Source: Methanomassiliicoccales archaeon (lineage in GTDB: Archaea > Thermoplasmatota > Thermoplasmata > Methanomassiliicoccales > JACIVX01). Taken from it: DNA of 64,000 nucleotides. The DNA is taken from the NCBI GenBank assembly GCA_050010535.1, contig JBEKKT010000007.1:6052-70051 (forward strand), in the 5' to 3' direction. A program made the position numbers and the translations under genes. The notes under the pieces are model-generated. The model was not told the DNA's origin. It did not search any database and saw only the letters and a list, made by a program, of their open reading frames with translations. Positions 1-64,000 of the stretch are shown piece after piece; positions within the stretch are counted from its first letter, which is position 1, and each line of letters begins with the position of its first letter.

Positions 1-112
1 GGACCGAAGAATGTTGGACACTTTAGGGACGAAATCAAACTCGGAGTAAAGCAGTTGCTCGCAATGCTAATGAGCCGAACGAGAGACAGATACAAGGAAG
101 AGGACCACTGAA

Positions 113-874
113 ATGAGAGTAGTGACACAATTTGCTGTGATTGCGATTTGTGCGCTTGTGATTGTTCCAGGTACCGTTTTGGCCCAGAGGGAGACATGGA
201 CTCCGCACGCAATCATAACACTCACATTCGATGACGCATATGCTGACGCGTATAGTGTTGCCTTTCCGATACTCGAGCAACACAACATGAGAGCGACAGT
301 CTTTGTAGTCACTAGCTACATCGGGAAACTCACCGGCAGACTGAGCCTCCAGAACCTGTGGACAATGCAGTCCGCTGGATGGGAGATCGGCAGTCACACG
401 GTCTCACACAGGCGTCTCACGGAATTGACCTACGATCAAATCTTGTACGAAATGAACAGTAGCAGGGAATGGTTGCTTTCTCACGGTTTCAATGTTCGTT
501 CCCTCGCCTTTCCCTACGGAGCAGAAAACCCATATCTCAGACAACTGGCGATGCGATTCTATGACGCCACCAGATCGACTTCTTCACGTTACATTTCCTA
601 CAGCAGCATTCCTGCGGACAATTGCATCTCAGCGGTCGGAATGCCAGCCAATCATTCGATGACGTTCAGATATATCGACGACACTATTGCTGCGAAATCT
701 TGGCTCGTCCTTTACATGCACAACATTTCTCAGAATGGCACGATCAGTGATGACGGCCAGAATCTTCACGAAATAGTCGATTACATCGCTCAGAAAGTCG
801 CACTCGGGCAGTTGGAGGTGGTGACCTTCATCAGTGGATTCATGAGATGTGCTGGATATGAAGCGATTCGTTAG
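113..874 (+). CDS. Polysaccharide deacetylase (NodB-homology/CE4 family), probably secreted
   Basis: 253-aa ORF. It has a hydrophobic N-terminal signal-like segment, followed by TFDDAY and SHTVSH motifs typical of NodB-type deacetylases. Confidence 0.8.
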   Translation: MRVVTQFAVIAICALVIVPGTVLAQRETWTPHAIITLTFDDAYADAYSVAFPILEQHNMRATVFVVTSYIGKLTGRLSLQNLWTMQSAGWEIGSHTVSHRRLTELTYDQILYEMNSSREWLLSHGFNVRSLAFPYGAENPYLRQLAMRFYDATRSTSSRYISYSSIPADNCISAVGMPANHSMTFRYIDDTIAAKSWLVLYMHNISQNGTISDDGQNLHEIVDYIAQKVALGQLEVVTFISGFMRCAGYEAIR

Positions 875-1458
875 GATATTGAATCCGCTTCGGAATGATG
901 CCTAATCACCAGAAAAAAGAACAGAAAAGCCGGGTCTTGGCGTGTAGTCTGGCCTCCTGTCTTGCCACCTTGATTGTCTGGAAAGAATGGAACTACTGAG
1001 GATTGAGGACGACGGTCATAGGAAAAGCACTCTCCTGGAGCCGAATACAAGCTGAAGGGTCGCACTGTAGTTTCGATCTTGAGGCTTGACTCGCCCAGAA
1101 AGATCCTGATCCACCTTCTCGTACATGGATCCACCCCTTTCAAGGATTTCTTGGCGGCCGTCAGGTTATCGAAGTCGACCCCCCTTCTAGAACATGAAGA
1201 GGCTTTTCGCCGGGAGGCATTGTCCCGGTTGTAAGATCCGAGCGGGAGCTGGTCTACCGCGTCGACGACCACGATGAAGTCGCAGATCTCCTGAGATCGA
1301 TTCGGGAGAGTCTGGAGAACGATGCCGTGGACAGATTCGTTGACATATGGAGTAAGCTTAGCTGACAAGAAATCGACCCTCCAGACCTTCACGTAAAAAC
1401 AACCATTATAATATGGGATTGTGATTATCTGAAAAGGGATCGTTTCCCGAGGGGAGGA

Positions 1459-2262
1459 GTGATGAGGGAAAACTATCGGGCATTGAAGGCTTTCGGCATC
1501 ATAATCGTTGTCGCACTGTTGTCCTCTTCGGTCTTGGGTTGCCTCGGCGGGGGTCAGACGACCGTGGATGCAATCAAGAAACGCGGAACGTTGATCATGG
1601 GGACTTCCGGAGGATTCCCACCTTTCGAGGTCGTGAATGTGACGACGATGAAACTGGAAGGATTGGACATCGACTTGGCTCAGAAGGTTGCGGATCAGTT
1701 GGGGGTCAGCCTCGACGTCAGAAACATGGACTTTACGGCGCTTATAGGAGCTGTCAAGACGGGACAGATTGACATGGCGATAGCTGGGATGACGATCACG
1801 CCGGATAGGAATGCGTCGGTAACATTCTCAAACCCGTATTTCAGGGCAGACCAGGCAATAGTTGTGAAGTCAGACCGAACGGACATCAACACACCGAACG
1901 ACCTTGCTGGCAAGCAAATATCGGTGAACCAGGGAACAACTGGTGACTATTGGGTCGCTGACAATCTTGTGGCAACCGGAAGTGTCTCAGCCGATAACGT
2001 CCACAAGTTCGGTTACGCTTCTGATGCCCTCCTTGAGTTGGTTGCTGGCAGAGTCGATGCTCTAGTTATTGACTCGCCAGTCGCAGCCGCATACGTCGCC
2101 GAACACGCCGGGATCAAAATCGTCTATACCATCGTGACGAACGAGCACTACGGCATCGCGATGAACAAGAACTCCGTTGAGCTGGTCAAATTCGTCAACG
2201 ATTTGCTGGCGCAAATGGAAGCCTCGGGCGAAATGCAGCAATTGGTGGCTAGGTGGTTCTGA
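1459..2262 (+). CDS. Polar amino-acid (Gln/Glu/His-type) ABC transporter substrate-binding protein, lipoprotein-like
   Basis: Signal peptide ending in LGCLGGG (lipobox-like Cys). Family-3 SBP features are present (GFPPFE, DFTALI, GQIDMAIAGMTITPDR). An ATG at 1462 preceded by GGGGAGG is an alternative start. Confidence 0.9.
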   Translation: MMRENYRALKAFGIIIVVALLSSSVLGCLGGGQTTVDAIKKRGTLIMGTSGGFPPFEVVNVTTMKLEGLDIDLAQKVADQLGVSLDVRNMDFTALIGAVKTGQIDMAIAGMTITPDRNASVTFSNPYFRADQAIVVKSDRTDINTPNDLAGKQISVNQGTTGDYWVADNLVATGSVSADNVHKFGYASDALLELVAGRVDALVIDSPVAAAYVAEHAGIKIVYTIVTNEHYGIAMNKNSVELVKFVNDLLAQMEASGEMQQLVARWF

Positions 2263-2328
2263 GGTCCGCAGGCGACAAACCCCTTCCTTTTCATTATTCC
2301 GAAAGGAACGGAATGAGGACACGATTGC

Positions 2329-2994
2329 ATGGCCTTTGAGCTGATTACCGATAACCTTGGATTCTTCGGGAAGGGCGCTATACTCACTCTTGAGATCAGT
2401 CTCAGCGCGATCGCAATCGGTTTTGTTCTTGGAATCTTTATGGGTTTGGGCAGGGTCTCGAGAGTGCTGCCTCTGAGGCTCGTATCCACGGGATACGTCG
2501 AGGCTCTAAGAGGAACGCCTCTCCTTGTCCAGATATTCATAATATACTTCGGGTTGCCATCGGCCGGGATATACCTCAGTCCGCTCCTATCTGGCATACT
2601 CGCGGTGGGACTCAACAGCGCAGCATACCAGGCGGAGATAATCAGAGGAGGGATACAATCGGTTCCGAAGGGGCAGTTGGAGGCGGCGAGATCCATTGGG
2701 ATGACATACACCCAATCGATGCGCCATGTCGTTCTTCCTCAGGCGTTACGATTGATAATCCCTTCGATGACTAACGAATTCATAACATTGATAAAGGATT
2801 CATCTTTGGTGAGTGCGATAGGAATATGGGAACTGACGCTAGTAGGCAAGGAGTTAAACGCAAAATACTTCGAACCCTTCCAGATCTTCATCTTCATCGC
2901 CATCGTGTACTTCATAATGACGTACGCGACCTCGAAGATCATGCGGAGAGTGGAGAAGAAGTTCAAGATCCCGGGGTACGGCGCAGAAGCCTGA
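2329..2994 (+). CDS. Amino-acid ABC transporter permease (HisM/GlnP family)
   Basis: 221-aa polytopic membrane ORF with EAA-type loop ([22 protein letters not shown]). It sits between the SBP and ATPase genes. Confidence 0.9.
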
Positions 2995-3719
2995 TCGAAG
3001 CAGTCGACATCCACAAGTCATTCGACGGCCTCGAGGTGCTGAAGGGCGTCAACCTGTCGGTCTACAAGGGAGAAGTAGTCGTAATAATAGGACCCTCCGG
3101 AAGCGGGAAAAGCACATTCCTGCGATGCCTTAACAGACTGACCGAGCCGACGAAGGGGGAGGTCTACTTCGAGGGCGTCAAGATCACTGGCACTGATGTC
3201 GACATGAATGTGATCAGGGCCGAGATCGGAATGGTCTTCCAGGGCTTCAACCTCTTCTTGCACCTGACTGCGAAGAAGAACATCATGCTCGCCTTGACGA
3301 AGGTCAAGGGCATGGAGGCCGGTGAGGCCGACAAGAAATCGATGGAGGCCCTCGAAAGGGTGGGTTTGGCGAACAAGGCTGACACCTATCCCGGGCAGTT
3401 GTCCGGTGGACAACAGCAGAGGGTCGCGATCGCGAGGGCGGTCGCCATGAATCCCAAACTAATCATGTTCGACGAACCGACATCTGCCCTCGACCCTGAG
3501 CTGATCGGCGAGGTGCTCGACGTCATGAATTCCCTGGCAAAGGGCGGGATGACAATGATCGTTGTCACGCATGAGATGGGATTTGCGAGGGAAGTCTCGG
3601 ATCGCGTTGTATTCATGGATCATGGCATCGTTCTCGAGGAAGGCGCTCCGGCGGAAATCTTCACGAATCCCACGCACGAAAGGACCAAGACGTTCTTGAA
3701 GCGCTTGCTGAAGGAATGA
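2991..3719 (+). CDS. Amino-acid ABC transporter ATP-binding protein (GlnQ-like); start codon unresolved
   Basis: Walker [10 protein letters not shown], signature [14 protein letters not shown], Walker [13 protein letters not shown]. The conserved N-terminus (x)[12 protein letters not shown] aligns with the MIEFKNVSKHFG start of E. coli GlnQ and begins at CTG 2991, which overlaps the permease stop (CTGA). The only canonical in-frame starts are ATG 2826 (169-nt overlap with the permease) and GTG 3036 (truncates strand 1). Confidence 0.88.
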
Positions 3720-3804
3720 GCGCTAGCCTAGGGTGTGCGACTTCCCGGATTAGCAAATTTGGCGAACGTGGCTCTAGCAGCGACCATGAGACTCTATGAC
3801 AAGG

Positions 3805-3817
3805 TTTAAGTATAATA
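3805..3817 (+). promoter_or_regulatory. TATA-box-like element upstream of the ilv operon
   Basis: TTTAAGTATAATA. Its centre lies about 25 nt upstream of ATG 3837, the spacing expected for an archaeal TSS at or near that ATG. Confidence 0.4.
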
Positions 3818-3836
3818 CTCCCAATACAAGGGAGCG

Positions 3837-3917
3837 ATGGAGCAAACTGCGCTGACTGCTGGTTCGGGTTGTGTGTCGGTCAGCGAGCAGCTTCTGGTCG
3901 TTTTGGTCGTTAGATAG
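3837..3917 (+). promoter_or_regulatory. Candidate leader peptide uORF (26 codons, MEQTALTAGSGCVSVSEQLLVVLVVR) ahead of ilvB
   Basis: The ATG sits at the predicted TSS, so the transcript would be leaderless. The last 8 sense codons are LLVVLVVR and include a 9-nt tandem duplication TGGTCGTT(T/A). It lies 56 nt upstream of the BCAA biosynthesis operon. Confidence 0.35.
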
Positions 3918-3948
3918 GGGAGACCTTCTTCTTCGGAGGGGACTCCCC
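3917..3948 (+). promoter_or_regulatory. GC-rich stem-loop immediately after the uORF stop
   Basis: GGGGAG (3917-3922) pairs with CTCCCC (3943-3948), with further CC/GG pairs inside. The first G is the last base of the uORF TAG. Confidence 0.4.
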
Positions 3949-3972
3949 TGTGATTGTGTGTGAGGAATGTGA

Positions 3973-5646
3973 ATGAGAGGTTCTGAAGTTCTCATCAATG
4001 TCCTGCGCGACGAGGGCGTGAATGTCGTCTTCGGTTATCCAGGCGGAGCCATGCTCCCCCTATACGATGACCTGAGGGATTCCGACTTGAGGCATGTTCT
4101 CGTCCGGCACGAGCAGTGCGCCGCCCACATGGCCGATGGATTCGCCCGCGTGCTGAAGAGGCCGGGAGTTTGCATGGCTACTTCCGGCGCGGGAGCGACG
4201 AATCTCGTGACGGGGATCGCAACCGCATTCCTTGATTCATCCCCGGTCATCGCTCTTACCGGGCAGGTTCCGACGGGTATTATCGGCAACGACGCCTTCC
4301 AGGAGGCGGACATCTTCAGTCTCATGATCCCGATAACGAAGCATAACTTCCGGATCATGAACGCGGCGAACCTTTCGAACGATCTGAGGAGCGCCTTCTC
4401 GATAGCCGCGAGCGGGCGATACGGACCTGTGCAAGTGGACCTCCCGAGGGACATACTAACTTGTGATATCTCCTCCCCAATCGAGCCAAGGAAGGTCTCG
4501 ACGAACGGGACGAGGGAGGATCTCACTGAGTTACCTCAAGCGATTCAGCTCCTTGAGTCGGCAGAGCGGCCGCTCATCCTCGTCGGAGGAGGGGCGATGT
4601 GGTCCGGATGCGGTCCGGACGTGATCGCACTGGCGGAGATGCTCGCTTCTCCTGTCGTGACGACACTAATGGGAAAGAGCACAGTGCCAGAGAATCACCC
4701 GTTGGTACTTGGTATGGTGGGAATGCATGGGAGAAGGGTTGCGAACTACGCGCTCGAGGAATGCGACGTGCTTCTTGCTGTCGGTACAAGGTTCAGCGAT
4801 AGGATGATCGGGGATCCGTCCTCTTGCCGAACGAGGGTCATCCACATCGACATTGACACCGGTGAGCTTGGAAAGAACGTGAGGCCGACAGTCGCCCTCA
4901 GCGGGGACGCCGGGCTGGTGATCAGGGCTATCTCGTCATCGATCCGTGCGAGAAGAAACGATGGGAAGTGGACGGAGAGGATGGGAATGCTAAAGAAGGA
5001 ATGCGCCTGCAACCTCGACCTCGGGGACAACCCGATCAAGCCGCAGAAGGTCATTTACGAGCTATCAAGACTGCTTCCCGAAGATGCCATAGTGACGACA
5101 GAAGTTGGCCAGTGTCAGATGTTCGCCGCTCACTTCTTCGAGGCCCGAGGGAATAGGCAGTTCATAACGCCGGGAGGGCTTGGCACGATGGGATTCGGAC
5201 TGCCCGCCGCTATAGGTGCGAAGATCGCCGCCCCGCAGAGGTCGGTCGTCGATGTGGCCGGGGACGGGAGTCTTCTGATGGTCTGCCAGGAGCTTGCTAC
5301 TGCGGTGGAGGAGAATATTCCTGTCTTCGTCTGCCTTCTGAACAACGGGAGGTTGGGCATGATCAAGCAGCTCCAGAACATGTTCTATGGAGGCAGGATG
5401 GCTGCGATGGATCTGGGGTCCTCGCCGGACTTCGTGAAGCTTGCAGAGGCGTTCGGTGTCAGGGCCGCGAGGGTCAAGGACCCGAAGGACCTCGAGAGCG
5501 TCATTGAGGAAGGGGTCGCTTCGGACCGTCCATTCCTCGCTGACATATGGATTGACAGGGAGGAAGAGGTTCTCCCGGTGACGCTAAGGGCCGAAAATGA
5601 GACAAGGGTAATCGCAGGGAGTTGTGCTTGGAAGGGAGTGTGCTAG
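3973..5646 (+). CDS. ilvB: Acetolactate synthase large subunit (ThDP-dependent)
   Basis: 557 aa. N-terminus MRGSEVLINVLRDEGVNVVFGYPGGA, ThDP motif GDGSLLM...NNG, followed directly by the small subunit gene. Confidence 0.93.
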   Translation: MRGSEVLINVLRDEGVNVVFGYPGGAMLPLYDDLRDSDLRHVLVRHEQCAAHMADGFARVLKRPGVCMATSGAGATNLVTGIATAFLDSSPVIALTGQVPTGIIGNDAFQEADIFSLMIPITKHNFRIMNAANLSNDLRSAFSIAASGRYGPVQVDLPRDILTCDISSPIEPRKVSTNGTREDLTELPQAIQLLESAERPLILVGGGAMWSGCGPDVIALAEMLASPVVTTLMGKSTVPENHPLVLGMVGMHGRRVANYALEECDVLLAVGTRFSDRMIGDPSSCRTRVIHIDIDTGELGKNVRPTVALSGDAGLVIRAISSSIRARRNDGKWTERMGMLKKECACNLDLGDNPIKPQKVIYELSRLLPEDAIVTTEVGQCQMFAAHFFEARGNRQFITPGGLGTMGFGLPAAIGAKIAAPQRSVVDVAGDGSLLMVCQELATAVEENIPVFVCLLNNGRLGMIKQLQNMFYGGRMAAMDLGSSPDFVKLAEAFGVRAARVKDPKDLESVIEEGVASDRPFLADIWIDREEEVLPVTLRAENETRVIAGSCAWKGVC

Positions 5647-5647
5647 A

Positions 5648-6010
5648 ATGGAAGTGATATCGATGATAGTGAACGACGAGTTCGGCGTTATGCAGAGAGT
5701 GATGGGCGAGTTCACGCGGAAGAAGATCAACGTCGAGACGATCGTCGTCGGGAAATGCGAGATCGTAGGAAAAGCCAGGGTCGTACTCAGCGTGAAAGAT
5801 CGGAAGCAGGCTGAGCAGGCAGTGGAGCGACTCGAGCGCCTTCAGGACGTCGTTCAGGTCGAGATCGTCAACGAGACGAGGCACGAGGGGTATGCGCTGG
5901 TGGCGAACTCGTTCGGGAAGGCCAGATTGATAGGAAGCCTCGAGGAGGTCGGGGGTCTCATCGACACCACCAAGCCCGATCGCTTCATCAAGACTGTGAA
6001 CGCGCTTTGA
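5648..6010 (+). CDS. ilvN: Acetolactate synthase small (regulatory, ACT-domain) subunit
   Basis: ATG 5648 lies 2 nt after the ilvB TAG. ACT-like fold signature (VISMIVNDEFGVMQRVMGEFTRKKINVETI). Confidence 0.8.
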   Translation: MEVISMIVNDEFGVMQRVMGEFTRKKINVETIVVGKCEIVGKARVVLSVKDRKQAEQAVERLERLQDVVQVEIVNETRHEGYALVANSFGKARLIGSLEEVGGLIDTTKPDRFIKTVNAL

Positions 6011-6090
6011 CGTCGTCCACGAGGCTTAATTCTTTAAAGGTTCAGACTCGTATCCGGTACTGCTTGACGAGGTTTAGAGAGGGTCATTGA

Positions 6091-7008
6091 ATGGAGCCGA
6101 CCGAGAAAATCTGGATGGATGGAAAGATAGTCGATTGGGACAAGGCGAACGTGCACATATTGACGCATGGTCTTCACTACGGCGGTGGCGTGTTCGAGGG
6201 CATCCGGTTGTATAGCACGAGCAAGGGCAGGGCCGTCTTCCGCCTGAAGGACCACATGATTCGGTTCTTCGACTCCGCCAAAGTCATCGAGCTCAAGATA
6301 CCTTACAGCCTGGACGAGCTGTGCAAGGCATCGAAGGATGTTGTGAAAGCGAACCGCTCGAAGGTCGACTACATCCGCCCGATTGCTTACTACGGATCCG
6401 GCGCCGTTGGCCTGAACCCAATCAACCTGCCGACGAAGGTCGCAATCGCATGCGTCTACATGGGCCCCTATCTGGGCGAGGAGCAGCAGAGGTTCGGTGC
6501 GAGGCTGATCACCTCCTCCTGGGAGAAGCCATCGAATCGCGCCGCGGCCGTGAACGCGAAGATATGCGGGAACTACATCAACTCCGTGCTGGCGAGGCTG
6601 GAGGCCGTCCACAAGGGAGCGGACGAGGCGCTGATGCTGGACGCCAAAGGGAACGTGGCAGAGGGAACTGGGGAGAACATATTCATGGTCAGGAACGGGA
6701 AGATTTCTACTCCCGGCATGGCCTCCGGGATACTCGGGGGGATAACGCGGGACTCCGTGATGCAATTGGCGCCGGAGCTCGGATACGAGGTCACGGAGAG
6801 AGACATAACGAGGTCCGAGCTGTACGTTGCGGACGAGGTCTTCATGACCGGGACCGCCGCAGAGGTCCTGCCAATAAGCTCTATTGATGACCGCAACATC
6901 GGTGGGGGAAAGCCGGGTCCGATAACATTGAAGCTCGCGAAAGGGTTCTCGAGCACGACCATGGGGAAGAACAAGAAGTTCATGCACTGGCTGGACTTCT
7001 TGAACTGA
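6091..7008 (+). CDS. ilvE: Branched-chain amino-acid aminotransferase (class IV PLP)
   Basis: 305 aa. IWMDGKIVDWDKANVHILTHGLHYGGGVFEGIR, and EGTGENIF...GITR motifs of IlvE. Confidence 0.93.
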   Translation: MEPTEKIWMDGKIVDWDKANVHILTHGLHYGGGVFEGIRLYSTSKGRAVFRLKDHMIRFFDSAKVIELKIPYSLDELCKASKDVVKANRSKVDYIRPIAYYGSGAVGLNPINLPTKVAIACVYMGPYLGEEQQRFGARLITSSWEKPSNRAAAVNAKICGNYINSVLARLEAVHKGADEALMLDAKGNVAEGTGENIFMVRNGKISTPGMASGILGGITRDSVMQLAPELGYEVTERDITRSELYVADEVFMTGTAAEVLPISSIDDRNIGGGKPGPITLKLAKGFSSTTMGKNKKFMHWLDFLN

Positions 7009-7102
7009 ACTTTCCATCATCCTGCGAGGAGTTGGAGAAAGAACCGATCCTGATCATGTACCACTCCTCCTCCCTCGATAAGGGATAGAACGTGCCGTCC
7101 AC

Positions 7103-7360
7103 TTAGATTTCGAGGTCCGTCACCACAAAGTCCTTGCCCTTGACCCTTTCCTCGATCCATTCCTCGAATACCTTCTCAACGGAATCCAGCCCGTCCATAC
7201 CTCCCAGTTCAGTTATGAATCCGCTGAATGTGTTGACGCCGTCGTGTGCGCCATTTTGCATCCACCTGATCCCGACTCGCGTCATATCATAGTCTGATAT
7301 GGCAACATGCCTGAGGTAGATATTTTGGCGCTTGTATGTCGGGAATTTGTGGTGTGACAC
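7103..7360 (-). CDS. Hypothetical small protein (85 aa)
   Basis: Isolated ORF with protein-like composition. I recognise no family. Confidence 0.35.
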   Translation of the reverse strand: MSHHKFPTYKRQNIYLRHVAISDYDMTRVGIRWMQNGAHDGVNTFSGFITELGGMDGLDSVEKVFEEWIEERVKGKDFVVTDLEI

Positions 7361-7450
7361 GGACTGTCAGGCCAGAACTTTTAAGACTCGTAGCTCCGTT
7401 TAGTAGGATGTAGTGGGTGAGCAGGAAATAGAGGGGGTGCTAATACGAAG

Positions 7451-7573
7451 GTGTGCCCAGCTTGTGGATCGGTGAGTGTCGCTCCCGAGATGGAACTGAC
7501 GGACGATGCAGTCTACTACTGTTGCTGCTGCGGTACCCATTTCGTCGGCGACAAGGACATCAGGGAACTGTAG
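7451..7573 (+). CDS. Zinc-ribbon mini-protein (40 aa), below the ORF-track cutoff
   Basis: GTG start preceded by GAGGGGGTG 11 nt upstream. Translation is (M)CPACGSVSVAPEMELTDDAVYYCCCCGTHFVGDKDIREL, with CPAC and CCCC (CxxC) knuckles. Stop TAG at 7571-7573. Confidence 0.45.
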   Translation: MCPACGSVSVAPEMELTDDAVYYCCCCGTHFVGDKDIREL

Positions 7574-7738
7574 GGACGGACTAGAGACGGGCCGGAGATC
7601 GTGACCTTCCCTCGCGCTAGGGCATTCTGTTGACGCCTCCTTCTTTGGTTTTCGTCTTCCTTTCTCATTCTGCCTTTCGAACTCCGACGTGTAGACAATG
7701 GCAATCACGTCAGAAATTGTCTGGGTGGTGTGAAGACA

Positions 7739-7746
7739 TTATATAT
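7739..7746 (+). promoter_or_regulatory. TATA-box-like element of the por operon
   Basis: TTATATAT lies 50 nt upstream of ATG 7796. SD GGAGGG at 7785-7790. Confidence 0.4.
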
Positions 7747-7795
7747 GGTCAGCTCCAAATACTGACAAGTAGAAGCAACATTTTGGAGGGCTTGG

Positions 7796-8698
7796 ATGTA
7801 CGAAGTCCGATTCCATGGTAGGGGCGGGCAGGGGGCCGTTATGGCCGCGCAGGCTCTTGCCGAGGCGGCGGTGCTCGAAGGTTACTACGCTCAGGCGTTC
7901 CCTTATTTCGGGGCGGAGAGGAGGGGGGCTCCGGTCCGGGCCTTTGCGAGGATCGATGAGGCGAGAATAAGCATCAAGTCGCAGATCTATGAGCCCGACA
8001 TGCTCGTCATCCTGGACGAGTCTCTTTTGGAGATCGAGCCAGTCGCCGAGGGTTTGAAATCCGGCGGAAGGGCCGTGATTAACTCCGCGAGGAATCCAGA
8101 GGAGATCGATCTGGGCGTGGAGGTGGAGTGTGCATCGGTCGACGCGACCACGATCGCCTTGGAGACGATCAAGGCGCCGATAGTGAACACGTCCATACTA
8201 GGTGCATTCGCCAAGATCGAGGACATAATTCCGCTGGAGTCGATATTGAACGCTATCATGAACAGGTTCGGTGAGAAGCTGGGGCACCAGGCGGGAGTGA
8301 TGAACTCCGAAGCCGCTCGGATGGCCTACGAGCGGGCGGTCGTGGGACGGTGCAAGGGGACGAGAAAACTGGTTGAGAGGAAGCAGTGGCTGCCGACCTG
8401 GGACGAGCTGCCACCTGGGACTGCCCTTCCTGTGAAGACAATCGACGGAGTGGAGGTAGGTCCCGGCAGCGCATGGCAGAACTTCACGGGCACATGGAGG
8501 ACAAGCAGCCCGAAGTACATCAAGGAGAAGTGCATCCGGTGCCTCAGGTGCTGGTTCTCCTGCCCTGAGGGCTGCATCGACAGGCTAGATGACGATCACG
8601 AGAAGTGGGACTACAGATACTGCAAGGGATGCGGCATTTGCGCGGACGTCTGTCCGGTTCAAGCCATCGAGATGGTCAGGGGGGTGCACGAATGGTGA
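7796..8698 (+). CDS. porG: Pyruvate/2-oxoacid:ferredoxin oxidoreductase gamma subunit fused to the delta (2x[4Fe-4S]) subunit
   Basis: The N-terminal part, FHGRGGQGAVMAAQ...FGAERRGAPV, is the gamma subunit. The C-terminal CIRCLRCWFSCPEGC and CKGCGICADVCP motifs are a delta-type ferredoxin domain. Confidence 0.9.
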   Translation: MYEVRFHGRGGQGAVMAAQALAEAAVLEGYYAQAFPYFGAERRGAPVRAFARIDEARISIKSQIYEPDMLVILDESLLEIEPVAEGLKSGGRAVINSARNPEEIDLGVEVECASVDATTIALETIKAPIVNTSILGAFAKIEDIIPLESILNAIMNRFGEKLGHQAGVMNSEAARMAYERAVVGRCKGTRKLVERKQWLPTWDELPPGTALPVKTIDGVEVGPGSAWQNFTGTWRTSSPKYIKEKCIRCLRCWFSCPEGCIDRLDDDHEKWDYRYCKGCGICADVCPVQAIEMVRGVHEW

Positions 8699-9867
8699 TG
8701 AGGGTAATGAGCGCCGATCACGCTGTTGCGCACGGCGTCCGCCTGGCGAGGGCGGAGGTGATCCCTGCCTTCCCAATCACGCCTCAGACCCTGATAGTTG
8801 AGCTACTCTCGGAGTTCATAAACGACGGGGAGCTTGACGCCGACTTCATTCCGGTCGAGAGCGAGCACAGCGCGATGAGCGCAGCGATCGGGGCCTCAGC
8901 AGGCGGCGTGAGGGCCTTCACCGCCACTTCGTCTCAGGGTCTTGCTTTGATGCACGAGATGCTGTACGCGGCACCGCACAATAGATTGCCGGTCGTCATG
9001 GCGAACGTCAATCGCAGCCTCGGTGCGGCGTCGGGAATTTGGTTGGAGTATAACGACTCGATGCCGGAAAGGGAGTCCGGCTGGCTGCAGGTCTACATAG
9101 AGGATAACCAAGAGGCGCTGGACATGACCATTCAGGCATATAGGATCGCAGAGGACAGGGGGGTCATGCTACCGGTCATGGTCTGTCTGGATGGTTTCGT
9201 CCTGTCTCACACGGTCGAAAAGGTCGACCTGCCGGACCAGGATGCCGTGGACAAGTTCCTGCCCAAGTTCTCACCGCTGGACATCCTCGATTCCGAGAGT
9301 CCGAAGACCTTCAACGCCATCACTCCCCCCGATTACGCAATGGAGATGAGATACCGCCTCGAGAGGGCGATAGAGGATTCCAAGAGCGTGATAGGAAAGG
9401 TCGACTCTGAATATGGCCAGTTGACCGGGAGAGAGTACGGTGGACTTTTTGACTCCTATAGGATGGAAGATGCTGAGATCGCCATGATGACCATCGGCAC
9501 TGCAACTAGTACCGCGAAGGTCGTCGTGGACCGATTGAACGAGACGGGGAAGAATACTGGTCTCATCAAGCTCAGGTTCATGCGTCCGTTCCCGGGGAGG
9601 GAGCTGCTCGAGATCACGAAGGATCTGAAAGGCCTTGGCGTGTTTGATAGATCGGTGTCGTTCAACGGATTCGGTCCGGTGTTCACCGAGACGAGGAACG
9701 CGCTCCACTCAGCGCGATTTCCAATAACAAACCACATCGCCGGCCTCGGAGGAAGGGACATCACCTTCGCAGAGGTGAAGGGTATGTTCGACGTCGTCGA
9801 ACGGAGCGCGAGCGGCGAGAGCTTCAAGGAGTGCAACTGGCACGGCCTTAGGGGGGTGACGGTGTGA
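8692..9867 (+). CDS. porA: Pyruvate:ferredoxin oxidoreductase alpha subunit
   Basis: ATG 8692 overlaps the porGD stop. N-terminus MVMRVMSADHAVAHGVRLARAEVIPAFPITPQT is typical of PorA. Confidence 0.92.
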   Translation: MVMRVMSADHAVAHGVRLARAEVIPAFPITPQTLIVELLSEFINDGELDADFIPVESEHSAMSAAIGASAGGVRAFTATSSQGLALMHEMLYAAPHNRLPVVMANVNRSLGAASGIWLEYNDSMPERESGWLQVYIEDNQEALDMTIQAYRIAEDRGVMLPVMVCLDGFVLSHTVEKVDLPDQDAVDKFLPKFSPLDILDSESPKTFNAITPPDYAMEMRYRLERAIEDSKSVIGKVDSEYGQLTGREYGGLFDSYRMEDAEIAMMTIGTATSTAKVVVDRLNETGKNTGLIKLRFMRPFPGRELLEITKDLKGLGVFDRSVSFNGFGPVFTETRNALHSARFPITNHIAGLGGRDITFAEVKGMFDVVERSASGESFKECNWHGLRGVTV

Positions 9868-10835
9868 GCGAGCAGCAGATGAAGACGGTCAAGGACATGC
9901 CTCGAGCGGACTACTTCGTCAGAGGGCACGGGGCGTGTCCGGGGTGCGGAGTGGCGATCGCCGTGAAGAACATCGCGAGGATTATCGGACCTGACGCGAC
10001 GGTCTACGTGCCAGCGAGCTGCCTCATTGTCTTCAGCTCACTGTACCCGACCGCCGCGTTCAAGTGGCCATTCCTTTACACCGCCTTCGAGAACACAGGC
10101 GCGGTCATCTCCGGCATCAAGGCGGCGTACAGGAGGAGGGGAAAGGAGACGACCGTGCTCGGGATGGCCGGAGACGGAGGGACGTTCGACATCGGCCTTC
10201 AGGCCCTGTCTGGCGCAGCGGACAGGAACGAGGATGTGATTTATGTATGCTTGGACAACGAGGCATACATGAATACCGGTATACAAAGAAGCAGCGCGAC
10301 GCCTTTCGGGGCATGGACGACGACAAGCCCGGTCGGAAAGAGAACCCAGGGCAAGAGAGAGTTCAAGAAGGACCTGGGGGCGATCGTCGCAGCGCACGGC
10401 ATCCCGTACATGGCAACACTTTCGATAGCGCACTTCAACGATTTCGTGAAGAAGGTCCAGAGGGCGAAGGAGGTCAAGGGGTTCAGGTTCCTGCATGTCC
10501 TTACGCCATGTGTCCCAGGGTGGAGGTCCGAGGCGGCGAAAAGCGTCGCCATCGCGAGGTTGGCCGTGGAGACCGGCATGTGGACGCTGTACGAGGTTGA
10601 CCACGGCGAGGACAGACTGACCTACAAGCCCAAGATGATGGTGCCGGTCAAGGAGTACCTCCAAATGCAGGGGCGGTTCAGGCACATGAGCGAGGATGAC
10701 ATCCAGAAACTCCAGGCCTGGATATGTGAGAAGTGGAAGCACCACTACTATGAGGAGATACCCGTGCCGCCATGCGGGCTTGAGAAAGGCAGGAAGGAAC
10801 TGATAACCGACGAGGATCCGTTACACGGTATCTGA
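9864..10835 (+). CDS. porB: Pyruvate:ferredoxin oxidoreductase beta subunit (ThDP-binding)
   Basis: GTGA overlap with porA. GHGACPGCG and GDGGTFDIG...LDNEAYMNTG ThDP motifs. Confidence 0.92.
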   Translation: MSEQQMKTVKDMPRADYFVRGHGACPGCGVAIAVKNIARIIGPDATVYVPASCLIVFSSLYPTAAFKWPFLYTAFENTGAVISGIKAAYRRRGKETTVLGMAGDGGTFDIGLQALSGAADRNEDVIYVCLDNEAYMNTGIQRSSATPFGAWTTTSPVGKRTQGKREFKKDLGAIVAAHGIPYMATLSIAHFNDFVKKVQRAKEVKGFRFLHVLTPCVPGWRSEAAKSVAIARLAVETGMWTLYEVDHGEDRLTYKPKMMVPVKEYLQMQGRFRHMSEDDIQKLQAWICEKWKHHYYEEIPVPPCGLEKGRKELITDEDPLHGI

Positions 10836-10905
10836 TGTTGCGGCATAGTACTCTGCAGAAATCGAGCGCTAGGGTTGAGTGACTACGTCGGTATAATCAT
10901 CGCTC

Positions 10906-11525
10906 GTGGGCAGCAAGGAGTATTTCGACAAGGTCGTGAATCAATGGGATGAGATGAGGTCCGGCTTCTTTTCCGAACCGTTGAGAGAGCAAGTTCTCGA
11001 TATTGCCCGTGTCGAGTCTGGAATGATCGCCGTGGACGTCGGTGTCGGAAGCGGGTTCATCACCGAGGGTCTGCTCGGAAGAGGTCTCGCCATCATAGAC
11101 GTGGACCAATCTGAAGCCATGTTGGACGAGCTGAAGAGGAAGTTCACAACGGGCGGGAAGGTTGATTGCAGAATCGGGGACGCGTTGATGTTGCCCGTTC
11201 CAAGCGAATCCGTCGATTATGTTTTCGCCAACACGTGCCTTCATTATGTTGTCTCTTCTGCTCTGGCTGTCAAGGAGATGGCTAGGGTGGTGAAGCCAGG
11301 AGCAAAGGGGGTCATGACCGATCTCGAGGAGCACGATTTCGGATTCCTGAGGGAGAAACAGCACACCGGTGGATGGGCCTCAAGAAGGAATCCGTGATGA
11401 GGTGGCTCATGGGCGCGGAATTGAAAGGAGTCTCTGTCAGAACGTGCGACAGGTGCCACGCGTGATCGAGCTGCCGACACGACACAGCCGACATAGCGAT
11501 TTTCGTTGCGATCGACAAGAAATGA
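10906..11525 (+). pseudogene. Class I SAM-dependent methyltransferase, disrupted (-1 frameshift near 11362-11366 and in-frame TGA at 11463)
   Basis: Motif I VDVGVGSGF is in frame 1. After ...FLREKQH the family-like sequence HRWMGLKKESVMRWLMGAELKGVSV continues in the -1 frame at the CACAC run. Past TGA 11463 the same frame still reads SSCRHDTADIAIFVAIDKK, then TGA 11523. Confidence 0.6.
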
Positions 11526-11624
11526 TCACGGAATTCTCTTCCTTCTCTTGGAATGATTTGCGCTGCGTCGGTTTGGCCAGTATCGCGTTTCCATCGCGGA
11601 TGTCTGGCAAGCCGGAACAAACCT

Positions 11625-11632
11625 TTTATATC
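11625..11632 (+). promoter_or_regulatory. TATA-box-like element upstream of rpl7ae
   Basis: TTTTATAT about 80 nt upstream of ATG 11712, implying a 5' UTR of about 55 nt. Confidence 0.4.
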
Positions 11633-11659
11633 ACTACTACTTTGTGCTCGTTTGCTCTT

Positions 11660-11696
11660 CTGAGCCGATGAATGATGACGATGTGCATAACATCGG
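11660..11696 (+). promoter_or_regulatory. C/D-box-like (CUGA ... UGAUGA) k-turn/k-loop candidate in the rpl7ae 5' UTR
   Basis: CTGA (11660-11663), a 9-nt spacer, then TGATGA (11673-11678). CCGATG (11665-11670) is complementary to CATCGG (11691-11696), which abuts the SD GGAAGGAGGT. Confidence 0.35.
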
Positions 11697-11711
11697 AAGG
11701 AGGTATTCACA

Positions 11712-12083
11712 ATGGCAAAGCCAATCTATGTTCGGTTTGAGATGCCGAAGGAACTTCAGGATAAAGCTTACGAGATCGTCGAAGTTGCAAGGGACACTGG
11801 GAAGGTCAAGAAAGGGTCCAATGAGGTAACGAAGTTGGTCGAGCGAGGAGAGACGGTTCTGGTCGTCATGGCCGAAGACGTCCAGCCCCCGGAGATACTC
11901 GCTCATCTCCCTTTTCTTTGCGAGGAGAGGAACATCGCATACGCCTACGTTCCAAGCAAGGCGGAGCTCGGAAATGCTTCAGGCCTTGAAAAGCCCACGG
12001 CCGCGGTGGCGATCGTCGATATCGGCAAAGGCAAGCCGCTGCTCGAGAACTTGAACGAGCAGGTCAAGAAGCTGAAGAAGTAG
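11712..12083 (+). CDS. rpl7ae: Ribosomal protein L7Ae
   Basis: 123 aa. [29 protein letters not shown]...AYAYVPSK are canonical L7Ae motifs. Confidence 0.96.
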
Positions 12084-12092
12084 GTGCGGTAA

Positions 12093-12305
12093 ATGGCAGA
12101 TGATGAGAGCATACCCTCAGAGGTCGTCGAGGTCATCGGGAGGACAGGGATGACCGGTGAGGCCACCCAGGTGAAGGTCCGAGTGCTGGAAGGCCGGGAC
12201 AAGGGAAGGATCATCACCAGGAATATAATGGGCCCGGTCCGCATGGGCGACATTCTCATGCTGAGGGAAACATCCAGAGAAGCTCGAAAGCTCTCTATCA
12301 GGTGA
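12093..12305 (+). CDS. rps28e: Ribosomal protein S28e
   Basis: 70 aa. [47 protein letters not shown]. Confidence 0.95.
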
Positions 12306-12327
12306 GCGCCGATACAGAGGTGCGATC

Positions 12328-12696
12328 ATGGTCGAGCGAAGGATTTGTTCATTTTGCGGGAACGAGATCGAACCGGGCACTGGTAAGATGTATGTCAAGA
12401 AGGACGGTACGGTGTACTCGTTCTGCACGCACAAGTGCTACGAGAACATGATACAGCTGAGGCGGATCCCGAGGAGGACCCTGTGGACCAGACATGCTAG
12501 GAAAGAGAGGGTCGAGCCGTCGAAGGAAGCCGCGATCGCTCCAGAGGAAGCACCCATAGAGGAGCCTAAGGCCGAGGTTAAGGAGGCCGGGAAGTCAGAG
12601 GCTCCGAAGGAAGCCGAAGCGGAGAAGCCGGCGAAGAAGGCTAAGAAAGTAAAGAAGGCAGCCCCGTCCGAAGCGAAGAAGAAATCCGAGGGGTGA
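12328..12696 (+). CDS. rpl24e: Ribosomal protein L24e with a long Lys/Glu/Ala/Pro-rich C-terminal tail
   Basis: [31 protein letters not shown] zinc-ribbon core, then a low-complexity extension of about 60 aa. Confidence 0.9.
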
Positions 12697-12703
12697 GCTA
12701 AAT

Positions 12704-13156
12704 ATGATCGAGCGCACGTTCGTAATGCTCAAGCCCGACGCTATCCAGCGCGGTCTGATTGGCGAGATTGTCGGGCGGTTGGAGGCAAGAGGTTTCAAAC
12801 CTGTCGCCATGAAGCTGGTGCACATCCCGAAGGAGGTCGCTGAGAGGCATTACGCGGAACACAAGGGAAAGAGCTTCTTCAAGCCGCTCGTGGAATACAT
12901 TACGTCTGGGCCGGTCCTGTGCATGGTCTGGGAAGGGGAGAACATTATAGTCGCCCTCAGGACGATGATGGGCAAGACGAATCCCCAGGACGCAGCGCCA
13001 GGGACGATCAGGGGTGACCTGGCGCAGCAGACGGGTCGTAACATCATTCACGGCTCCGACTCTTCCGAATCGGCAAGAAGGGAGATCGGTCTGTTCTTCA
13101 ACGACTATGAGCTCCAGGAGCACACGAGGTCCATCGATCCCTGGCTCTTCGAATGA
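12704..13156 (+). CDS. ndk: Nucleoside diphosphate kinase
   Basis: [18 protein letters not shown]...NIIHGSDS (active-site His motif). Confidence 0.96.
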
Positions 13157-13158
13157 TC

Positions 13159-13202
13159 GTTTGCTTTTGCTCTCGTTTTCTTCTTTCATCTTGTTCTTTG
13201 TC
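13159..13202 (+). terminator. T-rich tract after ndk (archaeal oligo-T terminator candidate)
   Basis: CGTTTGCTTTTGCTCTCGTTTTCTTCTTTCATCTTGTTCTTTG immediately after the ndk TGA. Confidence 0.4.
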
Positions 13203-13292
13203 GTAGAGGACCAGTTGTGCGATTCTTGAAACCGAATGTGAGCAGAATCATCCAGATGTCGCGCTAAGAAAAATACTAATAAGCAATCCCTC

Positions 13293-15053
13293 ATGCGATA
13301 CGCGATGGCGATCAGACAGCCAATAGTGAGCGTGTTGGGCCATGTCGACCATGGCAAGACCAGCCTGCTCGATTACATCAGAGGCAGCACGGTGGTCGAG
13401 AGGGAGGCGGGTCTGATCACGCAACACATCGGGGCGACGGAGGTCCCGATCAAGCACATCTACGAGGTCTGCGCGGACCTGATTGGAGAGAAGAAGTTCT
13501 CAGTCCCAGGATTGCTTTTCATTGATACACCGGGCCATCAGTCCTTCACGTCGCTGAGGGCTCGTGGGGGCTCCCTAGCGGACCTCGCGGTCTTGGTCGT
13601 CGACGTAAGAGAGGGCATGAAGCCTCAGACGGTTGAGTCTCTGAGTATCCTCAAGCGATTCAAGACGCCGTTCGTCGTGGCGTTGAACAAGATTGATCTG
13701 ATACCTGGTTGGATCTCCCATCCCGACAAGCCGTTCGTGCTGTCTTTGAGGGACCAAAATGAAGACATCAAAGCGGAACTGGACAACAACCTGTACAATC
13801 TGTCTGCCAGGCTCCATCATGAGCGTATATCGGCGGAAAGATATGACCGGATCGACGACTTTACAAAGAATTTCGCCATAGTCCCTGTAAGCGCGAAGAG
13901 TGGGGAAGGAGTGCCGGATCTCCTTCTTGTCTTAATTGGTTTGGCTCAACGCTTCCTTGAGAACGAGCTCAACACCGAAGAGGGCCCGGGGAGGGGCACG
14001 ATTCTCGAGGTCAAGGAGGAGAGGGGTCTGGGTCCGGCGCTGGACGTCATCATCTACTCCGGGACGATTGCCAGGGGTGACACCGTAGCTCTTGGGACGA
14101 CATCGAAGCCGCTCGTGACGAAGGTGAAAGCGGTCTTGAAGCCCAAACCCTTGGATGAGATAAGGGATCCGAGGGAGAAGTTCGACTCGGTCAAGGAGGT
14201 CTCCGCTGCCGCGGGCGTGAAGGTGCTTTGTCAGAGTCTTGAAGGCGTCGTGGCAGGAGCTCCTTTGAAGGTCATCATGGGCGACAAGGACGAGGTCTTG
14301 AATGAGATCGAGGAGGAGACAAGGCTCAGCATCCCGACGAGCGATATAGGGATTATGATCAAGGCCGACGCGATCGGGTCCCTCGAGGCCCTAGCATACG
14401 AGGCGCAGAACGCGAACATTCCGATAAGGAAGTTCGAGGTCGGCGCGATATCCCGAAGGGACATCGTCGAGACCTCCTCATACACGGATCCTCTCCATAA
14501 AGCGATACTCGGTTTCAACATCGGACTGCTTCCCGAGGCGAGGGAAGCAATTCTGACTTATGGAACGAAGGTATTCACCAACGATGTCCTCTATAGACTT
14601 TTCGAGGATTACCAAAAGTGGGTCGAGGGGCAGAAGAGGGAGATCGAGGCGTCGAAGCGCTCGGAGTTTGCGTTCCCGGGAAAGGTGAGGATCCTTCCCG
14701 ACTGCGTGTTCCGGGTCAGCAAGCCCGCGATCGTCGGCGTGAGGGTCCTGTCCGGAAGGATCCGCCCGGGTCAGACACTCATCTCTGTCGACGGCCGCGA
14801 TATCGGCAAGATTAGAAGCATAAGGTCCGGCGAAGATGCGCTGAAAGAGGCGATCATGGGAGCTGAGGTCGCGATCGGGATCGAAGGCGCAACCGTCGGG
14901 AGGCAGATCAACGTAGAGGACATCCTATACGTCGGGATTCCCGAGTCCAAGGTGAAGGACCTTGAGAATTTCGAGCTAAATGCTGATGAAAAGATGACGC
15001 TCGAGGAACTGCTGAGGATCAAGAGGAAGGACGACCGATTCTGGGGAATGTAG
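13293..15053 (+). CDS. infB: Translation initiation factor aIF5B (IF2-type GTPase)
   Basis: 586 aa. [21 protein letters not shown] GTPase motifs. Sits in the conserved position after ndk. Confidence 0.95.
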   Translation: MRYAMAIRQPIVSVLGHVDHGKTSLLDYIRGSTVVEREAGLITQHIGATEVPIKHIYEVCADLIGEKKFSVPGLLFIDTPGHQSFTSLRARGGSLADLAVLVVDVREGMKPQTVESLSILKRFKTPFVVALNKIDLIPGWISHPDKPFVLSLRDQNEDIKAELDNNLYNLSARLHHERISAERYDRIDDFTKNFAIVPVSAKSGEGVPDLLLVLIGLAQRFLENELNTEEGPGRGTILEVKEERGLGPALDVIIYSGTIARGDTVALGTTSKPLVTKVKAVLKPKPLDEIRDPREKFDSVKEVSAAAGVKVLCQSLEGVVAGAPLKVIMGDKDEVLNEIEEETRLSIPTSDIGIMIKADAIGSLEALAYEAQNANIPIRKFEVGAISRRDIVETSSYTDPLHKAILGFNIGLLPEAREAILTYGTKVFTNDVLYRLFEDYQKWVEGQKREIEASKRSEFAFPGKVRILPDCVFRVSKPAIVGVRVLSGRIRPGQTLISVDGRDIGKIRSIRSGEDALKEAIMGAEVAIGIEGATVGRQINVEDILYVGIPESKVKDLENFELNADEKMTLEELLRIKRKDDRFWGM

Positions 15054-15176
15054 GAATTTCGGGACTTGCGGCGACTGCCTCGAATTGCGTGATTAAGACG
15101 ATTGTCTGGTGCCTGGTCATTCACCAAAAGTTATTTAACGGGAACTACATTAGGGCCATACTCACAGGTGTTTGGA

Positions 15177-15569
15177 ATGGTTGAATTCAAAGCTGTGATC
15201 AACGACGTCAAAAGCGGAAGATCGTACCAGGTCGCTGTCTCGGGCCATCATGCGAATTCTCTCATTGGCAGAAAGATCGGCGACGTTGTGGACGGTATAT
15301 TCGTCGGTCTTCCGGGATACAAACTCATGATCACCGGAGGCAGCGATAAGGATGGATTCCCGATGAGGCACGATCTTCCAGGACCCAGGAGGACCAAGAT
15401 CCTCATCTCCAAGGGCGTTGGCTTCAAGTCTGCTGAGAAGGGATTGAGGGCCAAGAAGATGGTCAGAGGAAACACGATCTCGCCGGAGACAGTACAGATA
15501 AACATGAAGGTCAAGGCCCAGGGGTCGAAACCCATCGAGGATCTGATAAAGAAAGAGGAAACCAAATGA
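15177..15569 (+). CDS. rps6e: Ribosomal protein S6e
   Basis: The [19 protein letters not shown] start has an AGGTG SD 7 nt upstream and TTATTTAA at 15131-15138. [11 protein letters not shown] motif. Confidence 0.9.
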
Positions 15570-16798
15570 AGGTTCCGATTCAGCCTGAGGTCAACATCGG
15601 GATGATCGGTCATGTCGACCATGGCAAGACCACCCTGACCAAGGCACTGAGCGGAGAGTGGACGGATCGGCATTCCGAGGAGATCAAGCGGGGCATCTCC
15701 ATACGATTGGGCTACGCAGACGTTGCATTCTACAAGTGTCCCGACTGCGATCCTCCGAAAGCCTACACGAACGAGCCGACCTGCAAGGGGTGCGGCGGCA
15801 AGGCGGAATTCCTGAGGGCGGTGTCCTTCGTCGACGCGCCTGGCCACGAGACCCTGATGGCAACGATGCTGTCCGGGGCGGCGATGATGCACGGCGCTCT
15901 TCTTCTGATAGCGGCGAACGAGCCTTGCCCCCAGCCTCAGACGAAGGAGCACTTAATGGCGCTGACAATAATTGGCGTCGACAAGATCATCATCGTTCAG
16001 AACAAGATCGATCTGGTCAGCAGGGAGGAAGCCTTGGAGAACTATCGCCAGATCAAGGCGTTCGTGAAGGGTACAATCGCAGAGAACGCGCCGGTCATAC
16101 CGGTTTCGGCACATCATGATGTGAACATCGACAAGCTGATCGAAGCGATCGAGACCTACATGCCCTCGCCGAAGTTCGACTCGAAGAAGCCGTCGAGGAT
16201 GTACGTTGCCAGATCGTTCGATATCAACACTCCCGGATCGTCTCCGGAGACTCTCAAAGGGGGCGTTCTTGGCGGGACGCTGATGCAAGGCATCCTTCAG
16301 ATAGGGGACGAGATTGAGGTGAGCCCGGGGAGAAAGGTCGAGAGCGGCGGCAAGGCAAGTTGGGAGCCGATATCGACTACGGTCGAATCCCTCCACGCCG
16401 GAGCGACCGAACTGGAGAAGGCCAAGCCAGGCGGATTGATCGCCATCGGGACGAAGCTCGATCCGGCCTTGACGAAATCGGACGGACTGACGGGCAGGGT
16501 CGTCGGAAAGCCAGGGACGCTGCCTCCGATGCTCCACAAGTTCAAGATGTCGACGCATCTTCTGGAGAGGGTCGTGGGCACGGCGGAGGGCTTGGCGGTC
16601 GAGAACATCAAGACGAACGAGCCGCTTATGCTCAGCATCGGGACCGCTACGACCGTAGGGATAGTCACGAGTGCTAGGGAGGAGACCTCCGAAGTCTCCC
16701 TGAAAATACCAGTGTGCGCGGAAGAGAATCAGAGGGTCGCCATCTCTAGGAAGATATCTGGGAAATGGCGTCTGATCGGCTATGGCGTCATCGAGTGA
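15566..16798 (+). CDS. eif2g: Translation initiation factor aIF2 gamma subunit
   Basis: ATGA overlap with rps6e. [11 protein letters not shown], zinc knuckle CPDC...CKGCG, DAPGH, NKIDLV. Confidence 0.96.
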
Positions 16799-17165
16799 TA
16801 CCGGCAGAGGCCGGAAGGTCGTTCTCGACACGAACGCGCTGTTGATGCCTTTCGAATTCTCACTGAATCTTGACTTTGAACTGCGCGGTCTTCTCGGCGA
16901 CTACGAAATCCTGGTCCCGGGGCCCGTGGTTGGGGAGCTCAAGCGTTCGAAGAGCAGGTTCGCCAGGGCGGCCTTGGAATTCTCAAGGAGATACAGCATC
17001 GTCGAGACGGAGAAGCAGGGCGATGACGGGGTCGCTGACGTGGCTGCCAGACTCGGCGCGTTCGTTCTGACAAATGACGTTGAGCTTCAGCGCAAGTTGA
17101 GGAAGATGAAGATCAAGACGATCCGTTTAAGATCCCGAAGTCACCTTGTTCTGGACGAGGACTAA
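16782..17165 (+). CDS. PIN-domain nuclease (Fcf1/Utp24-like) conserved next to aIF2-gamma
   Basis: [14 protein letters not shown]...[12 protein letters not shown] is a PIN signature. The gene position after eif2g is typical of archaea. Confidence 0.7.
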
Positions 17166-17980
17166 ATCAGGGGTCGGGGCACGTCCGCAGAATCGTTTGA
17201 CTTGCTTGCGCCTGTCTCTTTTAGTCTCCCTCCGACTATTTTCTTGCCAAGTTCTGTCATGGCAAAGACAGGTATCTTCTTTCCTGCCTGAAGCAGTGAT
17301 TTCTCAGGCGCGAGCTCTCGAATCCATTTTGAGGCACACGCCGTCACCACGTCGCATTCCTCCAATAGGCCCTCGGTCTCTTTCTTGCTCACGCCGCTTG
17401 TGTGGACTGCAAAGAGGACGACATGGTCCCCGAAGCGCTTTCTGATTCGTTTTGCCTCTCGGGAGGCCACGAGAGTCACGCCAATCATCTTGAACCCAAG
17501 TCTTATGGCCAGCCCGGTACCTTCGAATTGGTCTATCCTTCCGGTTTCGGGGTCAAGGACCCTCTCTCTTCCGATGCAATCCACGACCTCCATGTACGGG
17601 GTCGTTTCCGTAATGCCCGACACCCGACCACCGATCCCTTGAATCAGTTCCGGATCGGTGACGACAGCTGTGCCTGCGCCGTCACAGACGACGACAGCGC
17701 AGTCCAGGAATCCCTTGGAGACCGCCATCGCCATCAACTCCGAGATGCCGAATGTGAGGAAATCCCTCATTCTCAGCTCCCGCCTGGGCGTGCACATGCC
17801 GAAATCCTTGATGCGGAAGGCAATGTTCTTCTGGACGATCTCTGGTGTGATCTTCTCGATGCCGCGGTACTTGTTGAAAAGTGGACAGTACTCGACGCGA
17901 GGGACGCCGATTTCCGTGACCTTTCCGTTCTCTATGACGACCCTAGTCCGGCCGAGTGCTTCGACGACATGCCTGTCCAC
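17162..17980 (-). CDS. Conserved Cys-rich protein, DUF2099 / methanogenesis-marker-8-like (assignment from memory)
   Basis: 272 aa with YCPLF, FGMCT, VVVCDGAGT, GIGGRVSG and TACASK motifs. The family call needs HMM confirmation. Confidence 0.45.
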   Translation of the reverse strand: MDRHVVEALGRTRVVIENGKVTEIGVPRVEYCPLFNKYRGIEKITPEIVQKNIAFRIKDFGMCTPRRELRMRDFLTFGISELMAMAVSKGFLDCAVVVCDGAGTAVVTDPELIQGIGGRVSGITETTPYMEVVDCIGRERVLDPETGRIDQFEGTGLAIRLGFKMIGVTLVASREAKRIRKRFGDHVVLFAVHTSGVSKKETEGLLEECDVVTACASKWIRELAPEKSLLQAGKKIPVFAMTELGKKIVGGRLKETGASKSNDSADVPRPLI

Positions 17981-18192
17981 GTGCTCACCTTTTCCTTTTT
18001 TCAGCCAATCAGGGTTCTCCTACATAAAACGGTCGAAAGACGGCGTTCAAGGAGCCGAAATTCTCAGAAACCGCGTAGGCTGTTTGTGTTCTCCCTAACC
18101 TGTGAAACAATTATATACGAAGGGATGGAATCGAACAATCGTCAACCGGGATTCAAAGTGCCGCCATATGAGATTGATGGGATTGGCGAAGC

Positions 18193-18882
18193 ATGCTTCA
18201 GAATCCGAAGACTAGGATGGAGATGAACGACAAGTTCGTTGGTGCGCTCAGACAAATCGCCCTTATGGGAGGTTTGCACGACTACGTGGCTGTTTCCTCT
18301 CGCGAGCTCGGCGACATGCTTGGGATGAGCCAGCAATCCGCATCCAAGCGGATACTTGAGCTGCTGGACGAGGGTCTCATCTACAGAGATCTCGGGGCGA
18401 GAAGACAGAGGATTAAGCTCACGGAGAAGGGTACGGATCTGCTGAGAAAGGAGTACCTGGAGTATCAGAAGATTTTCGAGATGAGGGACCACGTGCTGAT
18501 CCGGGGGGGCGTCATAACTGGCATGGGTGAGGGACAATACTACGTCACCCAGCCGGGGTATATGGAGCAGTTCGCCGAGAAACTCGGATTCGAGCCGTAC
18601 GACGGCACGCTGAACATCCGAGTCCTTCCTTCGGACCAGTCCAAATTGGATGCGCTGAGGAGAGGTGGCGGCATAGTGATCAAGGGATTCGAGAAGAACG
18701 GAAGGACGTTCGGAGACGTCAGGTGCTATCCCACAACGATTCAGAACATCGATTGCGCGATAGTGATCCCGTACAGATCCCATTACAACGATGTCATGGA
18801 GATTGTCTGCAAGTACCACTTGAGGCGCACACTCGGACTCAATGATGGCGACGGGATCGAGGTCCGCGTGTCCCTGGTCTAG
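18193..18882 (+). CDS. ribK: CTP-dependent riboflavin kinase (archaeal RibK) with N-terminal winged-helix domain
   Basis: N-terminal HTH-like SSRELGDMLGMSQQSASKRILELLDEGLI. C-terminal GMGEGQYYV...PYDGTLNIRV matches MJ0056-type kinases. The start could instead be 18217 or 18223. Confidence 0.8.
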   Translation: MLQNPKTRMEMNDKFVGALRQIALMGGLHDYVAVSSRELGDMLGMSQQSASKRILELLDEGLIYRDLGARRQRIKLTEKGTDLLRKEYLEYQKIFEMRDHVLIRGGVITGMGEGQYYVTQPGYMEQFAEKLGFEPYDGTLNIRVLPSDQSKLDALRRGGGIVIKGFEKNGRTFGDVRCYPTTIQNIDCAIVIPYRSHYNDVMEIVCKYHLRRTLGLNDGDGIEVRVSLV

Positions 18883-18899
18883 GCATTTCCAGATCGGTG

Positions 18900-19736
18900 T
18901 CAGAACTTCTTCATGACGTACTCTGCGACCGACTGGAAGATCGCCCTTCCGTCTCCGGCGCCGTTCGGATCATCTCCCGACCTAGTCCAGTCCGGATGAG
19001 TGTACCTGTGGAACACCCTCTCGGGATGGGGCATAAGGCCCAATATGTTGCCCGCAGGGTTGCAAATGCCAGCGATGTTGCACAGCGAACCGTTTGGATT
19101 CCACGGGTATCCCGCGTACTCTCCCGCGGGATTGACGTACCTGAACACGATCTGGTCATCATCCTCCAACCGATCGAGCAGCTTGTCCTTCTTCTCGACG
19201 GGGAGCATCAGGTTTCCCTCCGCGTGGGCGCACGGGAACATGACAGTCTTCCCCTTCGGGATCGTCCTGGTGAACACTGATTTGCCGCGGTTCTCGTGCT
19301 TGAGCAGTGTCGGGGTGCATTCGAACCTGCCAGAAACGTTAGTGGCAAGGGCCGCCCGCGGTTCCTTTGTCATCACGTCATCGAAGGCAGGCAGCATGCC
19401 GAGCTCGACTAGTATCTGGAATCCGTTGCATATTCCGATCACGGGTTTCTCATCAGAGACGAACTCCCTGAGATCCGAGGACAATGCGCTCTTCATCCGA
19501 GCCGCGAAGATCGCCCCCGCCCTCACGTAGTCTCCCGCCGAGAATCCGCCTGGCAATGCAAGTATATGATACTCGGAGAGATTGCGAATGATATTGGACG
19601 GACACGCCCTTATGATCTGCTTGAGGTGGACCCTCTCCGGCTTCGTCCCGATTTCCTTGAAAGCGGCGTAGGTCTCGTCCTCACAGTTGGTGCCCTCGAT
19701 CCTCAGTATGCAGACCTTGATCTCACTGAGCTTCAT
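18900..19736 (-). CDS. purQ: Phosphoribosylformylglycinamidine synthase subunit PurQ (glutaminase)
   Basis: ILALPGGFSAGD, GICNGFQIL (catalytic Cys) and MPHPER motifs. Confidence 0.95.
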   Translation of the reverse strand: MKLSEIKVCILRIEGTNCEDETYAAFKEIGTKPERVHLKQIIRACPSNIIRNLSEYHILALPGGFSAGDYVRAGAIFAARMKSALSSDLREFVSDEKPVIGICNGFQILVELGMLPAFDDVMTKEPRAALATNVSGRFECTPTLLKHENRGKSVFTRTIPKGKTVMFPCAHAEGNLMLPVEKKDKLLDRLEDDDQIVFRYVNPAGEYAGYPWNPNGSLCNIAGICNPAGNILGLMPHPERVFHRYTHPDWTRSGDDPNGAGDGRAIFQSVAEYVMKKF

Positions 19737-19745
19737 GACACCACC

Positions 19746-22088
19746 TCACCCGAGCAGCCTCCATAGCGGCTCAGACCATGCCTTCCTGATTTCGTCCACA
19801 TCCAAGTCGATTGGGCATGATGAGTCTGATATCCTCAGAGAGCGTCCATCCAGCTCTCCGATCCTCGCAGCTGGTCCCTTGAAGGTCTTCAGCCACTCTT
19901 TCTCCCTCTCTCCGTCCACCTCGACGACCCATCTTGAGTTCGATTCCGAGAACAGTTTGACAGTGACAGGGAGCTTCCCGAGTTGGGGAGCGCCGCCTAC
20001 GAATCCCACATCCCCGCCGATGCACATTTCTGCGAGTGCGACTGCCAGGCCACCATCCGAGGGATCGTGGCACGCCCGCAAGACATCTCTGTCCATGCAT
20101 TTCTTAATGGAAGCCATGGATCTCCTCATGACCTTCAATTCGACGTTCGGAACCGTGCCCCCCTTCCCCCCGAACCTACGGAAGAGCGCCGATCCCCCCA
20201 TCTCGTTCTTCGTCTCTCCAACGAGGTAGACTGGATCGCCCTCTTTCTTGAAATCAGATGTAATGGAGCGCCGGATGTCCTCAACGATCCCAACGCCCAT
20301 GACCGTCGGCGTCGGAGGCGCCGGCCCCTTCGGCGTCTCATTGTAGAAGCTTACGTTACCGGACGGGGCTCCGATACGGAGGGCCTTGGCCGCGTCTCCT
20401 ATGCCTCTGACTGCCTCCCTGAACTCTCCCAGTCTCTCTGGCTTCTCCGGATTCCCGAAATTGAGGCAATCTGTAAGGGAATGGGGGACGGCACCTACTG
20501 AGGTCAGGTTCCTGCACATCTCGTCGACCGCCCCAAGTCCCCCCCTGTAGGGGTGGAGCTTGGTGAACCAGGGATTGACCCCTATCGAAATCGCGAGTCC
20601 CCGGTATGAGTCGCGCAGCGGCTTGATCACCGATGCATCGCCATGCGTCCTCGAGCCGATCTTTCCCTGCAACGGCTTGATGACGGTGCTTCCCCGCACC
20701 TCATGATCATATTGTCTGATCACCCATTCCTTAGACGCTGTGTTTGGGTCGGAGAGCAGAGCCAGCAGGACGGCGTTCATGTCCTTTGGTAGCTTCGGTT
20801 CGACGGTTTTGCCGGCAGTCGAAGGCTTCCCGACCTCGGTCGGGCGACAGTACTCGGGCCCCTTGGTGAGGAAGTCCAAGTCTAGGTCGAACACCTGCAC
20901 GCCGTCGTAGAAGAGCTGCACGATCTGTTCTCCGATGACATCCCCTATCACGGTGGCCGGGACGTCCCAGAGATCGAATACCTCCAGGATCTTGCGGATA
21001 TTCCTCCTGGAGGCCGATATCATCATCCTTTCTTGGGACTCAGAAACCCAGATCTCCCAAGGCGCAAGGCCGGTCTCCTTGAGCGGGACCTTGTCGAGAT
21101 GTACTTTCGCTCCGCATCCTCCTGCGAGCGCGATCTCTCCGACTACGCACGACAATCCTCCGCCTCCCAGATCCTTCATCCCGTTGATCAGGCCTTTTGA
21201 GGTGACCTCCAGGCAGGCGTGGATGAGCGGCTCCTTCATTATCGGATCGCCCAGCTGCACTGCGCCCCTGGATCCCTCCTCGGATGATTCGTCCAGTTCT
21301 GCGGATGCGAATGTGACTCCATGTATCCCGTCCCTGCCTGTCCTTCCTCCGGCCAGGATAAGAACGTCCCCGAGACCTCCCACGGCGTTTTTGAGGAGCT
21401 GCGACCGTTTGACGATGCCTACACATCCGACGTTGACGATGCAGTTACCGATGTATCCCTCGTCGAAGAACACGCCCCCGGCCACCGTGGGTATGCCGAG
21501 CCTGTTGCCGTAGTCCCTTATGCCCCCGACCACGCCTCCCAGGAGATACTTCGGATGTTTGGTTCCCACGGGGATATCGCCTATGTAGTCGAGAGGCCCG
21601 AAGAATAGAGGATCAATTAACGCTATCGGCTGCGCGCCCATGCACAGCACGTCCCTTATGATGCCGCCGATCCCAGTCGCCGCCCCACCATACGGCTCTA
21701 TTGCTGAGGGGTGGTTGTGGCTTTCGATTCTGAGAGCGTAAGCGTACTCGTCGTCGAAGACCATGACGCCTGCGTCCCCTTTGGCCAGGACGTCCGGGTG
21801 CTTGATGTTGAATATGTTCTCTCGAAGGAACACCTTCGAGCTCTTGTAGCAGCAATGCTCGCTCCAGGCTTGTGCGATTGACTGGAGCTCGACGTCCGTC
21901 GGCCGCCTCCTCTTCTTCGAGAACCACCTCGCTATCTCCTTCATCTCATCGAGGCTGAGGTTCAACCCCAAGGAGGCGCTGATCTCTATCAGGTCCTTGT
22001 CCTTGGCCTTGGGGAGGTCGACTTCGAACAACTCGAACGGCACATTCTTGCGATGCATGAGATTGGCAAACGGCATGCACACCCTCAC
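19746..22088 (-). CDS. purL: Phosphoribosylformylglycinamidine synthase subunit PurL
   Basis: 780 aa. SEHCCYK, ESHNHPS and repeated AIR-synthase-like domains. GTGA overlap with the purS stop. Confidence 0.95.
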   Translation of the reverse strand: MRVCMPFANLMHRKNVPFELFEVDLPKAKDKDLIEISASLGLNLSLDEMKEIARWFSKKRRRPTDVELQSIAQAWSEHCCYKSSKVFLRENIFNIKHPDVLAKGDAGVMVFDDEYAYALRIESHNHPSAIEPYGGAATGIGGIIRDVLCMGAQPIALIDPLFFGPLDYIGDIPVGTKHPKYLLGGVVGGIRDYGNRLGIPTVAGGVFFDEGYIGNCIVNVGCVGIVKRSQLLKNAVGGLGDVLILAGGRTGRDGIHGVTFASAELDESSEEGSRGAVQLGDPIMKEPLIHACLEVTSKGLINGMKDLGGGGLSCVVGEIALAGGCGAKVHLDKVPLKETGLAPWEIWVSESQERMMISASRRNIRKILEVFDLWDVPATVIGDVIGEQIVQLFYDGVQVFDLDLDFLTKGPEYCRPTEVGKPSTAGKTVEPKLPKDMNAVLLALLSDPNTASKEWVIRQYDHEVRGSTVIKPLQGKIGSRTHGDASVIKPLRDSYRGLAISIGVNPWFTKLHPYRGGLGAVDEMCRNLTSVGAVPHSLTDCLNFGNPEKPERLGEFREAVRGIGDAAKALRIGAPSGNVSFYNETPKGPAPPTPTVMGVGIVEDIRRSITSDFKKEGDPVYLVGETKNEMGGSALFRRFGGKGGTVPNVELKVMRRSMASIKKCMDRDVLRACHDPSDGGLAVALAEMCIGGDVGFVGGAPQLGKLPVTVKLFSESNSRWVVEVDGEREKEWLKTFKGPAARIGELDGRSLRISDSSCPIDLDVDEIRKAWSEPLWRLLG

Positions 22089-22324
22089 TTCAGGTCTATC
22101 CTATGACTTTGAATGACCGGATTCGCAAGGAGCTTCTTGCACATCTCCTCGCAAGTCTTCTTCGCTTCCTTGCGAGTTAGATCCAGTCTTATCTCGAAGA
22201 ACTTGATCGACCTGACGCTCATTATCCCCTTGAAACCGAGCAGTTCGAGCGCCTTCTTCGTGTTCTGGCCCTCAGGGTCAGCGACTCCCGGCTTGAGCTC
22301 AATTCTAATCTCCGCGACTACCAT
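22085..22324 (-). CDS. purS: Phosphoribosylformylglycinamidine synthase subunit PurS
   Basis: 79 aa. VADPEGQNTKKALELLGF motif, upstream of purL. Confidence 0.9.
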   Translation of the reverse strand: MVVAEIRIELKPGVADPEGQNTKKALELLGFKGIMSVRSIKFFEIRLDLTRKEAKKTCEEMCKKLLANPVIQSHRIDLK

Positions 22325-22380
22325 TGCAGCACCGCATTGGGAATCCCCTGCTCCCTACTTAATTCTGTTCTCAATTGCGT

Positions 22381-23028
22381 CTACAAGAAGCCGGCGTCTC
22401 GGACCGCCTGGAATACGCCGGAAAGAATAAAGCTGACCGCGACAGCGGCAAGAAGGAGACCCATCACTCTCGAGAACGCCATCGCCCCGCTTTTCCCCAT
22501 CTTCGCGAATATGCCTTCCGAGTAGGTGAGCAGAACGTAGCTTATGAGGACGGTCAGGACGACTCCAAGGAAGACCGATGCTATGGCCAGAAATCCTCCA
22601 GACTGCGAAGCGGCCTCGGAGACATAAATCATCACGGTCGTGATTGCACCGGGCCCCGCGAACAGAGGTATGCCTAGAGGGACGATGCCCACTTCCTCCT
22701 TCTCCATCGCCTCCTCCTGATCCTCCTCGCTGAGCTTAGTCCTTGGCCTCTGCCCATGCATCATCGAGAAAGCGACCGAAAAGAGGAGGAGTCCGCCTGC
22801 GATTTTGAACGCCGGTATCGTGATGCCATATATCGAGAAGATGTACTGGCCGAAGATCGCGAAGACGAAGAGGACGACGGTCGTGACCAAGCAGATCTTA
22901 ATCGCCACTTTTCTCTTCAGACCCTTAGAGTATCCTTCGGTCACCGCCTCGAATATGGGGATGTTGCCCACTGGGTTGACGATAGCGAAGATCGACACGA
23001 AGGCCCCGAGCGCGAATTCTATACTCAT
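22381..23028 (-). CDS. MarC-family (UPF0056) integral membrane protein
   Basis: 215 aa, multi-TM, with the NPVGNIPIF signature. Confidence 0.85.
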   Translation of the reverse strand: MSIEFALGAFVSIFAIVNPVGNIPIFEAVTEGYSKGLKRKVAIKICLVTTVVLFVFAIFGQYIFSIYGITIPAFKIAGGLLLFSVAFSMMHGQRPRTKLSEEDQEEAMEKEEVGIVPLGIPLFAGPGAITTVMIYVSEAASQSGGFLAIASVFLGVVLTVLISYVLLTYSEGIFAKMGKSGAMAFSRVMGLLLAAVAVSFILSGVFQAVRDAGFL

Positions 23029-23056
23029 TCTTCGTCCCCCACTTCAACACCCATAC

Positions 23057-23836
23057 TTAATCCTTGGCCTCCGCTCCCCCCATCACCTTCCTTGCAAAAA
23101 CCATGTACCCAGTGTGCCCGAGCGTGTCGAATGACGGCCTGACGCCGCCGGGGTGAACTTCGATCGTGCGCTGTATGTTCTCGAGAGCATCGATCTCCAC
23201 GAATCCAGATGCTCGGAGTTTGATCACTGTGCTCTCGACCTGGTTCATGTTCGGAACGAACGCGCAGAAACGGCCTCCTCCCTTCATCATCCTCTTGACG
23301 TTCTCCACGGCTTCCCATGGATCGGGGATGTCTAGGACGACCGCGTCCGCCTTCAGGTCCATTTGATCGGTTCTGATATCTCCGATCCTAAGCTCCCAGT
23401 ATTTTTCTAGTCCGGTCCTCGAGATGTTCCTTCTAGCCTTCACCGTGAATTCGTCTCTTAGTTCCACAGAGACGACCTTCCCTTCAGGCCTTATCGAGTT
23501 CAGCAGTGAGGTCGTGAGCGATCCAGAGCCGACGCCGCCTTCAATGACCACATCCCCGCATTTAAGATCGAGTCTCTGGACGATCGTCGCAGCATCCTTT
23601 CCCCCGATGACCTGCGGCCCTCGCTCGATTGATTCCATGAGCTCTGGCGTCCCGGGGCAGAGCACCCAGAGGGTCTTGTCTGCTACCGAGATCCTCGACC
23701 CGCTCTCCATTCCGACAAGCCTTGAGCCGTCTAGGACTCCCAACCCTTCGATTTTGATCATCGCGGATCGGATAGCAGCCCAATGCCTTTTGCCCTGCTC
23801 GTCGAGCAGGTAGACGAGCTCTCCGTCCCGAAGCAT
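23057..23836 (-). CDS. trmI: tRNA (adenine-N1)-methyltransferase TrmI/Gcd14
   Basis: N-terminal beta-barrel-like GELVYLLDEQGKRH. SAM motif VIEGGVGSGSLT. DIPDPWEAV. Confidence 0.85.
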   Translation of the reverse strand: MLRDGELVYLLDEQGKRHWAAIRSAMIKIEGLGVLDGSRLVGMESGSRISVADKTLWVLCPGTPELMESIERGPQVIGGKDAATIVQRLDLKCGDVVIEGGVGSGSLTTSLLNSIRPEGKVVSVELRDEFTVKARRNISRTGLEKYWELRIGDIRTDQMDLKADAVVLDIPDPWEAVENVKRMMKGGGRFCAFVPNMNQVESTVIKLRASGFVEIDALENIQRTIEVHPGGVRPSFDTLGHTGYMVFARKVMGGAEAKD

Positions 23837-23898
23837 GGCGGTCAGGATGCTCTCTGATGAAGAAAAGGATTATGGAGGGAAGCGAATGATCATTCCTG

Positions 23899-24324
23899 CT
23901 ACTTCAGCTTGGCACCGCATTTCGGGCACTCCCAGTCGTGCTCAGAGATCGCTGCCCCGCAGTGACGGCACCGGGGAATCCCCCTGATTTGCCTTACCTC
24001 TTCTTTCCCCTTTGCTTCGGCCTTGGCCTGTTGCGCAGGGGTCTGAGCCGGTTGAGAACTCGCTTCTTGCTTCTCTCCTTCGAAGTCGTACTTGGGATTT
24101 TCGTACTTCGTCGCAGGAGGGTACTGATAGGTGCGTCTCTTCTCTGCTTTGACTGCCACGACGTAGGCGATAGCGCCGATTATGCTAAGGAGGAAACCGA
24201 CTGCGACCCAATCCCATTTCACAGCCTTCTTCCTCACCCCAGTGTCGGCGTATATCCAGGCTGCTATTCCGGCCCCGATGCCGAACCAGATCAGAATGAT
24301 CACAAACAACTCTTCGAGTGCCAT
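23899..24324 (-). CDS. Two-TM membrane protein with C-terminal zinc ribbon, hypothetical
   Basis: 141 aa. Two hydrophobic helices, a charged linker, and CRHCGAAISEHDWECPKCG. A TTTTATATA box on the minus strand (plus coordinates 24357-24365) lies upstream. Confidence 0.5.
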   Translation of the reverse strand: MALEELFVIILIWFGIGAGIAAWIYADTGVRKKAVKWDWVAVGFLLSIIGAIAYVVAVKAEKRRTYQYPPATKYENPKYDFEGEKQEASSQPAQTPAQQAKAEAKGKEEVRQIRGIPRCRHCGAAISEHDWECPKCGAKLK

Positions 24325-24733
24325 CCCATCACCGTTTACAACTAATGGGCTTGGCTTATATAAAATTAGTTGAGCGCTCCGTGCTATCTGTCCAATGAAA
24401 TCACTTCATATGCCTGCGTCAGTTCACCTCACGGCATCGATGTGGTTGCGATTGATATCTGGGCAGGGAGAATCGACGTCAGGTTCACGGGGAAAAGGAT
24501 TTAAGCCTTGGCGAAACAGCGTTTTCGCATTTGAAATGCTAGGATTCATGGTAATGGCACTAAAGATCTTATCACAATCTAGACTAGAGCTCGGGAAGTG
24601 CGTAGTTCTCTGCCGTGATTGACACGCACGTCTGCACGGAATCGAGCCGCTGACTTCAAGAACGGAGGAGGCGAGGAGGCCCGAAACTTTAAATCAGGTC
24701 AAGCGAGCGGCTCTCTCTGCTCCAGCGTCTCGG

Positions 24734-25210
24734 TCACACACGGTTTATGTTTCCAGCCTCATCATAGACGAAGAACTCAGGATTGATGAGTTCCTTGTCG
24801 CGGAACTGAGATCTCAACACCATGATATGATCGCGAGCCTGTCCGGGCACAACTATGCCAAGGTATTGGCGCTTCTTGAGGATGTCCGTGTATCTCTCAG
24901 CCTTCGCTTCGGTAAGAAACGTCGAAGCGTTTTCGACGAACTCGAAACCCTTTACCTCTCCGCCCGCTCTCAGTGTGATAACAACATACTCCACTCCAGG
25001 TGTCTCGTCAGTCTCTATCTCCTCTATTGCGAAGACCTCAGGATGCTCCCTGGCTATCTCTTCCTTCCGCTTCTGAGCAATCTTGTAGAGATCAGTGAGA
25101 TCGTACTCTCTCTTCCCCACGTGTCTGCGATTATCGCGGGAGATAATGAAGTAATCGGACGGGAGGCGATCGCGTGAAGGTTGCCATCTACGCTCGAGTT
25201 TCAACTTCAT
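24734..25210 (-). CDS. Hypothetical protein (158 aa), no family recognised
   Basis: The only plausible ORF in a low-coding-density patch. No clear promoter, and the start is uncertain. Confidence 0.35.
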   Translation of the reverse strand: MKLKLERRWQPSRDRLPSDYFIISRDNRRHVGKREYDLTDLYKIAQKRKEEIAREHPEVFAIEEIETDETPGVEYVVITLRAGGEVKGFEFVENASTFLTEAKAERYTDILKKRQYLGIVVPGQARDHIMVLRSQFRDKELINPEFFVYDEAGNINRV

Positions 25211-25293
25211 ATGAGACCGAAAGACAAGACCCCGAGGTCCAGGCGAGTTCGGGAGAGGAGAGAAAACTAGGAGTCGAAAGGACTACCTTTTGA
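25174..25293 (+). pseudogene. Serine recombinase (resolvase/invertase) N-terminal stub
   Basis: GGGAGG SD then GTG. Translation is (M)KVAIYARVSTSYETERQDPEVQ, which carries the AIYARVST catalytic-Ser motif. Homology is lost after about 24 aa and the frame stops at 25291. Confidence 0.5.
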
Positions 25294-25301
25294 CGCGGGT
25301 G
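25279..25301 (+). repeat. Direct repeat copy 1 (AGGACTACCTTTTGACGCGGGTG)
   Basis: Shares AGGAC...CCTTTTGACRCGGG with the copy 64 nt downstream. Confidence 0.5.
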
Positions 25302-25342
25302 TTTTATCAGCTCTCGGATTGTCCTGGGTCTTGGGGCTTACG

Positions 25343-25366
25343 AGGACCTCCCTTTTGACACGGGCA
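25343..25366 (+). repeat. Direct repeat copy 2 (AGGACCTCCCTTTTGACACGGGCA)
   Basis: Second copy of the CCTTTTGACRCGGG core. Confidence 0.5.
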
Positions 25367-25686
25367 CTGACAGTTCTGACAGCAGATTCGGGGGACTAAG
25401 AAGAAAGAGAAAGGAATAGATTTGGTCTATCTCCTATACTCTCGAACATTAGCCCTGTACCGCCCTTGGTACAGATCGGGTTCTAGCCAGTCGTTCTTGT
25501 GGGTCCAAATCTCCTTGGGCCCACTACTTATCCTCGCGTTTCCGACAGTCCTGACGGTATAAAGGGAAGGAAAAGAAGGGAAGAGGCCCGCGCAGAGCTG
25601 CGTAGGCATTGGAAGACAGGCGAGTCTTGTAGGAAGGCACTTCCTCTGGACGGACTTTCTTCTACCGTTTTCAGCTGCGAAAAGGA

Positions 25687-25695
25687 TTTTATATA
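25687..25695 (+). promoter_or_regulatory. TATA-box-like element, predicts a leaderless transcript at ATG 25718
   Basis: TTTTATATA is centred about 27 nt upstream of the ATG. Confidence 0.4.
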
Positions 25696-25717
25696 CTGAA
25701 GGCATTGGGCGCATCCA

Positions 25718-25936
25718 ATGGAAGGTTCCGATTTCCCCAGGAAGGCAAAAATGGCCATATCAGTCTTGCTGATCGTTGCCGGATTCGCAATGTACTGGGC
25801 ATGGGGCCTGACTTATGGGAGCTGGAACATCTTCGAGAAGGAGTTCATCGGGGTCTATGCGGTCGTCGTTGTTCTGATCGTCTTCGGCGTCCTAGGTCTA
25901 CTGCTATCCTATAAGCAGAGGCAAGAGTCCAGTTAA
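25718..25936 (+). CDS. Small two-TM membrane protein (72 aa), hypothetical
   Basis: Two clear hydrophobic helices. The ATG is at the TSS distance from a good TATA box. Confidence 0.45.
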   Translation: MEGSDFPRKAKMAISVLLIVAGFAMYWAWGLTYGSWNIFEKEFIGVYAVVVVLIVFGVLGLLLSYKQRQESS

Positions 25937-25994
25937 GGTTCCTTGTTCCCAACATACGTGGAAGGCCGTCTATGCATGTCATGCCGCCGTAGGC

Positions 25995-27392
25995 TCACAT
26001 CGCCCTTGCAGCGTAGGCGGCGATCTCTGTGTCAACGCCGCAGATGATGCACTTGCCAGCGAACTTCTCCTTCTTGTAAGGCGTTCCAAGAAGCTTGAGT
26101 TCGGTGCGGTTCTCGAATTCGTGACCGCAGTCTTCAGAGCCGCACCACCCGAATCGCAATATCTTCTTCGGCAGGCTGTCCAGGCCGTCGATGGTTTCGA
26201 TCGAGTCAGCTAGTGTCTTGTTAGCCTTTTCGTGCAGGTCGCTCGAGATCCCTCCGAGGATGCGCATGACCTCAGGGGCAATGTCAGATTTCGCAACCGT
26301 CCCCTTCGCTCCCGAATCTCTTCGTGCGAAGGTGACGACGCCTTCTTTGATGTCCCGGGAGCCAATCTCGAGCCTCAAGGGCACGCCCTTTATCTCCCAA
26401 TCGTAGAATTTGCTTCCGGGCCTCTCGTCCCTCTCGTCCAGCTTGACCCTGATCCCAGCCCCGGCGAGCTGGTCCCTCAACGCGCGCGCCTGTTGAGTGA
26501 CCTCTTCGACCTTCCCCTTCGCGAGAATAGGGATGACCACGACCTGGAATGGCGCTACCTCCGGAGGAAGAACCAGGCCCTTGTCGTCGCCGTGTACTCC
26601 GACTATCGCCCCGACCAGTCGCTCGCTCATGCCAAATGTGGTCTGGTGGACGTATTTCAGACTCCCATCCAGATCCTCATAATGAATGTCGAAAGGCCTC
26701 GAGAAGTTCTCGCGGTAGTGGTGAATGCTTCCGAGCTGCAGGCTCCGGCCGTCCGGTAAGGTCGTGTCGACCCCTACTGTGTAGTATGCTCCCGGGAACT
26801 TGTCCCAGTCCGTTCTCTTGAGGAGCAGGTAAGGCAGACAGAGAGGCTTCATGACCTTCCCTAGTATCTCGAAGTCCTCCTCCACCTGTCTCTGCGCGTC
26901 AGCCTCGTCGACGTGGCAGGTGTGCGATTCGAAGAAGTGTATCTCCCTCACTCTGATGAATGCCCTGGTCATCTTCGTCTCGTAACGGAAAATGTTCACA
27001 ATCTGGTACGTCTTTAGCGGCAGGTCCGTGTGAGAACGGATCCATAGGGCGAATATCGGATACATCGCCGTCTCGCTGGTCGGTCTCAGAAGCAGTCTGA
27101 TGTCAAGAGGATTCGTACCGGCGTGGGTGACCCAGTACACCTCGGTGTCGAACCCCTTTATGTGATCCTTCTCCTTCTGGAACTCTGTCTCGGGTATGAG
27201 CAGCGGGAAGTAGACCTCGCCATGATCGGTTGCATCGAGCTCCTTCCGCAAGAAAGAATCGATACGTAGCATGATCTGCCATCCGTACGGTGTCCAGACA
27301 TTCATGCCTTTGACGGGATACCTCTTGTCTGTCAGGTTCGCCAATTCCACTATCCCGTTGTACCACTCGCTGAAGTTCTCCTCTTTCTTCAT
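25995..27392 (-). CDS. proS: Prolyl-tRNA synthetase (archaeal/eukaryotic type)
   Basis: 465 aa. Class II motifs (FRYETK...TRAFIRVREIHF, GSIHHY), a C-terminal zinc-binding Cys cluster, and YAARAM at the C-terminus. Confidence 0.95.
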   Translation of the reverse strand: MKKEENFSEWYNGIVELANLTDKRYPVKGMNVWTPYGWQIMLRIDSFLRKELDATDHGEVYFPLLIPETEFQKEKDHIKGFDTEVYWVTHAGTNPLDIRLLLRPTSETAMYPIFALWIRSHTDLPLKTYQIVNIFRYETKMTRAFIRVREIHFFESHTCHVDEADAQRQVEEDFEILGKVMKPLCLPYLLLKRTDWDKFPGAYYTVGVDTTLPDGRSLQLGSIHHYRENFSRPFDIHYEDLDGSLKYVHQTTFGMSERLVGAIVGVHGDDKGLVLPPEVAPFQVVVIPILAKGKVEEVTQQARALRDQLAGAGIRVKLDERDERPGSKFYDWEIKGVPLRLEIGSRDIKEGVVTFARRDSGAKGTVAKSDIAPEVMRILGGISSDLHEKANKTLADSIETIDGLDSLPKKILRFGWCGSEDCGHEFENRTELKLLGTPYKKEKFAGKCIICGVDTEIAAYAARAM

Positions 27393-27436
27393 CTCCGGAC
27401 ACCTTTCGAACGAGGGATTTCAGTATGAGTGTCGAT

Positions 27437-27444
27437 TCTATAAA
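27437..27444 (-). promoter_or_regulatory. TATA-box-like element of proS
   Basis: The minus strand reads TTTATAGA about 48 nt upstream of ATG 27392. An AGGTG SD lies in between. Confidence 0.35.
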
Positions 27445-27484
27445 TGTTTCCAGCGAAGGCTCCGAGAGGTGAGTGGGAGTCCCG

Positions 27485-28333
27485 CTAGATCGCCTTTGCG
27501 ATCACTGGTGCTACCGAGATCTCCGAGACCTCGTTCTCGAGGGTGTTTGTAGACAGTACATTGTCGCAGCACTTCCTCAATCGTTCGAGCGCCCCCATCA
27601 TGAACAGCCCATGCGTGCAGACGGCGACAACGCGCTTCGCGCCGAGGGACCTCAATTGTTTTGTAGCAGCCTCGATTGTGCCCCCGGTCGAAATGATGTC
27701 GTCCACGATCAGGACCCTTCTCCCCTTGACGTCGAGCCTCTTCGGTGCCATCTTCACCTCGGTCCCGCTGAGACGGGTCTTGACCAGGTGGTCCCAGTCG
27801 CAGCCAAGTATCTTCGCGACCCCTTCAGCCCTTTCTGCGGCCCCTTCGTCCGGGGCGAGCACTAGGTCAATTCCCGAGTTCGAGAAGAACGACGCGATGC
27901 AGCTAGTCGCATGAACATCCACCCCCTTGGCCTTGTTGAACCAATCGAGCGTCTCGGCACCGTGTATGTCGACTGTGATCACCTTGTTCGCCTTCATCTC
28001 GATGTGCTCGGCCATCACCTCGGCGCTCACGGCCTCTCCCTTGTTGAAAAGCTTGTCCTGTCGCGCGTAACCGAAATAGGGGATCACGTTGGTGATCCTC
28101 TCGGCACCTAGCCGCGCTGCAGCATCTTGAAGAAATAAGAGTTCTACTAGCATATCGTCCGGATGGGAGTTCTGAACGATCACAACCTCTCTGTCCATTT
28201 CTTCCGTCTCGAGCCTGACATAACATTCGCCGTCCGGGAAACGCTTCGAGGTCGCTTGAAGAAGTCCCGTTCCAAGTTCCTTTGCCAAATCGTCAGCCAG
28301 CTTCCTTGACGATGAACCGCCGATGACGATCAT
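27485..28333 (-). CDS. prs: Ribose-phosphate pyrophosphokinase (PRPP synthetase)
   Basis: MIVIGGSSSRKLADDLA start, YFGYARQD, and PRPP-binding loop VLIVDDIISTGGT. The ORF track extends to 28384, but the family N-terminus begins at 28333. Confidence 0.9.
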   Translation of the reverse strand: MIVIGGSSSRKLADDLAKELGTGLLQATSKRFPDGECYVRLETEEMDREVVIVQNSHPDDMLVELLFLQDAAARLGAERITNVIPYFGYARQDKLFNKGEAVSAEVMAEHIEMKANKVITVDIHGAETLDWFNKAKGVDVHATSCIASFFSNSGIDLVLAPDEGAAERAEGVAKILGCDWDHLVKTRLSGTEVKMAPKRLDVKGRRVLIVDDIISTGGTIEAATKQLRSLGAKRVVAVCTHGLFMMGALERLRKCCDNVLSTNTLENEVSEISVAPVIAKAI

Positions 28334-28471
28334 CTCGACCGAATCGTCCTGCGACACTTTATATCTACTGTGACCGGACGTCACCCTCCGTGGAAGGCGC
28401 CCAGGAGACGTTGATCGTATCTCGCTTCCAATGATACCTACTCGGAAACATTCTTATTCTCTGCTCATGAT

Positions 28472-30019
28472 ATGGTCGTTGATGGGATGCAGGTGGATTC
28501 GGATTCTGCCGTAGATACAGTGGTAAGTCACGGCGCTCCGAAGTCGAACAAATACCACGACATGGACTGCGTCGGGATCATCTACGGCAACGTCGGAACG
28601 ACTTCTTTCAATTGCCGCGTTAGCGGAAATATCGAAAAAATGGAGTACGTCCAGGTAGAGCATGAGATCGACGGGTGGGTCCTCGGTCTCGTCTCCGAAA
28701 TGGAACGCAAGACGGACCTCTCGCTGGATAAGGCTAAGATGATTTCGGACGGGGAGGTGGTCCCGATCGAGGAGAAGGTCACCGCCAACGTCGAGATAGT
28801 CGGCTTTAGGGATGACAGAAATCTTCTCCAGGTTCCGAGAACGCCATTCAAAGCGGGGGACCAAGTCTACAAGGCGAGCGATACGCTCATCAAGGACGTC
28901 ATCGGCCTGAAGGAGAACACCGACACGGGCGCTTACATCGGTCTTCTGTTGGGTCATGATATACGCGTCGAGGTGGACATCAACGCCATGGTCCAGAAGC
29001 ACGTCAGCATTCTCGCCAAGACCGGCGGAGGCAAGAGCTTCCTCTGCGGAGGTCTGGTCGAGGAGTTCATGAAGCACGGAGTGACGGTTTTGGTTGTCGA
29101 CCCCCACGGCGAGTACGGATCAATGAGGGAGAAAGGATCCGCGATGCATACCGCCCGAAACTTCAACGTGACTCCCAGGAGCTATTCCGAAAAGATCATT
29201 GAGTTCGCAACGGACACGAACATCAACAAGAAGGCGCAGCCCCTCCGATTTACTCTCTCGAATCTCGAGGCCAGGGAGCTACTGGGTCTTACCAACATCA
29301 AGAACGTCAGGACATATTTGACATCGCTGAGGAAGGCGATAGAAGGCGTCAGAGGAGTCAAGAACGAGTACACGCTGAAAGACATAATTCACATGCTCGA
29401 GGCCGACGAGGAATCGCAGAACGCTGCTCTCATCACCGAGCTGGAATACCTTGACGAGGTCAACATATTCGCATCGAAGGGCACAAGAATCGATGAGATC
29501 GTCGTGAAGGGAAAAACGACGATAATCAACCTCAAGGGCACTCCCCCGGACATCCAGGAGCTCATCGTGAACAGGATTTGCACCGCTCTCTTTGAGCTGA
29601 GGAAGATCGGAAAGGTTCCTCCGATGATGCTCGTCGTCGAGGAGGCCCACAACTATTGTCCGCAGCAGGGACTTGCCGCGTCAAGTAAGATCTTTAGGAC
29701 GATCGCCTCCGAAGGCAGGAAGTTTGGGCTCGGACTGACGATAATAAGCCAGAGGGCGGCGAAGATCGACAAGAACGTCCTGAGCCAGTGCAACACCCAG
29801 ATGATTCTGAAGGTAACGAATCCCAACGACCTCAAAGCGATTGCCGCATCCGTGGAGGGGCTCACGACCGTCGTCGCAGACGAAATCCAGAGGTTGCCCG
29901 TAGGGGTCGCCCTCGTCATCGGAGGGAACATTCAGATGCCGCTTTTCATCGAGGTCAGGCCGAGAGAGACCAGGCATGGCGGTGAGAGCGTGGAGATCGT
30001 TCCTTCCAAGAGGATGTGA
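28472..30019 (+). CDS. HerA-like (DUF87/FtsK-HerA superfamily) ATPase
   Basis: Walker A AKTGGGKSF, Walker B MLVVEEAHNY, SEGRKFGLGLTIISQR, and an N-terminal barrel-like region. ATG 28562 is an alternative start. Confidence 0.8.
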   Translation: MVVDGMQVDSDSAVDTVVSHGAPKSNKYHDMDCVGIIYGNVGTTSFNCRVSGNIEKMEYVQVEHEIDGWVLGLVSEMERKTDLSLDKAKMISDGEVVPIEEKVTANVEIVGFRDDRNLLQVPRTPFKAGDQVYKASDTLIKDVIGLKENTDTGAYIGLLLGHDIRVEVDINAMVQKHVSILAKTGGGKSFLCGGLVEEFMKHGVTVLVVDPHGEYGSMREKGSAMHTARNFNVTPRSYSEKIIEFATDTNINKKAQPLRFTLSNLEARELLGLTNIKNVRTYLTSLRKAIEGVRGVKNEYTLKDIIHMLEADEESQNAALITELEYLDEVNIFASKGTRIDEIVVKGKTTIINLKGTPPDIQELIVNRICTALFELRKIGKVPPMMLVVEEAHNYCPQQGLAASSKIFRTIASEGRKFGLGLTIISQRAAKIDKNVLSQCNTQMILKVTNPNDLKAIAASVEGLTTVVADEIQRLPVGVALVIGGNIQMPLFIEVRPRETRHGGESVEIVPSKRM

Positions 30020-30020
30020 G

Positions 30021-30314
30021 ATGAAAGACACGATAACCGAGGAGAGACTGGGCAAGTATATTGAGGTCACCAGAAAGGCCCTCGCGAAGTTGAAGATGAC
30101 CTGCCCTTCCAGATCGTTCGGGAGGAAGATCGCTGACGATTTCGTGCAGATGGCAGTGTCATACTTCGAAGACGCTGAGCACTTCAAACAGAAGGGTGAC
30201 TTCGTCAATGCGTTTGCGTGTGTGAACTACGCTCACGGCTGGCTCGACTGCGGTGCCAGACTCGGACTCTTTGACGTCGATGAGGACGACAAACTGTTCG
30301 CATTGTACGAGTGA
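30021..30314 (+). CDS. DUF357-like small archaeal protein
   Basis: ATG 1 nt after the HerA-like stop. YFEDAEHFKQKGDFVNAFACVNYAHGWLDCGARLG matches my recollection of DUF357. Confidence 0.55.
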   Translation: MKDTITEERLGKYIEVTRKALAKLKMTCPSRSFGRKIADDFVQMAVSYFEDAEHFKQKGDFVNAFACVNYAHGWLDCGARLGLFDVDEDDKLFALYE

Positions 30315-30340
30315 GCTGGGCTGGCTGAGAGACCGTTATC

Positions 30341-31210
30341 TCAATTCCTTGGCTCGACGATTCTCGGCCCCTTCCAGTCGATCCGGACTCTGTACGTCTG
30401 ACCAAACTTCGACAGGATCTTCTTCAGCTCCTCGATTTCTCCGGAGGCGAAGACGGAATTGCCAAGCATCACCATGCTCGCCAGACCGAGGTCGTCGATC
30501 TCCGCAAGCGCCTCCTCGACCTGTTCCGACGCGAGCCCCGTCCGCATCGCGAATTCCCTGGAAAGCCTGAAGAAGTTGGCCAATGACGGACTGGCTTCGA
30601 GACCTTCGACGCATTCTTTTCCAATGAGGTTGATTCTCTCCCTCGCATCCCGATCGCAGAGAACCGTCGGAGTGTAGATCGGGGGGCCGACTATACCTAG
30701 TACAAGTTCCATGTCCCCTTGGATTCTGTCGACGCGGCCGTACGGGGGAAGGCCTTCGACCCTTCGGAACGTTACGCCTCCCTTCGAAAGAGCGGCCACG
30801 TCTCCGAGACCTGTCCTGTGGAGTATCTCCGCCTCGTGGGCGGTCTCCAGGGCAGTCTGCAGAGGCGCGTCAAGAATCTCCGCTGTTGCGAGCGTCGCTG
30901 AGAGCGCCCCCGCCGCGCTCATCCCGAATCCCTGGCCCATGGGAAAGTCCAGCTTCGTATCCACTTTAAGGTCGATGTCCCTCCCGAGGATCATTCGGGC
31001 CAGCGCCTGCTTTGTAACCGGTGCATCGTTCTTGTTTCCGTCTATTGAGACCTTTATGTCTCCGTTCCCCCTCTTCGATGCGACCGTGCTCATCGCCCCG
31101 AGGGACGTGCAAATCCCAGCTCCCCTCGAGCCTGAGCGCAAAGGCTCTTTGTGCTCGCAGATCTGGAAAAAACCAGTGATGTGCCCAGGGCAGAAAGCGG
31201 TTGCCTTCAT
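30341..31210 (-). CDS. Pantoate kinase (archaeal CoA pathway, GHMP family)
   Basis: AFCPGHITGFF, GSRGAGI, GHMP motif FPMGQGFGMSAAGA, AHEAEILHRTGLGDV. ATGA overlap with coaBC. Confidence 0.75.
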   Translation of the reverse strand: MKATAFCPGHITGFFQICEHKEPLRSGSRGAGICTSLGAMSTVASKRGNGDIKVSIDGNKNDAPVTKQALARMILGRDIDLKVDTKLDFPMGQGFGMSAAGALSATLATAEILDAPLQTALETAHEAEILHRTGLGDVAALSKGGVTFRRVEGLPPYGRVDRIQGDMELVLGIVGPPIYTPTVLCDRDARERINLIGKECVEGLEASPSLANFFRLSREFAMRTGLASEQVEEALAEIDDLGLASMVMLGNSVFASGEIEELKKILSKFGQTYRVRIDWKGPRIVEPRN

Positions 31211-32421
31211 TTCGCGACCCTCGCCGCCTCGTCGAGGATGCAGTCGGCGACCTCTCTCTTCGTTCCGGACGCGACCTTCTTCTTGTTTCTGGAAACGATG
31301 ACGACCTTTGTCTCATTCTGAGAGACATCTTTCAGATCATTTGCCACGATCATGTCCAGGCCTGCCAATGTGAGCCTTGAGGTCGCCCTCTTCTCCAACT
31401 CCTTCTCTCCCACACCGGATTCGGCCTTGAATCCGACGAGGACGCACTTCTTCTTTCTCAGCGACTCAAGGATCTTCGGACATCTGGTTAGGCTTAATTC
31501 GATTCTCTCTTTCCCCGAGGATACCTTGCCGACCAATCTCTCCGGGGCATAGTCAGAAAGCGCGGCAGGAACGATGACGACGTCGTGATTCACTCTATCG
31601 ATCATTTTCTGGAGGTCTCCAACGGTCTGAAAGCGCTTCGCCGGTATGAAGGGCGGCAGTGGCACGAGCGCCCGTCCCATCCAAAGGTCCACATCCGCTC
31701 CCCTTTCGAACGCGGCCAGGGCCAGCTGGATCGCCGTCTCTCCAGTCCCCTTGTTAGTTATGATCCTCATGTCGTCCATCGGCTCCTCGGATGAGCCTCC
31801 GATGATCAATACCCTCTTCCCACGGTAGTCTCCTTTTCCCAGTCTCCTGATTACGTTGACCGTTATCTCATTGGTCGTCGCCAGCTTGGCCTTCTTCCTC
31901 TCCATGTGCGGGCCGATGAAATCCACGCCCAGATCCTTCAGCATCTGAACGTTTCTCTGAATGATTGGCTGTATGAACATCGACGAGTGCATGGCCGGCG
32001 CGATCATAATCGGAACCTTGGAGCCCATGGCGGTCGTGGCCATCGTCGTCACCGGCGTGTCGTCGATCCCGACTGCGATCTTCGATATTGTGTTCGCCGT
32101 GCAAGGCGCAACAAGCAGCATGTCCGCCTTGTCCTGGAAGTCCCCGAGGAGGGAGACGTGCTGGACCCTGCCGTCAATTTCCGTAATGACCGGATTTCCC
32201 GTCGCAAACTCCATCGCATATTGAGTAATGATTTTCAACGCCTCGGGTGTCATCACGGCGTGGACCTCCGCTCCGTGTCGGATCAGCTCTCTCGCAAGCT
32301 CGAGTGACTCCACGGCGGCGATGCTCCCGGTGATGCCCAGAACGATGCGCTTTCCAGACAGTATCGTGCTTTTCGTGCACTTGATGCTCTCTGAAGGATG
32401 CATGGCAGTTCCATCCATCAA
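31207..32421 (-). CDS. coaBC: Bifunctional phosphopantothenoylcysteine decarboxylase / synthetase
   Basis: 404 aa. Flavoprotein motif GITGSIAAVE, PAMHSSM, and a C-terminal DFP ligase domain (AALSDY, GFKAES). Confidence 0.9.
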   Translation of the reverse strand: MMDGTAMHPSESIKCTKSTILSGKRIVLGITGSIAAVESLELARELIRHGAEVHAVMTPEALKIITQYAMEFATGNPVITEIDGRVQHVSLLGDFQDKADMLLVAPCTANTISKIAVGIDDTPVTTMATTAMGSKVPIMIAPAMHSSMFIQPIIQRNVQMLKDLGVDFIGPHMERKKAKLATTNEITVNVIRRLGKGDYRGKRVLIIGGSSEEPMDDMRIITNKGTGETAIQLALAAFERGADVDLWMGRALVPLPPFIPAKRFQTVGDLQKMIDRVNHDVVIVPAALSDYAPERLVGKVSSGKERIELSLTRCPKILESLRKKKCVLVGFKAESGVGEKELEKRATSRLTLAGLDMIVANDLKDVSQNETKVVIVSRNKKKVASGTKREVADCILDEAARVAK

Positions 32422-32428
32422 TTGAGTC

Positions 32429-33103
32429 TTAAAGGTTGCTTTTTAACGCCTCGACGATCGTCCCCGTCACTTCCTCGATCGGTCTGGACGCGTCAATGAC
32501 AACGAATGTCTCGTCCCCTTCGGCGAGACTCCGGTATATCTTGTCCACTTCTCTAAGGAAATCGAGCTTCTCGAACTTCGTCCTCTCATTCCTTCCAGAG
32601 AGTCTCTTCATCCCCATTGCCGGGGGTATGACTAGCAGAAACGTCAAATCTGGGCGGATGATGGCCGGCTCATTGATGCTCTTCAACCATTCCAAAGCCT
32701 TGTCGCCGAGGAGCGGCTTGAGGGCCGCGCCCTGGTATGCAAGGGTGGAGGCGTAGTAACGGTCGGATAGGACGATCGTGCCCTCCTCCAGCCACTTGCG
32801 AATTCTCTCGGTGTGGCTGGCCCTGTCCGCTACGAACAATAATGCTTCGCTGATAGGACCTACGCCCTCGTCGTGGGAGTGCCTGACACAGTCGCCCAAC
32901 CACGAGTCCGTCGGCTCGGAAGTGAGAACAACTTCTCTATCAGTCCCTACTGTGAGGACCTCGAAGGCTCTGTTAGCCACCGTACTCTTGCCTGCACCAT
33001 CGATTCCTTCGAACGCATAGAATCGACCGTGCGGAAGGGCTGCCTCTGACTGGACGTCGGAAGATACCCTCTCCCTTGTTGTCAGACCACTGTCGGTGGT
33101 CAT
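32429..33103 (-). CDS. tmk: Thymidylate kinase
   Basis: P-loop FEGIDGAGKST, DRY motif, lid region. ATG 33103 is the closest canonical start. The ORF-track extension to 33322 has no kinase homology. Confidence 0.8.
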   Translation of the reverse strand: MTTDSGLTTRERVSSDVQSEAALPHGRFYAFEGIDGAGKSTVANRAFEVLTVGTDREVVLTSEPTDSWLGDCVRHSHDEGVGPISEALLFVADRASHTERIRKWLEEGTIVLSDRYYASTLAYQGAALKPLLGDKALEWLKSINEPAIIRPDLTFLLVIPPAMGMKRLSGRNERTKFEKLDFLREVDKIYRSLAEGDETFVVIDASRPIEEVTGTIVEALKSNL

Positions 33104-33137
33104 CGATGCATGAATGGAATTGGCGGATAAAAACCCT

Positions 33138-33476
33138 TCAGCCAAGGTCGTCAGGAGCCTCGATGCACCGCCCCCTTCCTGGCCTCGAATCGATACGATT
33201 GGGCAGACAGAAGACCGTCTCAGATGCCGGGTACGTGTGCCGTGCTGATTTCCCTTTCGGATCATGACGCCAACTAGTGCGTTCAATTCCATTCTTCTCC
33301 CTGCCAAGCGGTCGCTTAGCATCGACGATCTCGTGGCTCCTTACGACCAGACCGTTCTTCTTGATCGCATCGAGGTGCGCTCTGCTGGCAACGAAGGTCA
33401 CGTTCTCTTCTACCCTCAGTAGTGCTGAACCGAAGTAGCAACCGACGGCGCCCGCTCCCACAACCAGTATCCTCAC
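33138..33476 (-). pseudogene. 2-dehydropantoate 2-reductase (KPR/PanE) 5' fragment
   Basis: The first 47 or so aa, (M)RILVVGAGAVGCYFGSALLRVEENVTFVASRAHLDAIKKNGLVVRS, match the KPR N-terminal Rossmann region (compare T. kodakarensis KPR as I recall it). The rest of the ORF is unrelated, and a full KPR is about 300 aa. Confidence 0.55.
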
Positions 33477-33615
33477 CGCGAATCAGAATGGAGGAAGCGT
33501 TGGATAAGAATGTGGAGGTCCCTATCGGTCGTCGCTCACGTCAGAAGGCGGTTCATCAGGCCCTTGGAAAAAGATTATTTCCTTAAGGATTGTTGTACTG
33601 TCTGGAGGAAATGGA

Positions 33616-34728
33616 ATGAAGATCACGGACGTCAAAGTGGTCACCCTGGGGTTTAAGCTTCCCGAACCCAACGGATGTTCTCGCGGGAGAGTCCTATCCT
33701 TCAGGGGAGCAGCGTTGGTCGTCATCGACACGGACAAGGGGATACAGGGTATCGGTGAAGGCTACGGGCCTGAATACTACATCATCAAGACGATCGTCGA
33801 CAGGAAGTTTAAGCCCTGGCTTATCGGCCAGGATCCGCTCGACATCGAGAGGCTCTGGCGCAAGATGCTGATGACCACAGTCTACTGGGACCAGAAAGGG
33901 CAGGGGGTCGCGGCTACGAGCGGCGTTGACACGGCTCTGTGGGACCTCGCTGGTAAGTACTATGGCGTACCGGCCTACAAGCTCATGGGAGGCGACGCCA
34001 GAGGCAACATGAAGATTCAGGCTTATGCGAGCGACCTTTTTTGGGACACGCCAGCCAACATGGCCAAGACCGCGAAGAAGCACGCGGCGAAGGGATTCCC
34101 GATGGTCAAGACCCATCTGGGCAACGGTCTGGCCGAGGATGAGAAGAGGGTCAAGGCGATCAAGAGCGCCATCGGGGACGACGTTGGCCTGATGGTCGAT
34201 ATGAACTGCGGATATGACCGCGTCGAGGCGATCAAGATAGGAAGAATGCTCGAGAAATACGGCGTATTCTGGTATGAGGAACCGTTGTCGCCCTACGACG
34301 TCGACGGCTATGCGTACTTGAAGAGCAAGCTCGACGTACCGATCGCAACCGGGGAGAACGAATACACGAAATGGGGGTTCAAGGAGCTGTTCCTGAAGAA
34401 CGGCGTGGATTTCGCAATGCCAGATATCATGAGGTGCGGAGGCATAACGGAGACGAAGAAGATCTGCGCTCTCGCGGAAGCTTTCAACATCGCCTGTAGC
34501 CCGCACAACTATACGACTGGTGTCGGTCTGGCGGCGACGCTGCAACTCATCGCCTCGACGCCGAACTGTGATTGGCTAGAGCTCGACATGGCCGACTATC
34601 CGCTGTACGACAGCTTGCTGAAGAGACCACTCGAAATCGACAACAAGGGCATGATCAAGATACCGCAGGATCCTGGTCTCGGGGTCGAGATAAAGAAGGA
34701 TGTACTGAAGAAGTACTCAGTCGACTGA
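33616..34728 (+). CDS. Enolase-superfamily enzyme (mandelate racemase/muconate lactonizing family, sugar-acid dehydratase-like)
   Basis: 370 aa. MKITDVKV start. Metal ligands in MVDMN, YEEP and ATGENE contexts. PDIMRCGGITE. Confidence 0.85.
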   Translation: MKITDVKVVTLGFKLPEPNGCSRGRVLSFRGAALVVIDTDKGIQGIGEGYGPEYYIIKTIVDRKFKPWLIGQDPLDIERLWRKMLMTTVYWDQKGQGVAATSGVDTALWDLAGKYYGVPAYKLMGGDARGNMKIQAYASDLFWDTPANMAKTAKKHAAKGFPMVKTHLGNGLAEDEKRVKAIKSAIGDDVGLMVDMNCGYDRVEAIKIGRMLEKYGVFWYEEPLSPYDVDGYAYLKSKLDVPIATGENEYTKWGFKELFLKNGVDFAMPDIMRCGGITETKKICALAEAFNIACSPHNYTTGVGLAATLQLIASTPNCDWLELDMADYPLYDSLLKRPLEIDNKGMIKIPQDPGLGVEIKKDVLKKYSVD

Positions 34729-34843
34729 TTTCCCGATGCACTTCTTCAGCGAGTCCATCTCGCACTCCCAGCGAAACATCCGAGAACAAATCCTCTACGC
34801 TCGACTTCCCGATTTCCTCCAGCATGCTTCTGTCAATGCCCAT
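34655..34843 (-). pseudogene. Glycine dehydrogenase subunit 1 (GcvPA) 5' fragment
   Basis: MGIDRSMLEEIGKSSVEDLFSDV matches the conserved GcvPA N-terminus (ML.EIG..S.EDLFSD[IV]P). The ORF runs only 62 codons and overlaps the convergent enolase-family gene by 74 nt. Confidence 0.4.
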
Positions 34844-34891
34844 GTAGGTCGAGGATTACTAGAAAATCAGACCATTAATATCTTTTCCACA

Positions 34892-35308
34892 TCACGGTTG
34901 TGCTGAGTTCTTCTGGACTTCCGCGACCAGGCGTGAGTATAAGCAGGGCAGACTCTCGATGTCCTTTATGTCCTTCTTCGATATGTGGACCAACCTCATT
35001 CTCAGCGAGTCGTCGCACGGGACTCCGTTCGCTTTAAGAGCTTGACGTATCAGGTGGCACAGCTGACCTCCCTTTCGGTCCCAGTCCGTCAATATGATCG
35101 CGCTCTTCTTCTTGGAAACTAGGTCCTCTGCTACGCTGAAGATCGATCCGCCGCCTTGGATCAGCCAGATATCTCCCCCGATGCCGAGGGCGATCAATGC
35201 CCCCTTATCCTTCAGTCCCTCGACGAGTATCACTGCGTCCCCAGGCCGGTCCTTCAGTTCGTCCAGTACCGATGAGAGTTCTTCCAACGTGTCCGCGACG
35301 GTCCTCAC
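34892..35308 (-). CDS. Toprim-domain protein (small primase-like / RNase M5-like, COG1658-type)
   Basis: ILVEGLKDKGAL (Toprim Glu) and ILTDWDRKGG (DxD) motifs. GTGA overlap with the upstream gene. Confidence 0.65.
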   Translation of the reverse strand: MRTVADTLEELSSVLDELKDRPGDAVILVEGLKDKGALIALGIGGDIWLIQGGGSIFSVAEDLVSKKKSAIILTDWDRKGGQLCHLIRQALKANGVPCDDSLRMRLVHISKKDIKDIESLPCLYSRLVAEVQKNSAQP

Positions 35309-35601
35309 GCCGATGCCTCCAATCTCAAGGCGACGCTTTCCTTGTCCGATCTCACGAGGACTGTCTTCAATCGGCTCGTGTCCCCCCTGATGACCTCCAC
35401 TTCGGCCTTGAAGAAATTCGAGAGGACCTCGCAGAGCTCTTCGTTCGCCTTTCCACCTTCTCGGGGCGATGAAACCTTCACAATGAGGCGGTTGCGCCAG
35501 GGGTCGATCCCCTGCACCGATGAGGTAGCCGCTCGAGCGGACACGATGACGTCAATCTCCACCCCGCCCGACTTCTCTCTCAGGACGTCAGAGGTGACCA
35601 C
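35305..35601 (-). CDS. YggU/DUF167 family protein
   Basis: 98 aa. LIVKVSSPREGGKANEELCEVLSNFF...VIRGDTSRLKTV follows the DUF167 pattern (PP.dGkAN ... G..S..K). Confidence 0.75.
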   Translation of the reverse strand: MVTSDVLREKSGGVEIDVIVSARAATSSVQGIDPWRNRLIVKVSSPREGGKANEELCEVLSNFFKAEVEVIRGDTSRLKTVLVRSDKESVALRLEASA

Positions 35602-35769
35602 GGATGGCCAAAAGGCTCGGGCTTACAAAGTCTTTGCGTTATCTATGTCGGAACAGATACCCGCGACCTCCCCAATCCCGTCGCGGCCTGCAACCAATCA
35701 CCTCAATCTCTTGCCCCTGTCCACGTTTCTTGTCAACGAAACTGATGTGATAATATACTAGTTCAGCCA

Positions 35770-36177
35770 ATGCAATGGTCTCATATGCGCTCTGCGACCA
35801 TGCAAGGGGAGATAGTCGACGAGACATCAAACCATCAAGAGGGCATGTCCTTCAACAGTTTGGCCAGGATACTTCGTGGACGTGTGTCAAGGGTCAGACT
35901 GCTGAGCGAGTTGAACTCCCTCTGGAGGGAGGGACTGACTCTCGTTAAGGCCAATCCGCGACACAGGCAGAAGAAGGCGTTCAGGTCGGGACTTAGACAC
36001 GAGGATGTTGTGAACAAGATGGGGTTCGTTGAAGACAGGACCTTTGGGAACCCCCATGAACAGCTTCTCGAATCTCTTATCGATTTATGCCAGGAGCATA
36101 AGCAGTGCTCAGGAAGAATGGTATGGGGAGTTCGTGAGACATCGGTTGCAGAGGTACGTGCGCAGAATGTTGATTAA
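35770..36177 (+). CDS. Hypothetical protein (135 aa)
   Basis: ORF directly upstream of the radical SAM gene. No family recognised. Confidence 0.3.
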   Translation: MQWSHMRSATMQGEIVDETSNHQEGMSFNSLARILRGRVSRVRLLSELNSLWREGLTLVKANPRHRQKKAFRSGLRHEDVVNKMGFVEDRTFGNPHEQLLESLIDLCQEHKQCSGRMVWGVRETSVAEVRAQNVD

Positions 36178-36197
36178 GTTGGAGGGAGGGATGGCAG

Positions 36198-37814
36198 ATG
36201 GCTAGAATCGTTCTTACTTGCGACGAAACTCTCACGAGTACCTACAGGAACATTCCACTCCTGGACCTACTAGGCTGTGCGCCGGTGGAACGAGTGCCAG
36301 GGTTCGTCTATCGCTTGCTCGACACTCAACTTCCTGAATCTGGAGGAGTTCTACAGGTGGCCCCGTATTCTCTCAGGAAGCTTGAGGCGGCTGTCGTTCA
36401 GGGAGGTTACCGGGACGTGGTCGTGGCCCACCCGCGGTACGTTGAGACGTTGATTGATGATGGAACCACGGTCGTCGGCGTGTCGACGATGGACCCACTG
36501 GGCCTTAGTCCTGTGTCAATGATGTTTACAAGCGGGGGGCGCTACACCACATATACGACGAAGAGGTTCTTTGAGATGCTGCAGAAGCTGGGCGACATCA
36601 AGAAGAAGAGGAATATGACTTTCAAAGTTGTCGTGGGGGGATCAGGTGCATGGCAGCTTGCTACCTCGGATGATGGGAAGAGACACGGGATCGACCACCT
36701 CATTATTGGAGAAGTGGATCACATGATCGGTCAGTTGTTGCAGATGATCGAGCGCGGGGACGCAGAGCAGCTAGTCAGAATCAAAGGATCCCCAAGTGCG
36801 GAAGAGATACCGGCGATCATTGCTCCCTCATACAAGGGATTGGTTGAGGTGAACAGGGGCTGCGGGAGAAACTGCAGTTACTGCAATCCCACCTTGAAGC
36901 GAATACGTTGCGCTCCGATCGACGTGTTGTTCAGGGAGATTAATGTCAACGTCTCGGCGGGTATGACAACCGCCTGGCTGCACAGTGATGACATATTCAT
37001 GTACAAGTTGGAAGATCACAGAGACTTCTACCCGAACTCGGAGAAGATCATAGAACTATTTCGCAGCGTGATGGCCCGCCCGGGGGTGAAGTTCGCTAAT
37101 CCTTCGCATGGAAGTCTGGCACCAGTTGCGGCCGATCCGGAAATGATCCAGAGCATATCCGAGGCCGTTGGTGCTGGCCCGACGAAGTGGGTCGGGATAC
37201 AGATGGGTCTTGAGACGGCGTCCGCGGATTTGATGCGGAGCCAAATGGAGAATAAGGTGAAGCCATTCAGTCCAGAGGAGTGGCCAGAGGTCGTGATAAG
37301 GGCGACGTACGTACTCAACTACAACTACTGGTTCCCCGCCTACACGGTGATACTGGGACTCCCTGGCGAGACGAGCGAGGATGCTCTTGACACCGCGAGA
37401 CTCATCTTGACGATGGAGCGGAAGTTGAAGGAGAAGCTCGGGGGGAAAGCGCACTTCACTGTCACGCCCCTTGCGTTCATTCCTGCAGGGTCCCTGAGAG
37501 AAGGTAGTCCCTTCGATATGAAGGAGCAAATGACTGAGGAGAGATACCTTCTGCTTTACCTGTCCTGGAAGCATATGGCCAAGGAGATATCGGAATTCAT
37601 TCCAAGAAGGTCGTCAAACAGCGATGTTGGCCTCGCGGCGTTCTATCCATTTGCAAAAATTGGAACGTGGGCTATATTGAACTTCATGAGGCAATGGGGC
37701 ATCCGCATGGGATACGACCCGGACAGGAGACTGGACTCGTTAGATATGGACCTCAGATTCCCGACCATAACCCAAAAGGGGCGCAAGATTCCTGCTATTG
37801 AACCCGAAATTTGA
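36198..37814 (+). CDS. Radical SAM enzyme with N-terminal B12-binding-like/Rossmann-like domain, function unknown
   Basis: 538 aa. CGRNCSYC (CxxxCxxC) cluster motif, GIQMGLETAS, ILGLPGETSED. Confidence 0.8.
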   Translation: MARIVLTCDETLTSTYRNIPLLDLLGCAPVERVPGFVYRLLDTQLPESGGVLQVAPYSLRKLEAAVVQGGYRDVVVAHPRYVETLIDDGTTVVGVSTMDPLGLSPVSMMFTSGGRYTTYTTKRFFEMLQKLGDIKKKRNMTFKVVVGGSGAWQLATSDDGKRHGIDHLIIGEVDHMIGQLLQMIERGDAEQLVRIKGSPSAEEIPAIIAPSYKGLVEVNRGCGRNCSYCNPTLKRIRCAPIDVLFREINVNVSAGMTTAWLHSDDIFMYKLEDHRDFYPNSEKIIELFRSVMARPGVKFANPSHGSLAPVAADPEMIQSISEAVGAGPTKWVGIQMGLETASADLMRSQMENKVKPFSPEEWPEVVIRATYVLNYNYWFPAYTVILGLPGETSEDALDTARLILTMERKLKEKLGGKAHFTVTPLAFIPAGSLREGSPFDMKEQMTEERYLLLYLSWKHMAKEISEFIPRRSSNSDVGLAAFYPFAKIGTWAILNFMRQWGIRMGYDPDRRLDSLDMDLRFPTITQKGRKIPAIEPEI

Positions 37815-38008
37815 ACCAGTGAGGAACAGGCGGCGTCTATCGTTTGGATGATCATAGGTGCCGCTCCATTTCTTGCGCCGATTGTTCTGCATGGACTCAT
37901 GCCGCCGCTGGTGTCAAGTGCCGGTGCAGCAAGTGAGTGCCATCTACGAGCCAGATCGATATCGGGATGTTGGGAACAATCAAATACTCTCAACCGGATT
38001 TGTTTGCG

Positions 38009-38797
38009 ATGCCTCCCGTTCTCGAGCCTTTGACCTATGAGGAAGTCACCGAGGTTTATCGAAAGGAGCAGAAAACGAAGAACGTGACGGAAATCCGCAA
38101 AGACTTCTATCCTGCTCTGAGGGATCTTCTTGACCGGCTCAGAACAGAGAACGAGAGAGAGATGTCCGCGGACAAGTACTCCGCGAAATCGAACCTGCTT
38201 AGCAATCAGATGAAGAAGATATCGGATAAAGCGATTCAGATCTTTGACTTCAGGGCGGAGAAGATAATGCTCTCCGCACTGCGGGCGGCCGGCGGGGCGA
38301 AGGTCGAGGTTGACAGGCTGACCGAGGAGGAGAAGATGCTGTTCGACAGCGTGATGTCGTCGGTCCAGGAGAGGCGCGCCCTCGTGCTCGAGTTCGAGAA
38401 GAAATCGAAAGAGGACGTCTCGCAGAGGCCTCAACAGGCTGAGAAACCATCGGTTACTGTCACGTCGGGACTGCCGGCTCCGAAGCAGGAGACAGTTGAA
38501 GAGGATATTGGATTGGGTGAGGAGGTCGTCGTAGCGCTGCAGGATAAGGAGGCTCTTGAAGAGATCGACGAAGGAGTCGAGGAAGAGCCGTCGCCAGCTC
38601 CTGCTAGGAAGGACAGCCAGAAGCCAGTCGAGGAGTATCTCGTGCTGAGGATACTCGAGGACATACCGCCTTTCGCGGGCCCTGGCAGGGATTACCGACT
38701 CTCGAAGGAGGACGTCGTCACGTTGCCAATAGCGATAGCGAGGGCATTGATCGGCAAGGGAAAGGCAGTTGAGCTCAGGCCAATGAGATTCTTCTAG
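38009..38797 (+). CDS. GINS complex subunit Gins51-like (A domain, long acidic linker, B domain)
   Basis: N-terminal LTYEEVTEVYRKEQ...RKDFYPALRDLL...RAEKIMLSAL pattern. C-terminal LVLRILEDIPPFAGPGRDYRLSKEDVVTLPIAIARALIGKGKA resembles the GINS B domain. The ORF-track start 37937 is possible. Confidence 0.55.
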   Translation: MPPVLEPLTYEEVTEVYRKEQKTKNVTEIRKDFYPALRDLLDRLRTENEREMSADKYSAKSNLLSNQMKKISDKAIQIFDFRAEKIMLSALRAAGGAKVEVDRLTEEEKMLFDSVMSSVQERRALVLEFEKKSKEDVSQRPQQAEKPSVTVTSGLPAPKQETVEEDIGLGEEVVVALQDKEALEEIDEGVEEEPSPAPARKDSQKPVEEYLVLRILEDIPPFAGPGRDYRLSKEDVVTLPIAIARALIGKGKAVELRPMRFF

Positions 38798-39633
38798 CGA
38801 ACCGAGATGCTTCTGGTGTCCCCCAGCCATGTGAGACAGTCGATTTCGTCCTTGCGGCATCCGCCAGCTTTCAAAACAGTTTCGCAGGCGAGCTCCGGTC
38901 GGTTGTTCTCCCTGCTCAGATGGGCGAGGAATACCTTCCTGTCGGGGTCGTGGGTCGCCTTCAACGCCTTCGCGCAGTCGGCATTCGAGAGGTGTCCTCT
39001 CCTCCCCCTGATTGCCTTCTTTAGGAATTCGGGATATGGTCCGCTGAGTAGCATCCTCAGGTCGTGGTTCGCCTCAAGCACCGCGAGGTCGGAACCGGCG
39101 AGAGCGGCAAGAATCGGCTCCGTGACGATGCCAAGATCCGTTGCAAAAAGGCACCGCTTCTCGCATGTGGAAATTAGGAATGCATTAGGTTGTGCAGCGT
39201 CGTGCGAGGTCGGCAATGGCATGATTCCGAGATCTCCTATCTTGAAAGCGCGAGAAGTCTCGAAGACAATCGGATTCTGAAGGGGACCGATTTCTGATCG
39301 GACAAGGGTCGCGTTGTTGCCTGCGACGGGCACTTGGTGCCTTCTAGAGAATATGCCAGCCCCGATCGAATGATCGCGATGTTCATGAGTGAGCAGTATT
39401 GCGGCGAGCTTCGACGGTTCAACGCCGACTTCGTCCAACTTCCTCTCGATCTGACTTCCGCTCAGCCCCGCGTCGATCATTATGTTCGTTTCACTACTCT
39501 GAATGACGGCGCAGTTGCCATCGCTTCCGCTTGCGAGGATGTGGACCTCTAGACTCTTCCTCCCCATGAGCGCATCCCACAAAGTGAACGGAGTCGCAAG
39601 AGAAAAACCTAGCGATGAATCAGATCGGATCAT
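38794..39633 (-). CDS. MBL-fold metallo-hydrolase
   Basis: LLTHEHRDHSIG (HxHxDH motif), with downstream His/Asp ligands. Confidence 0.8.
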   Translation of the reverse strand: MIRSDSSLGFSLATPFTLWDALMGRKSLEVHILASGSDGNCAVIQSSETNIMIDAGLSGSQIERKLDEVGVEPSKLAAILLTHEHRDHSIGAGIFSRRHQVPVAGNNATLVRSEIGPLQNPIVFETSRAFKIGDLGIMPLPTSHDAAQPNAFLISTCEKRCLFATDLGIVTEPILAALAGSDLAVLEANHDLRMLLSGPYPEFLKKAIRGRRGHLSNADCAKALKATHDPDRKVFLAHLSRENNRPELACETVLKAGGCRKDEIDCLTWLGDTRSISVR

Positions 39634-39658
39634 ACGCTCGATGAGTATAGGACGGGGT

Positions 39659-40150
39659 TCAAACCTTTGAGAACTTATCTCTATAGAGCGCCCAGATTAT
39701 GTCCCCTTTCGTGACAATGCCGACGATCTTGTCGTGCTCGATGACTGGGACTCTGTTTACATCCTTCTTGATCATAGTGTCGATAGCCTCCATGACGCTT
39801 GTGTCCGGCGACACGATGAGGACGTCCTTCGTCATGATATCCTTGACCTTCTTGTCAGATATATCCCTATAGACACTAGCGAGCTTCTCGTCCTTGAGGA
39901 TGTCCTCGAAGGGGACGCTTAGGAACGAGGTAGCTGGCTCCTTTCGGCGGATTTCCTCCTGCAGCGTTTTGACGAAGCTCAGAATGTCGGTCTCGCTCAA
40001 GACTCCTTCAAGATTCCCACGGTCGTCTACGACTGGGGCCCCCGAGATGCCATTTACCGCGAAAGTGATGGTGGCGTCGTGCAGCGTCGAAGAATCCTCT
40101 ACCGTGACAACTGTTGTCGTCATAACGTCCCGGACTCGGAGGTCGGCCAT
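39659..40150 (-). CDS. CBS-domain pair protein
   Basis: Two CBS repeats (VRDVMTTTVVTV..., VKDIMTKDVLIV...). ATG 40150 fits the family N-terminus, and the ORF track extends to 40210. Confidence 0.85.
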   Translation of the reverse strand: MADLRVRDVMTTTVVTVEDSSTLHDATITFAVNGISGAPVVDDRGNLEGVLSETDILSFVKTLQEEIRRKEPATSFLSVPFEDILKDEKLASVYRDISDKKVKDIMTKDVLIVSPDTSVMEAIDTMIKKDVNRVPVIEHDKIVGIVTKGDIIWALYRDKFSKV

Positions 40151-40318
40151 GTGATTCCGATTGAGCGGAACGATATAAATGCTTTTCCCGGTATCCCTGT
40201 CGCACTTCAATTGAAGAGTCCATTCAACTGACGAGATGCGGGAACTTACTCAATTGCTTCCCCTTGAAGTGGGATTTGCCAGATGCATCAGAATAGGGCC
40301 GAGATCGACTTCGATATC

Positions 40319-40328
40319 TTTATTTACA
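40319..40328 (+). promoter_or_regulatory. TATA-box-like element of tRNA-Lys
   Basis: TTTATTTACA is centred about 28 nt upstream of tRNA position 1. Confidence 0.4.
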
Positions 40329-40350
40329 ATGACCCTATATGCCCCGCTCA

Positions 40351-40447
40351 GGGCCCGTAGCTCAGCTAGGTAGAGCAATCGGCTCTTAACCGATGGGTCG
40401 AGGGTTCGAAAGGTTCTCCACAGAATCCGAACATCCCTCCGGGCCCG
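40351..40447 (+). tRNA. tRNA-Lys (anticodon CUU) with an intron in the T-loop
   Basis: Hand-folded. Acceptor GGGCCCG/CGGGCCC, D stem GCTC/GAGC, anticodon stem ATCGG/CCGAT with loop CTCTTAA, variable GGGTC, T stem GAGGG (40400-40404)/CCCTC (40435-40439). 30 nt lie between the T-stem halves. No CCA is encoded. Confidence 0.85.
40411..40433 (+). other. tRNA intron (23 nt) at position 59/60, in a bulge-helix-bulge motif
   Basis: 4-bp helix TTCG (40405-40408)/CGAA (40428-40431), flanked by 3-nt bulges AAA (40409-40411) and CAT (40432-40434). Inner helix GGTTC/GAATC. Excision leaves the T-loop TTCGAAT. Confidence 0.7.
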
Positions 40448-40468
40448 CTCTCCCTTGGGGGGCTGCCT

Positions 40469-41233
40469 TTGAGGAACATCTACTTCATCGGGACGGCGGG
40501 AAGCGGTAAGAGTTCTCTTGTCCATGCATTCCGAGAGTGGATGGCGATTAACGGTCTCGACAGCGTGACGCTTAACCTTGACCCGGGAGCGGAGGCGATT
40601 CCTTATATCCCGGACATCGACATCCGAGACTGGGTCCGTCTGGACGACGTCATGAGCGAATACGCCTTGGGACCGAACGGAGCTCAGATCGTTTGCTCCG
40701 ACATGATAGCCCTGAACACCAAAGAGGTCGTCTCGACGGTTGACACGTTCAAATCGAACTACTTGCTCATCGACACTCCTGGTCAGATGGAACTGTTCGC
40801 GTTCCGGCAGTCGAGCTCGGTCGTCGTCGAGGCGCTAGGAAGGGAGGATTCGTTCCTCGTCTTCTTATCTGACCCGCAACTTTCCAAGACGCCCTCCGGA
40901 TTCGTGTCGAACCTGATGCTTTGCGCCGTGACCCACTTTCGGTTCATGATCCCCTTCTTGAACGTCTTGTCCAAGGCGGACATGCTGGACGAGGAGGAAA
41001 CAGAGAAGGTCCTTGGCTGGTCGAGGGACCCCTACAGTCTCTATGATTCACTGGGTCAGGAGCAGGGCACACCCCAAACCATCCTCAGCATTGAGCTGTT
41101 CAAGGCGATGGAGAACATCGGGATGTACAGGGAGCTTGTGCCGGTGTCATCCGAGACTCCATCTGGAATGGAGGATATCTACAATACGATACAGCAGGTG
41201 TTCGAGGGCGGAGAGGATCTCAGTCCGGACTGA
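40469..41233 (+). CDS. GPN-loop GTPase
   Basis: GTAGSGKSS P-loop, LGPNGAQIV GPN motif, IDTPGQMELF. TTG start 22 nt after the tRNA. Confidence 0.85.
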   Translation: MRNIYFIGTAGSGKSSLVHAFREWMAINGLDSVTLNLDPGAEAIPYIPDIDIRDWVRLDDVMSEYALGPNGAQIVCSDMIALNTKEVVSTVDTFKSNYLLIDTPGQMELFAFRQSSSVVVEALGREDSFLVFLSDPQLSKTPSGFVSNLMLCAVTHFRFMIPFLNVLSKADMLDEEETEKVLGWSRDPYSLYDSLGQEQGTPQTILSIELFKAMENIGMYRELVPVSSETPSGMEDIYNTIQQVFEGGEDLSPD

Positions 41234-41575
41234 TCATCCTTCTTTCAGGCTGTGCCAATCCATAAAGTAGTCTTCGCACTCGCCCGTTATCATCTCGAAC
41301 CTCGTCTTGATAGTCCCGTTCTCGAGAAAGATAAACGCCCTTCTTAACATTGACTCGTAGGCTGCGATGTGCTTCCCCTCGAAAGTGGGTCTTATCTCGA
41401 CGCACTTGATCAATCCGCACTCCTCCAGCGTTCTGATGCGTCTGTAGCACGCTGCTATCGGGATGTTCATCTCTCTGCTGAGTTCGACTGCGGTCTTGGG
41501 ATTGTCGAGGGTCGCCATTAGAATCTTCGCTGAGTATTCGTCCGTTATTACCCTGGAAGCCTCGAGTGCTTTCAT
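41234..41575 (-). CDS. Winged-helix transcriptional regulator (ArsR/TrmB-like)
   Basis: 113 aa. KILMATLDNPKTAVELSREMNIPIAACYRRIRTLEECGLI HTH. Confidence 0.7.
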   Translation of the reverse strand: MKALEASRVITDEYSAKILMATLDNPKTAVELSREMNIPIAACYRRIRTLEECGLIKCVEIRPTFEGKHIAAYESMLRRAFIFLENGTIKTRFEMITGECEDYFMDWHSLKEG

Positions 41576-41696
41576 TATGGTTTCCGATTCTGGTGGAGAT
41601 ATATAACAGATGTCTCTTGAGTTCTAGAACTGATTATATCAACAGATAAAGGGTATTATGCTTCGAAATGGCTATTGACTGCTCGTGGGACGCAAG

Positions 41697-41861
41697 GTGT
41701 TGGTCTGCCCGGAGTGCGGTTCACCCGACCTCTACTACGAGGCTGGCCTTTTGACTGGCTACAAGTACCACTGCAAGCGCTGCGACTACATCGGAGCTTT
41801 CGTCATAGAAAAGGACATGGATGAAATTGAGGAGGAGCGCTCAGGCGAACATGACGCCTGA
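41697..41861 (+). CDS. Zinc-ribbon mini-protein (54 aa; 58 aa if GTG 41685), below the ORF-track cutoff
   Basis: (M)LVCPECGSPDLYYEAGLLTGYKYHCKRCDYIGAFVIEKDMDEIEEERSGEHDA with CPEC and CKRC knuckles. A TATA-like GATTATATC at 41632-41640 lies upstream. The 3' end overlaps the convergent pan gene by 21 nt. Confidence 0.45.
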   Translation: MLVCPECGSPDLYYEAGLLTGYKYHCKRCDYIGAFVIEKDMDEIEEERSGEHDA

Positions 41862-43058
41862 CTCGACGACCTTCGTCTCCTCGGTCTCCAGCACCTTCAC
41901 TACCGCCCTCTCGAAGTCGATCATGCAGACAGTGTCGCGGTTGTCCCTTATAGCGAACATCCCCGCCTCGGTGCATATCGCCTTGATATCCGCGCCCGTG
42001 GAATCTTCGCACTTTGCTGCAAGCTCTGTCAGGTTGACAGTACCATCCACATTCATTCTCTTCGCATGGATTTTGAATATCTCGAACCTCGCTTCGTAAT
42101 TCGGCAACGGGATCGTGATGATCCTGTCGAATCTCCCCGGCCTCAGGAGCGCCTCGTCGAGTATGTCCGGCCTGTTCGTTGCCGCCACGATCTTAACATC
42201 GCCGATCGGGTTGAACCCGTCCATCTCAGAAAGCAGTTGCATCAGGGTTCTCTGGACCTCTCTGTCCCCGGATGTCGCCACCTCCAGCCTCTTGGCTCCG
42301 ATCGAATCCAGTTCGTCTATGAACACGATGCTCGGCGCCTTCTCCCTGGCAAGCTCGAACAGCTCCCGTACCAGCCTTGCGCCTTCTCCGATGTACTTCT
42401 GAACGAGCTCGGACCCGACGAACCTGATGAATGCCGCACTCGTCTGATGGGCGACGGCCTTGGCAAGTAGGGTCTTCCCAGTTCCTGGAGGACCGACTAA
42501 CAGTACCCCCTTCGGGGGCTCGATCCCGACCTTCTTGTAAAGGTCCGGTCTCAGCAATGGGTCCTCTACGGCCTCCCTGACCTCTCTTATCTGCTCATCC
42601 AACCCGCCTATCTCTCCGTAGCCGACCGCTGGCTTTTCGATGATCTCAGCGCCGATAACGATCGGGTCCAGCGACGGCGGAAGGACCCCCATGACAGCGA
42701 GGGTCTGCTTGTTCAGTGCCACGCGCGCGCCGACGACAAGGTCCTCCGGGGGCACGTATTCCGAAGTTCCCACGATGAAGTCCGGTCCAGTAGAGCTCTT
42801 GACGATGACCCTTCCATCTGCCAGCACGTCTTTGATGACGCCGATAATAAGAGGCGGAGACTTCAGCCGTTCCATTTCCGTTCTCATTCGTTTGAGTTCC
42901 TTCTGGAGACGGAAGAGCTCGCTTTCGATGTAGCGTTTCTCCCCCTCGACCCTCCGCGCCTCCTCTAACAGCTCATTGTTTCGGCGCTCCAGCACCTCGA
43001 TTTTCTCTTTCATCTCAGAGATGAACCCGTCCAGCTGTTGTTCCTTCAACAGGGTCAC
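41841..43058 (-). CDS. pan: Proteasome-activating nucleotidase (AAA+ ATPase)
   Basis: N-terminal coiled coil, OB domain, Walker A GPPGTGKT, Walker B IVFIDELD, SRH region. GTG start with GGAGGAT SD. Confidence 0.95.
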   Translation of the reverse strand: MTLLKEQQLDGFISEMKEKIEVLERRNNELLEEARRVEGEKRYIESELFRLQKELKRMRTEMERLKSPPLIIGVIKDVLADGRVIVKSSTGPDFIVGTSEYVPPEDLVVGARVALNKQTLAVMGVLPPSLDPIVIGAEIIEKPAVGYGEIGGLDEQIREVREAVEDPLLRPDLYKKVGIEPPKGVLLVGPPGTGKTLLAKAVAHQTSAAFIRFVGSELVQKYIGEGARLVRELFELAREKAPSIVFIDELDSIGAKRLEVATSGDREVQRTLMQLLSEMDGFNPIGDVKIVAATNRPDILDEALLRPGRFDRIITIPLPNYEARFEIFKIHAKRMNVDGTVNLTELAAKCEDSTGADIKAICTEAGMFAIRDNRDTVCMIDFERAVVKVLETEETKVVESGVMFA

Positions 43059-43215
43059 CTATCCTCCGCTAATATAAAGGCCAGGTCTATTTGACTCTTT
43101 CGCATTGAATAATCCTCTGGAAGAATCACTCTCGAGACTCTTTTCGAGATGTCGTCATCAATAGTGTCGTTCTGACGGACACTGGGTCAGCTCTGAGAAT
43201 CGGCATTCAGTCATG

Positions 43216-43222
43216 TTTAAAT
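43216..43222 (+). promoter_or_regulatory. TATA-box-like element of mbf1
   Basis: TTTAAAT about 37 nt upstream of ATG 43256. Confidence 0.35.
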
Positions 43223-43255
43223 CAACCCACCTGCATTCAAGAAGACTGATCTCAG

Positions 43256-43747
43256 ATGATCTGCGAGCTTTGTGGCAAGGAAACGGACCGCACGACGCCG
43301 ATTCTGATCGAGGGCACGACGCTCAGGGTATGCAAGGAGTGCATGAAGTTCGGGGACGTTTCGAAGACTGGCAAGAAAGAAGTCGCAACGAGATCTGCGA
43401 TTTTAGAACGTCTCGAACAGAGACAACGCAGGATGCGCCCAAAGAACGTCTACGTTGAAGAGGAGACATACGAGCTCGTGGCCGATTACCCCAAGCTCAT
43501 CAAGGATGCGAGAGCGGCGAGGGACTGGAAGCAAGAGACATTGGCTGCAAAGATAAATGAGAGAAAGAGCGTTATCAACAAACTCGAAAGGGGAGACATC
43601 CGGCCTGATGAAGTTCTCGTGAAGAAGATCGAGAGGGAGCTCGGAATAGTCCTAAAGGAGAAGGTCCCGGTTATCAAGCCAGAGTCGAAGGCGACGGATG
43701 GCAAGAAAATGACCCTAGGCGACCTGATCAAGATGAAGAAGGAATGA
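43256..43747 (+). CDS. mbf1: Multiprotein bridging factor 1 homolog (zinc ribbon plus HTH-XRE)
   Basis: CELCGKE...CKEC zinc ribbon, and an HTH segment DWKQETLAAKINERKSVINKLERGDIRP. Confidence 0.85.
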   Translation: MICELCGKETDRTTPILIEGTTLRVCKECMKFGDVSKTGKKEVATRSAILERLEQRQRRMRPKNVYVEEETYELVADYPKLIKDARAARDWKQETLAAKINERKSVINKLERGDIRPDEVLVKKIERELGIVLKEKVPVIKPESKATDGKKMTLGDLIKMKKE

Positions 43748-43749
43748 GG

Positions 43750-44226
43750 TCATCTACTCAGGACTTCGGTTCTGACGGCTTCCACGAGGTCGTCCGTTTC
43801 TGCCCCCACTTCTAGGGCCAGTGCCAGTGCGGCGACCTCAATGTCGACTTCAAGTAGTTCCTGTATTTTGTTGATCCGAGCGACGATTTCCCTCTTCTTC
43901 CACTTCGATGCCGCCGATATAACATCAAGAATTCTAGCAAAAAGAGAGATATCCTCCGGTTCGTCTTGGATGGCCCTCTGGGTAGGCCTGTACGTCGCGG
44001 GGATGTCCATCCTCTTGTGGTCGAAGTTAGGTTTCACCAGGCCATCGGTCTTGAGCAGGAGACCTCGTTTGATTCCCAGCTCAAGGAGCTTCTGGGCCTC
44101 TTTCGGCGTGAACCAGCGGAAGTCCATGGAGGCCGAGAAAACGAGTTCCTTCTCTGTGAGGACGTTCTTCCCCTTCTTTCTGAACAGCAGCGCAAGGCAG
44201 GTCTCCAGTTCTCCCATTCTATTCAT
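43750..44226 (-). CDS. Conserved archaeal hypothetical protein (DUF2240-like, from memory)
   Basis: 158 aa. FTPKEAQKLLELGIKRGLL...VKPNFD pattern. The family call is tentative. Confidence 0.4.
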   Translation of the reverse strand: MNRMGELETCLALLFRKKGKNVLTEKELVFSASMDFRWFTPKEAQKLLELGIKRGLLLKTDGLVKPNFDHKRMDIPATYRPTQRAIQDEPEDISLFARILDVISAASKWKKREIVARINKIQELLEVDIEVAALALALEVGAETDDLVEAVRTEVLSR

Positions 44227-44379
44227 CCCACTATCCCCGAAAATCGATTCAGCACGACTTTCGGAGACGACAGCTACGGAGATACGTTGGTGACATAAAA
44301 TTCCTTCTCATCCCAAAGACCCGCTCTGTGTCCTTGGGCCAAGCAACCCGGGGGGGAAAGGATGCAGAACGGTTTCGGA

Positions 44380-45063
44380 TCACTGGGGACTCTTCTTCCG
44401 GACCTTCTCAACCATGATATTGATGACGTCTTCGTACAAGGGGGAGACCTTCCAACTGTGCGACTTCACAGTCTCCTTCTTTCCGCCGAAGAATCCGGTC
44501 TTCATCTTCTTTTCCCCGAACACAACCTGCAACCAGTCGTCATCCTTCTTGACCTCGATATCAAGTATGTTCTCGAAAGCCATCATGAAAAGTGGGTGCT
44601 CACCCGCCTTGGCCAATTCCTCCACAGTTACCATCTTTCTCCTAAGCCGGTCGAAATCCCTCCGCAAAGTTGTTCTCTCTTCGTAGTCACTGGAGGCTTC
44701 GATCGCCTTTGACAATTCAGCAAGCTTCTTCGCGGCTTCGTCCTCGTAACTGAGAATCGACCTCCTGCCGCTCACCAGGCCAACCTCAGTCAACGCGATG
44801 GCGAACTCGCAGGTTCTCAGTTCCCATCCAGACACAAGGACTTCTGAGTGATCCGGCCATGTGAAATCCTTGAATGCGGGCCAGGGAATCACCTTCTGAA
44901 TCTTCTGTCCCGTTCTTTTGGCGTAGTCTGCACTGTAGATCTCTTCCAGATTCGCCATCTCTTTCTTGCACATGTTGCAGACGCCGTTGTTCTCGATTTG
45001 GATTCTGGTTCCATTGAGCGCGAGCTCGCCTTCGGCCTTGCCGCATATGTTGCAGGTTTTCAT
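44380..45063 (-). CDS. Hypothetical protein with N-terminal zinc ribbon
   Basis: MKTCNICGK...VCNMCKKE. No further family recognised. The ORF track extends to 45111. Confidence 0.45.
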   Translation of the reverse strand: MKTCNICGKAEGELALNGTRIQIENNGVCNMCKKEMANLEEIYSADYAKRTGQKIQKVIPWPAFKDFTWPDHSEVLVSGWELRTCEFAIALTEVGLVSGRRSILSYEDEAAKKLAELSKAIEASSDYEERTTLRRDFDRLRRKMVTVEELAKAGEHPLFMMAFENILDIEVKKDDDWLQVVFGEKKMKTGFFGGKKETVKSHSWKVSPLYEDVINIMVEKVRKKSPQ

Positions 45064-45271
45064 TGGCAGTCCTCGGAGACTAACATGAATAATCGCAATG
45101 CGATTTAACATTTTGTGCTGGATTAGGCGTTGAAAAGGCCCCGCCCAATAGCAGTGTTCCGATTCGAAGGTGGAAACCTGAGTCGACGGTTCCGGGTCGT
45201 GCGATGGGTCGCTCCATCAATCTGGGGTGTTGTCGATTCCCCTGGTCCGGCAGGAGCTACCGTGAGTTACT

Positions 45272-45280
45272 CTTATATAG
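45272..45280 (+). promoter_or_regulatory. TATA-box-like element of the thermosome gene
   Basis: CTTATATAG about 80 nt upstream of ATG 45358. SD AAAGGAGGT at 45340-45348. Confidence 0.4.
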
Positions 45281-45357
45281 AAGAACAAACATACAAACCG
45301 TACTAGCTTTCAATGCTAGGAGTGTAGTTTAGTTAACGACAAAGGAGGTATAGCAAA

Positions 45358-47007
45358 ATGGCAATGGGAAATACACCTATACTGATTCTCAAGGAAGGCA
45401 CCAAGAGGGACAGAGGTAAGGACGCACAGAACAACAACATCATGGCTGCAAGGGCCATCGCTGATTCTGTTCGAAGCACGCTTGGTCCGAGGGGAATGGA
45501 CAAGATGTTGGTCGACAGCATGGGTGATGTCGTCATCACGAACGACGGTGTCACAATCCTGAAGGAGATGGATGTCGAACATCCTGCGGCGAAGATGCTC
45601 GTCGAGGTTGCCAAGACCCAGGACGAAGAGTGTGGTGACGGTACCACAACGGCGGTCATTCTAGCGGGGGAATTGCTGAAGAAAGCGGTTGATCTGATTG
45701 ACGCCAATGTTCACCCGACAATAATCAGTGGTGGCTACCGGCTCGCAGCCTCTAAGGCCACGGAGATACTCGAAGCAAACGCAATGCCGGTCGGAATCGC
45801 CGACAAGGAGACCCTGAGAAAGCTCGCCATGACCGCAATGATGAGCAAGGCAGTGAGTGGAGCTAGGGAGCACATGGCCGACTTATCGGTCGATGCGGTG
45901 ACTACGGTTGCCGAGAAGATCGATGGAAAGATGACGGTCGATCTCGACAACATCCAGGTCGTCAAAAAGCAGGGCGGATCGATGGATGACACTGAGATGA
46001 TCAAGGGGATAATCATCGATAAGGAGCCAGTTCACCCGGCGATGCCGAAGAAGATCGAGAACGCGAAGATTGCGCTCGTCGACGCTGCGCTCGAGATAAA
46101 GAAGACTGAGATCGATGCGAAGATCGAGATAAGGGACCCGTCCCAACTGCAGGCATTCCTCAATGAAGAGGAGAACATGCTGCGAAACATGGTGGATAAG
46201 GTCAAGAAGTCTGGCGCGAACGTCATGTTCTGCCAGAAGGGAATAGACGATCTCGCTCAGCATTTCCTGCAGAAGGAAGGAATCTACGCCGTGCGTAGGG
46301 TAAAGAAGTCCGACATGGAGAAGCTCTCCAAGGCCACTGGCGCGAACATTGTCAGCAAGCTGACCGAGCTGGAGAAGGCGGATCTTGGGCAGGCGGAGCT
46401 CGTGGAGCTGCGCAGGTACCAGGAGGATGAGATGACCTTCGTTACTGGATGCAAGAATCCGAAGGCGGTGTCGGTCCTGATCAGAGGCGGCACGGAGCAC
46501 GTCGTGGACGAAATCGAGCGGTCGCTCGACGACGCCATGAGCGTGGTCGCTGTCGCGATCGAGGATGGCAAGATGATCACCGGTGGAGGTTCCACAGCTG
46601 TGGAGCTTGCCATGAGGCTGAGAGAGTATTCAGCCACGGTCGGTGGCAGGGAACAGATCGCAATTGACGCCTTTGCCAGCGCGATGGAAGTCGTTCCGAC
46701 AGCGCTTGCCGAAAACGCAGGCCTCGATCCGATTGACATACTAATCGATCTGAGAAAGGCACATAAGTCTGGCAAGGCCCACGCTGGAGTCAATGTCTAC
46801 ACCGGCAAGGTCGTGGATATGCTGAAGGAGAACGTCATCGAACCCTTCCGCGTTGGCAGGCAGGCCATACACTCCGCCACAGACGCTGCGGTCATGATCC
46901 TGAGGATCGACGATGTCATCGCGTCCAAGGGAGGAAGGCCTGGACCGGGTGGACCAGGCGGACCTGGCGGAATGGGCGGCGGCGAAGGCCTCGGAGACGA
47001 GGACTGA
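45358..47007 (+). CDS. ths: Thermosome subunit (group II chaperonin)
   Basis: 549 aa. [26 protein letters not shown], and a GGM-type C-terminal tail. Confidence 0.96.
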
Positions 47008-47084
47008 AACTGATCGTGAATGAGGGAGGACACTCCCCGTAAACCTTTTCTATCAATCTTATTCTAGAAATGTCATGATAATCT

Positions 47085-47678
47085 ATGGGATTGAAAGCTG
47101 GTGGACGCGTGAGCGATACCGTCGGGAACAACATGGATGCAGGAGCCGAATCCGAAGCCGAATCGACCGACGAGGTCTCCAAGCTCAAGCAGGAGATCGC
47201 GGAGATCAGGAAGGAGCTGGAGAACCAGGTCACAGCTGCAAGGGAGTACTTGGACGCTGCGAAGAAAATCCAGGCGGATTTTGACAATCACAAGAAGCGC
47301 ACCCAGAGGGAGCGCGAGGAGTTCGTTAAGATGTCGAACGAGAGACTCATCTACGAACTTCTGCCGATGTTGGACGACCTCGAACGGGCTCTCAGTGTGT
47401 CCTGCAGCTCTGAAGAGCTCAAGACGGGGATCAGTCAAGTTCACGACAATCTGGTTTCACTTCTGAAGGGCTACGGTCTGAGGGAGATCCCGTCGGAGGG
47501 TAGGTTCGACCCCCAGTATCATGAGGCTCTGAGCACTGGAGATGGGACCGATGGCGACATATTGGAGGTATATCAGAAAGGTTATTTCCTTGGCCCTCGC
47601 GTACTGAGACATTCGAAGGTCAAGGTAGCAAAGCAATCAGAAGAAGGTGAGAGTAATGTCGAGAACAATCGGAATTGA
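47085..47678 (+). CDS. grpE: Nucleotide exchange factor GrpE
   Basis: Coiled-coil N-terminus, [14 protein letters not shown]-terminal beta domain [17 protein letters not shown] 47133 is an alternative start. Confidence 0.9.
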
Positions 47679-49440
47679 TTTGGGTACGAGCAATTCAGCT
47701 GCGGCTGTAATGGAGGCGGGGCGACCGACGATAATACCAAGTGCTGAGGGGACGAGCCTAGGTGGCAAAGCATTTCCATCTTACGTCGCGTTCACGAAGG
47801 ACGGGCAACTCATAGTAGGGGAGCCAGCAAGGAGACAGGCCGTGACGAATCCTGAAGGCACGATCGCTGCGATTAAAAGGAAGATGGGGACAGACTACAA
47901 GGTCAAGGTCTATGGCAAGGAGTATACCCCTCAGCAGATCTCGGCCTACATTCTTCAAAAGATCAAGCGGGATGCTGAAGCATATCTCGGAGATCAGGTC
48001 ACGAAGGCTGTAATCACCGTTCCTGCCTATTTCAATGACAATCAGAGGCAGGCCACCAAAGATGCAGGGGCTATCGCCGGGCTTGAGGTCATCAGAATAG
48101 TGAATGAGCCGACGGCGGCCGCATTGGCATATGGTTTGGACAAATCAGGCAAAGCACAAAAAATCATGGTCTTCGATTTCGGTGGCGGGACACTGGATGT
48201 CACGATAATGGATTTCAGTGAGGGGGTATTCGAGGTCGTCTCCACGAATGGCGATACTCAGCTAGGTGGAACGGACATGGATGAGATACTCATGAAGTTC
48301 GTGGCTGAGAGTTTCAAAAGGGACAACGGAATCGACCTCATGAATGACAAGATGGCTATGTGGAGGGTTCGTGAGGCATGCGAGAAGGCGAAGATCGAGC
48401 TCTCGACCACGATGTCGACGGACATCAACTTGCCTTTCATAACGGCCGACGCCGCTGGACCTAGACATCTTGCAATGGCGATAACCAGATCCAAGCTTGA
48501 GGAACTGGTCGGACCTGTTGTGGAGCGTTGTCGGGGGCCGATGCTCACGGCGATGAGCGACGCACACCTAAATGCGGATCAGATCGATAGCGTGATACTT
48601 GTCGGGGGACCGACAAGGATGCCAATCGTCCAAAGGTTCGTCGAGACGATGGTCGGCAAGAAGATCCAGCGTGGAGTGGATCCGATGGAGTGCGTCGCGA
48701 TGGGCGCCGCTATCCAAGGAGCCGTTCTTTCCGGAGAGGTCAAGGACGTCCTCCTGCTGGATGTGACCCCATTGTCGCTCGGAATCGAGACGTTGGGTGG
48801 CATCGCCACTCGACTTATCGAAAGAAACACGACGATCCCTACGAGGAAGAGCCAGATATTCACAACGGCTGCGGACAACCAGACAAGCGTCGAAATACAT
48901 GTGGTCCAGGGCGAGAGAGAAATGGCTGCATACAACACTTCTCTGGGTAGATTCCACCTTATGGGGATCCCCCCTGCTCCTAGGGGTGTCCCACAGATCG
49001 AGGTTACCTTCGACATCGATGCGAACGGCATAACAAATGTCTCCGCGAAGGACCTGGGTACTGGGAAGGAACAGCGGATGGACGACAGGAAGCAGAAGGA
49101 GAAGGTGGAACTAGTCAACCAGGCTGATACCCTTATCTACACCAGCGAGAAGACGGTCAACGAGCTCGGCGATAAGGTGACAACTGAAGAGAAGGAGAGG
49201 ATAAGGAATGCCGTTGAGGAGCTCCGGGGTGCCATCGGCGGCAACGATACATCCGCGATTAAGGCGAAGATGGACGTCCTGATGAAGGAGATCTACCAAG
49301 TCTCAACGAGGATCTATCAAGCAGGCGCAGCTCAGCAGAAGGGCGAGGGCCAGCAGGAAAGCAAGCCCGGGGATGAAAGCGGCAAGGGCGATGAAAAAGG
49401 ATATACGGACGCCGACTTTCACATTGTTGACGACAAGTAA
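47656..49440 (+). CDS. dnaK: Hsp70 chaperone DnaK (shortened SBD-lid junction)
   Basis: [38 protein letters not shown] before ATG 47656. See the finding on the missing KITI...segment. Confidence 0.95.
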
Positions 49441-49462
49441 ACTCGCTACTGGATGACCTCGA

Positions 49463-50632
49463 ATGACCAAGAGGGACTACTACGAGGTGCTGGGCGTCGG
49501 AAGGAACGCTTCAGAGGAAGAAATAAAGAAGGCATATCGCCAACTCGCGAGAGAGTACCATCCCGACGTCTCGAAGCTTGACAGAAAGACCGCTGAGGAG
49601 AAGTTCAAGGAGATCTCTGAGGCCTATGAGGTTCTCGCTGACCCCGAGAAGAAGAGGCTCTACGACGCGTATGGCCATGCCGGAGTTAGTGGGCAGTTCA
49701 AAGAAGGGTCCTTCAATTGGGGCGACTTCAGCCACTTCGGGGACCTTCGAGACATGTTCTCTGATCTCGGTGCTTTCGGCTTCGGGGGAACTGGTTTTGG
49801 GGACAGCATTTTCGATGTGATGTTCGGGCGTGGTAACGGCGCATCGCAAGGCCGTCGACAAAGAAGGGGACAGTCGCTCAGATACGACATCGAAATCACC
49901 CTTGAGGAGGCGGCATCCGGTATCTCTAAGGAAATATCGATATTTCACTCGGTTAAATGCGAGTCCTGCGGCGGGACAGGCGCTAAGGACGGAAAGGTGA
50001 CATCATGTCCCACCTGCGGCGGAAAGGGGCAAGTAAGCAGGGCGGAAAGAAGAGGATATAATCAGTATGTCTCCATAACGACCTGTCCGAAGTGCAAGGG
50101 GACGGGCAGGATATCGAATGAGGCATGTCCCAGTTGCAAAGGCAGCGGAACGGTCTTTAAGACATCAAGGTTGAGTATCGACATCCCAAAGGGGATAAAG
50201 GATGGAACGAATCTAAGGGTGCCGGGTGCTGGTGAGGCAGATACGGGAGGCGGACCTCCGGGCGATCTGTTCGTGGTCGTTCATGTGAAGAGGCACGACG
50301 TCTTCAAAAGGGACGGACGAGACATATGGATTGAGTGGCCGATAACCTTTGCTCAGGCCGCTCTTGGGGATGAAATCGAGATCCCCACTCTGAAAGGGAA
50401 AGCCAGACTCAAGATCCCCGCCGGGACTCAGGGAGACGCCGTGTTCAGGTTGAAGAAGAGCGGCATCGAGATGGTGGATGGGAGCGCTATCGGGGACCAG
50501 TATGTTCGGGTCAGAATAGCTGTGCCTGAGAAGCTGAGCCATGAGCAGAAGGAACTGCTGAGGCGCTTTGCGGATTTGGAAGGAGAACCAAAAGGGAAGT
50601 TCTCGAGGTTCAAGAGGGGACGTTCCAGCTAG
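49463..50632 (+). CDS. dnaJ: Co-chaperone DnaJ (type I)
   Basis: J domain with HPD, G/F-rich region, four CxxCxGxG repeats. Confidence 0.96.
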
Positions 50633-50637
50633 AGTTC

Positions 50638-50653
50638 ATGTTTTCATTTTGTG
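50638..50653 (+). terminator. Oligo-T tracts after dnaJ
   Basis: ATGTTTTCATTTTGTG begins 6 nt after the TAG stop. Confidence 0.35.
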
Positions 50654-50725
50654 AAGACTTTCAGAAAAGCATAATCCATAGAACTACATGTCGCCCTAGA
50701 GAGCTTTGAATCAGAGTGAACCGAC

Positions 50726-51979
50726 ATGCGTCTTCCAACCACCTCTTTCAAGGGGTACGACCGGAGGTTGTGGGTATTATTCGTAGGAAGGATGGTAGGG
50801 GCAGCTGGCTTCTCGGTCGTGATGCCTTTTCTAGCGATCTACCTACACGACAGGGTCGGGGTCCCGATGTCTTATGTCGGGTTGATTTTCCTTGCGTCAT
50901 CCGCCACTGGTGCGATTGGGCAGGTGGCTGGTGGAGAGATCGCCGATAAATTCGGGCGAAAGAACGTAATGGTGTTCGCACAAGGAACGCGTGCTGGTAT
51001 ATTCGTTATTATAAGCTTAGTAATCGCAACCCAGATGGATCTTCTTCTCATTGCGGTCCTCGTCATTTGCAGCTCGCTCGTCGGCAACATCTTCGAGCCC
51101 GCCTCGAATGCGATGATCGCGGACGTGGTCTCTCCGGGCAAGCGGCTGGAGGCGTACGGCCTTCTTAGGATCGGTGTCAACATCGGCTGGGCTCTCGGTC
51201 CCCTTATCGGAGGGTTTCTAGCTGCAGTATCCTACTCTTCTCTCTTTCTTCTCACCGCGGTGACGAGCGGGACCGTTGCGCTCATAATGACCCTGGGCGT
51301 GGAGGAGTCAATGCGCGGGGGAGGTGCGAGGGAAGGGTTCAGTTTCAGAGATCTTGGGAGGATACGGGGGAACAAGCGGTTCGTCTTTTTTTGTGCGATG
51401 TCCTTCCTGCTCTTCATCGTGGTCGCTCAGATGTCGACGACATACTCGGTATTCTCTACCGATGTTGTCGGCGTCTCAGAGGTCGAGATTGGTTATCTTT
51501 TTACCATCAACGGAGTTCTCGTTGTTCTCCTTCAACTGCCAATGGCCCGATATCTCACCAAGTTCAAAATGTCCACGGTGATCGCCGTCGGTGCCTTGGT
51601 CTATGCTGCAGGCTACTTCCTCGTCGCATTTGCTCAGGATTTCCTGTTCCTGGCATTTTGTATGTTTGTAATCACGATGGGGGAGAACACAACCTCTCCT
51701 TCATCTATGAACCTCGTTGCAAATATGTCTCCGGAAAAGGAGCGTGGCAGGTACATGGGGATCTTCGGACTGTCCACTTCATTTGGGTATTCGCTCGCCC
51801 CTTTCATTGGAGGTGTTCTGCTCGATGTAACAGTTGGCGCTCCTGCACTTCTGTGGGGAATAATCGCGATATTTGGAATTGTGAGCGCCATCGGGTACTT
51901 GCGTATGGGGCGCGACATGCCTGGGGAGCTTGACCGGGCCAGGAGCACAGTTTCCCGAGACGATGAGAGGAAGGGTTAA
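50726..51979 (+). CDS. MFS transporter
   Basis: 417 aa, about 12 TM, with an MFS loop motif GEIADKFGRKNV. Confidence 0.85.
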   Translation: MRLPTTSFKGYDRRLWVLFVGRMVGAAGFSVVMPFLAIYLHDRVGVPMSYVGLIFLASSATGAIGQVAGGEIADKFGRKNVMVFAQGTRAGIFVIISLVIATQMDLLLIAVLVICSSLVGNIFEPASNAMIADVVSPGKRLEAYGLLRIGVNIGWALGPLIGGFLAAVSYSSLFLLTAVTSGTVALIMTLGVEESMRGGGAREGFSFRDLGRIRGNKRFVFFCAMSFLLFIVVAQMSTTYSVFSTDVVGVSEVEIGYLFTINGVLVVLLQLPMARYLTKFKMSTVIAVGALVYAAGYFLVAFAQDFLFLAFCMFVITMGENTTSPSSMNLVANMSPEKERGRYMGIFGLSTSFGYSLAPFIGGVLLDVTVGAPALLWGIIAIFGIVSAIGYLRMGRDMPGELDRARSTVSRDDERKG

Positions 51980-52008
51980 GACAATCCGCCCGCATCAGAT
52001 ACTATAGG

Positions 52009-52755
52009 ATGAAGATCATCGCCATAATGACCGACAATTTCAGATTCTTCTATCAGATCGTCCAAGATCTGAAGGAGAAGGACGAACCCTTCATCTCCCT
52101 GGGCTTTGGGGACCACGTCCCTCCTGCGGTCGGAGTGATCATCACCACCGAGGCCGAGAAGACCAGGATAACATTCCCTACCGTCGTCGCTGACGACGAT
52201 CCCTATCAGGCCGTCGATGTCGCGTCGGCGATATTGAAGGGCGGTAAGGATTTTGAGAACCTGAAGATAGGTATCGACCCTGGAAGCAGACCAGGATTGG
52301 CTGTCCTAGGTGACGGTAAGGTGTTGTTCACCGACGCCGTTCGTTCCCCGGAACAGGTTGCGGACACCATTGATCACGTCCTTGTCTGTTTCACTCACGC
52401 CAACTCTGTTGTCAGAATTGGCCACGGCGACAGAACGAACCGAAATCGTATTATCAAGGCGATCTGGGACAAGGTGGACGAGGTTGAGATCGTTGACGAG
52501 ACGAACACGACTACCAGAAGCGACACCCCTGACGTCGATGCGGCGCTCAGCATCGCGACTTCATCGGGGCATAGACTTTCTTCCCCGCCCGAGATCTCGC
52601 CCACCGCGGGCGAAATCCGCGACATACAAAGGCTGAGCAGGATCGAGAGCGGGGGCAGGGTGACAATATCATCTCTGCTGGCCAAAGCAGTGGCGCGGGG
52701 TGAGCTGACGCTGGATGGGGCTATAAGGGCACAGAGCAAGAAGGTCAGACGTTGA
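52009..52755 (+). CDS. Hypothetical protein with RuvX/YqgF-like RNase H-fold signature
   Basis: IGIDPGSRPGLAVLGDGKVLF, VEIVDETNTT and PDVDAALSIA resemble the YqgF catalytic motifs (GiDpG, vDErlTT, vDa.AA). The N-terminal 85 aa are unassigned. Confidence 0.45.
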   Translation: MKIIAIMTDNFRFFYQIVQDLKEKDEPFISLGFGDHVPPAVGVIITTEAEKTRITFPTVVADDDPYQAVDVASAILKGGKDFENLKIGIDPGSRPGLAVLGDGKVLFTDAVRSPEQVADTIDHVLVCFTHANSVVRIGHGDRTNRNRIIKAIWDKVDEVEIVDETNTTTRSDTPDVDAALSIATSSGHRLSSPPEISPTAGEIRDIQRLSRIESGGRVTISSLLAKAVARGELTLDGAIRAQSKKVRR

Positions 52756-54271
52756 CCCTTGAGAAGGAAGGAATCTTAGCAAGGAGCATCCCTTCTATAG
52801 ACACTGAATCCGTCCTCCTTGCCATGTCGGCAGCCCGTTCGAGCTTAAGCTCGTTTTCTGCATAGATTGTGTATAGCGTCTCGCCCATCTCGACCTGGTG
52901 CCCCCTCTTCTTGTTCAGCAAAATCCCTGCACCTTTATCCTTCGGAGCACCGGCAAGTCTAGCTATCCGAACCAGGTCCTTGTTGTTGATCGCAGAAACG
53001 TATCCAGATTTCCTGGCGGCAACATCGTAAGTGTACTGACCTACCTTTATATCCTTTGACTTGACGTTCGGGTCACCACCCTGGGCCTGTACGATTTCCT
53101 TGAACTTCTTCAGGGCCCTCCCGGACTCAAGGATTTCCTTGGCCCTCTCGACACCATTGCCTATTCCGCCCAGTTCGAGGAGCATGCCCGCTAATCCGCA
53201 GGACTTCTCGATGACACTTCCTGGGTACTTCTTCTCCCCTTCCAGTATGCTGATAGCCTCTCTAGCCTCCAGAGACGGTCCGATTGCCCTACCTACAGGC
53301 TGTCCTCCGTAGGTGACAGCGCACTCGACCTTTATTCCGAGCGCTTCGCCCAGGTCGATGAAGTCGCGGGCGTACGCCCTCGCCTCATCCATATTCTTGA
53401 CCTTGGTCCCCTCTCCCATCGGTATGTCTATGACCACGTAATCGGCGCCGGCCGCCTTCTTCTTCGACATGACGGATGCGAGCAGCTGGGCGTGAGGATC
53501 GATGCCAAGCGGATACTCCACTCTGATTATCAGATCGTCCGCCGGTGCCAAGTTCATGGATCCTCCCCAAGCCAACGTCCCTCCCACCTTCTCGGCTATC
53601 CTTTTCAGATCGGACGAGCTGAACTCGACAGGGGCGAACACCTCCACGATGTCTGCGGTGCCTCCGGCACTGCTGATCGCCCTCGAAGACGTCTTTGGTA
53701 TGAGAAATCCAGCGGCTGCGACGATCGGGACGATAATCAGCGTCACCTTGTTACCTGGTACGCCGCCGACGCTGTGGAAATCGAAGACTGGGGAGCGATC
53801 GAATTCGATGGTCTCCCCACTCTCCACCATAGCGATCGTGAGATCCACAGTCTCGCGGAGGTTCATGCCATTGATGTGGAGCGCGGTCACGTAAGCCGAC
53901 ATCTCGATGTTGGACAGATTCCTCGCCGCGATGTCGCCCACTAGATTCCTTATCTCCTCTGTGGAGAGCTCCCCTCCGTCCATCTTCTTCTTTATGCAGT
54001 CGACGGACTCCGGCCTGCCAGTACAAAGTACCTCGACCTCTTCCCCGGATTCCGCATGGAGGGTTGTGAAGGTCTTCCCGAGTATCCCGATCTCGCCTGG
54101 GTTCACGACGGAATCGGTCGTGTGAACGATGGCCGTGATGGTGTCCTTGGTCTCGTGCTTGATCTTGACTCTGTCTTGCTCTCTGACGCCGAGTTCCATG
54201 CAGTCCTCCTCGTGGAGGACTGCAGTCAGTTCTCCGGTGTCCATGTCGATGTATCTCGCTTTCAGTTTCAT
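52745..54271 (-). CDS. deoA: AMP phosphorylase (thymidine phosphorylase family)
   Basis: MKLKARYIDMDTGE N-terminal domain typical of archaeal AMPpase, plus glycosyltransferase family-3 core motifs (HSVGGVPGNK, SSRAISSAGGTAD). ATGA overlap with the rbcL stop. GTG 54283 is an alternative start. Confidence 0.9.
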   Translation of the reverse strand: MKLKARYIDMDTGELTAVLHEEDCMELGVREQDRVKIKHETKDTITAIVHTTDSVVNPGEIGILGKTFTTLHAESGEEVEVLCTGRPESVDCIKKKMDGGELSTEEIRNLVGDIAARNLSNIEMSAYVTALHINGMNLRETVDLTIAMVESGETIEFDRSPVFDFHSVGGVPGNKVTLIIVPIVAAAGFLIPKTSSRAISSAGGTADIVEVFAPVEFSSSDLKRIAEKVGGTLAWGGSMNLAPADDLIIRVEYPLGIDPHAQLLASVMSKKKAAGADYVVIDIPMGEGTKVKNMDEARAYARDFIDLGEALGIKVECAVTYGGQPVGRAIGPSLEAREAISILEGEKKYPGSVIEKSCGLAGMLLELGGIGNGVERAKEILESGRALKKFKEIVQAQGGDPNVKSKDIKVGQYTYDVAARKSGYVSAINNKDLVRIARLAGAPKDKGAGILLNKKRGHQVEMGETLYTIYAENELKLERAADMARRTDSVSIEGMLLAKIPSFSRVNV

Positions 54272-55524
54272 CCCGATCCCCACCTTTCGAGAGCGATTCC
54301 GAGCTCTCTGTGATCCTTCGCGTAGACGTCCAGTGGAGTCCCTTGGAAAGCCGCGTCTACCGCCTGGGACATCGCAGCCGCGCCCGCCCGGATGCCTTCC
54401 GGGTGTCCTGCGACGCCTCCCCCTGCCTGTATCTGGATGTTGTTTCCGGCGATCTCGATCAGCTTGCGGACAAGACTCGGATGAACTCCGCCGGAGCAGA
54501 CGGAGATCATCGGCCTGTATCTGACCTCATTGTCTTTGCAAGCCCGCTGCGTCTCCAGATCCTCCTTCGGGTCACCCTTCATCTTGCCGACTCCGAATGT
54601 CCCGACGTGCAAAGCATCTCCTCCGCACATGCGGATGAGCTTGGCCATGGGTCGCATCGCTATTCCGTGATCCTTGTTCCTCGTTATTGCCGCATGCATC
54701 GTCCTGTGGACGTGTATCGGTACTTTGATCGATGGATCCTCCGCCAGGGCCTGGACGGCCGAAAAACCGCAGGTCAGGACGTCGACCATAATCTCGGTCG
54801 CACCGAGTTTCTGGGCCTTCTCAGCCACCTCGACAATCTTGTCCCCTCGAGTCGAGACGTTGATCGCGTGTATCATGACGTGACCGGACTCGCTTTTCAA
54901 CCTGTCGAGCGCCTCAGCAATTGCCACGACCCGATTCTCCAGCGGGCAGAACTTCTGGTCGACCAGGGTCTCGTCGTCCTTGCCGTTCGTGAGTCCGCCC
55001 ATGCCCGCTTCGAAGACGTACGCCGCCGTTTCCTTTGGAGACAGTCCAATCTTCGGCTTGACTATCGTCCCGACTAGCGGTTTCTCCGGTCTCTTCAAGA
55101 TGTTCCTGATTCCCTGTATCCCGAACTTAGGTCCTTTGAACGCGTCAAGGATCGAACGAGGGAACTCGACGTCCTCGAGGCGTATGCCCTTCAGGATCTC
55201 CAGCCCAAAAAGGTTGCCCGCGATGATGCTCAGTATCTGCGGAACGCCCCCGACTTCGAGGCTGAAATCCTCGACAGGAAAGGCAACGGTCACAATGTTG
55301 CCCTTGATGTCGATGACCTTCCCGCTCAATCTGGAGAAGATGTCCTTATGAAGCGTCGTCAGTCCCGTCCAAGTGCCCGTCGATTGCTCGGTGGCTATCG
55401 CCGCCGCGGCCCTCCTCATGGGAAGGTCGGTCTTCACCTTGTACTTGCAGATGACGTGCGCATCAAGGTCTATCTTCTCGCCGAGATGCAGATACTTCCC
55501 AGAGTATTCCATGTGAATCACCAA
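54268..55524 (-). CDS. rbcL: RuBisCO large subunit, form III
   Basis: Catalytic residues are in place: KPKIGLS, GKDDE (carbamylated Lys context), HVHRTMHAA, LHVGT, GKMKGD, CSGGVHP, QAGGGVAGHP. The start may be ATG 55512. Confidence 0.9.
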   Translation of the reverse strand: MVIHMEYSGKYLHLGEKIDLDAHVICKYKVKTDLPMRRAAAAIATEQSTGTWTGLTTLHKDIFSRLSGKVIDIKGNIVTVAFPVEDFSLEVGGVPQILSIIAGNLFGLEILKGIRLEDVEFPRSILDAFKGPKFGIQGIRNILKRPEKPLVGTIVKPKIGLSPKETAAYVFEAGMGGLTNGKDDETLVDQKFCPLENRVVAIAEALDRLKSESGHVMIHAINVSTRGDKIVEVAEKAQKLGATEIMVDVLTCGFSAVQALAEDPSIKVPIHVHRTMHAAITRNKDHGIAMRPMAKLIRMCGGDALHVGTFGVGKMKGDPKEDLETQRACKDNEVRYRPMISVCSGGVHPSLVRKLIEIAGNNIQIQAGGGVAGHPEGIRAGAAAMSQAVDAAFQGTPLDVYAKDHRELGIALERWGSG

Positions 55525-55525
55525 A

Positions 55526-56449
55526 TCATCTGTTGAGAACCGTTTCCGATCCCAGTTCCTTCATTATAATGTCGTAAGCTGAGTAGGGCGAGATGACCCC
55601 GACCTCCGTGACTATCGAATCGACGTAGTCGGCTGGCGTAGCGTCGAACACGGGATTGAGTATCCTCACGTTCGTGGAAATCTCGCCCTCCCTGACTATT
55701 TCACCGGGGTCTCTCTCCTCTATCTCTACGAGCTCACCGTAGACGGTCTTCGGAGAGAACTTGAAGGTCTCGGCGCAGACGATGAACGGCACTCTGGCTT
55801 CATGGGCCGCGAGGGCGATCTGAGACGTACCGATCTTGTTTATTACGGCGCCATTCGACGCGATCGTGTCCGCGCCGACGTACACCAGATCGATGTCCTT
55901 CATTGCCCACCGGACAGCACTGTCGATGATGAGTGTAGTGGGAATGGCCTCTTTCGCAAGTTCATTGACCGTCAGCAGGCCCTGCCTCCACGGTCTTGAC
56001 TCGGTGGCATAGACCTCGATGTTCTTCCCTTCCGAGAAGGCCGTCTTCATGACGCTTAGGGCCGCCTTACTATTGCAATGCGTCAGGATGCGCTCGCCTC
56101 CTTTGATGCGCTGCGAGCCAATCCTTCCGATCGTGTTCACCGCTTCCTTCGACCGAGCGACGAAGCAATCAGCATTCGAGGCGACGAGGCTCTTGAGCTC
56201 CTTCACGCTCTTGGCGTCCTTGGCTCCTCGTGACACGGCCTGCACAGCATTCCAGAGGGATATCGCCGTGGGCCTCGTCGAAAGGAGGAGGCCCTTGCTT
56301 TCTTCGAGCTCCTTCTTGAATCGATCGAGATCCTTCCCGCTGAACTCCTGCGCCATTTCCTTCAGCGCACCAGCAGCTGCCCTGGCTATTTCGCCGGCAC
56401 CCCGGATCTCCATCGTCTTGATCGACTGCGCCACTTTCCTCAAGCTCAT
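55526..56449 (-). CDS. e2b2: Ribose-1,5-bisphosphate isomerase (eIF-2B alpha/beta/delta-like family)
   Basis: 307 aa. IRGAGEIARAAA, THCNS, VGADTIASNGAVINKIGT. Immediately upstream of rbcL. Confidence 0.85.
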   Translation of the reverse strand: MSLRKVAQSIKTMEIRGAGEIARAAAGALKEMAQEFSGKDLDRFKKELEESKGLLLSTRPTAISLWNAVQAVSRGAKDAKSVKELKSLVASNADCFVARSKEAVNTIGRIGSQRIKGGERILTHCNSKAALSVMKTAFSEGKNIEVYATESRPWRQGLLTVNELAKEAIPTTLIIDSAVRWAMKDIDLVYVGADTIASNGAVINKIGTSQIALAAHEARVPFIVCAETFKFSPKTVYGELVEIEERDPGEIVREGEISTNVRILNPVFDATPADYVDSIVTEVGVISPYSAYDIIMKELGSETVLNR

Positions 56450-56472
56450 GTTTTATTCCATCCCAGCATGGG

Positions 56473-56480
56473 ATATATAA
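56473..56480 (-). promoter_or_regulatory. TATA-box-like element of the e2b2-rbcL-deoA operon (predicts a leaderless mRNA)
   Basis: The minus strand reads TTATATAT, centred about 27 nt upstream of ATG 56449. Confidence 0.4.
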
Positions 56481-56532
56481 GTGTTGCCCGAGATAAGTTC
56501 TGGCCTAGGGTCCGCCTTCCAGCAGGAGCCTG

Positions 56533-58245
56533 TCAAATTCCCAAAGTCCTCTCGAGGTCTTTCAGTGGGAGGGTGTTTATGACGTCCTTGTTCCCAAGCC
56601 AACCTCTTCTTCCTGTGGCGACGCCGAACATCATGTAATTCAGCTGAGGTATGCTATGTGCATCGGTCCCAATGGACAGAGTGACTCCCCTATCCTTCGC
56701 CTTCCTGCAGTTCAGGTCGTTGAGATCGAGCCGCTCCGGGAGGGCGTTTATCTCAAGGAAGACTTTTTTCTCCAACGCGGCATCCATCACCCTGTCAATA
56801 TTGACTTGGTAGGGCTCTCTTTGCTCAATGACCCTTCCTGTCGGATGCGCCAGGATTGTGAGGTAGTCGTTCGACATCGCGGCGACAATCCTGTCCGTCA
56901 TCTCCTTCTCATCCATCTTGAATCCGGAGTGGACAGATCCGACCACGAAATCGAGATCCTTCAGCATGCTATCTGGATAATCTAAGGTCCCATCGTTGCG
57001 GATCTCGACCTCCGTCCCCATGAGGACTCTGATCCCTTCTGTCTTCCCGGAGACACTTCTCACAATCTCGACGTTCCTCATCAGGTCCTCCTTCGAGACT
57101 CCGCCCGCCACCTTTAGTGATTCCGAATGGTCGGTTATTCCGATGTACTCGTACCCCCTGTTCTTGGCCTCAAGCGCTATTTCTTCCACCGTCGCGCTCC
57201 CGTCGCTTAGAGTCGAGTGCACGTGAAAATCACCCTTGATATCTCCGAGTTCAAGCAAGATAGGGAGTCTGTGGTCGATAGCAGCCTTGATCTCCCCTCT
57301 GTTCTCGCGGATCTCCGGCGGCATCACCTCAAGATCGAGAGCAGCATACACCTCCTCCTCTGTCCTGCTGGCTATCCTCTCATCAGTGTCCTTTGTGAAA
57401 ACCCCATACTCGTTTATCTTGAGTCCTTTGTCGATCGCAAGCGACCTCAGCGAGATGTTGTGCTCTTTGGACCCGGTGAAGTACTGGAGCGCCGCACCAT
57501 AGCTGTCAGTTTCCACCACTCTGATGTCGACCTGCACCCCCTCCTTCAGCCTGATGCTCGATTTCGTGTCGCCCTTCGCGATGACCTCCGAGACGTTCGG
57601 ATTCCTGACGAAAATATCCATTACATTCTTGGGCTCGTCGCTGCCGACAAGGATGTCTATGTCGCCGATCGTCTCCCTCATTCGACGGAGGCTCCCCGCG
57701 ACGCTTATCAGCTTGTAGCCTCCGGCCGTCACCATGTAGTCGACAATGCTTTTTGCGTAGAAGTACGCGTATCCTAGGAGCATCCGACCAGTTCGTTGCT
57801 CGAGAAGCTGGATCCCTTTGAGTATATTCTCTTCCGACCTACCGCCGAAGCCCTTCAGCCCGCGGATCCTGTGGTCCTCGGCCGCTTTCTTCAGCTCGTG
57901 TAGGTTCGTTATTTTCAGTTCCTTGTACAAACGCATGATCGTCTTCGGCCCGATCTCCGGGACCGTCATGATTTGGAGCAGTCCGACTGGGAACTCCTCT
58001 CTCAGTTCCTTCAGATAATTCAGCTCTCCAGACTGGATAATCTCGGCGACCTTCTTCGCGATTGCCTCCCCTATGCCCGGGATCTCTCGGAGCTTACCCT
58101 CTCTGTAGTACTCCTGGATATCCTTGTCAAGCTCCTCGATGTTCCTTGCAGCCCTTCTGTATGCTCTGGGTTTGAACTCGACCCCCTTCAGTTCCAGAAG
58201 ATCGGCTATTTCATAGAGGACCTGGGCCACCTTCTCGTTGGTCAT
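56533..58245 (-). CDS. polX: Family X DNA polymerase with C-terminal PHP domain
   Basis: HhH motifs, GSLRRMRETIGDIDILV nucleotidyltransferase motif, PHP motif GDFHVHSTLSDG. Confidence 0.9.
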   Translation of the reverse strand: MTNEKVAQVLYEIADLLELKGVEFKPRAYRRAARNIEELDKDIQEYYREGKLREIPGIGEAIAKKVAEIIQSGELNYLKELREEFPVGLLQIMTVPEIGPKTIMRLYKELKITNLHELKKAAEDHRIRGLKGFGGRSEENILKGIQLLEQRTGRMLLGYAYFYAKSIVDYMVTAGGYKLISVAGSLRRMRETIGDIDILVGSDEPKNVMDIFVRNPNVSEVIAKGDTKSSIRLKEGVQVDIRVVETDSYGAALQYFTGSKEHNISLRSLAIDKGLKINEYGVFTKDTDERIASRTEEEVYAALDLEVMPPEIRENRGEIKAAIDHRLPILLELGDIKGDFHVHSTLSDGSATVEEIALEAKNRGYEYIGITDHSESLKVAGGVSKEDLMRNVEIVRSVSGKTEGIRVLMGTEVEIRNDGTLDYPDSMLKDLDFVVGSVHSGFKMDEKEMTDRIVAAMSNDYLTILAHPTGRVIEQREPYQVNIDRVMDAALEKKVFLEINALPERLDLNDLNCRKAKDRGVTLSIGTDAHSIPQLNYMMFGVATGRRGWLGNKDVINTLPLKDLERTLGI

Positions 58246-58292
58246 TCGATCTCAAGTGACGAAATCGGTTCGCCGAGCAATGAACGTTGCCA

Positions 58293-59846
58293 TCAGTGCC
58301 TGAAGACTCGGGTCCCTGTGAACACCATGGCCATATTGTGTTCGTTCGCCGCCTGAATGACCTCTTCGTCCCTGACCGATCCTCCGGGCTGTATGATCGC
58401 AACCACACCAGCTTTTGCGGCCTCGTCCACTCCATCCCGGAACGGGAAGAAAGCATCGGAAGCCATCACGCTGCCTCTTGCTTCCTCCTTCGCCTTCGAG
58501 GCGGCGATTATGGAGGAGTCCACTCTGCTCATCTGCCCGGCGCCGATGCCGACCGCTCTCTCGTCCTTAGCGTAAATTATAGCATTGGACCAGACGTGTT
58601 TCGCTACCTTCCAGGCGAAAAGCATAGATTTGATCTCCTCCTCCGTAGGTTGCCGCTTCGTAACCACCTTAAGGTTCTCAGGCTTGAGTTTGATATACTC
58701 GGATGTTTGAACAAGTAGGCCGCCCTTGATCTTCTTCATCTTCATCTCTGGCTTCTCATCACGAGTGATCGGGGCGTTCGTCCTGAGGATCCGGATGTTC
58801 TTCTTCTTCATCAGGGTCTCGAGCGCGCCTGGCGTGTACGAAGGCGCTATGACCGCCTCGACGAAGTGTTTTGATATCTCCGCCGCCGTCGCGTCGTCGA
58901 GTTCCCTGTTGACTCCTATGACGCATCCGAACGCTGCTACTGGGTCGACATTGTAAGCGACCACGAAAGCGTCGGCGATCTTGTCGGCGCTGGCTATCCC
59001 GCAGGGGTTGGTGTGCTTCAACACGCATGATGTCGGCCTCTCAAAGTCCCTGAGGATCTCGAGGGCTGCTTCCAGGTCAAGGATGTTGTTGAATGACAGT
59101 TCCTTGCCGTGCAGCCTCTCGCTCCTGGAAATACATACCCCCGCCGCAAACGGATCAGTGTAGAACGCCGCCGACTGGTTCGGGTTCTCCCCATAGCGAA
59201 GATCCATGTCCTTCTCGAATCCAAGAGATAGAGTCGGCGGGAACAGGTCCGATCCGAACGCCTTGCCGAGGTACGAGGCAATCATGGAATCGTAGAACGA
59301 GGTACTTCTGAATGCTTCCAGCATCAGAGCCTTGAGCGTCTCCGCGCTTATGTCGCCGCCTGAGCCCCTCATCTCGTCGAGTATGGAGCCGTACCGGCCA
59401 GGATTCGTGACAACCGCCACGGACTGATAGTTCTTCGCAGCGGCTCTGATCATGCTCGGGCCGCCGATGTCGATGTTCTCGATGATGTCCTCGATGGTCG
59501 AATTCGGTTTCAGCACGGTCTCCTTGAACGGGTACAGGTTGACGACGACCATGTCTATCTTCTTAATGCCTCTGTCTGAGAGCGTCTTCATGTGCTCCGG
59601 AAGATCCCGTCGGGCGAGAATGCCCGCGTGGATCAGGGGGTGAAGCGTCTTGACTCTTCCATCCAGCATCTCGGGAAACCCCGTCACCTGTGAAATCTCG
59701 ATCGCGTCTATGTTGTTCTTCTTCAGCATCGATGCCGTTCCGCCCGTCGAGATCAACTCGACGCCCATCTGCTTCAGTTCCGATGCGAACTCGACGACAC
59801 CGGTCTTGTTAGAAACACTGATTAATGCCCGTTCTATCTTGACCAT
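58293..59846 (-). CDS. purH: Bifunctional AICAR transformylase / IMP cyclohydrolase
   Basis: 517 aa. [19 protein letters not shown], and IQPGGSVRD at the C-terminus. Confidence 0.95.
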
Positions 59847-59893
59847 ACCGATTCCTCCCAGCTAAGGTAAGGCATACAAGAAACAGTATGCCG

Positions 59894-59905
59894 GGCATAT
59901 ATGCC
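59894..59905. promoter_or_regulatory. Perfectly palindromic TATA element GGCATATATGCC in the purH / methyltransferase divergent region
   Basis: 12-nt perfect palindrome about 52 nt upstream of the purH ATG 59846 (SD GGGAGGAAT in between). It could in principle bind TBP in either orientation. Confidence 0.35.
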
Positions 59906-60045
59906 ACACTTAGACATAAATATGATTGCAGGGAGGCTCGAATCTCACAGTCGACTTTCGGTCAGAGCGACTAGGGCCTCACCCCTGGGCTCAGAATCCA
60001 AAGACTTTTATTCGCCGACCCCTGTTCGTAATTCCGGTCAATCTG

Positions 60046-60822
60046 ATGATCGTTATCAGCGAGAGGATCAACGGTCTCTTCGCATCCGTTGCGAAGGCCA
60101 TCGACAAGCGGGATTCGAAGTTCATTCAGGACCTTGCCCTGAGACAAGTCGAATGCGGGGCGCAGATGCTGGACGTGAACACAGGCCCCGGAAGAGAGGA
60201 CGCGCCAGCGGTGATGGATTGGTTGGTCAGGACCGTTCAAGAAGTCACCGATCTTCCACTGTGCCTGGATACTCCAGGTGCAAAAACCATGGATGCGGGC
60301 CTAAAGGCATGCAAGAACAAGGTCGTGATGAACTCCACGACCGCTGAACGCAAGAGGATGGAGCGGTTCTTCCCCCTTTGCAGGGAACACGGCACAGAGA
60401 TCATTTGCCTTGCAATGGACGAGCGAGGCATACCGAATGATGCCCAGTCTCGTGCCGAAATGGCGATGTTGATGATGACCACCGCCATGGAGTACGATAT
60501 CATGCCGGATCGCCTCTATCTCGATCCGCTCGTAATGCCTGTTGGAGCGGCTCAGGACCAGGCTGGGAAAGCCATCCAGGCGCTGCAACTGTTTCAGACT
60601 CTGAACAACCCTCCCCCGCGAACGGTGGTGGGACTCAGCAATGTTTCCAATCAAACGAAAGAGAGAGGTCTCCTGAATAGGACCTACCTGGCAATGCTAA
60701 TGGGTGTCGGGCTCACAGCGGCAATATGCGATCCAGAGGACGAGGATCTCATGAAGATCATCAAGGCAGGCCAGGTTCTTCTCAATCAGAAGTTGTACTG
60801 CGACGATTTCTTGAGAGCCTGA
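60046..60822 (+). CDS. Pterin-binding methyltransferase (MeTr/AcsE/MtrH-like, methyl-THF:corrinoid type)
   Basis: MIVISERINGLFASV start, GAQMLDVNTGPG, LCLDTP, GLSNVSN motifs of the DHPS-like pterin-binding barrel. TTTTATTC at 60006-60013 lies upstream. The ORF-track start 59926 adds a non-homologous extension. Confidence 0.75.
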   Translation: MIVISERINGLFASVAKAIDKRDSKFIQDLALRQVECGAQMLDVNTGPGREDAPAVMDWLVRTVQEVTDLPLCLDTPGAKTMDAGLKACKNKVVMNSTTAERKRMERFFPLCREHGTEIICLAMDERGIPNDAQSRAEMAMLMMTTAMEYDIMPDRLYLDPLVMPVGAAQDQAGKAIQALQLFQTLNNPPPRTVVGLSNVSNQTKERGLLNRTYLAMLMGVGLTAAICDPEDEDLMKIIKAGQVLLNQKLYCDDFLRA

Positions 60823-60845
60823 GATGTCCCACTGGAGAAAAGGGG

Positions 60846-61763
60846 TCAGACAATCGGTCTGGGGTATAGGCCAGCTCTCTGCACTATCTCGGGGACCTTC
60901 TGCTCCCAGGCTATTGCCATGATGTGAACGCCATGAACTCCCTTGATCTTTCTCAGGTGTTCGATCTGTTCCACGCAAATAGCGATTCCCTCCAACTTCG
61001 GGTCAGCGGCCTTCCTCATCCGTTCTATGATGCCGTCCGGAACCATAGTTCCTGGAACCTTCGTCTTCATGTATTTCGCTGCGCCAAGTGATTTCAGAGG
61101 AAGGACTCCCGCGAGCAAGTGGACCTTCTTGTCGAGTCCCCTGTCTCTGACGCCCACCATCCAACGCTCGAATCTCTCCATGTCGAAGACCGCTTGGGTC
61201 TGTATGAACTCCGCTCCGGCCGTAATCTTCTTCCCCAGCCTCGCGACTCTGAATTCGAATGGGTCCGCAAACGGATTCTCTGTCGCTCCTAAGAAGACCT
61301 TCGGTGCCTCTTCTAGCTCGTCCCCGCCCCAGACTCTCTTCTCATCCCTCATCATCCTGAATATCTGCAACTCTTGTATCGAGTCGATATCGTAGACGTT
61401 CTTCGACTCCTTCTGATTCCCGAATGTCTGATGGTCGCCGCTGAGGCACAAGACATTCTTCACTCCCAGCGCTGCGGCGCCGAGCAGATCCGACTGAAGA
61501 GCGATCCTGTTCCGATCCCTGCACGTCATCTGCATTACTGGTTCAGCACCCTCCTGTATGCAGAGGACTGCGGAGGCGAAGCTGGACATTCTCACGATCG
61601 CAGTCTGGTTGTCCGTTACATTGAACGCGTCCCCGTAATCCTTCATCATCCTCGCATGATTCCTTACGACTTCTGGGTTCGGAGATCTTGGAGGGCCTAT
61701 CTCGGCCGTCACCGCGAATCTCCCAGCGCTGAGTACCTTCTCCAGATTGCTGCCCGCTCTCAG
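60846..61763 (-). CDS. metF: Methylenetetrahydrofolate reductase (acetogen-type MetF); start probably CTG 61763
   Basis: NVTDNQTAIVRMS, TCRDRNRIALQSDLLGAAALGVKNVLCLSGDH. The track start, GTG 61712, falls inside the conserved strand RFAVTAEIGPPRS. Upstream, the open frame has no ATG/GTG/TTG. It does have CTG 61763, overlapping the metV TGA, with GGAGG 7 nt upstream. Confidence 0.85.
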   Translation of the reverse strand: MRAGSNLEKVLSAGRFAVTAEIGPPRSPNPEVVRNHARMMKDYGDAFNVTDNQTAIVRMSSFASAVLCIQEGAEPVMQMTCRDRNRIALQSDLLGAAALGVKNVLCLSGDHQTFGNQKESKNVYDIDSIQELQIFRMMRDEKRVWGGDELEEAPKVFLGATENPFADPFEFRVARLGKKITAGAEFIQTQAVFDMERFERWMVGVRDRGLDKKVHLLAGVLPLKSLGAAKYMKTKVPGTMVPDGIIERMRKAADPKLEGIAICVEQIEHLRKIKGVHGVHIMAIAWEQKVPEIVQRAGLYPRPIV

Positions 61764-62464
61764 TCGACACCCTCCTTTGCCTTCTTCTCCTCAGGAGTGA
61801 GGACTGCTTCCGGGCGCACTATCTTCCTCGGCCCGCCGCTCCTGCTCGGTATCCAGTTCTTCGGCGGAATCACCTTCTCCATCAATTCGAGCTGGTCGAA
61901 TCTCTTGAGGTTCTGGAAAATCTGATCCCAACCACAAGGGGTCTCTGGATTGACCTCGCACTTGCCGTTCTGCGAGCCCCCGCATGGTCCGTTCAGGAGG
62001 CTCTTCGCGCATCTCACGATGGGACAGATCCCCCCGGTCAAGTGAAGGACGCAGTCCCCGCATCCGCCGCATTTCTCGAGGAAGATGCCCTGCTCCTCAG
62101 GGGCCCCCATGTTTGAGGTGTTGAGTCCTGGTACTATCCTCGTGTCCGGGTAGAGATCCTGCAATACCTGCGCCCCGACGCCGCAGGCGATCGAGATGAT
62201 GACATCTCTCCCCTCCACGCTCGGGTGCATCTCCCTTACCCACTCCTTTTCGCACTGCCTCTCCACAGTAATCTCCGAGACCTCCCAGTCTTTATCGTTC
62301 AAGTCTGAGTATAGGCGCAGGGATTCTGCCAGGAGTCCCACCTCCTTTTCCCCTCCCGCGAGGCACATAGCGACACAAGACCTGCACCCTGCGACGAGGA
62401 TCCTGTGGTGACCTTCGACGATCTGGCAGATCTCTCCCAGGGGTTTTTGCTCCGCGACGATCAC
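61760..62464 (-). CDS. metV: MetV (MTHFR C-terminal-domain/zinc-finger subunit)
   Basis: GTG start in a GTGA overlap with mvhD. (M)IVAEQKPLGEI..., CGGCGDC, ICPIVRCAKSLLNGPCGG. The upstream part of the 375-aa track ORF is out-of-frame overlap with mvhD. Confidence 0.75.
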   Translation of the reverse strand: MIVAEQKPLGEICQIVEGHHRILVAGCRSCVAMCLAGGEKEVGLLAESLRLYSDLNDKDWEVSEITVERQCEKEWVREMHPSVEGRDVIISIACGVGAQVLQDLYPDTRIVPGLNTSNMGAPEEQGIFLEKCGGCGDCVLHLTGGICPIVRCAKSLLNGPCGGSQNGKCEVNPETPCGWDQIFQNLKRFDQLELMEKVIPPKNWIPSRSGGPRKIVRPEAVLTPEEKKAKEGVD

Positions 62465-62877
62465 TTGACCACCTTCTTCAGTGGACTCGGTCCAAGGTCT
62501 TCGACGCGCGAGACCATCTCCCGGACGATTTCGGGAAACCTCCACCCCTGGTTCGAGGCGACGTTGAACATCTCCAATCTCTCCTTCTCGATTCCGATAG
62601 CGTCGAGAAGCCGCTTCGCATGTTCGACCCTCTTCCTCGCCTCGAAGTTCCCGTACTCGTAGTGGCAATTCTTCTCGAGGCATCCGGCCACGAACACTGC
62701 GTCGGCGCCTTCTCTGAACGCCTTCAGTATGTGGAGGACGTCGATCCTTCCCGCGCAGGGGACCCTTATGACCATCGTTTCCGGTGAGTAGCGGATATGC
62801 ATGACGCCTGCGAGGTCCGCCGAGGAGTACGCTCCATGACTGCAGCAGTAGCCGATGATTCTCACGCGATCGGTCAT
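62461..62877 (-). CDS. mvhD: MvhD/FlpD-like [2Fe-2S] electron-transfer protein
   Basis: 138 aa. IIGYCCSHGAY, VPCAGRID, VFVAGCLEKNCHY motifs. ATGA overlap with hdrA. Confidence 0.85.
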   Translation of the reverse strand: MTDRVRIIGYCCSHGAYSSADLAGVMHIRYSPETMVIRVPCAGRIDVLHILKAFREGADAVFVAGCLEKNCHYEYGNFEARKRVEHAKRLLDAIGIEKERLEMFNVASNQGWRFPEIVREMVSRVEDLGPSPLKKVVK

Positions 62878-64000
62878 CTTCCGCCACCTCTCACGCTCGC
62901 GGACGACTGCGCCTCGATCTGCCCGTCCGTGTAGCCATATATCTGTATCGCCTTGCTAGGGCAGATCCCTACGCAAATGCCGCAACCCTGGCATGTCTGG
63001 ATGTCGATCTCCGCCATTCCGTCCTCGTTGATGAACGGCGCCGTGTACGGACAGCTTCTGATGCAGCAGAGGCAGACTGAGCACTTCTCCGGGTCGACCT
63101 CTGCGACAGTCCCTCCGACCTCTATGAATGGTAATGAGAGGAGGGAGACAGCTCCTGACGCGGCGGCCGACGCCGCCAGGAGATCCTCCGAAACGAGTCT
63201 CGGCCCTGCGGCGCCTCCGCAAAGGAAGACACCCTCTCTCAACGTTGATGTCGGCTCTAGCCGGACCTTGGATCCGACCAGGAATCCGCTCGCATCGATC
63301 GGGATCCTGAAGATCTTCGCAAGCCGCCTCGTATCTTGAGGTTTCAAGATATCGCCAACGACAACGAGATCTGCAGGCAGGCTCAGGGCAGTGTCCGAGC
63401 TTTCATCGGTGACTAGCACTCTCAGACTCCCCTCGCGCTCGATCACCACTTCTCCCTCGCACCGTACGAACCTGATCCCGCATTCCTGCGCCCTCTTGTA
63501 ATCGAGTTCGTTCATGCCATATGTTCTGAATTCGTTGGCGATGATCGTGACATCCGCAGAGGGCAGTAGGGCCTTCAACCTCAGAGCGTTGGTTATCGCG
63601 TCCAGGTGGCAGCTCCTTCCGACCACCACTTCCGACGAGGCCTTTGGGGCTATCATGACGACTTTTTCTGGGCAGACTTCTTGCGAGCTCAAGAACCTGT
63701 TGAACTCCCCTTGAGTGATCACTCGCTCATCCTCATCTTCTCCTCTTGGTGCGAACGGCACCGCGTCTAGGACGAGGATCACTGCCCCGCACCTGACATC
63801 CTCTTCCCCCTTTGGAGTCTGGATCAATGCCCGGAAGTCTCCGGGATGTCCCTGGAAGTCGACGATCTCTGCGTCGAGCAGAATCCTCACCGAAGGGCTG
63901 GATCTTAGTCCTTGTAGGATCTTCTGGACGTATTCAGCAGACACGCCATGAAATGTAGCTATCACGGAGACCTCTTCCAGCGATTCCTTCGGATCGACAA
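62874..64000 (-). CDS. hdrA: HdrA-like flavoprotein (heterodisulfide reductase subunit A family), 5' end beyond the window
   Basis: C-terminal 2x[4Fe-4S] motifs CSVCLCCIRSCP and CQGCGICVGICP, plus GVFLCGGAAGP. The reading frame stays open to position 64000. Confidence 0.8.
   Translation of the reverse strand, partial: VDPKESLEEVSVIATFHGVSAEYVQKILQGLRSSPSVRILLDAEIVDFQGHPGDFRALIQTPKGEEDVRCGAVILVLDAVPFAPRGEDEDERVITQGEFNRFLSSQEVCPEKVVMIAPKASSEVVVGRSCHLDAITNALRLKALLPSADVTIIANEFRTYGMNELDYKRAQECGIRFVRCEGEVVIEREGSLRVLVTDESSDTALSLPADLVVVGDILKPQDTRRLAKIFRIPIDASGFLVGSKVRLEPTSTLREGVFLCGGAAGPRLVSEDLLAASAAASGAVSLLSLPFIEVGGTVAEVDPEKCSVCLCCIRSCPYTAPFINEDGMAEIDIQTCQGCGICVGICPSKAIQIYGYTDGQIEAQSSASVRGGGR

Follow-up and report, generated by a model that had tools for sequence, protein, structure and literature searches.

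The window analysed here, a 64-kb stretch of DNA from an archaeon of the order Methanomassiliicoccales, carries an operon for branched-chain amino acid biosynthesis with a short leader in front of it. The earlier note on this DNA had placed ilvB, ilvN and ilvE directly downstream of the leader, and this was confirmed by gene calls and profile matches: ilvB (3973-5646) matches NCBIfam TIGR00118 with 689 bits, ilvN (5648-6010) is short and holds an ACT domain only, its ACT/acolac_sm matches lying below the cut-off, and ilvE (6091-7008) matches NCBIfam TIGR01122 with 389 bits. No further amino-acid biosynthesis operon was found in the rest of the 64-kb window. The features of the locus are as follows.

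3805-3812, + strand: TATA-box-like octamer TTTAAGTA, putative promoter of the leader-ilvB transcript
3818-3834, no strand assigned: inverted repeat CTCCC-N7-GGGAG between TATA box and start codon (stem scan, 3817-3835, and fold)
3837-3917, + strand: putative leaderless upstream open reading frame (uORF) encoding the leader peptide MEQTALTAGSGCVSVSEQLLVVLVVR, then stop (open frame and TATA-to-start distance)
3847-3890, + strand: stem 1 within the uORF, CTGC/CTGAC (3847-3856) with GTCAG/GCAG (3879-3890) (minimum free energy fold and RNAalifold)
3891-3911, + strand: candidate regulatory codon run LLVVLVV (CTT CTG GTC GTT TTG GTC GTT), including the 9-nt duplication 3894-3911
3915-3950, + strand: hairpin 2, its foot overlapping the TAG stop, core arms 3917-3922 and 3943-3948 (folding and z-scores)
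3952-3956, + strand: post-hairpin pentamer GATTG (left-justified listing and alignments)
3962-3975, + strand: ilvB Shine-Dalgarno (SD) sequence GAGGA (3962-3966) and start codon ATG (3973-3975), invariant in the window clade
3973-7008, + strand: operon ilvB, ilvN, ilvE (gene calls, NCBIfam, Pfam)

Leader ORF, codon run and hairpin

The TATA-like box that had been proposed ahead of ATG 3837 is present as the octamer at 3805-3812, and the A of this ATG stands 24 nt past it. The frame that opens there is, as described earlier, a Leu/Val-rich ORF of 26 codons, with 4 Leu and 6 Val among the 26 residues of its translation; it closes with an Arg codon (3912-3914) and TAG (3915-3917), 55 nt ahead of the ilvB start. 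Because an in-frame ATG or GTG follows the TATA box by about 23 nt in this locus and its relatives, the uORF is probably leaderless, its start codon being located where the TATA spacing predicts transcription to start. All sequences used in this work are metagenome assemblies, from which the transcription start, the translation of the uORF and its regulation are inferred.

The codon run contains two 9-nt units, CTGGTCGTT (3894-3902) and TTGGTCGTT (3903-3911), which are identical at 8/9 positions; Tandem Repeats Finder did not flag them, the units being too short. The relatives L006-L010, when aligned with the window, lack exactly 9 nt at this site, which supports the in-frame tandem duplication suggested before. 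Within the window clade, the only changes inside the LLVVLVV run are synonymous.

The GC-rich hairpin reported at the stop codon also stood up to folding. Its arms are GGGGAG (3917-3922) and CTCCCC (3943-3948), with an inner stem at 3924-3929/3935-3940, and the 42 nt after the stop have a free energy of -21.4 kcal/mol, with z = -2.5 against dinucleotide shuffles. From the hairpin end to the ilvB ATG at 3973 there are 24 nt, a gap which, judged by its length, is too small for a separate ilvB promoter.

Conservation of the leader and its link to the ilvB paralogue

The layout is common to the window and 62 related Thermoplasmatota ilvB loci from Methanomassiliicoccales and their relatives, which share ancestry, so that locus counts are not independent. 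The shared order begins with a TATA box, from which an in-frame start codon (ATG or GTG) is some 23 nt away; it continues with the ORF of 20-28 codons ending in an Ile/Leu/Val run, the stop, a hairpin that begins some 5 nt past the last branched-chain codon, and finally the SD sequence and start of ilvB. In 53/55 scored loci 20-28 nt (mode 23) separate the TATA octamer from the in-frame leader start downstream of it, which is almost always the sole ATG or GTG within that interval. The leader frame is open in 51/51 distinct leaders and the other two frames in 7 and 20, respectively. Across these 51 leaders the Ile/Leu/Val fraction amounts to 0.66 in the last 9 codons, compared with 0.30 in the rest of the leader and 0.25 in IlvB. 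All four Val codons are employed (41, 39, 38 and 34 times), and this near-even use points to selection on amino-acid identity and not on nucleotides. Conservation of the peptide is limited to the branched-chain composition of its tail. In some leaders a TGA has changed to AGA, CGT or CGG, and the next in-frame TAG then terminates the ORF with the frame preserved; the 9-nt duplication is likewise frame-preserving.

No comparable leader was found in a panel of archaeal ilvB loci outside Thermoplasmatota, and a scan of the whole window for a TATA box, a short ORF, an amino-acid run and a hairpin returned no comparable second element. The earlier note had cautioned that a 26-codon ORF may arise by chance, but on sequence grounds the element exceeds chance, since it is unique in the window scan and its architecture recurs in the 62 related loci. 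Conservation in relatives, on which that note had made its reading depend, was thus examined and is clear. None of the leaders in the set is annotated, as none has been called as a gene.

The architecture is present in two paralogous ilvB families, and where ilvB copies stand in tandem each has its own leader. Three genomes possess both operons; in them the ilvBN-ilvE leader contains Leu/Val only, while the ilvBN-ilvC leader contains Val/Ile or Ile only. From these sequences, the composition of the leader follows the acetolactate synthase paralogue. The lack of Ile codons in the window leader, which had been raised as a caveat, is real and can be explained: leaders rich in Ile belong to the paralogous ilvB-ilvN-ilvC operon that these genomes also possess.

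The hairpin is conserved as a structure. Its arm sequences are entirely different between clades, whereas z-scores across the loci average -2.6 and fall below -2 in 42/57, with controls averaging -0.16. RNAalifold on the all-clade MAFFT alignment gave no structure because MAFFT misaligned the hairpin arms; therefore, per-sequence z-scores and a covariance-model alignment were used in its place, and in the latter 87% of cells in group D are paired, against 32-66% in slid controls. In 32/57 loci the hairpin foot follows the last branched-chain codon after 5 nt, and this spacing is kept whether it is filled by a sense codon and 2 nt of the stop or by the whole stop and 2 nt more. About 3 nt past the hairpin stem lies the conserved pentamer, with the family consensus S-A-T-Y-G/T. 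Stem 1, which appears in the RNAalifold consensus of the window clade, adjoins the Leu/Val run on its upstream side; in other subgroups its equivalent joins early codons to the branched-chain run itself and shows covariation, with compensatory changes in 5/12 pairs.

Comparison with bacterial attenuators

The earlier note had asked whether the locus is a bacterial-style attenuator leader. One part of this suggestion holds, namely a conserved branched-chain leader ORF and a hairpin ahead of the cognate operon, whereas the attenuator mechanism is not supported. As in classical attenuators, a short leader ORF stands upstream of an amino-acid operon on the same transcript, and its clustered cognate codons are kept among relatives. 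However, the tail after the hairpin, CTGTGATTGTGTG, has no U-tract, in agreement with the absence of an oligo-T tract noted before, and a terminator scan gave no hit on the + strand; a bacterial intrinsic terminator was consequently rejected. L053 and L054, both AT-rich, are the only loci with a T5 run after the hairpin. The terminators known from archaea consist of a U-tract (4-7 U) at the 3' end of the RNA and do not require a hairpin, and hairpin-dependent termination is not known for archaeal RNA polymerase (PMC8716108); no T4+ run is found at 3937-3972 either. T5+ runs are rare in the window (32 in 64 kb, both senses counted), and thus the terminators of the host lineage may be atypical.

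An antiterminator of the 2:3 type is equally missing, as no mutually exclusive structure was found. The mean pair probability of the hairpin, 0.88 in the free RNA, is 0.84-0.88 once a ribosome mask is set at A-site positions -9 to -4, and since it stays constant, we rejected an antiterminator in which early codons pair with the hairpin arms upon stalling. This agrees with the earlier failure to see an alternative pairing. In addition, the codon run abuts the hairpin and leaves no space for a region 2. The hairpin is therefore predicted by these models to be constitutive and insensitive to ribosome position, and by geometry a ribosome stalled anywhere in the run is ahead of the intact hairpin, not on it. 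A known RNA family was also rejected: Rfam gave no match in the window at the gathering threshold, and a permissive search of 3780-4000 gave unrelated families as best matches (E >= 4.7), none of which reached E = 1. With no U-tract, no antiterminator and a run set against the hairpin, the likeness to a bacterial attenuator is one of sensing logic, not of read-out.

The suggested resemblance to the E. coli leaders ivbL (ilvBN) and ilvL (ilvGMEDA) holds within the same limits. Here as there, a short ORF immediately precedes the acetohydroxyacid synthase genes, codons for the end products of the pathway form a run within it, and a hairpin separates it from the first gene; moreover, the paralogous synthase operons of E. 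coli have Val/Leu and Ile/Val/Leu leaders, respectively, and the archaeal paralogues show the same split. The parts concerned with read-out differ. The archaeal leader is probably leaderless, whereas ivbL and ilvL are SD-led; its sensing run lies at the very C-terminal end, with 5 nt between it and the hairpin; it has a single hairpin, apparently constitutive, without U-tract or 2:3 antiterminator; and it belongs to an archaeon, for which termination by RNA polymerase at hairpins is not known (PMC8716108).

Proposed sensor mechanism

We consider it likely, from its sequence and conservation, that the ilvB-ilvN-ilvE mRNA carries at its 5' end a leader peptide element which acts in cis and senses, by way of the ribosome, the supply of branched-chain amino acids, and the best reading of the sensed signal would be charged branched-chain tRNAs, detected through ribosome stalling. 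Transcription would begin at or next to ATG 3837, as the TATA spacing suggests, and a ribosome would translate the 26-codon leader. When charged tRNA-Leu or tRNA-Val is scarce, the ribosome would stall in the LLVVLVV run. Because about 5 nt lie between the end of the run and the hairpin foot, a stall on any of its codons would park the mRNA entrance of the ribosome against the intact hairpin, whereas a ribosome passing the run would have to start unwinding the hairpin in order to reach the stop; the geometry is that of the sequence, and its function is presumed. The stalled state would then give high ilvB expression and the leader read through would give low expression.

How the stall is read out is less clear, and here we tentatively favour, as one possibility and by analogy, a co-transcriptional, factor-dependent read-out of an archaeal style. 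Archaea couple translation to transcription and have polarity linked to FttA (PMC7858274, PMC12548453). With the ribosome stalled and the hairpin next to it, the termination/polarity factor FttA/aCPSF1 would find no single-stranded stretch of leader RNA, and this shielding, which we propose tentatively, would last until the ilvB SD sequence has emerged and is loaded; once a ribosome has terminated and left, the leader would lie exposed, which would permit premature termination or cleavage in the 55-nt spacer. The logic would be that of tnaC and Rho rather than of a terminator/antiterminator switch. In tnaC, a ribosome arrested at the end of the leader ORF controls the access of the termination factor Rho, and no terminator/antiterminator pair is involved. 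Arrest at the end of a leader ORF that gates a termination factor is what the two would share, but the tnaC arrest is induced by tryptophan at the stop codon and its factor is Rho, while a role of FttA/aCPSF1 in the present case is purely conjectural. No motif for the binding of a factor was identified. Simple coupling models give the wrong regulatory sign, as a stall would uncouple RNA polymerase and thereby favour termination.

A second explanation is translational attenuation, in which the stall remodels the RNA and exposes the ilvB SD sequence or start codon, as in mycobacterial poly-Cys small ORFs (sORFs), ermC and cat, or, in a bistable variant, the 5' arm of the hairpin captures the SD sequence after a terminating ribosome has opened the hairpin. 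It has several points in its favour: the sensory ORF appears to be leaderless and independently initiated (53/55 loci, the start being taken from the TATA spacing), ilvB has its own SD sequence, many relatives have a weak ilvB start codon (TTG, GTG or CTG), and SD accessibility never rises when the hairpin is forbidden. However, an SD-sequestering structure opened by the stall was not found family-wide. Without the hairpin, SD accessibility drops by 0.124 across the family, compared with 0.115 for shuffled tails (p = 0.72), and the window SD sequence is 0.65 unpaired in both states. Ribosome masks at six positions leave mean SD accessibility at 0.43-0.47; equilibrium SD masking was rejected on these values and on the flat profiles obtained with footprints at the stop and with the A-site 1-7 codons upstream. 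Bistable capture, with the 3' arm pairing the post-hairpin motif and the 5' arm the SD sequence, was rejected family-wide on the same p-value. The Methanomassiliicoccus subgroup (L035, L041, L042, L044, L046, L048 and L049) may be an exception, as its 5' arm CAUCC can pair instead with the SD sequence GGAUG in a fold that comes close to the hairpin in energy and, measured against the hairpin fold, does better than 21-25 of 25 shuffled tails. Modelling thus makes bistable capture a possibility for this subgroup, and it was not seen in the window. Overall, we regard translational attenuation as unlikely.

A third explanation is that the stall stabilizes or processes the mRNA, either because the stalled ribosome blocks a 5'-to-3' exonuclease or because a stall-induced cut leaves a protective 5' hairpin; either route would prolong the life of the ilvB message under starvation. 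Archaea of the host lineage use beta-CASP 5'-to-3' ribonucleases, and in ermC mRNA, which serves as the model, a stalled ribosome protects against RNase J1. The regulatory sign would be correct without any alternative RNA structure, and the stall site lies within about 75 nt of the putative 5' end, with the hairpin 5 nt past the last sensing codon. Nevertheless, a plain exonuclease roadblock needs neither the tight spacing between run and hairpin nor the hairpin itself, no cleavage motif was identified, and the argument is entirely one of analogy, so we think this explanation rather improbable.

A fourth explanation leaves the uORF without a role in ilvB regulation: its product would be a hydrophobic micropeptide with a function of its own, or the uORF would be a separate small gene that ends in the hairpin. 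We regard this as very improbable. Hydrophobic peptides of small size are widespread and the ORF keeps its position and its length (20-28 codons), but beyond the Ile/Leu/Val tail its sequence is not kept even between genomes 88-95% identical, it is tied to ilvB in two paralogue families despite differing upstream neighbours, its composition appears to follow the paralogue, and the 24 nt past the hairpin leave no room for a promoter of ilvB alone. A non-translated RNA or DNA element bound by protein, tRNA or metabolite (riboswitch-like, T-box-like or an Lrp-type operator), with the ORF incidental, would explain why the run and its flanks are highly conserved within subgroups, e.g., GTAGTGGTAGTNTTGATTAGGTAG and AGCGTGCAG, and the inverted repeat near the promoter suggests an extra layer of protein-based control, but this is just as hard to believe, given that third codon positions are free across subgroups with Ile/Leu/Val identity retained, the frame is open in every leader with its start codon at the likely transcription start, indels are in-frame, and no Rfam family matches.

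Precedent and significance of the candidate sensor

Leader-peptide attenuation, the textbook case of regulation through the coupling of transcription to translation, is regarded as an invention of bacteria. We found no precedent for an archaeal amino-acid-sensing leader peptide in the literature (8 million full texts) or Rfam, consistent with the statement in the earlier note that such control has not been established in archaea. In bacteria, comparative genomics has revealed the ilvB-OMG, ilvB and ilvB-II motifs, in which a conserved branched-chain-rich uORF lies upstream of ilvB (PMC10272879). The ilvBNC leader peptide of Corynebacterium, which represents the ilvB-II motif, is made without a ribosome-binding site, according to the title of Morbach et al. 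(2000) as cited in PMC13158618, and this leader has been described as a three-hairpin attenuator (PMC11857589). These systems are bacterial, and the archaeal region 3780-4000 matches no Rfam family at E = 1. In the mycobacterial Cys 'ribulon', a biosynthetic operon opens with a leaderless poly-Cys sORF as its first cistron, and the signal consists in pausing of the ribosome (bioRxiv 10.1101/834739). The archaeal leader resembles it in being a putative leaderless sensory sORF with a cognate codon run; there, however, the stall acts by blocking a duplex in which the downstream ribosome-binding site is sequestered, whereas no family-wide SD-sequestering structure was found here.

From the comparative evidence we lean towards the view that leader-peptide sensing exists in archaea, in Methanomassiliicoccales and other Thermoplasmata, with Leu/Val and Val/Ile leaders allotted to paralogues and a stalled ribosome at a constitutive hairpin read out, unlike the terminator/antiterminator switch of bacteria, via factor-dependent termination of the FttA/aCPSF1 type, or via RNA processing, ahead of ilvB. 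The candidate is concrete, widely conserved and paralogue-specific, and its lineage includes the cultured genus Methanomassiliicoccus, which makes archaeal ribosome-mediated attenuation without hairpin terminators a directly testable question. If true, it would be a new regulatory principle for archaeal gene control and a natural probe of the interplay between the ribosome, RNA polymerase and FttA, and unannotated leaderless sORFs in archaeal genomes could serve as sensors; the implication for annotation is that genes of this kind, like the leaders of our set, go uncalled.

Other sequence features at the locus

The inverted repeat at 3818-3834, which lies outside the leader proper and is partly kept in L004-L006 and L084, is a possible transcription-factor operator. 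Coupling of ilvB to a second, very short uORF (mini-uORF), or to the start-stop ATG TGA at 3967-3972, was rejected as the upstream frames are not conserved, and the NTGA overlap at the ilvB start is due to residue 2 being Lys or Arg. We also rejected, family-wide, a hairpin-stimulated hungry-codon -1 frameshift to a UGA overlapping the ilvB AUG: the gap modulo 3 is 0, 1 and 2 in 26, 18 and 13 loci, respectively, and L089 breaks the -1 frame pattern. Within the window clade, where the -1 frame is open in 8/8 loci, such a frameshift is possible.

Leader region upstream of ilvB

The layout that the earlier note had described at 3805-3975 (TATA box, ATG 3837, LLVVLVV run, stop-adjacent hairpin and ilvB ATG) was confirmed in full, and ilvB, a short ACT-only ilvN and ilvE lie 3' of it. 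We consider it probable, from the comparative patterns below, that this region encodes a cis-acting leader peptide that would sense charged tRNA-Leu and tRNA-Val via ribosome stalling and so set ilvB-ilvN-ilvE expression.

Features of the leader region (window positions)
3805-3812, TATA-like octamer TTTAAGTA
3837, ATG opening the 26-codon upstream frame (uORF), MEQTALTAGSGCVSVSEQLLVVLVVR, then stop
3847-3856 paired with 3879-3890, stem within the uORF, immediately before the run
3891-3911, LLVVLVV run, followed by AGA and TAG (3915-3917)
3917-3922 paired with 3943-3948, arms of the two-tier hairpin from the stop codon; inner stem 3924-3929 with 3935-3940
3952-3956, post-hairpin pentamer GATTG (family form S-A-T-Y-G/T, about 3 nt past the hairpin)
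3962-3966, ilvB Shine-Dalgarno (SD) sequence, GAGGA
3973, ilvB start, ATG

The stretch from the TATA box to the leader start codon also contains an inverted repeat, CTCCC-N7-GGGAG (3818-3834), which is partly kept in close relatives and could be an operator through which a transcription factor acts in addition to the leader; its words recur in the arms of the two-tier hairpin. The 3967-3975 region contains a minimal start-stop, ATG TGA, immediately before the ilvB ATG, which is itself followed by A and forms an overlapping ATGA. In 8/8 window-clade genome loci (the window and its closest relatives), reading the uORF in the -1 frame from the run onward meets no stop before this TGA, a pattern that other clades do not conserve.

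Conservation and paralogues

The evidence is comparative and computational, from metagenome-assembled genomes (MAGs), and covers 80 archaeal ilvB loci, one genome per species, plus 6 metagenome loci found by DNA pattern. Conservation in relatives, on which the earlier note had staked its proposal, was found: a short frame with an Ile/Leu/Val run at its end 44-65 nt before the ilvB start, and a hairpin directly after it, is common to 56 loci that either carry a Methanomassiliicoccales, Thermoplasmata or Thermoplasmatota label or group with these, and to all 6 metagenome loci, counts that overstate independence, the loci being phylogenetically related. Only L060 and L077 lacked this architecture among the Methanomassiliicoccales-labelled loci examined, and L028 was not judged because its upstream sequence is too short. 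Under a relaxed frame test, 12 loci of other lineages (Methanocellales, ANME-1, Halobacteria, Altiarchaeota and others) gave only 2 marginal, dissimilar frames. The leader hairpin region is strongly folded (mean z = -2.6; 42/57 loci below -2; window -21.4 kcal/mol, z = -2.5 against shuffles), and no excess structure was seen in the matching region of 20 control loci, 18 from the other lineages just named plus L060 and L077 (mean z = -0.16; 1/20 below -2).

The leader stays with ilvB and not with its neighbours, as it precedes ilvB-ilvN-ilvE operons in the window clade, L021 and L022 and ilvB-ilvN-ilvC operons in the other groups, and the two operon types differ in upstream genes. Three genomes have both paralogous operons (MAG pairs L005/L031, L009/L023 and L010/L030); there the ilvBN-ilvE leaders are Leu/Val-only (ending QLLVVLVVR or SVQVLVV), whereas the ilvBN-ilvC leaders are Val/Ile or Ile-only (AVVIIIS, GIIIR). 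This split explains why the window leader has no Ile codons, which the earlier note had listed as a caveat. Another subgroup carries a tandem ilvB pair, each copy being preceded by a separate TATA box, a leaderless GTG uORF and a hairpin; the second leader (L027, 4298-4462; L025, L029, L034 and L045, about 4330-4460) comprises a TATA box, the GTG uORF VSGITCETGVLILRVSVVMTVI and its stop, the hairpin GAGGCAUCC...GGGUGUCCUC, GATGATTGC, SD and ATG. Covariance model R1 recovered these second copies, which were absent from its seed alignment.

The ilvB start itself is often non-ATG (group D has many such loci), being TTG or GTG in most Methanomassiliicoccus-type loci and CTG in L031 (2501). In L021 (2501) and L022 (1221), ilvB homology starts at ATC and ATT, 8-9 nt past GGAGG, and the first canonical start in L021 is 33 codons further downstream, which suggests non-canonical initiation.

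Probable translation of the leader, and hairpin geometry

In the octamer-aligned set, an in-frame ATG or GTG lies 20-28 nt (mode 23) past the TATA octamer in 53/55 loci and is nearly always the sole ATG or GTG in that interval. Archaeal transcription is expected to begin about this far past a TATA box, and with the transcription start placed by that spacing, a leaderless uORF is most likely. All 51/51 distinct leaders (20-28 codons) have an open frame 0, versus 7 and 20 for the other two frames. The N-terminal two-thirds varies freely, even where IlvB is 88-95% identical between genomes; Ile, Leu and Val make up 0.66 of the final nine codons, compared with 0.30 of the codons before them and 0.25 of IlvB, and all four Val codons are in about equal use. 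Indels keep the frame: a gain of exactly 9 nt in the window clade (duplicate CTGGTCGTT/TTGGTCGTT), extended VLVV to LLVVLVV, and the ancestral TGA of this clade became an Arg codon (AGA, CGT or CGG), the stop now being the next in-frame TAG. Taken together, the start position, open frame, run composition and in-frame indels are, at the sequence level, signatures of a translated sensor; they fit neither a conserved peptide nor an RNA that acts by structure alone.

All clades have the hairpin, with arms unrelated in sequence between clades (GGGGAG/CUCCCC; GAGGCAUCC/GGGUGUCCUC; GGGCGCGCGAC/GUGUUGUGAUGUCC; GGAUCGCC/GGCGGUCC). In group D, 87% of cells pair versus 32-66% in slid controls, and the observed score was reached by 0/500 shuffles. 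The last branched-chain codon lies 5 nt from the first paired base in 32/57 loci, the others mostly having weak foot pairs added by RNAfold; the spacer is a sense codon plus two stop bases or a stop plus two bases, with the same spacing either way. When that codon occupies the A site, the hairpin foot, counted from the first P-site base, falls at about +12, close to the mRNA entrance of the ribosome. This geometry predicts that a ribosome stalled anywhere in the run would leave the hairpin intact and that the next translocation would begin to unwind it. In the uORF-internal stem, the partner of the early codons is the sequence directly preceding the run (window) or the run (other loci), and in the latter case compensatory changes between N-terminal and Val/Ile codons occur in 5/12 pairs.

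Possible read-out

We tentatively favour a co-transcriptional read-out of a kind that would suit archaea. Between them, a ribosome held up in the run and the hairpin next to it would keep the leader free of single-stranded RNA on which termination of the FttA/aCPSF1 type (an archaeal termination and polarity factor) could act, and this shielding would last until the ilvB SD is loaded; once a ribosome had completed the uORF and departed, the leader would be exposed, so that the 55-nt spacer would be where transcription, or the transcript, is aborted. The FttA step is proposed by analogy with tnaC/Rho. Archaea are documented to couple transcription with translation and to show FttA-linked polarity (PMC7858274, PMC12548453), and their terminators are U-tracts without hairpins (PMC8716108).

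Two alternatives are still live, namely that the stalled ribosome stabilises ilvB mRNA and that translational control is restricted to a subgroup. A specific, near-isoenergetic alternative SD-capture fold is present in the Methanomassiliicoccus subgroup; as a family-wide mechanism, kinetic SD capture was no better than shuffled tails. In folding models without kinetics, proteins or temperature, SD accessibility stayed at 0.43-0.47 under ribosome masks, which speaks against SD sequestration, and hairpin pairing was 0.88 free versus 0.84-0.88 with a ribosome on the run. This unresponsiveness, and the lack of a U-tract 3' of the window hairpin, argue against a bacterial terminator/antiterminator read-out. 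Simple models in which coupling protects from termination predict the wrong regulatory sign, and neither frameshift coupling to ilvB nor a second uORF ahead of it holds up, the frames involved not being conserved.

Comparison with known systems

E. coli ivbL and ilvL, which show a division of labour, are among the closest systems in sensing logic, and their split is mirrored by the Leu/Val versus Val/Ile or Ile leaders of the archaeal paralogues; the likeness drawn in the earlier note therefore extends to sensing and paralogue split but not to the read-out. Also among the closest in sensing logic are the Corynebacterium ilvB-II leaderless uORF (PMC10272879, PMC11857589) and the mycobacterial poly-Cys leaderless sORFs (bioRxiv 10.1101/834739). 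In its read-out, the archaeal leader lacks what defines transcriptional attenuators and also what defines translational ones, no Rfam family matches it, and full-text literature searches yielded no archaeal amino-acid-sensing leader peptide or attenuator, the only related mentions being uORFs in long 5' UTRs of Haloferax, left unexplored there (PMC4983044), and a general remark (PMC10219788). Thus, the sensing principle is already known, and what is new is the domain of life, the architecture (a leaderless uORF whose C-terminal run abuts a constitutive hairpin) and, probably, the read-out as well.

Operon neighbourhood and host

The host is an archaeon of the order Methanomassiliicoccales; the closest genome match by IlvB (95% identity) is an uncultured Methanomassiliicoccaceae MAG, and the window also codes for aIF2-gamma, aIF5B, thermosome, PAN and a type III RuBisCO cluster. 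The leader-ilvB region is flanked upstream by an amino-acid ABC transporter and downstream by a pyruvate/2-ketoisovalerate ferredoxin oxidoreductase. The acetolactate synthase small subunit (5648-6010) has only 120 aa and a single ACT domain (45-47 bits, below NCBIfam cut-offs), and every related locus examined has this short version after ilvB. An imperfect stem-loop of about 60 nt without a T-tract (3721-3782) directly follows the ABC-transporter ATPase stop, ahead of the leader promoter, and may be a 3'-end mark or an insulator of the upstream operon. Runs of T5+ or A5+ are scarce (32 in 1-64000) and not concentrated at gene ends, and terminators in this lineage may therefore not be of the oligo-U type known from model archaea. 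A 328-codon ORF without a family match on the minus strand (6034-7020), antisense to ilvE, is almost certainly a shadow ORF of this GC-rich gene. The archaeal AMP salvage pathway is represented on the minus strand by the cluster at 52745-56449, which comprises AMP phosphorylase-like, type III RuBisCO and ribose-1,5-bisphosphate isomerase-like (IF-2B family) genes.

What the first reader, a model, noticed from the sequence alone, without database searches (positions are those of the whole stretch)
40351..40447. tRNA-Lys(CUU) interrupted by a 23-nt intron in the T-loop (59/60) with a canonical bulge-helix-bulge motif
All four stems fold cleanly, but the T-stem halves GAGGG (40400-40404) and CCCTC (40435-40439) are separated by 30 nt instead of 7. 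The insert forms a textbook hBHBh' motif:
- the T stem;
- a 3-nt bulge CAT (40432-40434);
- a 4-bp helix TTCG/CGAA (40405-40408 / 40428-40431);
- a 3-nt bulge AAA (40409-40411);
- an inner helix GGTTC/GAATC (40412-40416 / 40423-40427).
Cutting at the same relative position in both bulges removes 40411-40433 and leaves the consensus T-loop TTCGAAT. Non-canonical intron positions are well known in Crenarchaeota but uncommon in euryarchaeal lineages, and default scanners or the 91-aa antisense ORF can mask the gene. A GPN-loop GTPase gene starts 22 nt downstream.
Basis: seen in the sequence. Interest (0 to 1): 0.6.

Follow-up and report, generated by a model that had tools for sequence, protein, structure and literature searches.

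The report
Lysine tRNA gene with T-loop intron
This is a real lysine tRNA gene from a methane-cycle archaeon, interrupted by a 23-base intron in an unusual place (the T-loop); it is a known kind of archaeal intron that standard tRNA finders miss, so it is a useful annotation but not a new mechanism.

Summary
Window 40351-40447 (+) is a tRNA-Lys(CUU) gene whose T-stem halves are 30 nt apart instead of 7.

- **Splice test.** Removing 40411-40433 gives a 74-nt tRNA that ARAGORN calls tRNA-Lys(ctt). On the unspliced DNA, ARAGORN finds nothing and Rfam's tRNA model scores 28.9 bits against a threshold of 29.
- **Structure.** The insert plus T-arm folds as a strict 3-4-3 hBHBh' motif.
- **Host.** The organism is an uncultured member of the Methanomassiliicoccales.
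- **Orthologues.** The gene sits upstream of a GPN-loop GTPase gene in many relatives. Seven other distinct orthologues carry an intron at 59/60. All eight sequences pair at 100% of stem positions, with compensatory changes in 4 of 5 inner-helix pairs and free variation in the loop.
- **Junction.** Intron-less orthologues have exactly the predicted junction, TTCGAAT.
- **Promoter.** A BRE/TATA-like element is conserved upstream.
- **Intron states.** Other orthologues have no intron, a 37/38 intron, or both, so intron content at this locus is patchy.

The kind is known. Position 59/60 is a published non-canonical site, and tRNAscan-SE 2.0 already counted 6 non-canonical introns in 3 Methanomassiliicoccales genomes. 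No RNA data exist, and the host endonuclease was not examined. Verdict: new member of a known kind, modest interest.

The parts
40312..40326 (+). Putative archaeal promoter: a BRE-like CGATATC followed by the TATA box TTTATTTA (40319-40326). It ends 24 nt before the mature 5' end.
   Evidence: The motif CGATAnnTTTATTTA is conserved at the same distance upstream of the orthologous tRNA in intron-bearing and intron-less relatives. Its promoter function is inferred.
40351..40410 (+). 5' exon, tRNA positions 1-59: acceptor 5' strand, D arm, anticodon arm (anticodon CTT at 40385-40387), variable loop, T-stem 5' strand (40400-04) and T-loop nt 54-59 (TTCGAA).
   Evidence: Read directly. ARAGORN calls the spliced sequence tRNA-Lys(ctt). 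The exon is identical in relatives down to 72% GPN identity.
40411..40433 (+). 23-nt intron, AGGTTCTCCACAGAATCCGAACA. It comprises the third base of the 5' bulge, inner helix h' (40412-16 / 40423-27), loop 40417-22, the 3' strand of central helix H (40428-31), and the first two bases of the 3' bulge (40432-33).
   Evidence: The minimum-energy fold gives this structure. In the alignment with intron-less orthologues it is a clean 23-24 column indel. Helix h' shows compensatory changes in 4 of 5 pairs.
40405..40408 (+). 5' strand of the central 4-bp helix H (TTCG, T-loop nt 54-57), pairing with CGAA at 40428-40431.
   Evidence: Relatives have CGAA or CGAG, giving U-A or U.G at the first pair.
40409..40411 (+). 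5' three-nt bulge AAA. The predicted 5' cut is between 40410 and 40411.
   Evidence: The cut position is inferred from BHB symmetry, from the bulges of L149, and from the junction in intron-less orthologues.
40432..40434 (+). 3' three-nt bulge CAT. The predicted 3' cut is between 40433 and 40434.
40434..40447 (+). 3' exon: T60, T-stem 3' strand CCCTC (40435-39), acceptor 3' strand CGGGCCC (40440-46) and discriminator G73 (40447). No CCA is encoded.
40469..41233 (+). Neighbouring GPN-loop GTPase gene (PF03029). It starts 21 nt after the tRNA and is possibly co-transcribed with it.
   Evidence: The tRNA-Lys to GPN order is conserved in many relatives. Co-transcription is inferred only.

Best explanation
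The locus is a functional tRNA-Lys(CUU) gene of an uncultured Methanomassiliicoccales archaeon.

Proposed sequence of events:
1. The gene is transcribed from a BRE/TATA promoter about 25 nt upstream, as a precursor whose T-loop is interrupted after nucleotide 59 by a 23-nt intron.
2. In the precursor, T-loop bases 54-57 (UUCG) pair with the 3' end of the intron (CGAA). This forms the 4-bp central helix of a strict 3-4-3 bulge-helix-bulge motif. The T stem is the outer helix and a 5-bp intron hairpin is the inner helix.
3. The archaeal splicing endonuclease (EndA) recognises this local motif independently of the tRNA body and cuts after the second base of each bulge.
4. An RtcB-type ligase joins A59 to U60, restoring the consensus T-loop UUCGAAU.

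Position 59/60 is the sixth/seventh base of a 7-nt loop closed by a 5-bp stem, the exact geometric counterpart of the canonical 37/38 site in the anticodon arm. That explains how a strict motif can form there. Strictness matters because the alpha'2 endonucleases reported for this part of the Euryarchaeota accept only strict motifs.

Shown here: the sequence, the fold, the covariation, the predicted junction matching intron-less orthologues, and promoter conservation.
Inferred: transcription, cleavage by EndA, ligation, and the endonuclease type of this organism.
For: **The sequence itself**
- The sequence and all stems are as described.
- The spliced product is a perfect tRNA-Lys(ctt) by ARAGORN, whereas the unspliced sequence is not detected.
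- The minimum-energy fold of the T-arm plus insert is the 3-4-3 hBHBh' motif.

**Orthologues with the intron**
- Seven other distinct orthologues carry an intron at the same site and fold identically: L209, L004, L212, L006, L129, L138 and L149, with GPN identity from 90% down to 57%.
- Across the eight sequences 112 of 112 cells pair. Six pairs change on both sides, 4 of them among the 5 inner-helix pairs. Examples are GGTTC/GAATC, GGTTT/AAACC, GGTCC/GGACC and GAAGG/CCTTC.
- None of 500 shuffles reached these values, and the slid-partner controls score far lower.
- Loop sequence and length vary freely.

**Orthologues without the intron**
- Intron-less syntenic orthologues have T-loop TTCGAAT, exactly the predicted junction.

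**Expression signal**
- The upstream CGATAnnTTTATTTA element is conserved.

**Literature**
- Archaeal introns are defined only by the BHB motif, independent of tRNA structure (PMC10485636).
- Alpha4 and alpha2 endonucleases require a strict 3-4-3 hBHBh' motif (PMC3239211).
- Cluster II euryarchaea have alpha'2 enzymes, and the T. acidophilum enzyme has narrow specificity (PMC5829648; PMC6379350).
- 59/60 is a recognised non-canonical site (PMC4090602).
Against: - There are no RNA data, so neither transcription nor splicing has been observed.
- The host's endonuclease and ligase genes are not in the window, and their type was not checked.
- The genomic sequence falls just under Rfam's tRNA threshold, although the intron explains this.
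- A second, intron-less tRNA-Lys(CUU) elsewhere in the genome cannot be excluded. Only this 64-kb window could be searched, and it holds no other tRNA-like hit.
- The covariation set is small: 8 sequences, 5 of them from one clade. The tested structure was also derived from the window sequence, which inflates the percentage of cells paired, though not the double substitutions.
Confidence: 0.9

Rival explanations
1. The locus is a tRNA pseudogene, or a tRNA with a non-excised T-loop insertion. On this view the 23 nt are insertion debris and the gene is dead or yields an aberrant RNA.
For: Scanners do not call the gene. Intron-less versions of the same gene exist in related lineages, so the insert is not universal.
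Against: - Exons are perfectly conserved, with every stem intact.
- Eight diverged orthologues keep the exact 3-4-3 geometry with compensatory changes, while the loop drifts. That is selection on structure, not decay.
- The promoter element is conserved.
- No other tRNA-Lys(CUU) was found in the 64 kb.
Confidence: 0.05
2. The insert is a real spliced intron, but it is processed by a broad-specificity endonuclease or through different cut sites, giving a non-standard T-loop.
For: In the window sequence the bulges AAA and CAT leave the cut register ambiguous by one base. The endonuclease type of this organism was not determined.
Against: - Both registers give the same product in the window sequence.
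- In L149 only the cut after bulge nt 2 gives TTCGAAT.
- Intron-less orthologues have TTCGAAT.
- The motif is strict in all eight sequences, which is what a narrow-specificity enzyme would require.
Confidence: 0.03
3. The region encodes the 91-aa antisense protein (40250-40525, minus strand), and the tRNA-like fold is incidental.
For: The ORF is open and appears in the mechanical ORF list.
Against: - It was not called as a gene on near-identical contigs.
- It overlaps the start of the GPN gene.
- Relatives differ by +1 or -1 nt inside it (introns of 24 and 22 nt), which would shift its reading frame.
- The conservation pattern is one of RNA pairing, not codons.
Confidence: 0.01

Closest known systems
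Archaeal BHB introns at non-canonical position 59/60, for example ARMAN-2 pre-tRNA-Pro(GGG) (53/54 plus 59/60, strict hBHBh') and pre-tRNA-Cys(GCA) (59/60, relaxed hBH). See PMC3239211; 59/60 is also listed as a known site in PMC4090602.
   Same: The insertion point in the T-loop is the same, and the intron is defined by a BHB motif that uses the T stem as the outer helix. The intron is short, and removal restores a 7-nt T-loop.
   Different: The host is different: a Thermoplasmata-related euryarchaeon rather than DPANN or TACK. The isoacceptor is different (Lys-CUU). Here the motif is strict in every orthologue. ARMAN-2 has a broad-specificity epsilon2 enzyme, whereas an alpha'2 narrow-specificity enzyme is expected here but was not tested.
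Canonical archaeal tRNA introns at 37/38 in the anticodon loop.
   Same: The 3-4-3 hBHBh' architecture is identical. The intron follows the sixth base of a 7-nt loop closed by a 5-bp stem, four loop bases pair with the intron 3' end to make the central helix, and the enzymes are presumably the same (EndA plus RtcB).
   Different: The motif is built on the T arm, not the anticodon arm. It therefore disrupts the T-loop/D-loop elbow rather than the anticodon loop, and tRNA finders that allow only 37/38 introns miss it.
Non-canonical introns already counted in Methanomassiliicoccales by tRNAscan-SE 2.0: 6 in 138 tRNA genes of 3 genomes (PMC8450103 Table S7).
   Same: Same order of archaea and same class of feature.
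   Different: The paper gives only counts. Which tRNAs and positions are involved is not stated in the text held. The sampled Methanomassiliicoccaceae and Methanomethylophilaceae orthologues of this gene are intron-less, so this particular intron may not be among those six.
Multiple non-canonical introns of Thermoproteales and Thaumarchaeota (PMC8450103, PMC4090602).
   Same: BHB-defined introns at varied positions, with evidence of gain and loss between relatives.
   Different: Those lineages use (alpha-beta)2 enzymes, tolerate relaxed motifs, and carry many introns per genome. Here a single strict intron is seen in one gene.
T-loop inserts in tRNA-Lys(CUU) of two Aenigmatarchaeota MAGs, found here (L056 at 2709-2778 and L128 at 570-659).
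   Same: Same isoacceptor, with an insert in the T-loop after TTCGAA.
   Different: The inserts are 15 and 35 nt and have unrelated sequences. Their predicted folds are relaxed, not 3-4-3.

Membership tests
tRNA (tRNA-Lys, anticodon CUU) | Cloverleaf with 7-bp acceptor, 4-bp D, 5-bp anticodon and 5-bp T stems, and a 7-nt anticodon loop with U33. | tested here: met
   Read directly. ARAGORN draws a perfect cloverleaf for the spliced sequence.
tRNA (tRNA-Lys, anticodon CUU) | Conserved tertiary-interaction bases: U8, A14, G18-G19, A21, G53-C61, and U54-U55-C56-R57-A58. | tested here: met
   All are present in the spliced sequence. The T-loop is TTCGAAT only after the intron is removed.
tRNA (tRNA-Lys, anticodon CUU) | Reaches Rfam RF00005's gathering score on genomic DNA. 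| tested here: not met
   28.9 bits against 29, with a mis-aligned T arm. The shortfall is explained by the 23-nt insert. Intron-less orthologues are called normally by ARAGORN.
tRNA (tRNA-Lys, anticodon CUU) | Orthology to recognised tRNA-Lys(CUU) genes. | tested here: met
   The spliced sequence differs at only 3 of 74 positions from the intron-less syntenic tRNA-Lys(CUU) in L148.
Archaeal bulge-helix-bulge (hBHBh') intron | Two 3-nt bulges on opposite strands separated by a 4-bp helix. | tested here: met
   Bulges 40409-11 and 40432-34; helix 40405-08 / 40428-31. The same geometry is found in all 8 orthologues.
Archaeal bulge-helix-bulge (hBHBh') intron | Flanking outer (h) and inner (h') helices, making it the strict form. 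| tested here: met
   The T stem provides h (5 bp) and the intron hairpin provides h' (5-6 bp). Covariation is seen in 4 of 5 h' pairs and 2 of 5 h pairs.
Archaeal bulge-helix-bulge (hBHBh') intron | Symmetric cuts in the bulges leave a canonical mature RNA. | tested here: met
   In-silico removal gives TTCGAAT and a valid tRNA. This junction equals the sequence of intron-less orthologues.
Archaeal bulge-helix-bulge (hBHBh') intron | Actual cleavage by the splicing endonuclease and ligation by RtcB. | not testable with these tools
   No RNA-seq or enzyme assay is available.
Archaeal bulge-helix-bulge (hBHBh') intron | The host encodes a splicing endonuclease whose specificity fits the motif. 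| not tested
   No EndA or RtcB domain was found among the window ORFs scanned. The alpha'2 type is expected from the literature for this clade.
Self-splicing group I / group II intron | Catalytic core of hundreds of nucleotides. | tested here: not met
   The insert is 23 nt, and Rfam finds no intron family in the window.

The most novel reading that the evidence does not exclude
The conserved tRNA-Lys(CUU)-GPN locus of the Methanomassiliicoccales is a natural series of intron states: none, 37/38 only, 59/60 only, and both in one gene. This would document ongoing gain and loss of strict BHB introns in a euryarchaeal order that presumably has a narrow-specificity alpha'2 endonuclease. The 59/60 site would be favoured because it is the T-arm mimic of 37/38. 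If so, intron turnover is not confined to lineages with broad-specificity enzymes, and a single orthologous locus becomes available for studying how archaeal tRNA introns arise.
Probability: 0.4. Interest if true: 0.45.

Novelty: new member of a known kind. Interest (0 to 1): 0.3.

Why it matters
**Practical value.** The tRNA-Lys(CUU) of this lineage is invisible to ARAGORN and falls just below threshold in Rfam. Genome annotations of these MAGs may therefore wrongly report the isoacceptor as missing, and codon-usage or tRNA-loss analyses would inherit that error.

**Conceptual value (modest).**
- It adds a well-supported, strictly canonical BHB intron at a non-canonical position in a euryarchaeal order. 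Reviews still state that euryarchaeal introns sit only at 37/38 (PMC4090602).
- The presence/absence pattern at one syntenic locus gives a tidy comparative set for intron gain and loss.

It reveals no new mechanism.

Tried and rejected
1. **Genome-collection census of T-loop introns in tRNA-Lys(CUU).** Almost all hits were bacterial tRNA-Lys genes with a chance GGCCC downstream. Only 4 archaeal loci were recovered: 2 intron-less and 2 Aenigmatarchaeota with T-loop inserts.
2. **Exact-protein look-up of the 254-aa GPN product.** Nothing was on record. The radical-SAM neighbour worked instead.
3. **Marck and Grosjean 2003.** The paper could not be read by DOI or PMC id.
4. **Searching papers for '59/60'.** This is not possible because the slash is not searchable.
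5. **M. luminyensis and the complete genome CP058896.1.** Neither has a tRNA upstream of GPN, so the state of their tRNA-Lys(CUU) is unknown.
6. **Covariance model of the T-arm plus intron.** It was searched over the window and 93 loci. It found no further intron-bearing copies beyond those already seen and no second copy in the window.
7. **Pfam scan of 30 window ORFs, plus precomputed domains for about 21 kb.** No splicing endonuclease or RtcB ligase was found.
8. **Hypotheses considered and rejected.** These were the antisense 91-aa ORF as a gene, a pseudogene, and a self-splicing intron (see the rival explanations).

Full report
**1. Observation**

The + strand from 40351 to 40447 reads as a tRNA:
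- Acceptor stem GGGCCCG / CGGGCCC.
- D arm GCTC-AGCTAGGTA-GAGC.
- Anticodon arm ATCGG-CTCTTAA-CCGAT, with anticodon CTT (Lys) at 40385-40387.
- Variable loop GGGTC.
- T stem GAGGG (40400-04) / CCCTC (40435-39).
- Discriminator G (40447).

The T-stem halves enclose 30 nt instead of 7. Within them:
- TTCG (40405-08) pairs with CGAA (40428-31).
- AAA (40409-11) and CAT (40432-34) are unpaired.
- GGTTC (40412-16) pairs with GAATC (40423-27) around the loop TCCACA.

RNAfold gives exactly this structure as the minimum-energy fold of 40400-40439. The whole 97-nt precursor has z = -3.87 against dinucleotide shuffles.

- ARAGORN finds no tRNA anywhere in the 64-kb window.
- Rfam finds nothing at gathering thresholds.
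- In E-value mode the only tRNA-like hit in the window is this locus, at 28.9 bits against a threshold of 29, with the T arm mis-aligned into the intron.
- Deleting 40411-40433 in silico gives a 74-nt sequence that ARAGORN calls tRNA-Lys(ctt), with a perfect cloverleaf and T-loop TTCGAAT.

**2. Host and surroundings**

The flanking genes are archaeal housekeeping genes:
- A CBS-domain protein and an MBL-fold hydrolase upstream, on the minus strand.
- A GPN-loop GTPase (PF03029) starting at 40469.
- An HTH regulator, the proteasome-activating nucleotidase, MBF1, a thermosome subunit and GrpE-DnaK-DnaJ.

The best homologues of the GTPase and the hydrolase are annotated Methanomassiliicoccales archaeon. 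Near-identical contigs exist in JGI and Logan assemblies (L001, L003) and carry the identical tRNA. Their gene callers left the tRNA region empty.

No splicing endonuclease or RtcB domain was seen among the window ORFs scanned.

**3. Comparative evidence**

tRNA-Lys(CUU) immediately upstream of the GPN gene is a conserved arrangement in this order. I fetched orthologous loci through exact-protein look-ups and one metagenome scan and found four intron states.

| State | Loci (GPN identity to the window) |
|---|---|
| Intron at 59/60 only | window, L209 (90%), L004 (82%), L212 (76%, GCA_020725985.1), L006 (72%, GCA_049718775.1), L129 (69%), L138 (63%) |
| No intron | L131/L132 (67-68%), L140, L142, L143, L144, L148 (56-58%); also a Methanomassiliicoccaceae MAG (L220, GCA_009777615.1), a Methanomethylophilaceae contig (L218) and L215/L216 |
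| Intron at 37/38 only | L146, L151, L153, L155 |
| Both introns | L149 (57%) |

The eight distinct 59/60-bearing sequences all fold into the same 3-4-3 hBHBh' motif. On their alignment (A1):
- All 112 cells of the 14 proposed pairs are standard pairs.
- Six pairs show changes on both sides, including 4 of the 5 inner-helix pairs: GGTTC/GAATC, GATTC/GAATC, GGTTT/AAACC, GGTCC/GGACC and GAAGG/CCTTC.
- None of 500 shuffles reached the observed values, and sliding the partners by 1-3 columns collapses the signal.
- The hairpin loop varies freely in sequence and length, giving introns of 22-24 nt.
- The central helix is constrained on its exon side (T-loop UUCG). The intron side is CGAA or CGAG.

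Aligned with intron-less orthologues, the intron is a clean indel between A59 and T60. The intron-less genes read GGGTTCGAATCCC, which is the predicted junction.

In the window sequence the cut register is ambiguous by one base, because the bulges are AAA and CAT. In L149 (bulges AAT / ACT) only the cut after the second bulge base gives TTCGAAT.

Upstream, CGATAnnTTTATTTA lies 24-40 nt before the mature 5' end in both intron-bearing and intron-less orthologues. In the window the TATA box is at 40319-40326. This fits an archaeal BRE/TATA promoter.

A covariance model of the T-arm plus intron found no second copy in the window.

**4. Mechanism**

Archaeal pre-tRNA introns are defined solely by the BHB motif, a 4-bp helix flanked by 3-nt bulges, independently of the tRNA body (PMC10485636). 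Alpha4 and alpha2 endonucleases require the strict 3-4-3 hBHBh' form, while (alpha-beta)2 and epsilon2 enzymes also accept relaxed forms (PMC3239211; PMC5829648). Cluster II euryarchaea, which include the Thermoplasmata relatives, are reported to have only alpha'2 enzymes. The T. acidophilum enzyme is alpha'2 with narrow specificity.

The intron here is strict in every orthologue, which is what such an enzyme would need.

Geometrically, 59/60 is the sixth/seventh base of a 7-nt loop on a 5-bp stem. It is the T-arm counterpart of 37/38, with loop bases 54-57 playing the role of 32-35. The best-supported model is therefore:
1. Transcription from the upstream promoter.
2. EndA cleavage at 40410/40411 and 40433/40434.
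3. RtcB-type ligation.
4. Ordinary end processing and CCA addition, since no CCA is encoded.

Transcription, cleavage, ligation and the endonuclease type are inferred, not shown.

**5. Rival explanations**

- **Pseudogene or unexcised insertion.** This is contradicted by intact exons, compensatory substitutions and the conserved promoter.
- **Antisense 91-aa ORF (40250-40525).** It is not called on identical contigs, and the 22/23/24-nt length differences among relatives would shift its reading frame.
- **Self-splicing intron.** It is excluded by size.

**6. Comparison with known systems and novelty**

Position 59/60 is a published non-canonical site (PMC4090602). ARMAN-2 has 59/60 introns in tRNA-Cys and tRNA-Pro.

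Non-canonical introns are rare in Euryarchaeota overall: 25 in 6970 genes of 144 genomes. tRNAscan-SE 2.0 already counted 6 in 138 genes from three Methanomassiliicoccales genomes (PMC8450103 Table S7). No paper in the held library describes this specific intron.

The sampled Methanomassiliicoccaceae and Methanomethylophilaceae orthologues are intron-less, so this intron may be confined to uncultured sublineages. On a single-protein NJ tree of the GTPase, the five closest sequences form an all-intron clade. L129, L138 and L149 are scattered among intron-less lineages. That pattern is compatible either with an old intron lost repeatedly or with several gains, and the tree is too weak to decide.

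**7. Verdict**

This is a real, very probably functional tRNA-Lys(CUU) gene with a strict BHB intron at 59/60. It is a new member of a known kind. It is useful for annotation and as a comparative series for intron turnover, but mechanistically ordinary.

| Score | Value |
|---|---|
| Interest | 0.3 |
| Confidence in the main explanation | 0.9 |

Noticed in passing
window 40448-40468 (spacer) and 40469-41233; also L140, L143, L209, L212: Only 21 nt separate the tRNA 3' end from the TTG start of the GPN-loop GTPase gene, and the spacer contains a G-rich Shine-Dalgarno-like run. There is no room for a separate TATA box. The tRNA-to-GPN order with a short spacer recurs across the order, which suggests a tRNA-mRNA co-transcript released by 3' tRNA processing.
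   Followed up: partly
L146 19-124, L151 29-131, L153 460-560, L155 1361-1463, L149 1311-1436: Orthologues of the same tRNA-Lys(CUU) carry a 37/38 intron instead of the T-loop intron, and L149 carries both. The anticodon-arm inserts fold into BHB-like structures. Intron state at this single syntenic locus is therefore polymorphic across the order.
   Followed up: partly
L056 2709-2778 and L128 570-659 (Aenigmatarchaeota MAGs): The tRNA-Lys(CUU) genes of two DPANN archaea also have inserts after TTCGAA in the T-loop, of 15 and 35 nt. Their sequences are unrelated and their predicted folds are relaxed, not 3-4-3.
   Followed up: partly
window 23057-23836 (-): This ORF is a GCD14/TrmI-type tRNA m1A methyltransferase (PF08704). 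Its usual target, A57/A58, lies at the end of the central helix (A57's neighbour) and in the 5' bulge (A58) of this precursor's BHB. The order of methylation and splicing could therefore matter. That is speculation.
   Followed up: no
window 52745-56449 (-): A cluster of AMP phosphorylase-like (PF02885/PF00591/PF07831), form III RuBisCO large subunit, and an IF-2B-family ribose-1,5-bisphosphate isomerase. This is the archaeal AMP/nucleoside salvage pathway. A PolX-PHP polymerase is adjacent at 56533-58245.
   Followed up: no
window 1-64000: Apart from this locus, no tRNA-like sequence was detected in 64 kb by ARAGORN or by Rfam in permissive mode.
   Followed up: yes
L215/L216 1253-1323 (+): ARAGORN also calls a 'tRNA-Arg(tcg)' on the strand opposite the intron-less tRNA-Lys(CUU), overlapping it almost fully. 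This is most likely an antisense artefact of the palindromic cloverleaf.
   Followed up: no
window 40469 versus the downstream ATG: Some public gene calls for the identical GPN protein are 230 aa, starting at an internal ATG (P0003, P0005), rather than 254 aa from the TTG. The 254-aa form matches the length of most homologues.
   Followed up: partly

Follow-up and report, generated by a model that had tools for sequence, protein, structure and literature searches.

Gene content of the locus

The window, a 64,000-nucleotide stretch of DNA from a Methanomassiliicoccales archaeon, carries at one end a string of minus-strand genes encoding part of an HdrA-like protein, MvhD, MetV and MetF, with a methyltransferase gene and purH beyond metF. 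The features are:

62874..64000, minus strand: HdrA-like subunit B, C-terminal 374 codons (partial, frame open to the window edge)
62461..62877, minus strand: mvhD, FlpD family, 138 aa (PF02662, 151 bits)
61760..62464, minus strand: metV, 234 aa (PF12225, 123 bits)
60846..61763, minus strand: metF, 305 aa (PF02219, 128 bits)
60823..60845, no strand: spacer of 23 nt between the meTr and metF stops, letters GATGTCCCACTGGAGAAAAGGGG
60046..60822, plus strand: meTr, AcsE-type methyltetrahydrofolate:corrinoid/iron-sulfur protein methyltransferase, 258 aa (NF005719, 298 bits)
58293..59846, minus strand: purH, AICAR transformylase/IMP cyclohydrolase (Pfam MGS and AICARFT_IMPCHas)

Read directly from the sequence, the ATG start of mvhD overlaps the HdrA-like B stop (ATGA) and the GTG start of metV overlaps the mvhD stop (GTGA); metF begins at a CTG that overlaps the metV stop (CTGA). 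The features stand far beyond chance because all have strong profile matches and their synteny is conserved. The earlier note had described the same gene string and overlaps, which the reading and the profile matches bear out, and its distance of 23 nt from the pterin methyltransferase to the metF stop is exact. It had also called the methyltransferase divergent from metF. In fact, meTr is a separate transcription unit that is convergent (tail-to-tail) with metF and divergent from purH.

The MvhD protein is identical on six public contigs and scores 145 bits against the VhuD model NF045873, under that model's cut-off; one [2Fe-2S] cluster is predicted in its homologs (PMC9430772). MetV is cysteine-rich (14 Cys), ends in a DUF5981 / 'MTHFR C-terminal' domain and has no relative among solved structures. 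It is 66–87% identical to the MetV proteins of relatives, whose start codons were compared at the same overlap position, and 46% identical to the Negativicutes MetV. MetF shares 67–86% identity with many 'Methanomassiliicoccales archaeon' MetF proteins and 57% with the MetF of a Negativicutes cluster (L096). Assignment of MetF as the E. coli-type equivalog was ruled out, the TIGR00676 score being 72 bits against a cut-off of 294.

The folate C1 gene island

On the same contig, from a public metagenome, a second HdrA-like gene (A) lies past the window edge. Upstream of A are a deacetylase gene in divergent orientation and then fhs, whose product scores 735–785 bits against formate-THF ligase models, and folD. 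With moderate confidence, and jointly with the whole explanation given below, we take the window segment to be the distal part of a five-gene operon: hdrA-like A, hdrA-like B, mvhD, metV and metF. The host is probably a methanogen, judging from the source names and a methanogenesis marker 8 gene in the window (331 bits).

MeTr exceeds the NF005719 cut-off (298 versus 259 bits). Its residues 1–257 align without gaps to Moorella MeTr (2E7F; 258 bits), and D75, N96, D160 and N199 are conserved. The start at ATG 60046, not TTG 59926, is supported because the MeTr proteins of relatives are 258–261 aa long. Identification of the methyltransferase as MtrH was rejected (15.5 bits against a cut-off of 287), and no corrinoid protein gene adjoins meTr. 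Downstream of meTr, purH holds a conserved position in five other loci (L086, L087, L089, L094 and L095). The genes thus named make up a conserved folate C1 island of folD, fhs, the hdrA-like/metVF operon, the AcsE-type methyltransferase and purH.

The folate-type branch proposed earlier is supported by fhs and folD just upstream, purH downstream and the full-length AcsE. It had been considered noteworthy in an archaeon, but it is no surprise in this order: a Methanomassiliicoccales folate C1 pathway is already published (PMC6147122, PMC10804542), and a putative bifurcating 'Met' homolog is listed for M. intestinalis (PMC6085437). The pathway was proposed to be oxidative and to serve purine synthesis (PMC6147122, citing Lang et al. 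2015).

It is very improbable that MetF acts instead on tetrahydromethanopterin (H4MPT) C1 units, outside folate metabolism, as the Mer substitute proposed for ANME-1. MetF and MetV have been proposed to use H4MPT in these uncultured archaea, and MetFV-HdrA-MvhD clusters occur in 'Ca. Syntrophoarchaeum' (PMC9012536). However, the ANME-1 case depends on the absence of such folate genes (PMC9012536), and the present operon sits amid the strictly folate enzymes Fhs, FolD, AcsE (whose pterin-binding residues are all present) and PurH. In addition, Methanomassiliicoccales lack ftr and mch and have no known H4MPT role (PMC6147122, PMC10804542), and the 57% identity of MetF is to a cluster of the acetogen type.

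Two complementary HdrA-like subunits

The window part of HdrA-like B comprises a degenerate thioredoxin-reductase-like domain as well as a C-terminal 2x[4Fe-4S] ferredoxin domain, and matches NCBIfam HdrA models with 148–156 bits. Alignments of full-length B to the HdrA structures 8rvu/5odc (E 1e-70 to 1e-65) cover the N-terminal domain and residues 408–653. In a 20-sequence alignment B keeps the invariant Cys ligands, including all N-terminal cluster cysteines; in this alignment and by comparison with the structures it shows neither Cys197 nor the inserted ferredoxin domain, nor the E/K signature that marks bifurcating HdrA, as defined in PMC9430772.

HdrA-like A aligns to HdrA residues 148–563. 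It has an FAD fold with the E/K signature (equivalents of E356 and K409), a CxxC motif that includes the Cys197 equivalent, an inserted ferredoxin domain with two CxxCxxCxxxCP motifs, and the TrxR-domain cluster motif CVGSRD...CSKVCC. Judged by these alignments, A and B are complementary halves, and together they align to the two halves of the fused 941-aa Negativicutes HdrA of the L096 cluster. HdrA pairs with complementary members, in tandem or fused, have been reported from ANME and Moorella (PMC9012536). The bifurcation chemistry of the ferredoxin/NADH type suggested earlier is not supported by the HdrA-like protein of the window taken alone: the signature, Cys197 and the inserted domain are absent from that protein and present in A, outside the window. 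The 'NADH-type' component has no sequence support because the Pfam lists of the contig contain no NAD(P)H-binding GltD-like module.

Conservation of the cluster and the place of HdrBC

Five other Methanomassiliicoccales loci share this gene order; B identity drops to as low as 44–50%, and is 27% in L094, where B is truncated. Divergence is much quicker in the HdrA-like and MvhD genes (44–57% identity) than in MetVF (70–87%). For comparison with bacteria, 80 loci were fetched with an HdrA-like B profile, and 55 of them contain the colinear HdrA-MvhD-MetV-MetF string. Bacterial HdrA is a single polypeptide; the split is found only in Methanomassiliicoccales loci, including L072. Among the well-flanked bacterial clusters about half carry hdrBC and 11 of 24 are without hdrB, so the conserved unit can do without HdrBC.

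These counts bear on a complete Moorella-like MetFV-HdrABC-MvhD hexamer, with hdrB and hdrC at another genomic site, either used jointly with the methanogenic heterodisulfide reductase or derived from its genes by duplication. The earlier note had placed both genes, if present, past the window edge and called for extension of the contig. The extension yielded fhs and folD, but neither hdrB nor hdrC is found in ~74 kb of contig (the window plus ~9 kb upstream, L001). Nor is there an hdrBC match in L097, an overlapping contig of another assembly that reaches ~6.6 kb past the other end of the window, and none of the six archaeal loci compared has the pair in its cluster. Moreover, the GltD insertion that binds NAD(P)H in Moorella HdrA is lacking (PMC9430772; Pfam lists). 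On the other side, A retains the TrxR-domain [4Fe-4S] motif that is the electron exit to HdrC in canonical HdrA (PMC9012536), hdrABC-mvhADG is reported in Methanomassiliicoccales genomes (PMC7824343), non-colocalised HdrABC was assumed for 'Met' complexes by Poudel et al. (PMC6085437), and half of the well-flanked bacterial clusters do have hdrBC. On balance we regard the hexamer as improbable.

Proposed mechanism

The system is real and of an already recognised kind, MetVF coupled to an HdrA-like/MvhD module with no adjoining hdrBC. Our preferred reading, favoured with some reservation, is an Hdr-type (HdrA/MvhD-linked) MetVF methylene-tetrahydrofolate reductase in a folate island, with probable bifurcation. 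The sequences show the gene identities, the overlaps, the synteny and the complementarity of domains and ligands, whereas complex formation, electron path, bifurcation and direction are what we infer. The flavoprotein MetF would interconvert methylene-H4F and methyl-H4F, and electrons would run from the Fe-S protein MetV through the [2Fe-2S] cluster of MvhD to the C-terminal ferredoxin domain of B, and from there to the FAD of A, which bears the E/K signature. The A/B heterodimer may mimic one functional half of the canonical HdrA homodimer: B would contribute the N-terminal cluster domain, and A the Cys197 ligand that B lacks, the inserted ferredoxin domain (the putative ferredoxin site) and the TrxR-domain cluster. 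The ligand complementarity of A and B and this electron path make it probable that the complex couples methylene/methyl-H4F (about -200 mV) to ferredoxin by flavin-based bifurcation or confurcation. HdrBC would lie outside the conserved unit. Methyl exchange between H4F and a corrinoid protein may be the task of the AcsE homolog, and the system probably serves to supply C1 units for anabolism (purines, thymidylate, methionine), drawn from methyl-corrinoid or formate. In Sporomusa ovata pulldowns MetVF, MvhD and HdrA interact, and the Moorella/Sporomusa complex has never been purified intact (PMC9430772).

Alternatively, the HdrA-like pair and MvhD may be a mere electron wire or entry module of a plain ferredoxin-dependent or hydrogenase-fed MetVF with no energetic coupling, a reading that is rather unlikely but the strongest of the competitors. 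Purified S. ovata MetVF alone reduces methylene-THF with reduced ferredoxin, and Hdr-like proteins did not co-purify (PMC9430772). The E/K signature is missing from B, no gene for a third redox partner is encoded in or near the cluster, and the Pfam tables of the regions covered contain no mvhAG. Furthermore, in L094, the one Methanomassiliicoccus sp. locus covered (from a MAG), both HdrA-like genes are shortened in comparison with the window's lineage, A having lost the inserted ferredoxin domain and B the N-terminal domain, yet its MetVF is 66–71% identical; therefore, bifurcation cannot be universal in Methanomassiliicoccales. However, in the window's lineage and three further ones E356, K409 and Cys197 are all kept by A, together with its inserted ferredoxin domain and the cluster of its TrxR domain, and B retains all N-terminal cluster cysteines. 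Together these features look like complete and costly equipment for bifurcation that purifying selection maintains, and two flavoprotein folds would be superfluous in a simple wire.

Comparison with known systems

As the earlier note had recognised, the cluster is homologous to the Hdr-type MetVF clusters of Moorella thermoacetica and Sporomusa ovata (HdrCBA-MvhD-MetVF; Mock et al. 2014 as cited in PMC9430772), with 57% (MetF) and 46% (MetV) identity to L096. The hdrA-mvhD-metV-metF order is shared, and MeTr, folD and fhs are close by in L096, which reads hdrC-hdrB-hdrA-mvhD-metV-metF-corrinoid protein-meTr-folD-fhs. S. ovata HdrA has two thioredoxin-reductase-like modules with E/K only in the first, exactly the A/B division seen here. 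In contrast, the two modules are separate genes here, A keeps an inserted 2x[4Fe-4S] ferredoxin domain that Sporomusa-type HdrA is missing, hdrB/hdrC, the Moorella-type GltD/NAD(P)H module and a corrinoid protein gene beside MeTr are absent from the cluster, and the genes belong to an archaeon, probably a methanogen, instead of an acetogen.

The colinear string with a fused HdrA occurs in Desulfobacterota, Chloroflexota and others, for example Desulforhopalus singaporensis DSM 12130 (L083) and Desulfopila aestuarii DSM 18488 (L046), in some cases with folD and fhs. The fused protein (~1020–1050 aa) extends over B and almost the whole of A, inserted-domain region included, and HdrA-like B is 30–39% identical to the bacterial proteins. 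The tandem or fused HdrA paralogs of ANME imply a heterodimer that is obligate and whose two-fold symmetry is broken (Chadwick et al. 2022, PMC9012536), and an archaeal MetFV-HdrA-MvhD adjacency was already noted in 'Ca. Syntrophoarchaeum' (PMC9012536). However, the ANME pairs mostly accompany hdrBC or other partners, not a folate island, and in ANME-1 and Syntrophoarchaeum the suspected carrier is H4MPT.

Relative to MvhADG-HdrABC of hydrogenotrophic methanogens (PDB 5ODC, 8RVU), MvhD is shared, A and B between them have every domain and cluster ligand of a single HdrA protomer, and the E356/K409 signature is present in A. MetVF replaces HdrBC (the heterodisulfide site) in the gene string, no hydrogenase subunit genes are nearby, and the predicted HdrA heterodimer would form a single complete electron-splitting unit. 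Within the same order of archaea, the putative bifurcating 'Met' homolog of Methanomassiliicoccus intestinalis shares the co-localisation of MetF, MetV and MvhD (Poudel et al. 2018, PMC6085437); the published H4F C1 pathway likewise has the folate methyl branch (PMC6147122, PMC10804542). The split complementary HdrA pair and the missing clustered hdrBC are not described in these three surveys.

Non-canonical CTG starts

CTG 61763 is the only plausible start of metF. No ATG, GTG or TTG occurs from the upstream in-frame stop at 61791-61793 to GTG 61712, and the peptide encoded ahead of that GTG, LRAGSNLEKVLSAGRF, is conserved. At precisely this overlap position ATG or GTG stands in relatives, the CTG recurs in three independent assemblies and one sister species, and a Shine-Dalgarno-like GGAGG lies 7 nt 5' of it. 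On the contig, the full HdrA-like B gene encodes 560 aa as called and 579 aa from a CTG overlap start. CTG starts are conserved at these two coupled junctions, a small curiosity of the operon.

Gene organization of the reductase locus

The genes at this end of the window, with their Pfam scores where these were obtained, are as follows.

64000 (window edge) to TGA 62874-62876, minus strand: HdrA-like B, partial, an open frame of 374 codons
62461-62877, minus strand: mvhD (PF02662, 151 bits), ATG start within an ATGA overlap
61760-62464, minus strand: metV (PF12225, 123 bits), GTG start within a GTGA overlap
stop codon ending at 60846, minus strand: metF (PF02219, 128 bits)
60046-60822, plus strand: meTr, pterin-binding methyltransferase
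58293-59846, minus strand: purH, divergent from meTr

The metF and metV genes are adjacent, co-oriented and overlap by 4 nt, and mvhD is located directly upstream of metV through the GTGA overlap; what ties MetVF to HdrA and MvhD in this organism is translational coupling and synteny. Because the stops of meTr and metF face each other across a spacer of exactly 23 nt, the two genes are convergent, and not divergent as the earlier note had described them; meTr is divergent from purH instead.

The methyltransferase had been called MeTr/AcsE/MtrH-like, a description of which the AcsE part stands and the MtrH part falls away. MeTr scores 297.7 bits with model NF005719, above the cut-off of 259, and 15.5 bits with the MtrH model NF002142, whose cut-off of 287 is not reached. 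Residues 1-257 align without gaps to the Moorella thermoacetica MeTr (2E7F, 258 bits), and D75, N96, D160 and N199, which we take to be the pterin-binding residues of the Moorella enzyme, are identical in that alignment. By these sequence comparisons the protein is an AcsE-type MeTr and not MtrH. A TTG codon at 59926 was considered as the MeTr start and rejected, since the lengths of the homologs fit the ATG at 60046, where the alignment to 2E7F, free of gaps, also begins. Assignment of MetF as an E. coli-type NAD(P)H-dependent enzyme was also rejected (TIGR00676, 71.6 bits against a cut-off of 293.7). MetF is only distantly akin to the solved NAD(P)H-type MTHFRs (best scores 37-45 bits), and MetV has no relative among solved structures.

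CTG start codons at coupled junctions

In the ORF listing, the metF frame contains no ATG, GTG or TTG codon from the upstream in-frame stop (61791-61793) to GTG 61712, and the peptide encoded ahead of that GTG, LRAGSNLEKVLSAGRFAV, is kept in all relatives. In the relatives, metF begins precisely in the 4-nt stretch that it shares with the metV stop, with ATG in L086, L089 (two relatives' loci) and L094 (a Methanomassiliicoccus sp. MAG) and GTG in the relative's locus L087. At the same position the window, the 118-kb JGI metagenome contig that contains it (L001) and two other assemblies of the organism (L002 and L003) have CTG, three independent assemblies in all, as does the sister species L095. 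A GGAGG lies 7 nt upstream of this CTG, from which metF encodes 305 aa, equal to the ortholog length; public gene calls of MetF in this lineage give 267, 288 or 296 aa. Because the relatives start metF at the same overlap and the peptide preceding 61712 is conserved, the CTGA overlap that the earlier note had read at the metV/metF junction is real. A frameshift or sequencing error at the metF N-terminus was ruled out by the occurrence of the CTG in three independent assemblies and the sister species, and by the conserved frame and peptide.

A second CTGA occurs at the junction of the two HdrA-like genes, A and B, at L001 8265-8268, outside the window; the relatives have ATGA there, and a conserved KGDELI N-terminal motif follows. 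This lineage and L095 have CTGA at both the A>B and the metV>metF (window 61760-61763) junctions, where the relatives have ATGA or GTGA. Subunit B is mis-started in public gene calls, at 525/560 aa instead of 579.

The sequence beyond the window edge

An MvhD identical to that of the window is encoded on L001, which supplies the part of the operon that the window cuts off.

L001 6958/7057-8268: hdrA-like A, upstream of B
L001 5960-6778: polysaccharide-deacetylase-family gene (PF01522), divergent from the operon
L001, past the deacetylase gene: fhs (735-785 bits to formate-THF ligase models)
L001, past fhs, opposite strand: folD

The earlier note had suggested that hdrB and hdrC might lie past the edge and had looked to an extended contig for folD and fhs as well. 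Both folate genes are there, together with A and the deacetylase gene; hdrB and hdrC are not found on L001. A tblastn search with the HdrB and HdrC of a Negativicutes cluster gave no match at E 1e-3 or better in the window, L001, L097 (an overlapping contig of another assembly, reaching about 6.6 kb past the window's other end) or the 20-kb loci of five relatives, and hdrB (CCG domains) and hdrC are missing from the cluster in L001, L086, L087, L089, L094 and L095. A full MetFV-HdrABC-MvhD hexamer with hdrBC encoded elsewhere is thus not what the conserved cluster encodes, and we consider such an assembly unlikely. An H4MPT-specific role of MetF in the style of ANME-1 is contradicted by the folate gene context and is highly improbable.

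Neither A nor B contains a GltD-type domain, giving only weak FAD-motif matches of 27-30 bits to PRK12770 and PRK12771 (cut-offs 343 and 516). The NADH-type chemistry proposed earlier is without sequence support because this GltD-like NAD(P)H module is missing from both proteins. The Pfam tables of L001, L097 and contigs that take in most of the window list no hydrogenase, acs/cdh or corrinoid genes, and of methanogenesis genes just methanogenesis marker 8; the gene tables of the covered regions list no corrinoid protein gene.

Two complementary HdrA-like subunits

Subunit A can be aligned with residues 148-563 of the HdrA structure 5ODC (E 3e-78) and is without the N-terminal and C-terminal HdrA domains. 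Still present in it are the FAD motif GxGxxG, a CxxC that matches DCSIC194-197 with the equivalent of Cys197 included, both of the inserted ferredoxin domain's CxxCxxCxxxCP motifs, and the thioredoxin-reductase (TrxR) domain's cluster motif CVGSRD...CSKVCC. Equivalents of E356 and K409 (M. thermolithotrophicus numbering), the residues by which bifurcating HdrA flavins are recognised (PMC9430772), are present in A within VDVERS and CCKYALK, and B has N and T at these positions. Subunit B aligns to the HdrA N-terminal domain (8RVU 12-243) and to residues 408-653, including the C-terminal ferredoxin domain. Across 20 homologs the N-terminal cluster cysteines of B (Cys27, Cys29, Cys62 and Cys87) and the eight cysteines of its C-terminal domain are invariant. 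B has neither Cys197 nor the inserted domain and has a single cysteine left in the TrxR-domain cluster motif.

The inserted ferredoxin domain, the ferredoxin site, is found in A only, and the ferredoxin domain at the C terminus, the MvhD site, in B only. As read from the alignments, A and B between them carry each element of a canonical HdrA protomer once, distributed over two thioredoxin-reductase folds. The [4Fe-4S] cluster of the N-terminal domain would be completed across subunits, with the B cysteines and the Cys197 equivalent of A as predicted ligands. Complementary tandem or fused HdrA paralogs of ANME, and the HdrA of Moorella, have been read as obligate heterodimers (Chadwick et al., PMC9012536).

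Conservation of the locus

The order folD(-), fhs(+), [DUF3786(-)], deacetylase(-), A, B, mvhD, metV, metF(+), meTr(-), purH(+) recurs in L095, L086, L087, L089 and L094, with three extra genes between metF and meTr in L094 and a 4-nt overlap at nearly every junction within the operon. In four environmental loci MetF, MetV, MeTr, Fhs and FolD are 68-91% identical to the window's proteins and MvhD 68-83%; A and B are 49-80% and 44-76% identical, respectively, to those of the window's lineage.

The Methanomassiliicoccus sp. locus (L094, GCA_016109435.1) has an MvhD only 38% identical, with MetV at 66% and MetF at 71%. Its HdrA-like genes (6849-8902) are shortened: A is cut to 335 aa and the inserted ferredoxin domain is gone, and B is cut to 349 aa and the N-terminal cluster domain is gone. 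These sequences, from the one Methanomassiliicoccus-genus locus examined, suggest that the ferredoxin (bifurcating) branch was lost in the L094 lineage. The missing branch favors a non-bifurcating MetVF enzyme for which the HdrA-like pair and MvhD serve as a mere electron wire, and so does the activity of purified S. ovata MetVF with reduced ferredoxin alone; we regard this alternative as rather unlikely.

Relation to bacterial methylene-THF reductases

In BLAST comparisons with three fused HdrA proteins (P0024, P0030 and P0035), A corresponds to their first half and B to their second. P0030 is a 941-aa fused HdrA of a Negativicutes MAG, encoded in locus L096 in the order hdrC-hdrB-hdrA-mvhD-metV-metF-corrinoid protein-meTr-folD-fhs, which is a Sporomusa-type 'Hdr-type' methylene-THF reductase cluster. 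The HdrA of S. ovata has an extra N-terminal TrxR-like module with the E/K signature, and its residues 383-942 are similar to methanogen HdrA except that the inserted ferredoxin domain is absent (Kremp et al., PMC9430772). The two systems are alike in the first module with its E/K pair, whereas the A of the window's lineage keeps the inserted domain that the S. ovata HdrA is without. Compared with MvhADG-HdrABC, A and B carry its HdrA FAD site, the cluster ligands and both ferredoxin domains; the HdrBC branch and MvhAG are absent from the sequence covered. The earlier match to the Moorella MetFV-HdrABC-MvhD subunit set consequently holds for metF, metV, mvhD and a two-module HdrA (in the form of A and B), and not for a clustered hdrBC or a GltD module.

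A genome-contig search with a subunit-B profile listed 80 loci among its matches, almost all bacterial, with one short Methanomassiliicoccales contig. Among these listed matches HdrA-MvhD-MetV-MetF is colinear in 55 of the 80 loci, and the bacterial HdrA is a single frame of about 1020-1050 or about 1415-1550 aa. Flanks of at least 5 kb on both sides are available for 24 of the listed loci; hdrBC lies alongside in 12 and not in 11, and the cultured Desulfopila aestuarii and Desulforhopalus singaporensis belong to the loci with no adjacent hdrBC. A truly split HdrA occurs, among the matches listed, only in Methanomassiliicoccales loci, including L072. In seven bacterial loci (L012, L044, L058, L068, L071, L080 and L085) the fused HdrA frame is broken by one in-frame stop 60-107 codons from the start, which may be a TGA codon for selenocysteine instead of the mark of a split gene.

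Neither the folate C1 branch, which had been thought noteworthy in an archaeon, nor the locus as a genomic observation is new. Published work already covers the H4F C1 pathway of Methanomassiliicoccales (PMC6147122, PMC10804542), a 'Met' homolog from M. intestinalis that is putatively bifurcating (PMC6085437) and, in one paper (PMC9012536), both complementary HdrA heterodimers and an archaeal cluster of MetFV-HdrA-MvhD. The present analysis adds the split of HdrA into two complementary genes in this clade, the consistent absence of hdrBC from the cluster, the CTG starts at two coupled junctions of the operon, and the degraded HdrA module in L094, the single Methanomassiliicoccus-genus locus examined. 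A further addition is that A and B jointly keep the complete ferredoxin branch that is missing from the Sporomusa-type protein.

Proposed electron transfer route

In the reading that we consider most likely, MetF would interconvert methylene-H4F and methyl-H4F, a couple with an E0' of about -200 mV (PMC9430772). By analogy with the Mvh-Hdr path, in which electrons pass from MvhD to the C-terminal domain and on to FAD (PMC9012536), MetV and MvhD would relay electrons to the C-terminal ferredoxin domain of B and then to A's flavin. Low-potential electrons would leave by way of the cluster formed by the N-terminal domain of B and Cys197 of A, then through the inserted ferredoxin domain of A to ferredoxin. 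The TrxR-domain cluster of A, which contacts HdrC in canonical enzymes, is without an encoded partner in this operon; its partner could be MetV (MetVF taking the place of HdrBC) or an HdrBC whose genes lie elsewhere, or it could bind nothing. That the H4F couple is linked to ferredoxin by bifurcation or confurcation is plausible on these analogies.

In its most specific form, the proposal for environmental Methanomassiliicoccales is a self-contained bifurcating enzyme of split HdrA(A/B), MvhD and MetVF, in which MetVF would replace HdrBC as the high-potential branch, H2 (through MvhAG docked on MvhD) or another compound would be the donor, and the methylene/methyl-H4F couple would be linked to ferredoxin; in reverse, it would oxidise methyl groups to formate. 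We put this combination forward as a speculative model with a small chance of being correct as a whole. If true, the reverse run would open methyl oxidation to formate, which amounts to methanol disproportionation, to methyl-reducing methanogens that are called 'obligately H2-dependent'. A passage of PMC6147122 citing Lang et al. 2015 favors purine synthesis by oxidative, anabolic use of methyl groups for Methanomassiliicoccales, a view that the conserved purH neighbor fits. The genes agree equally well with a flow from formate to methyl groups that supplies the synthesis of methionine or acetyl-CoA (PMC10804542). Formate/nitrite transporter genes adjoin folD in L086 and L089.

The electron-carrier wiring of methylene-THF reductase is the least settled step of the folate C1 pathway, the partner of the Hdr-type enzyme in Moorella and Sporomusa included. 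The archaeal version is naturally dissected: its two HdrA subunits are separate and complementary, HdrBC is missing from the cluster, and the ferredoxin-binding branch is complete. It is therefore a convenient candidate for expression and structure work on whether this enzyme class bifurcates. For the physiology of Methanomassiliicoccales, it bears on the anabolic C1 supply from methyl groups or formate.

Host and neighboring features

The named close homologs are all from MAGs labelled Methanomassiliicoccales archaeon (B 73%, MetF 67-86% and aIF2-gamma 80-96% identity), and aIF2-gamma is 80% identical in a Methanomassiliicoccus sp. MAG. A methanogenesis marker 8 protein is encoded at 17162-17980 on the minus strand (TIGR03275, 331 bits, cut-off 233). 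No other methanogen-specific gene was seen in the 64 kb, and its presence supports the view that the host is a methanogen. The other annotatable genes of the window are housekeeping genes, and the whole 64-kb window contains no tRNA genes and no Rfam families at the gathering threshold.

In every one of the six loci the PF01522 polysaccharide-deacetylase-family gene adjoins the operon on its upstream side and is transcribed divergently; besides its position on L001, the region spans L086 6850-8306, L087 7048-8546, L089 7045-8548 and L094 5264-6732. A DUF3786 gene stands beside it in four of the six, being absent in the window's lineage and L095. A tandem pair of the same family is located at the window's far end (113-874, and L097 5808-6575 just upstream), and because this pair adds to the copy at the hdrA-like operon, the family appears expanded in the organism.

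The purH-meTr intergenic region (59871-59923) contains two adjacent palindromic elements followed by ATAAATAT.

59871-59892: palindrome 1, GGCATAC-N8-GTATGCC
59894-59905: palindrome 2, GGCATATATGCC

Core positions are invariant in five lineages, and the window has no other instance of the GGCATA...TATGCC pattern. The region may serve purH and meTr as an operator and a promoter acting in both directions. A second conserved TATA-like box, CTTTTATT, is positioned at 60005-60012, 34 nt ahead of the meTr ATG.

Genes of an AMP phosphorylase-like protein (Glycos_transf_3 and PYNP_C), a RuBisCO large subunit and an IF-2B-family protein, possibly ribose-1,5-bisphosphate isomerase, stand in a row at 52745-56449 on the minus strand, followed by a DNA polymerase of family X that has a PHP domain (56533-58245). 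The row at 52745-56449 resembles the archaeal AMP salvage pathway, and the block is kept downstream of purH in L086, L087 and L095.
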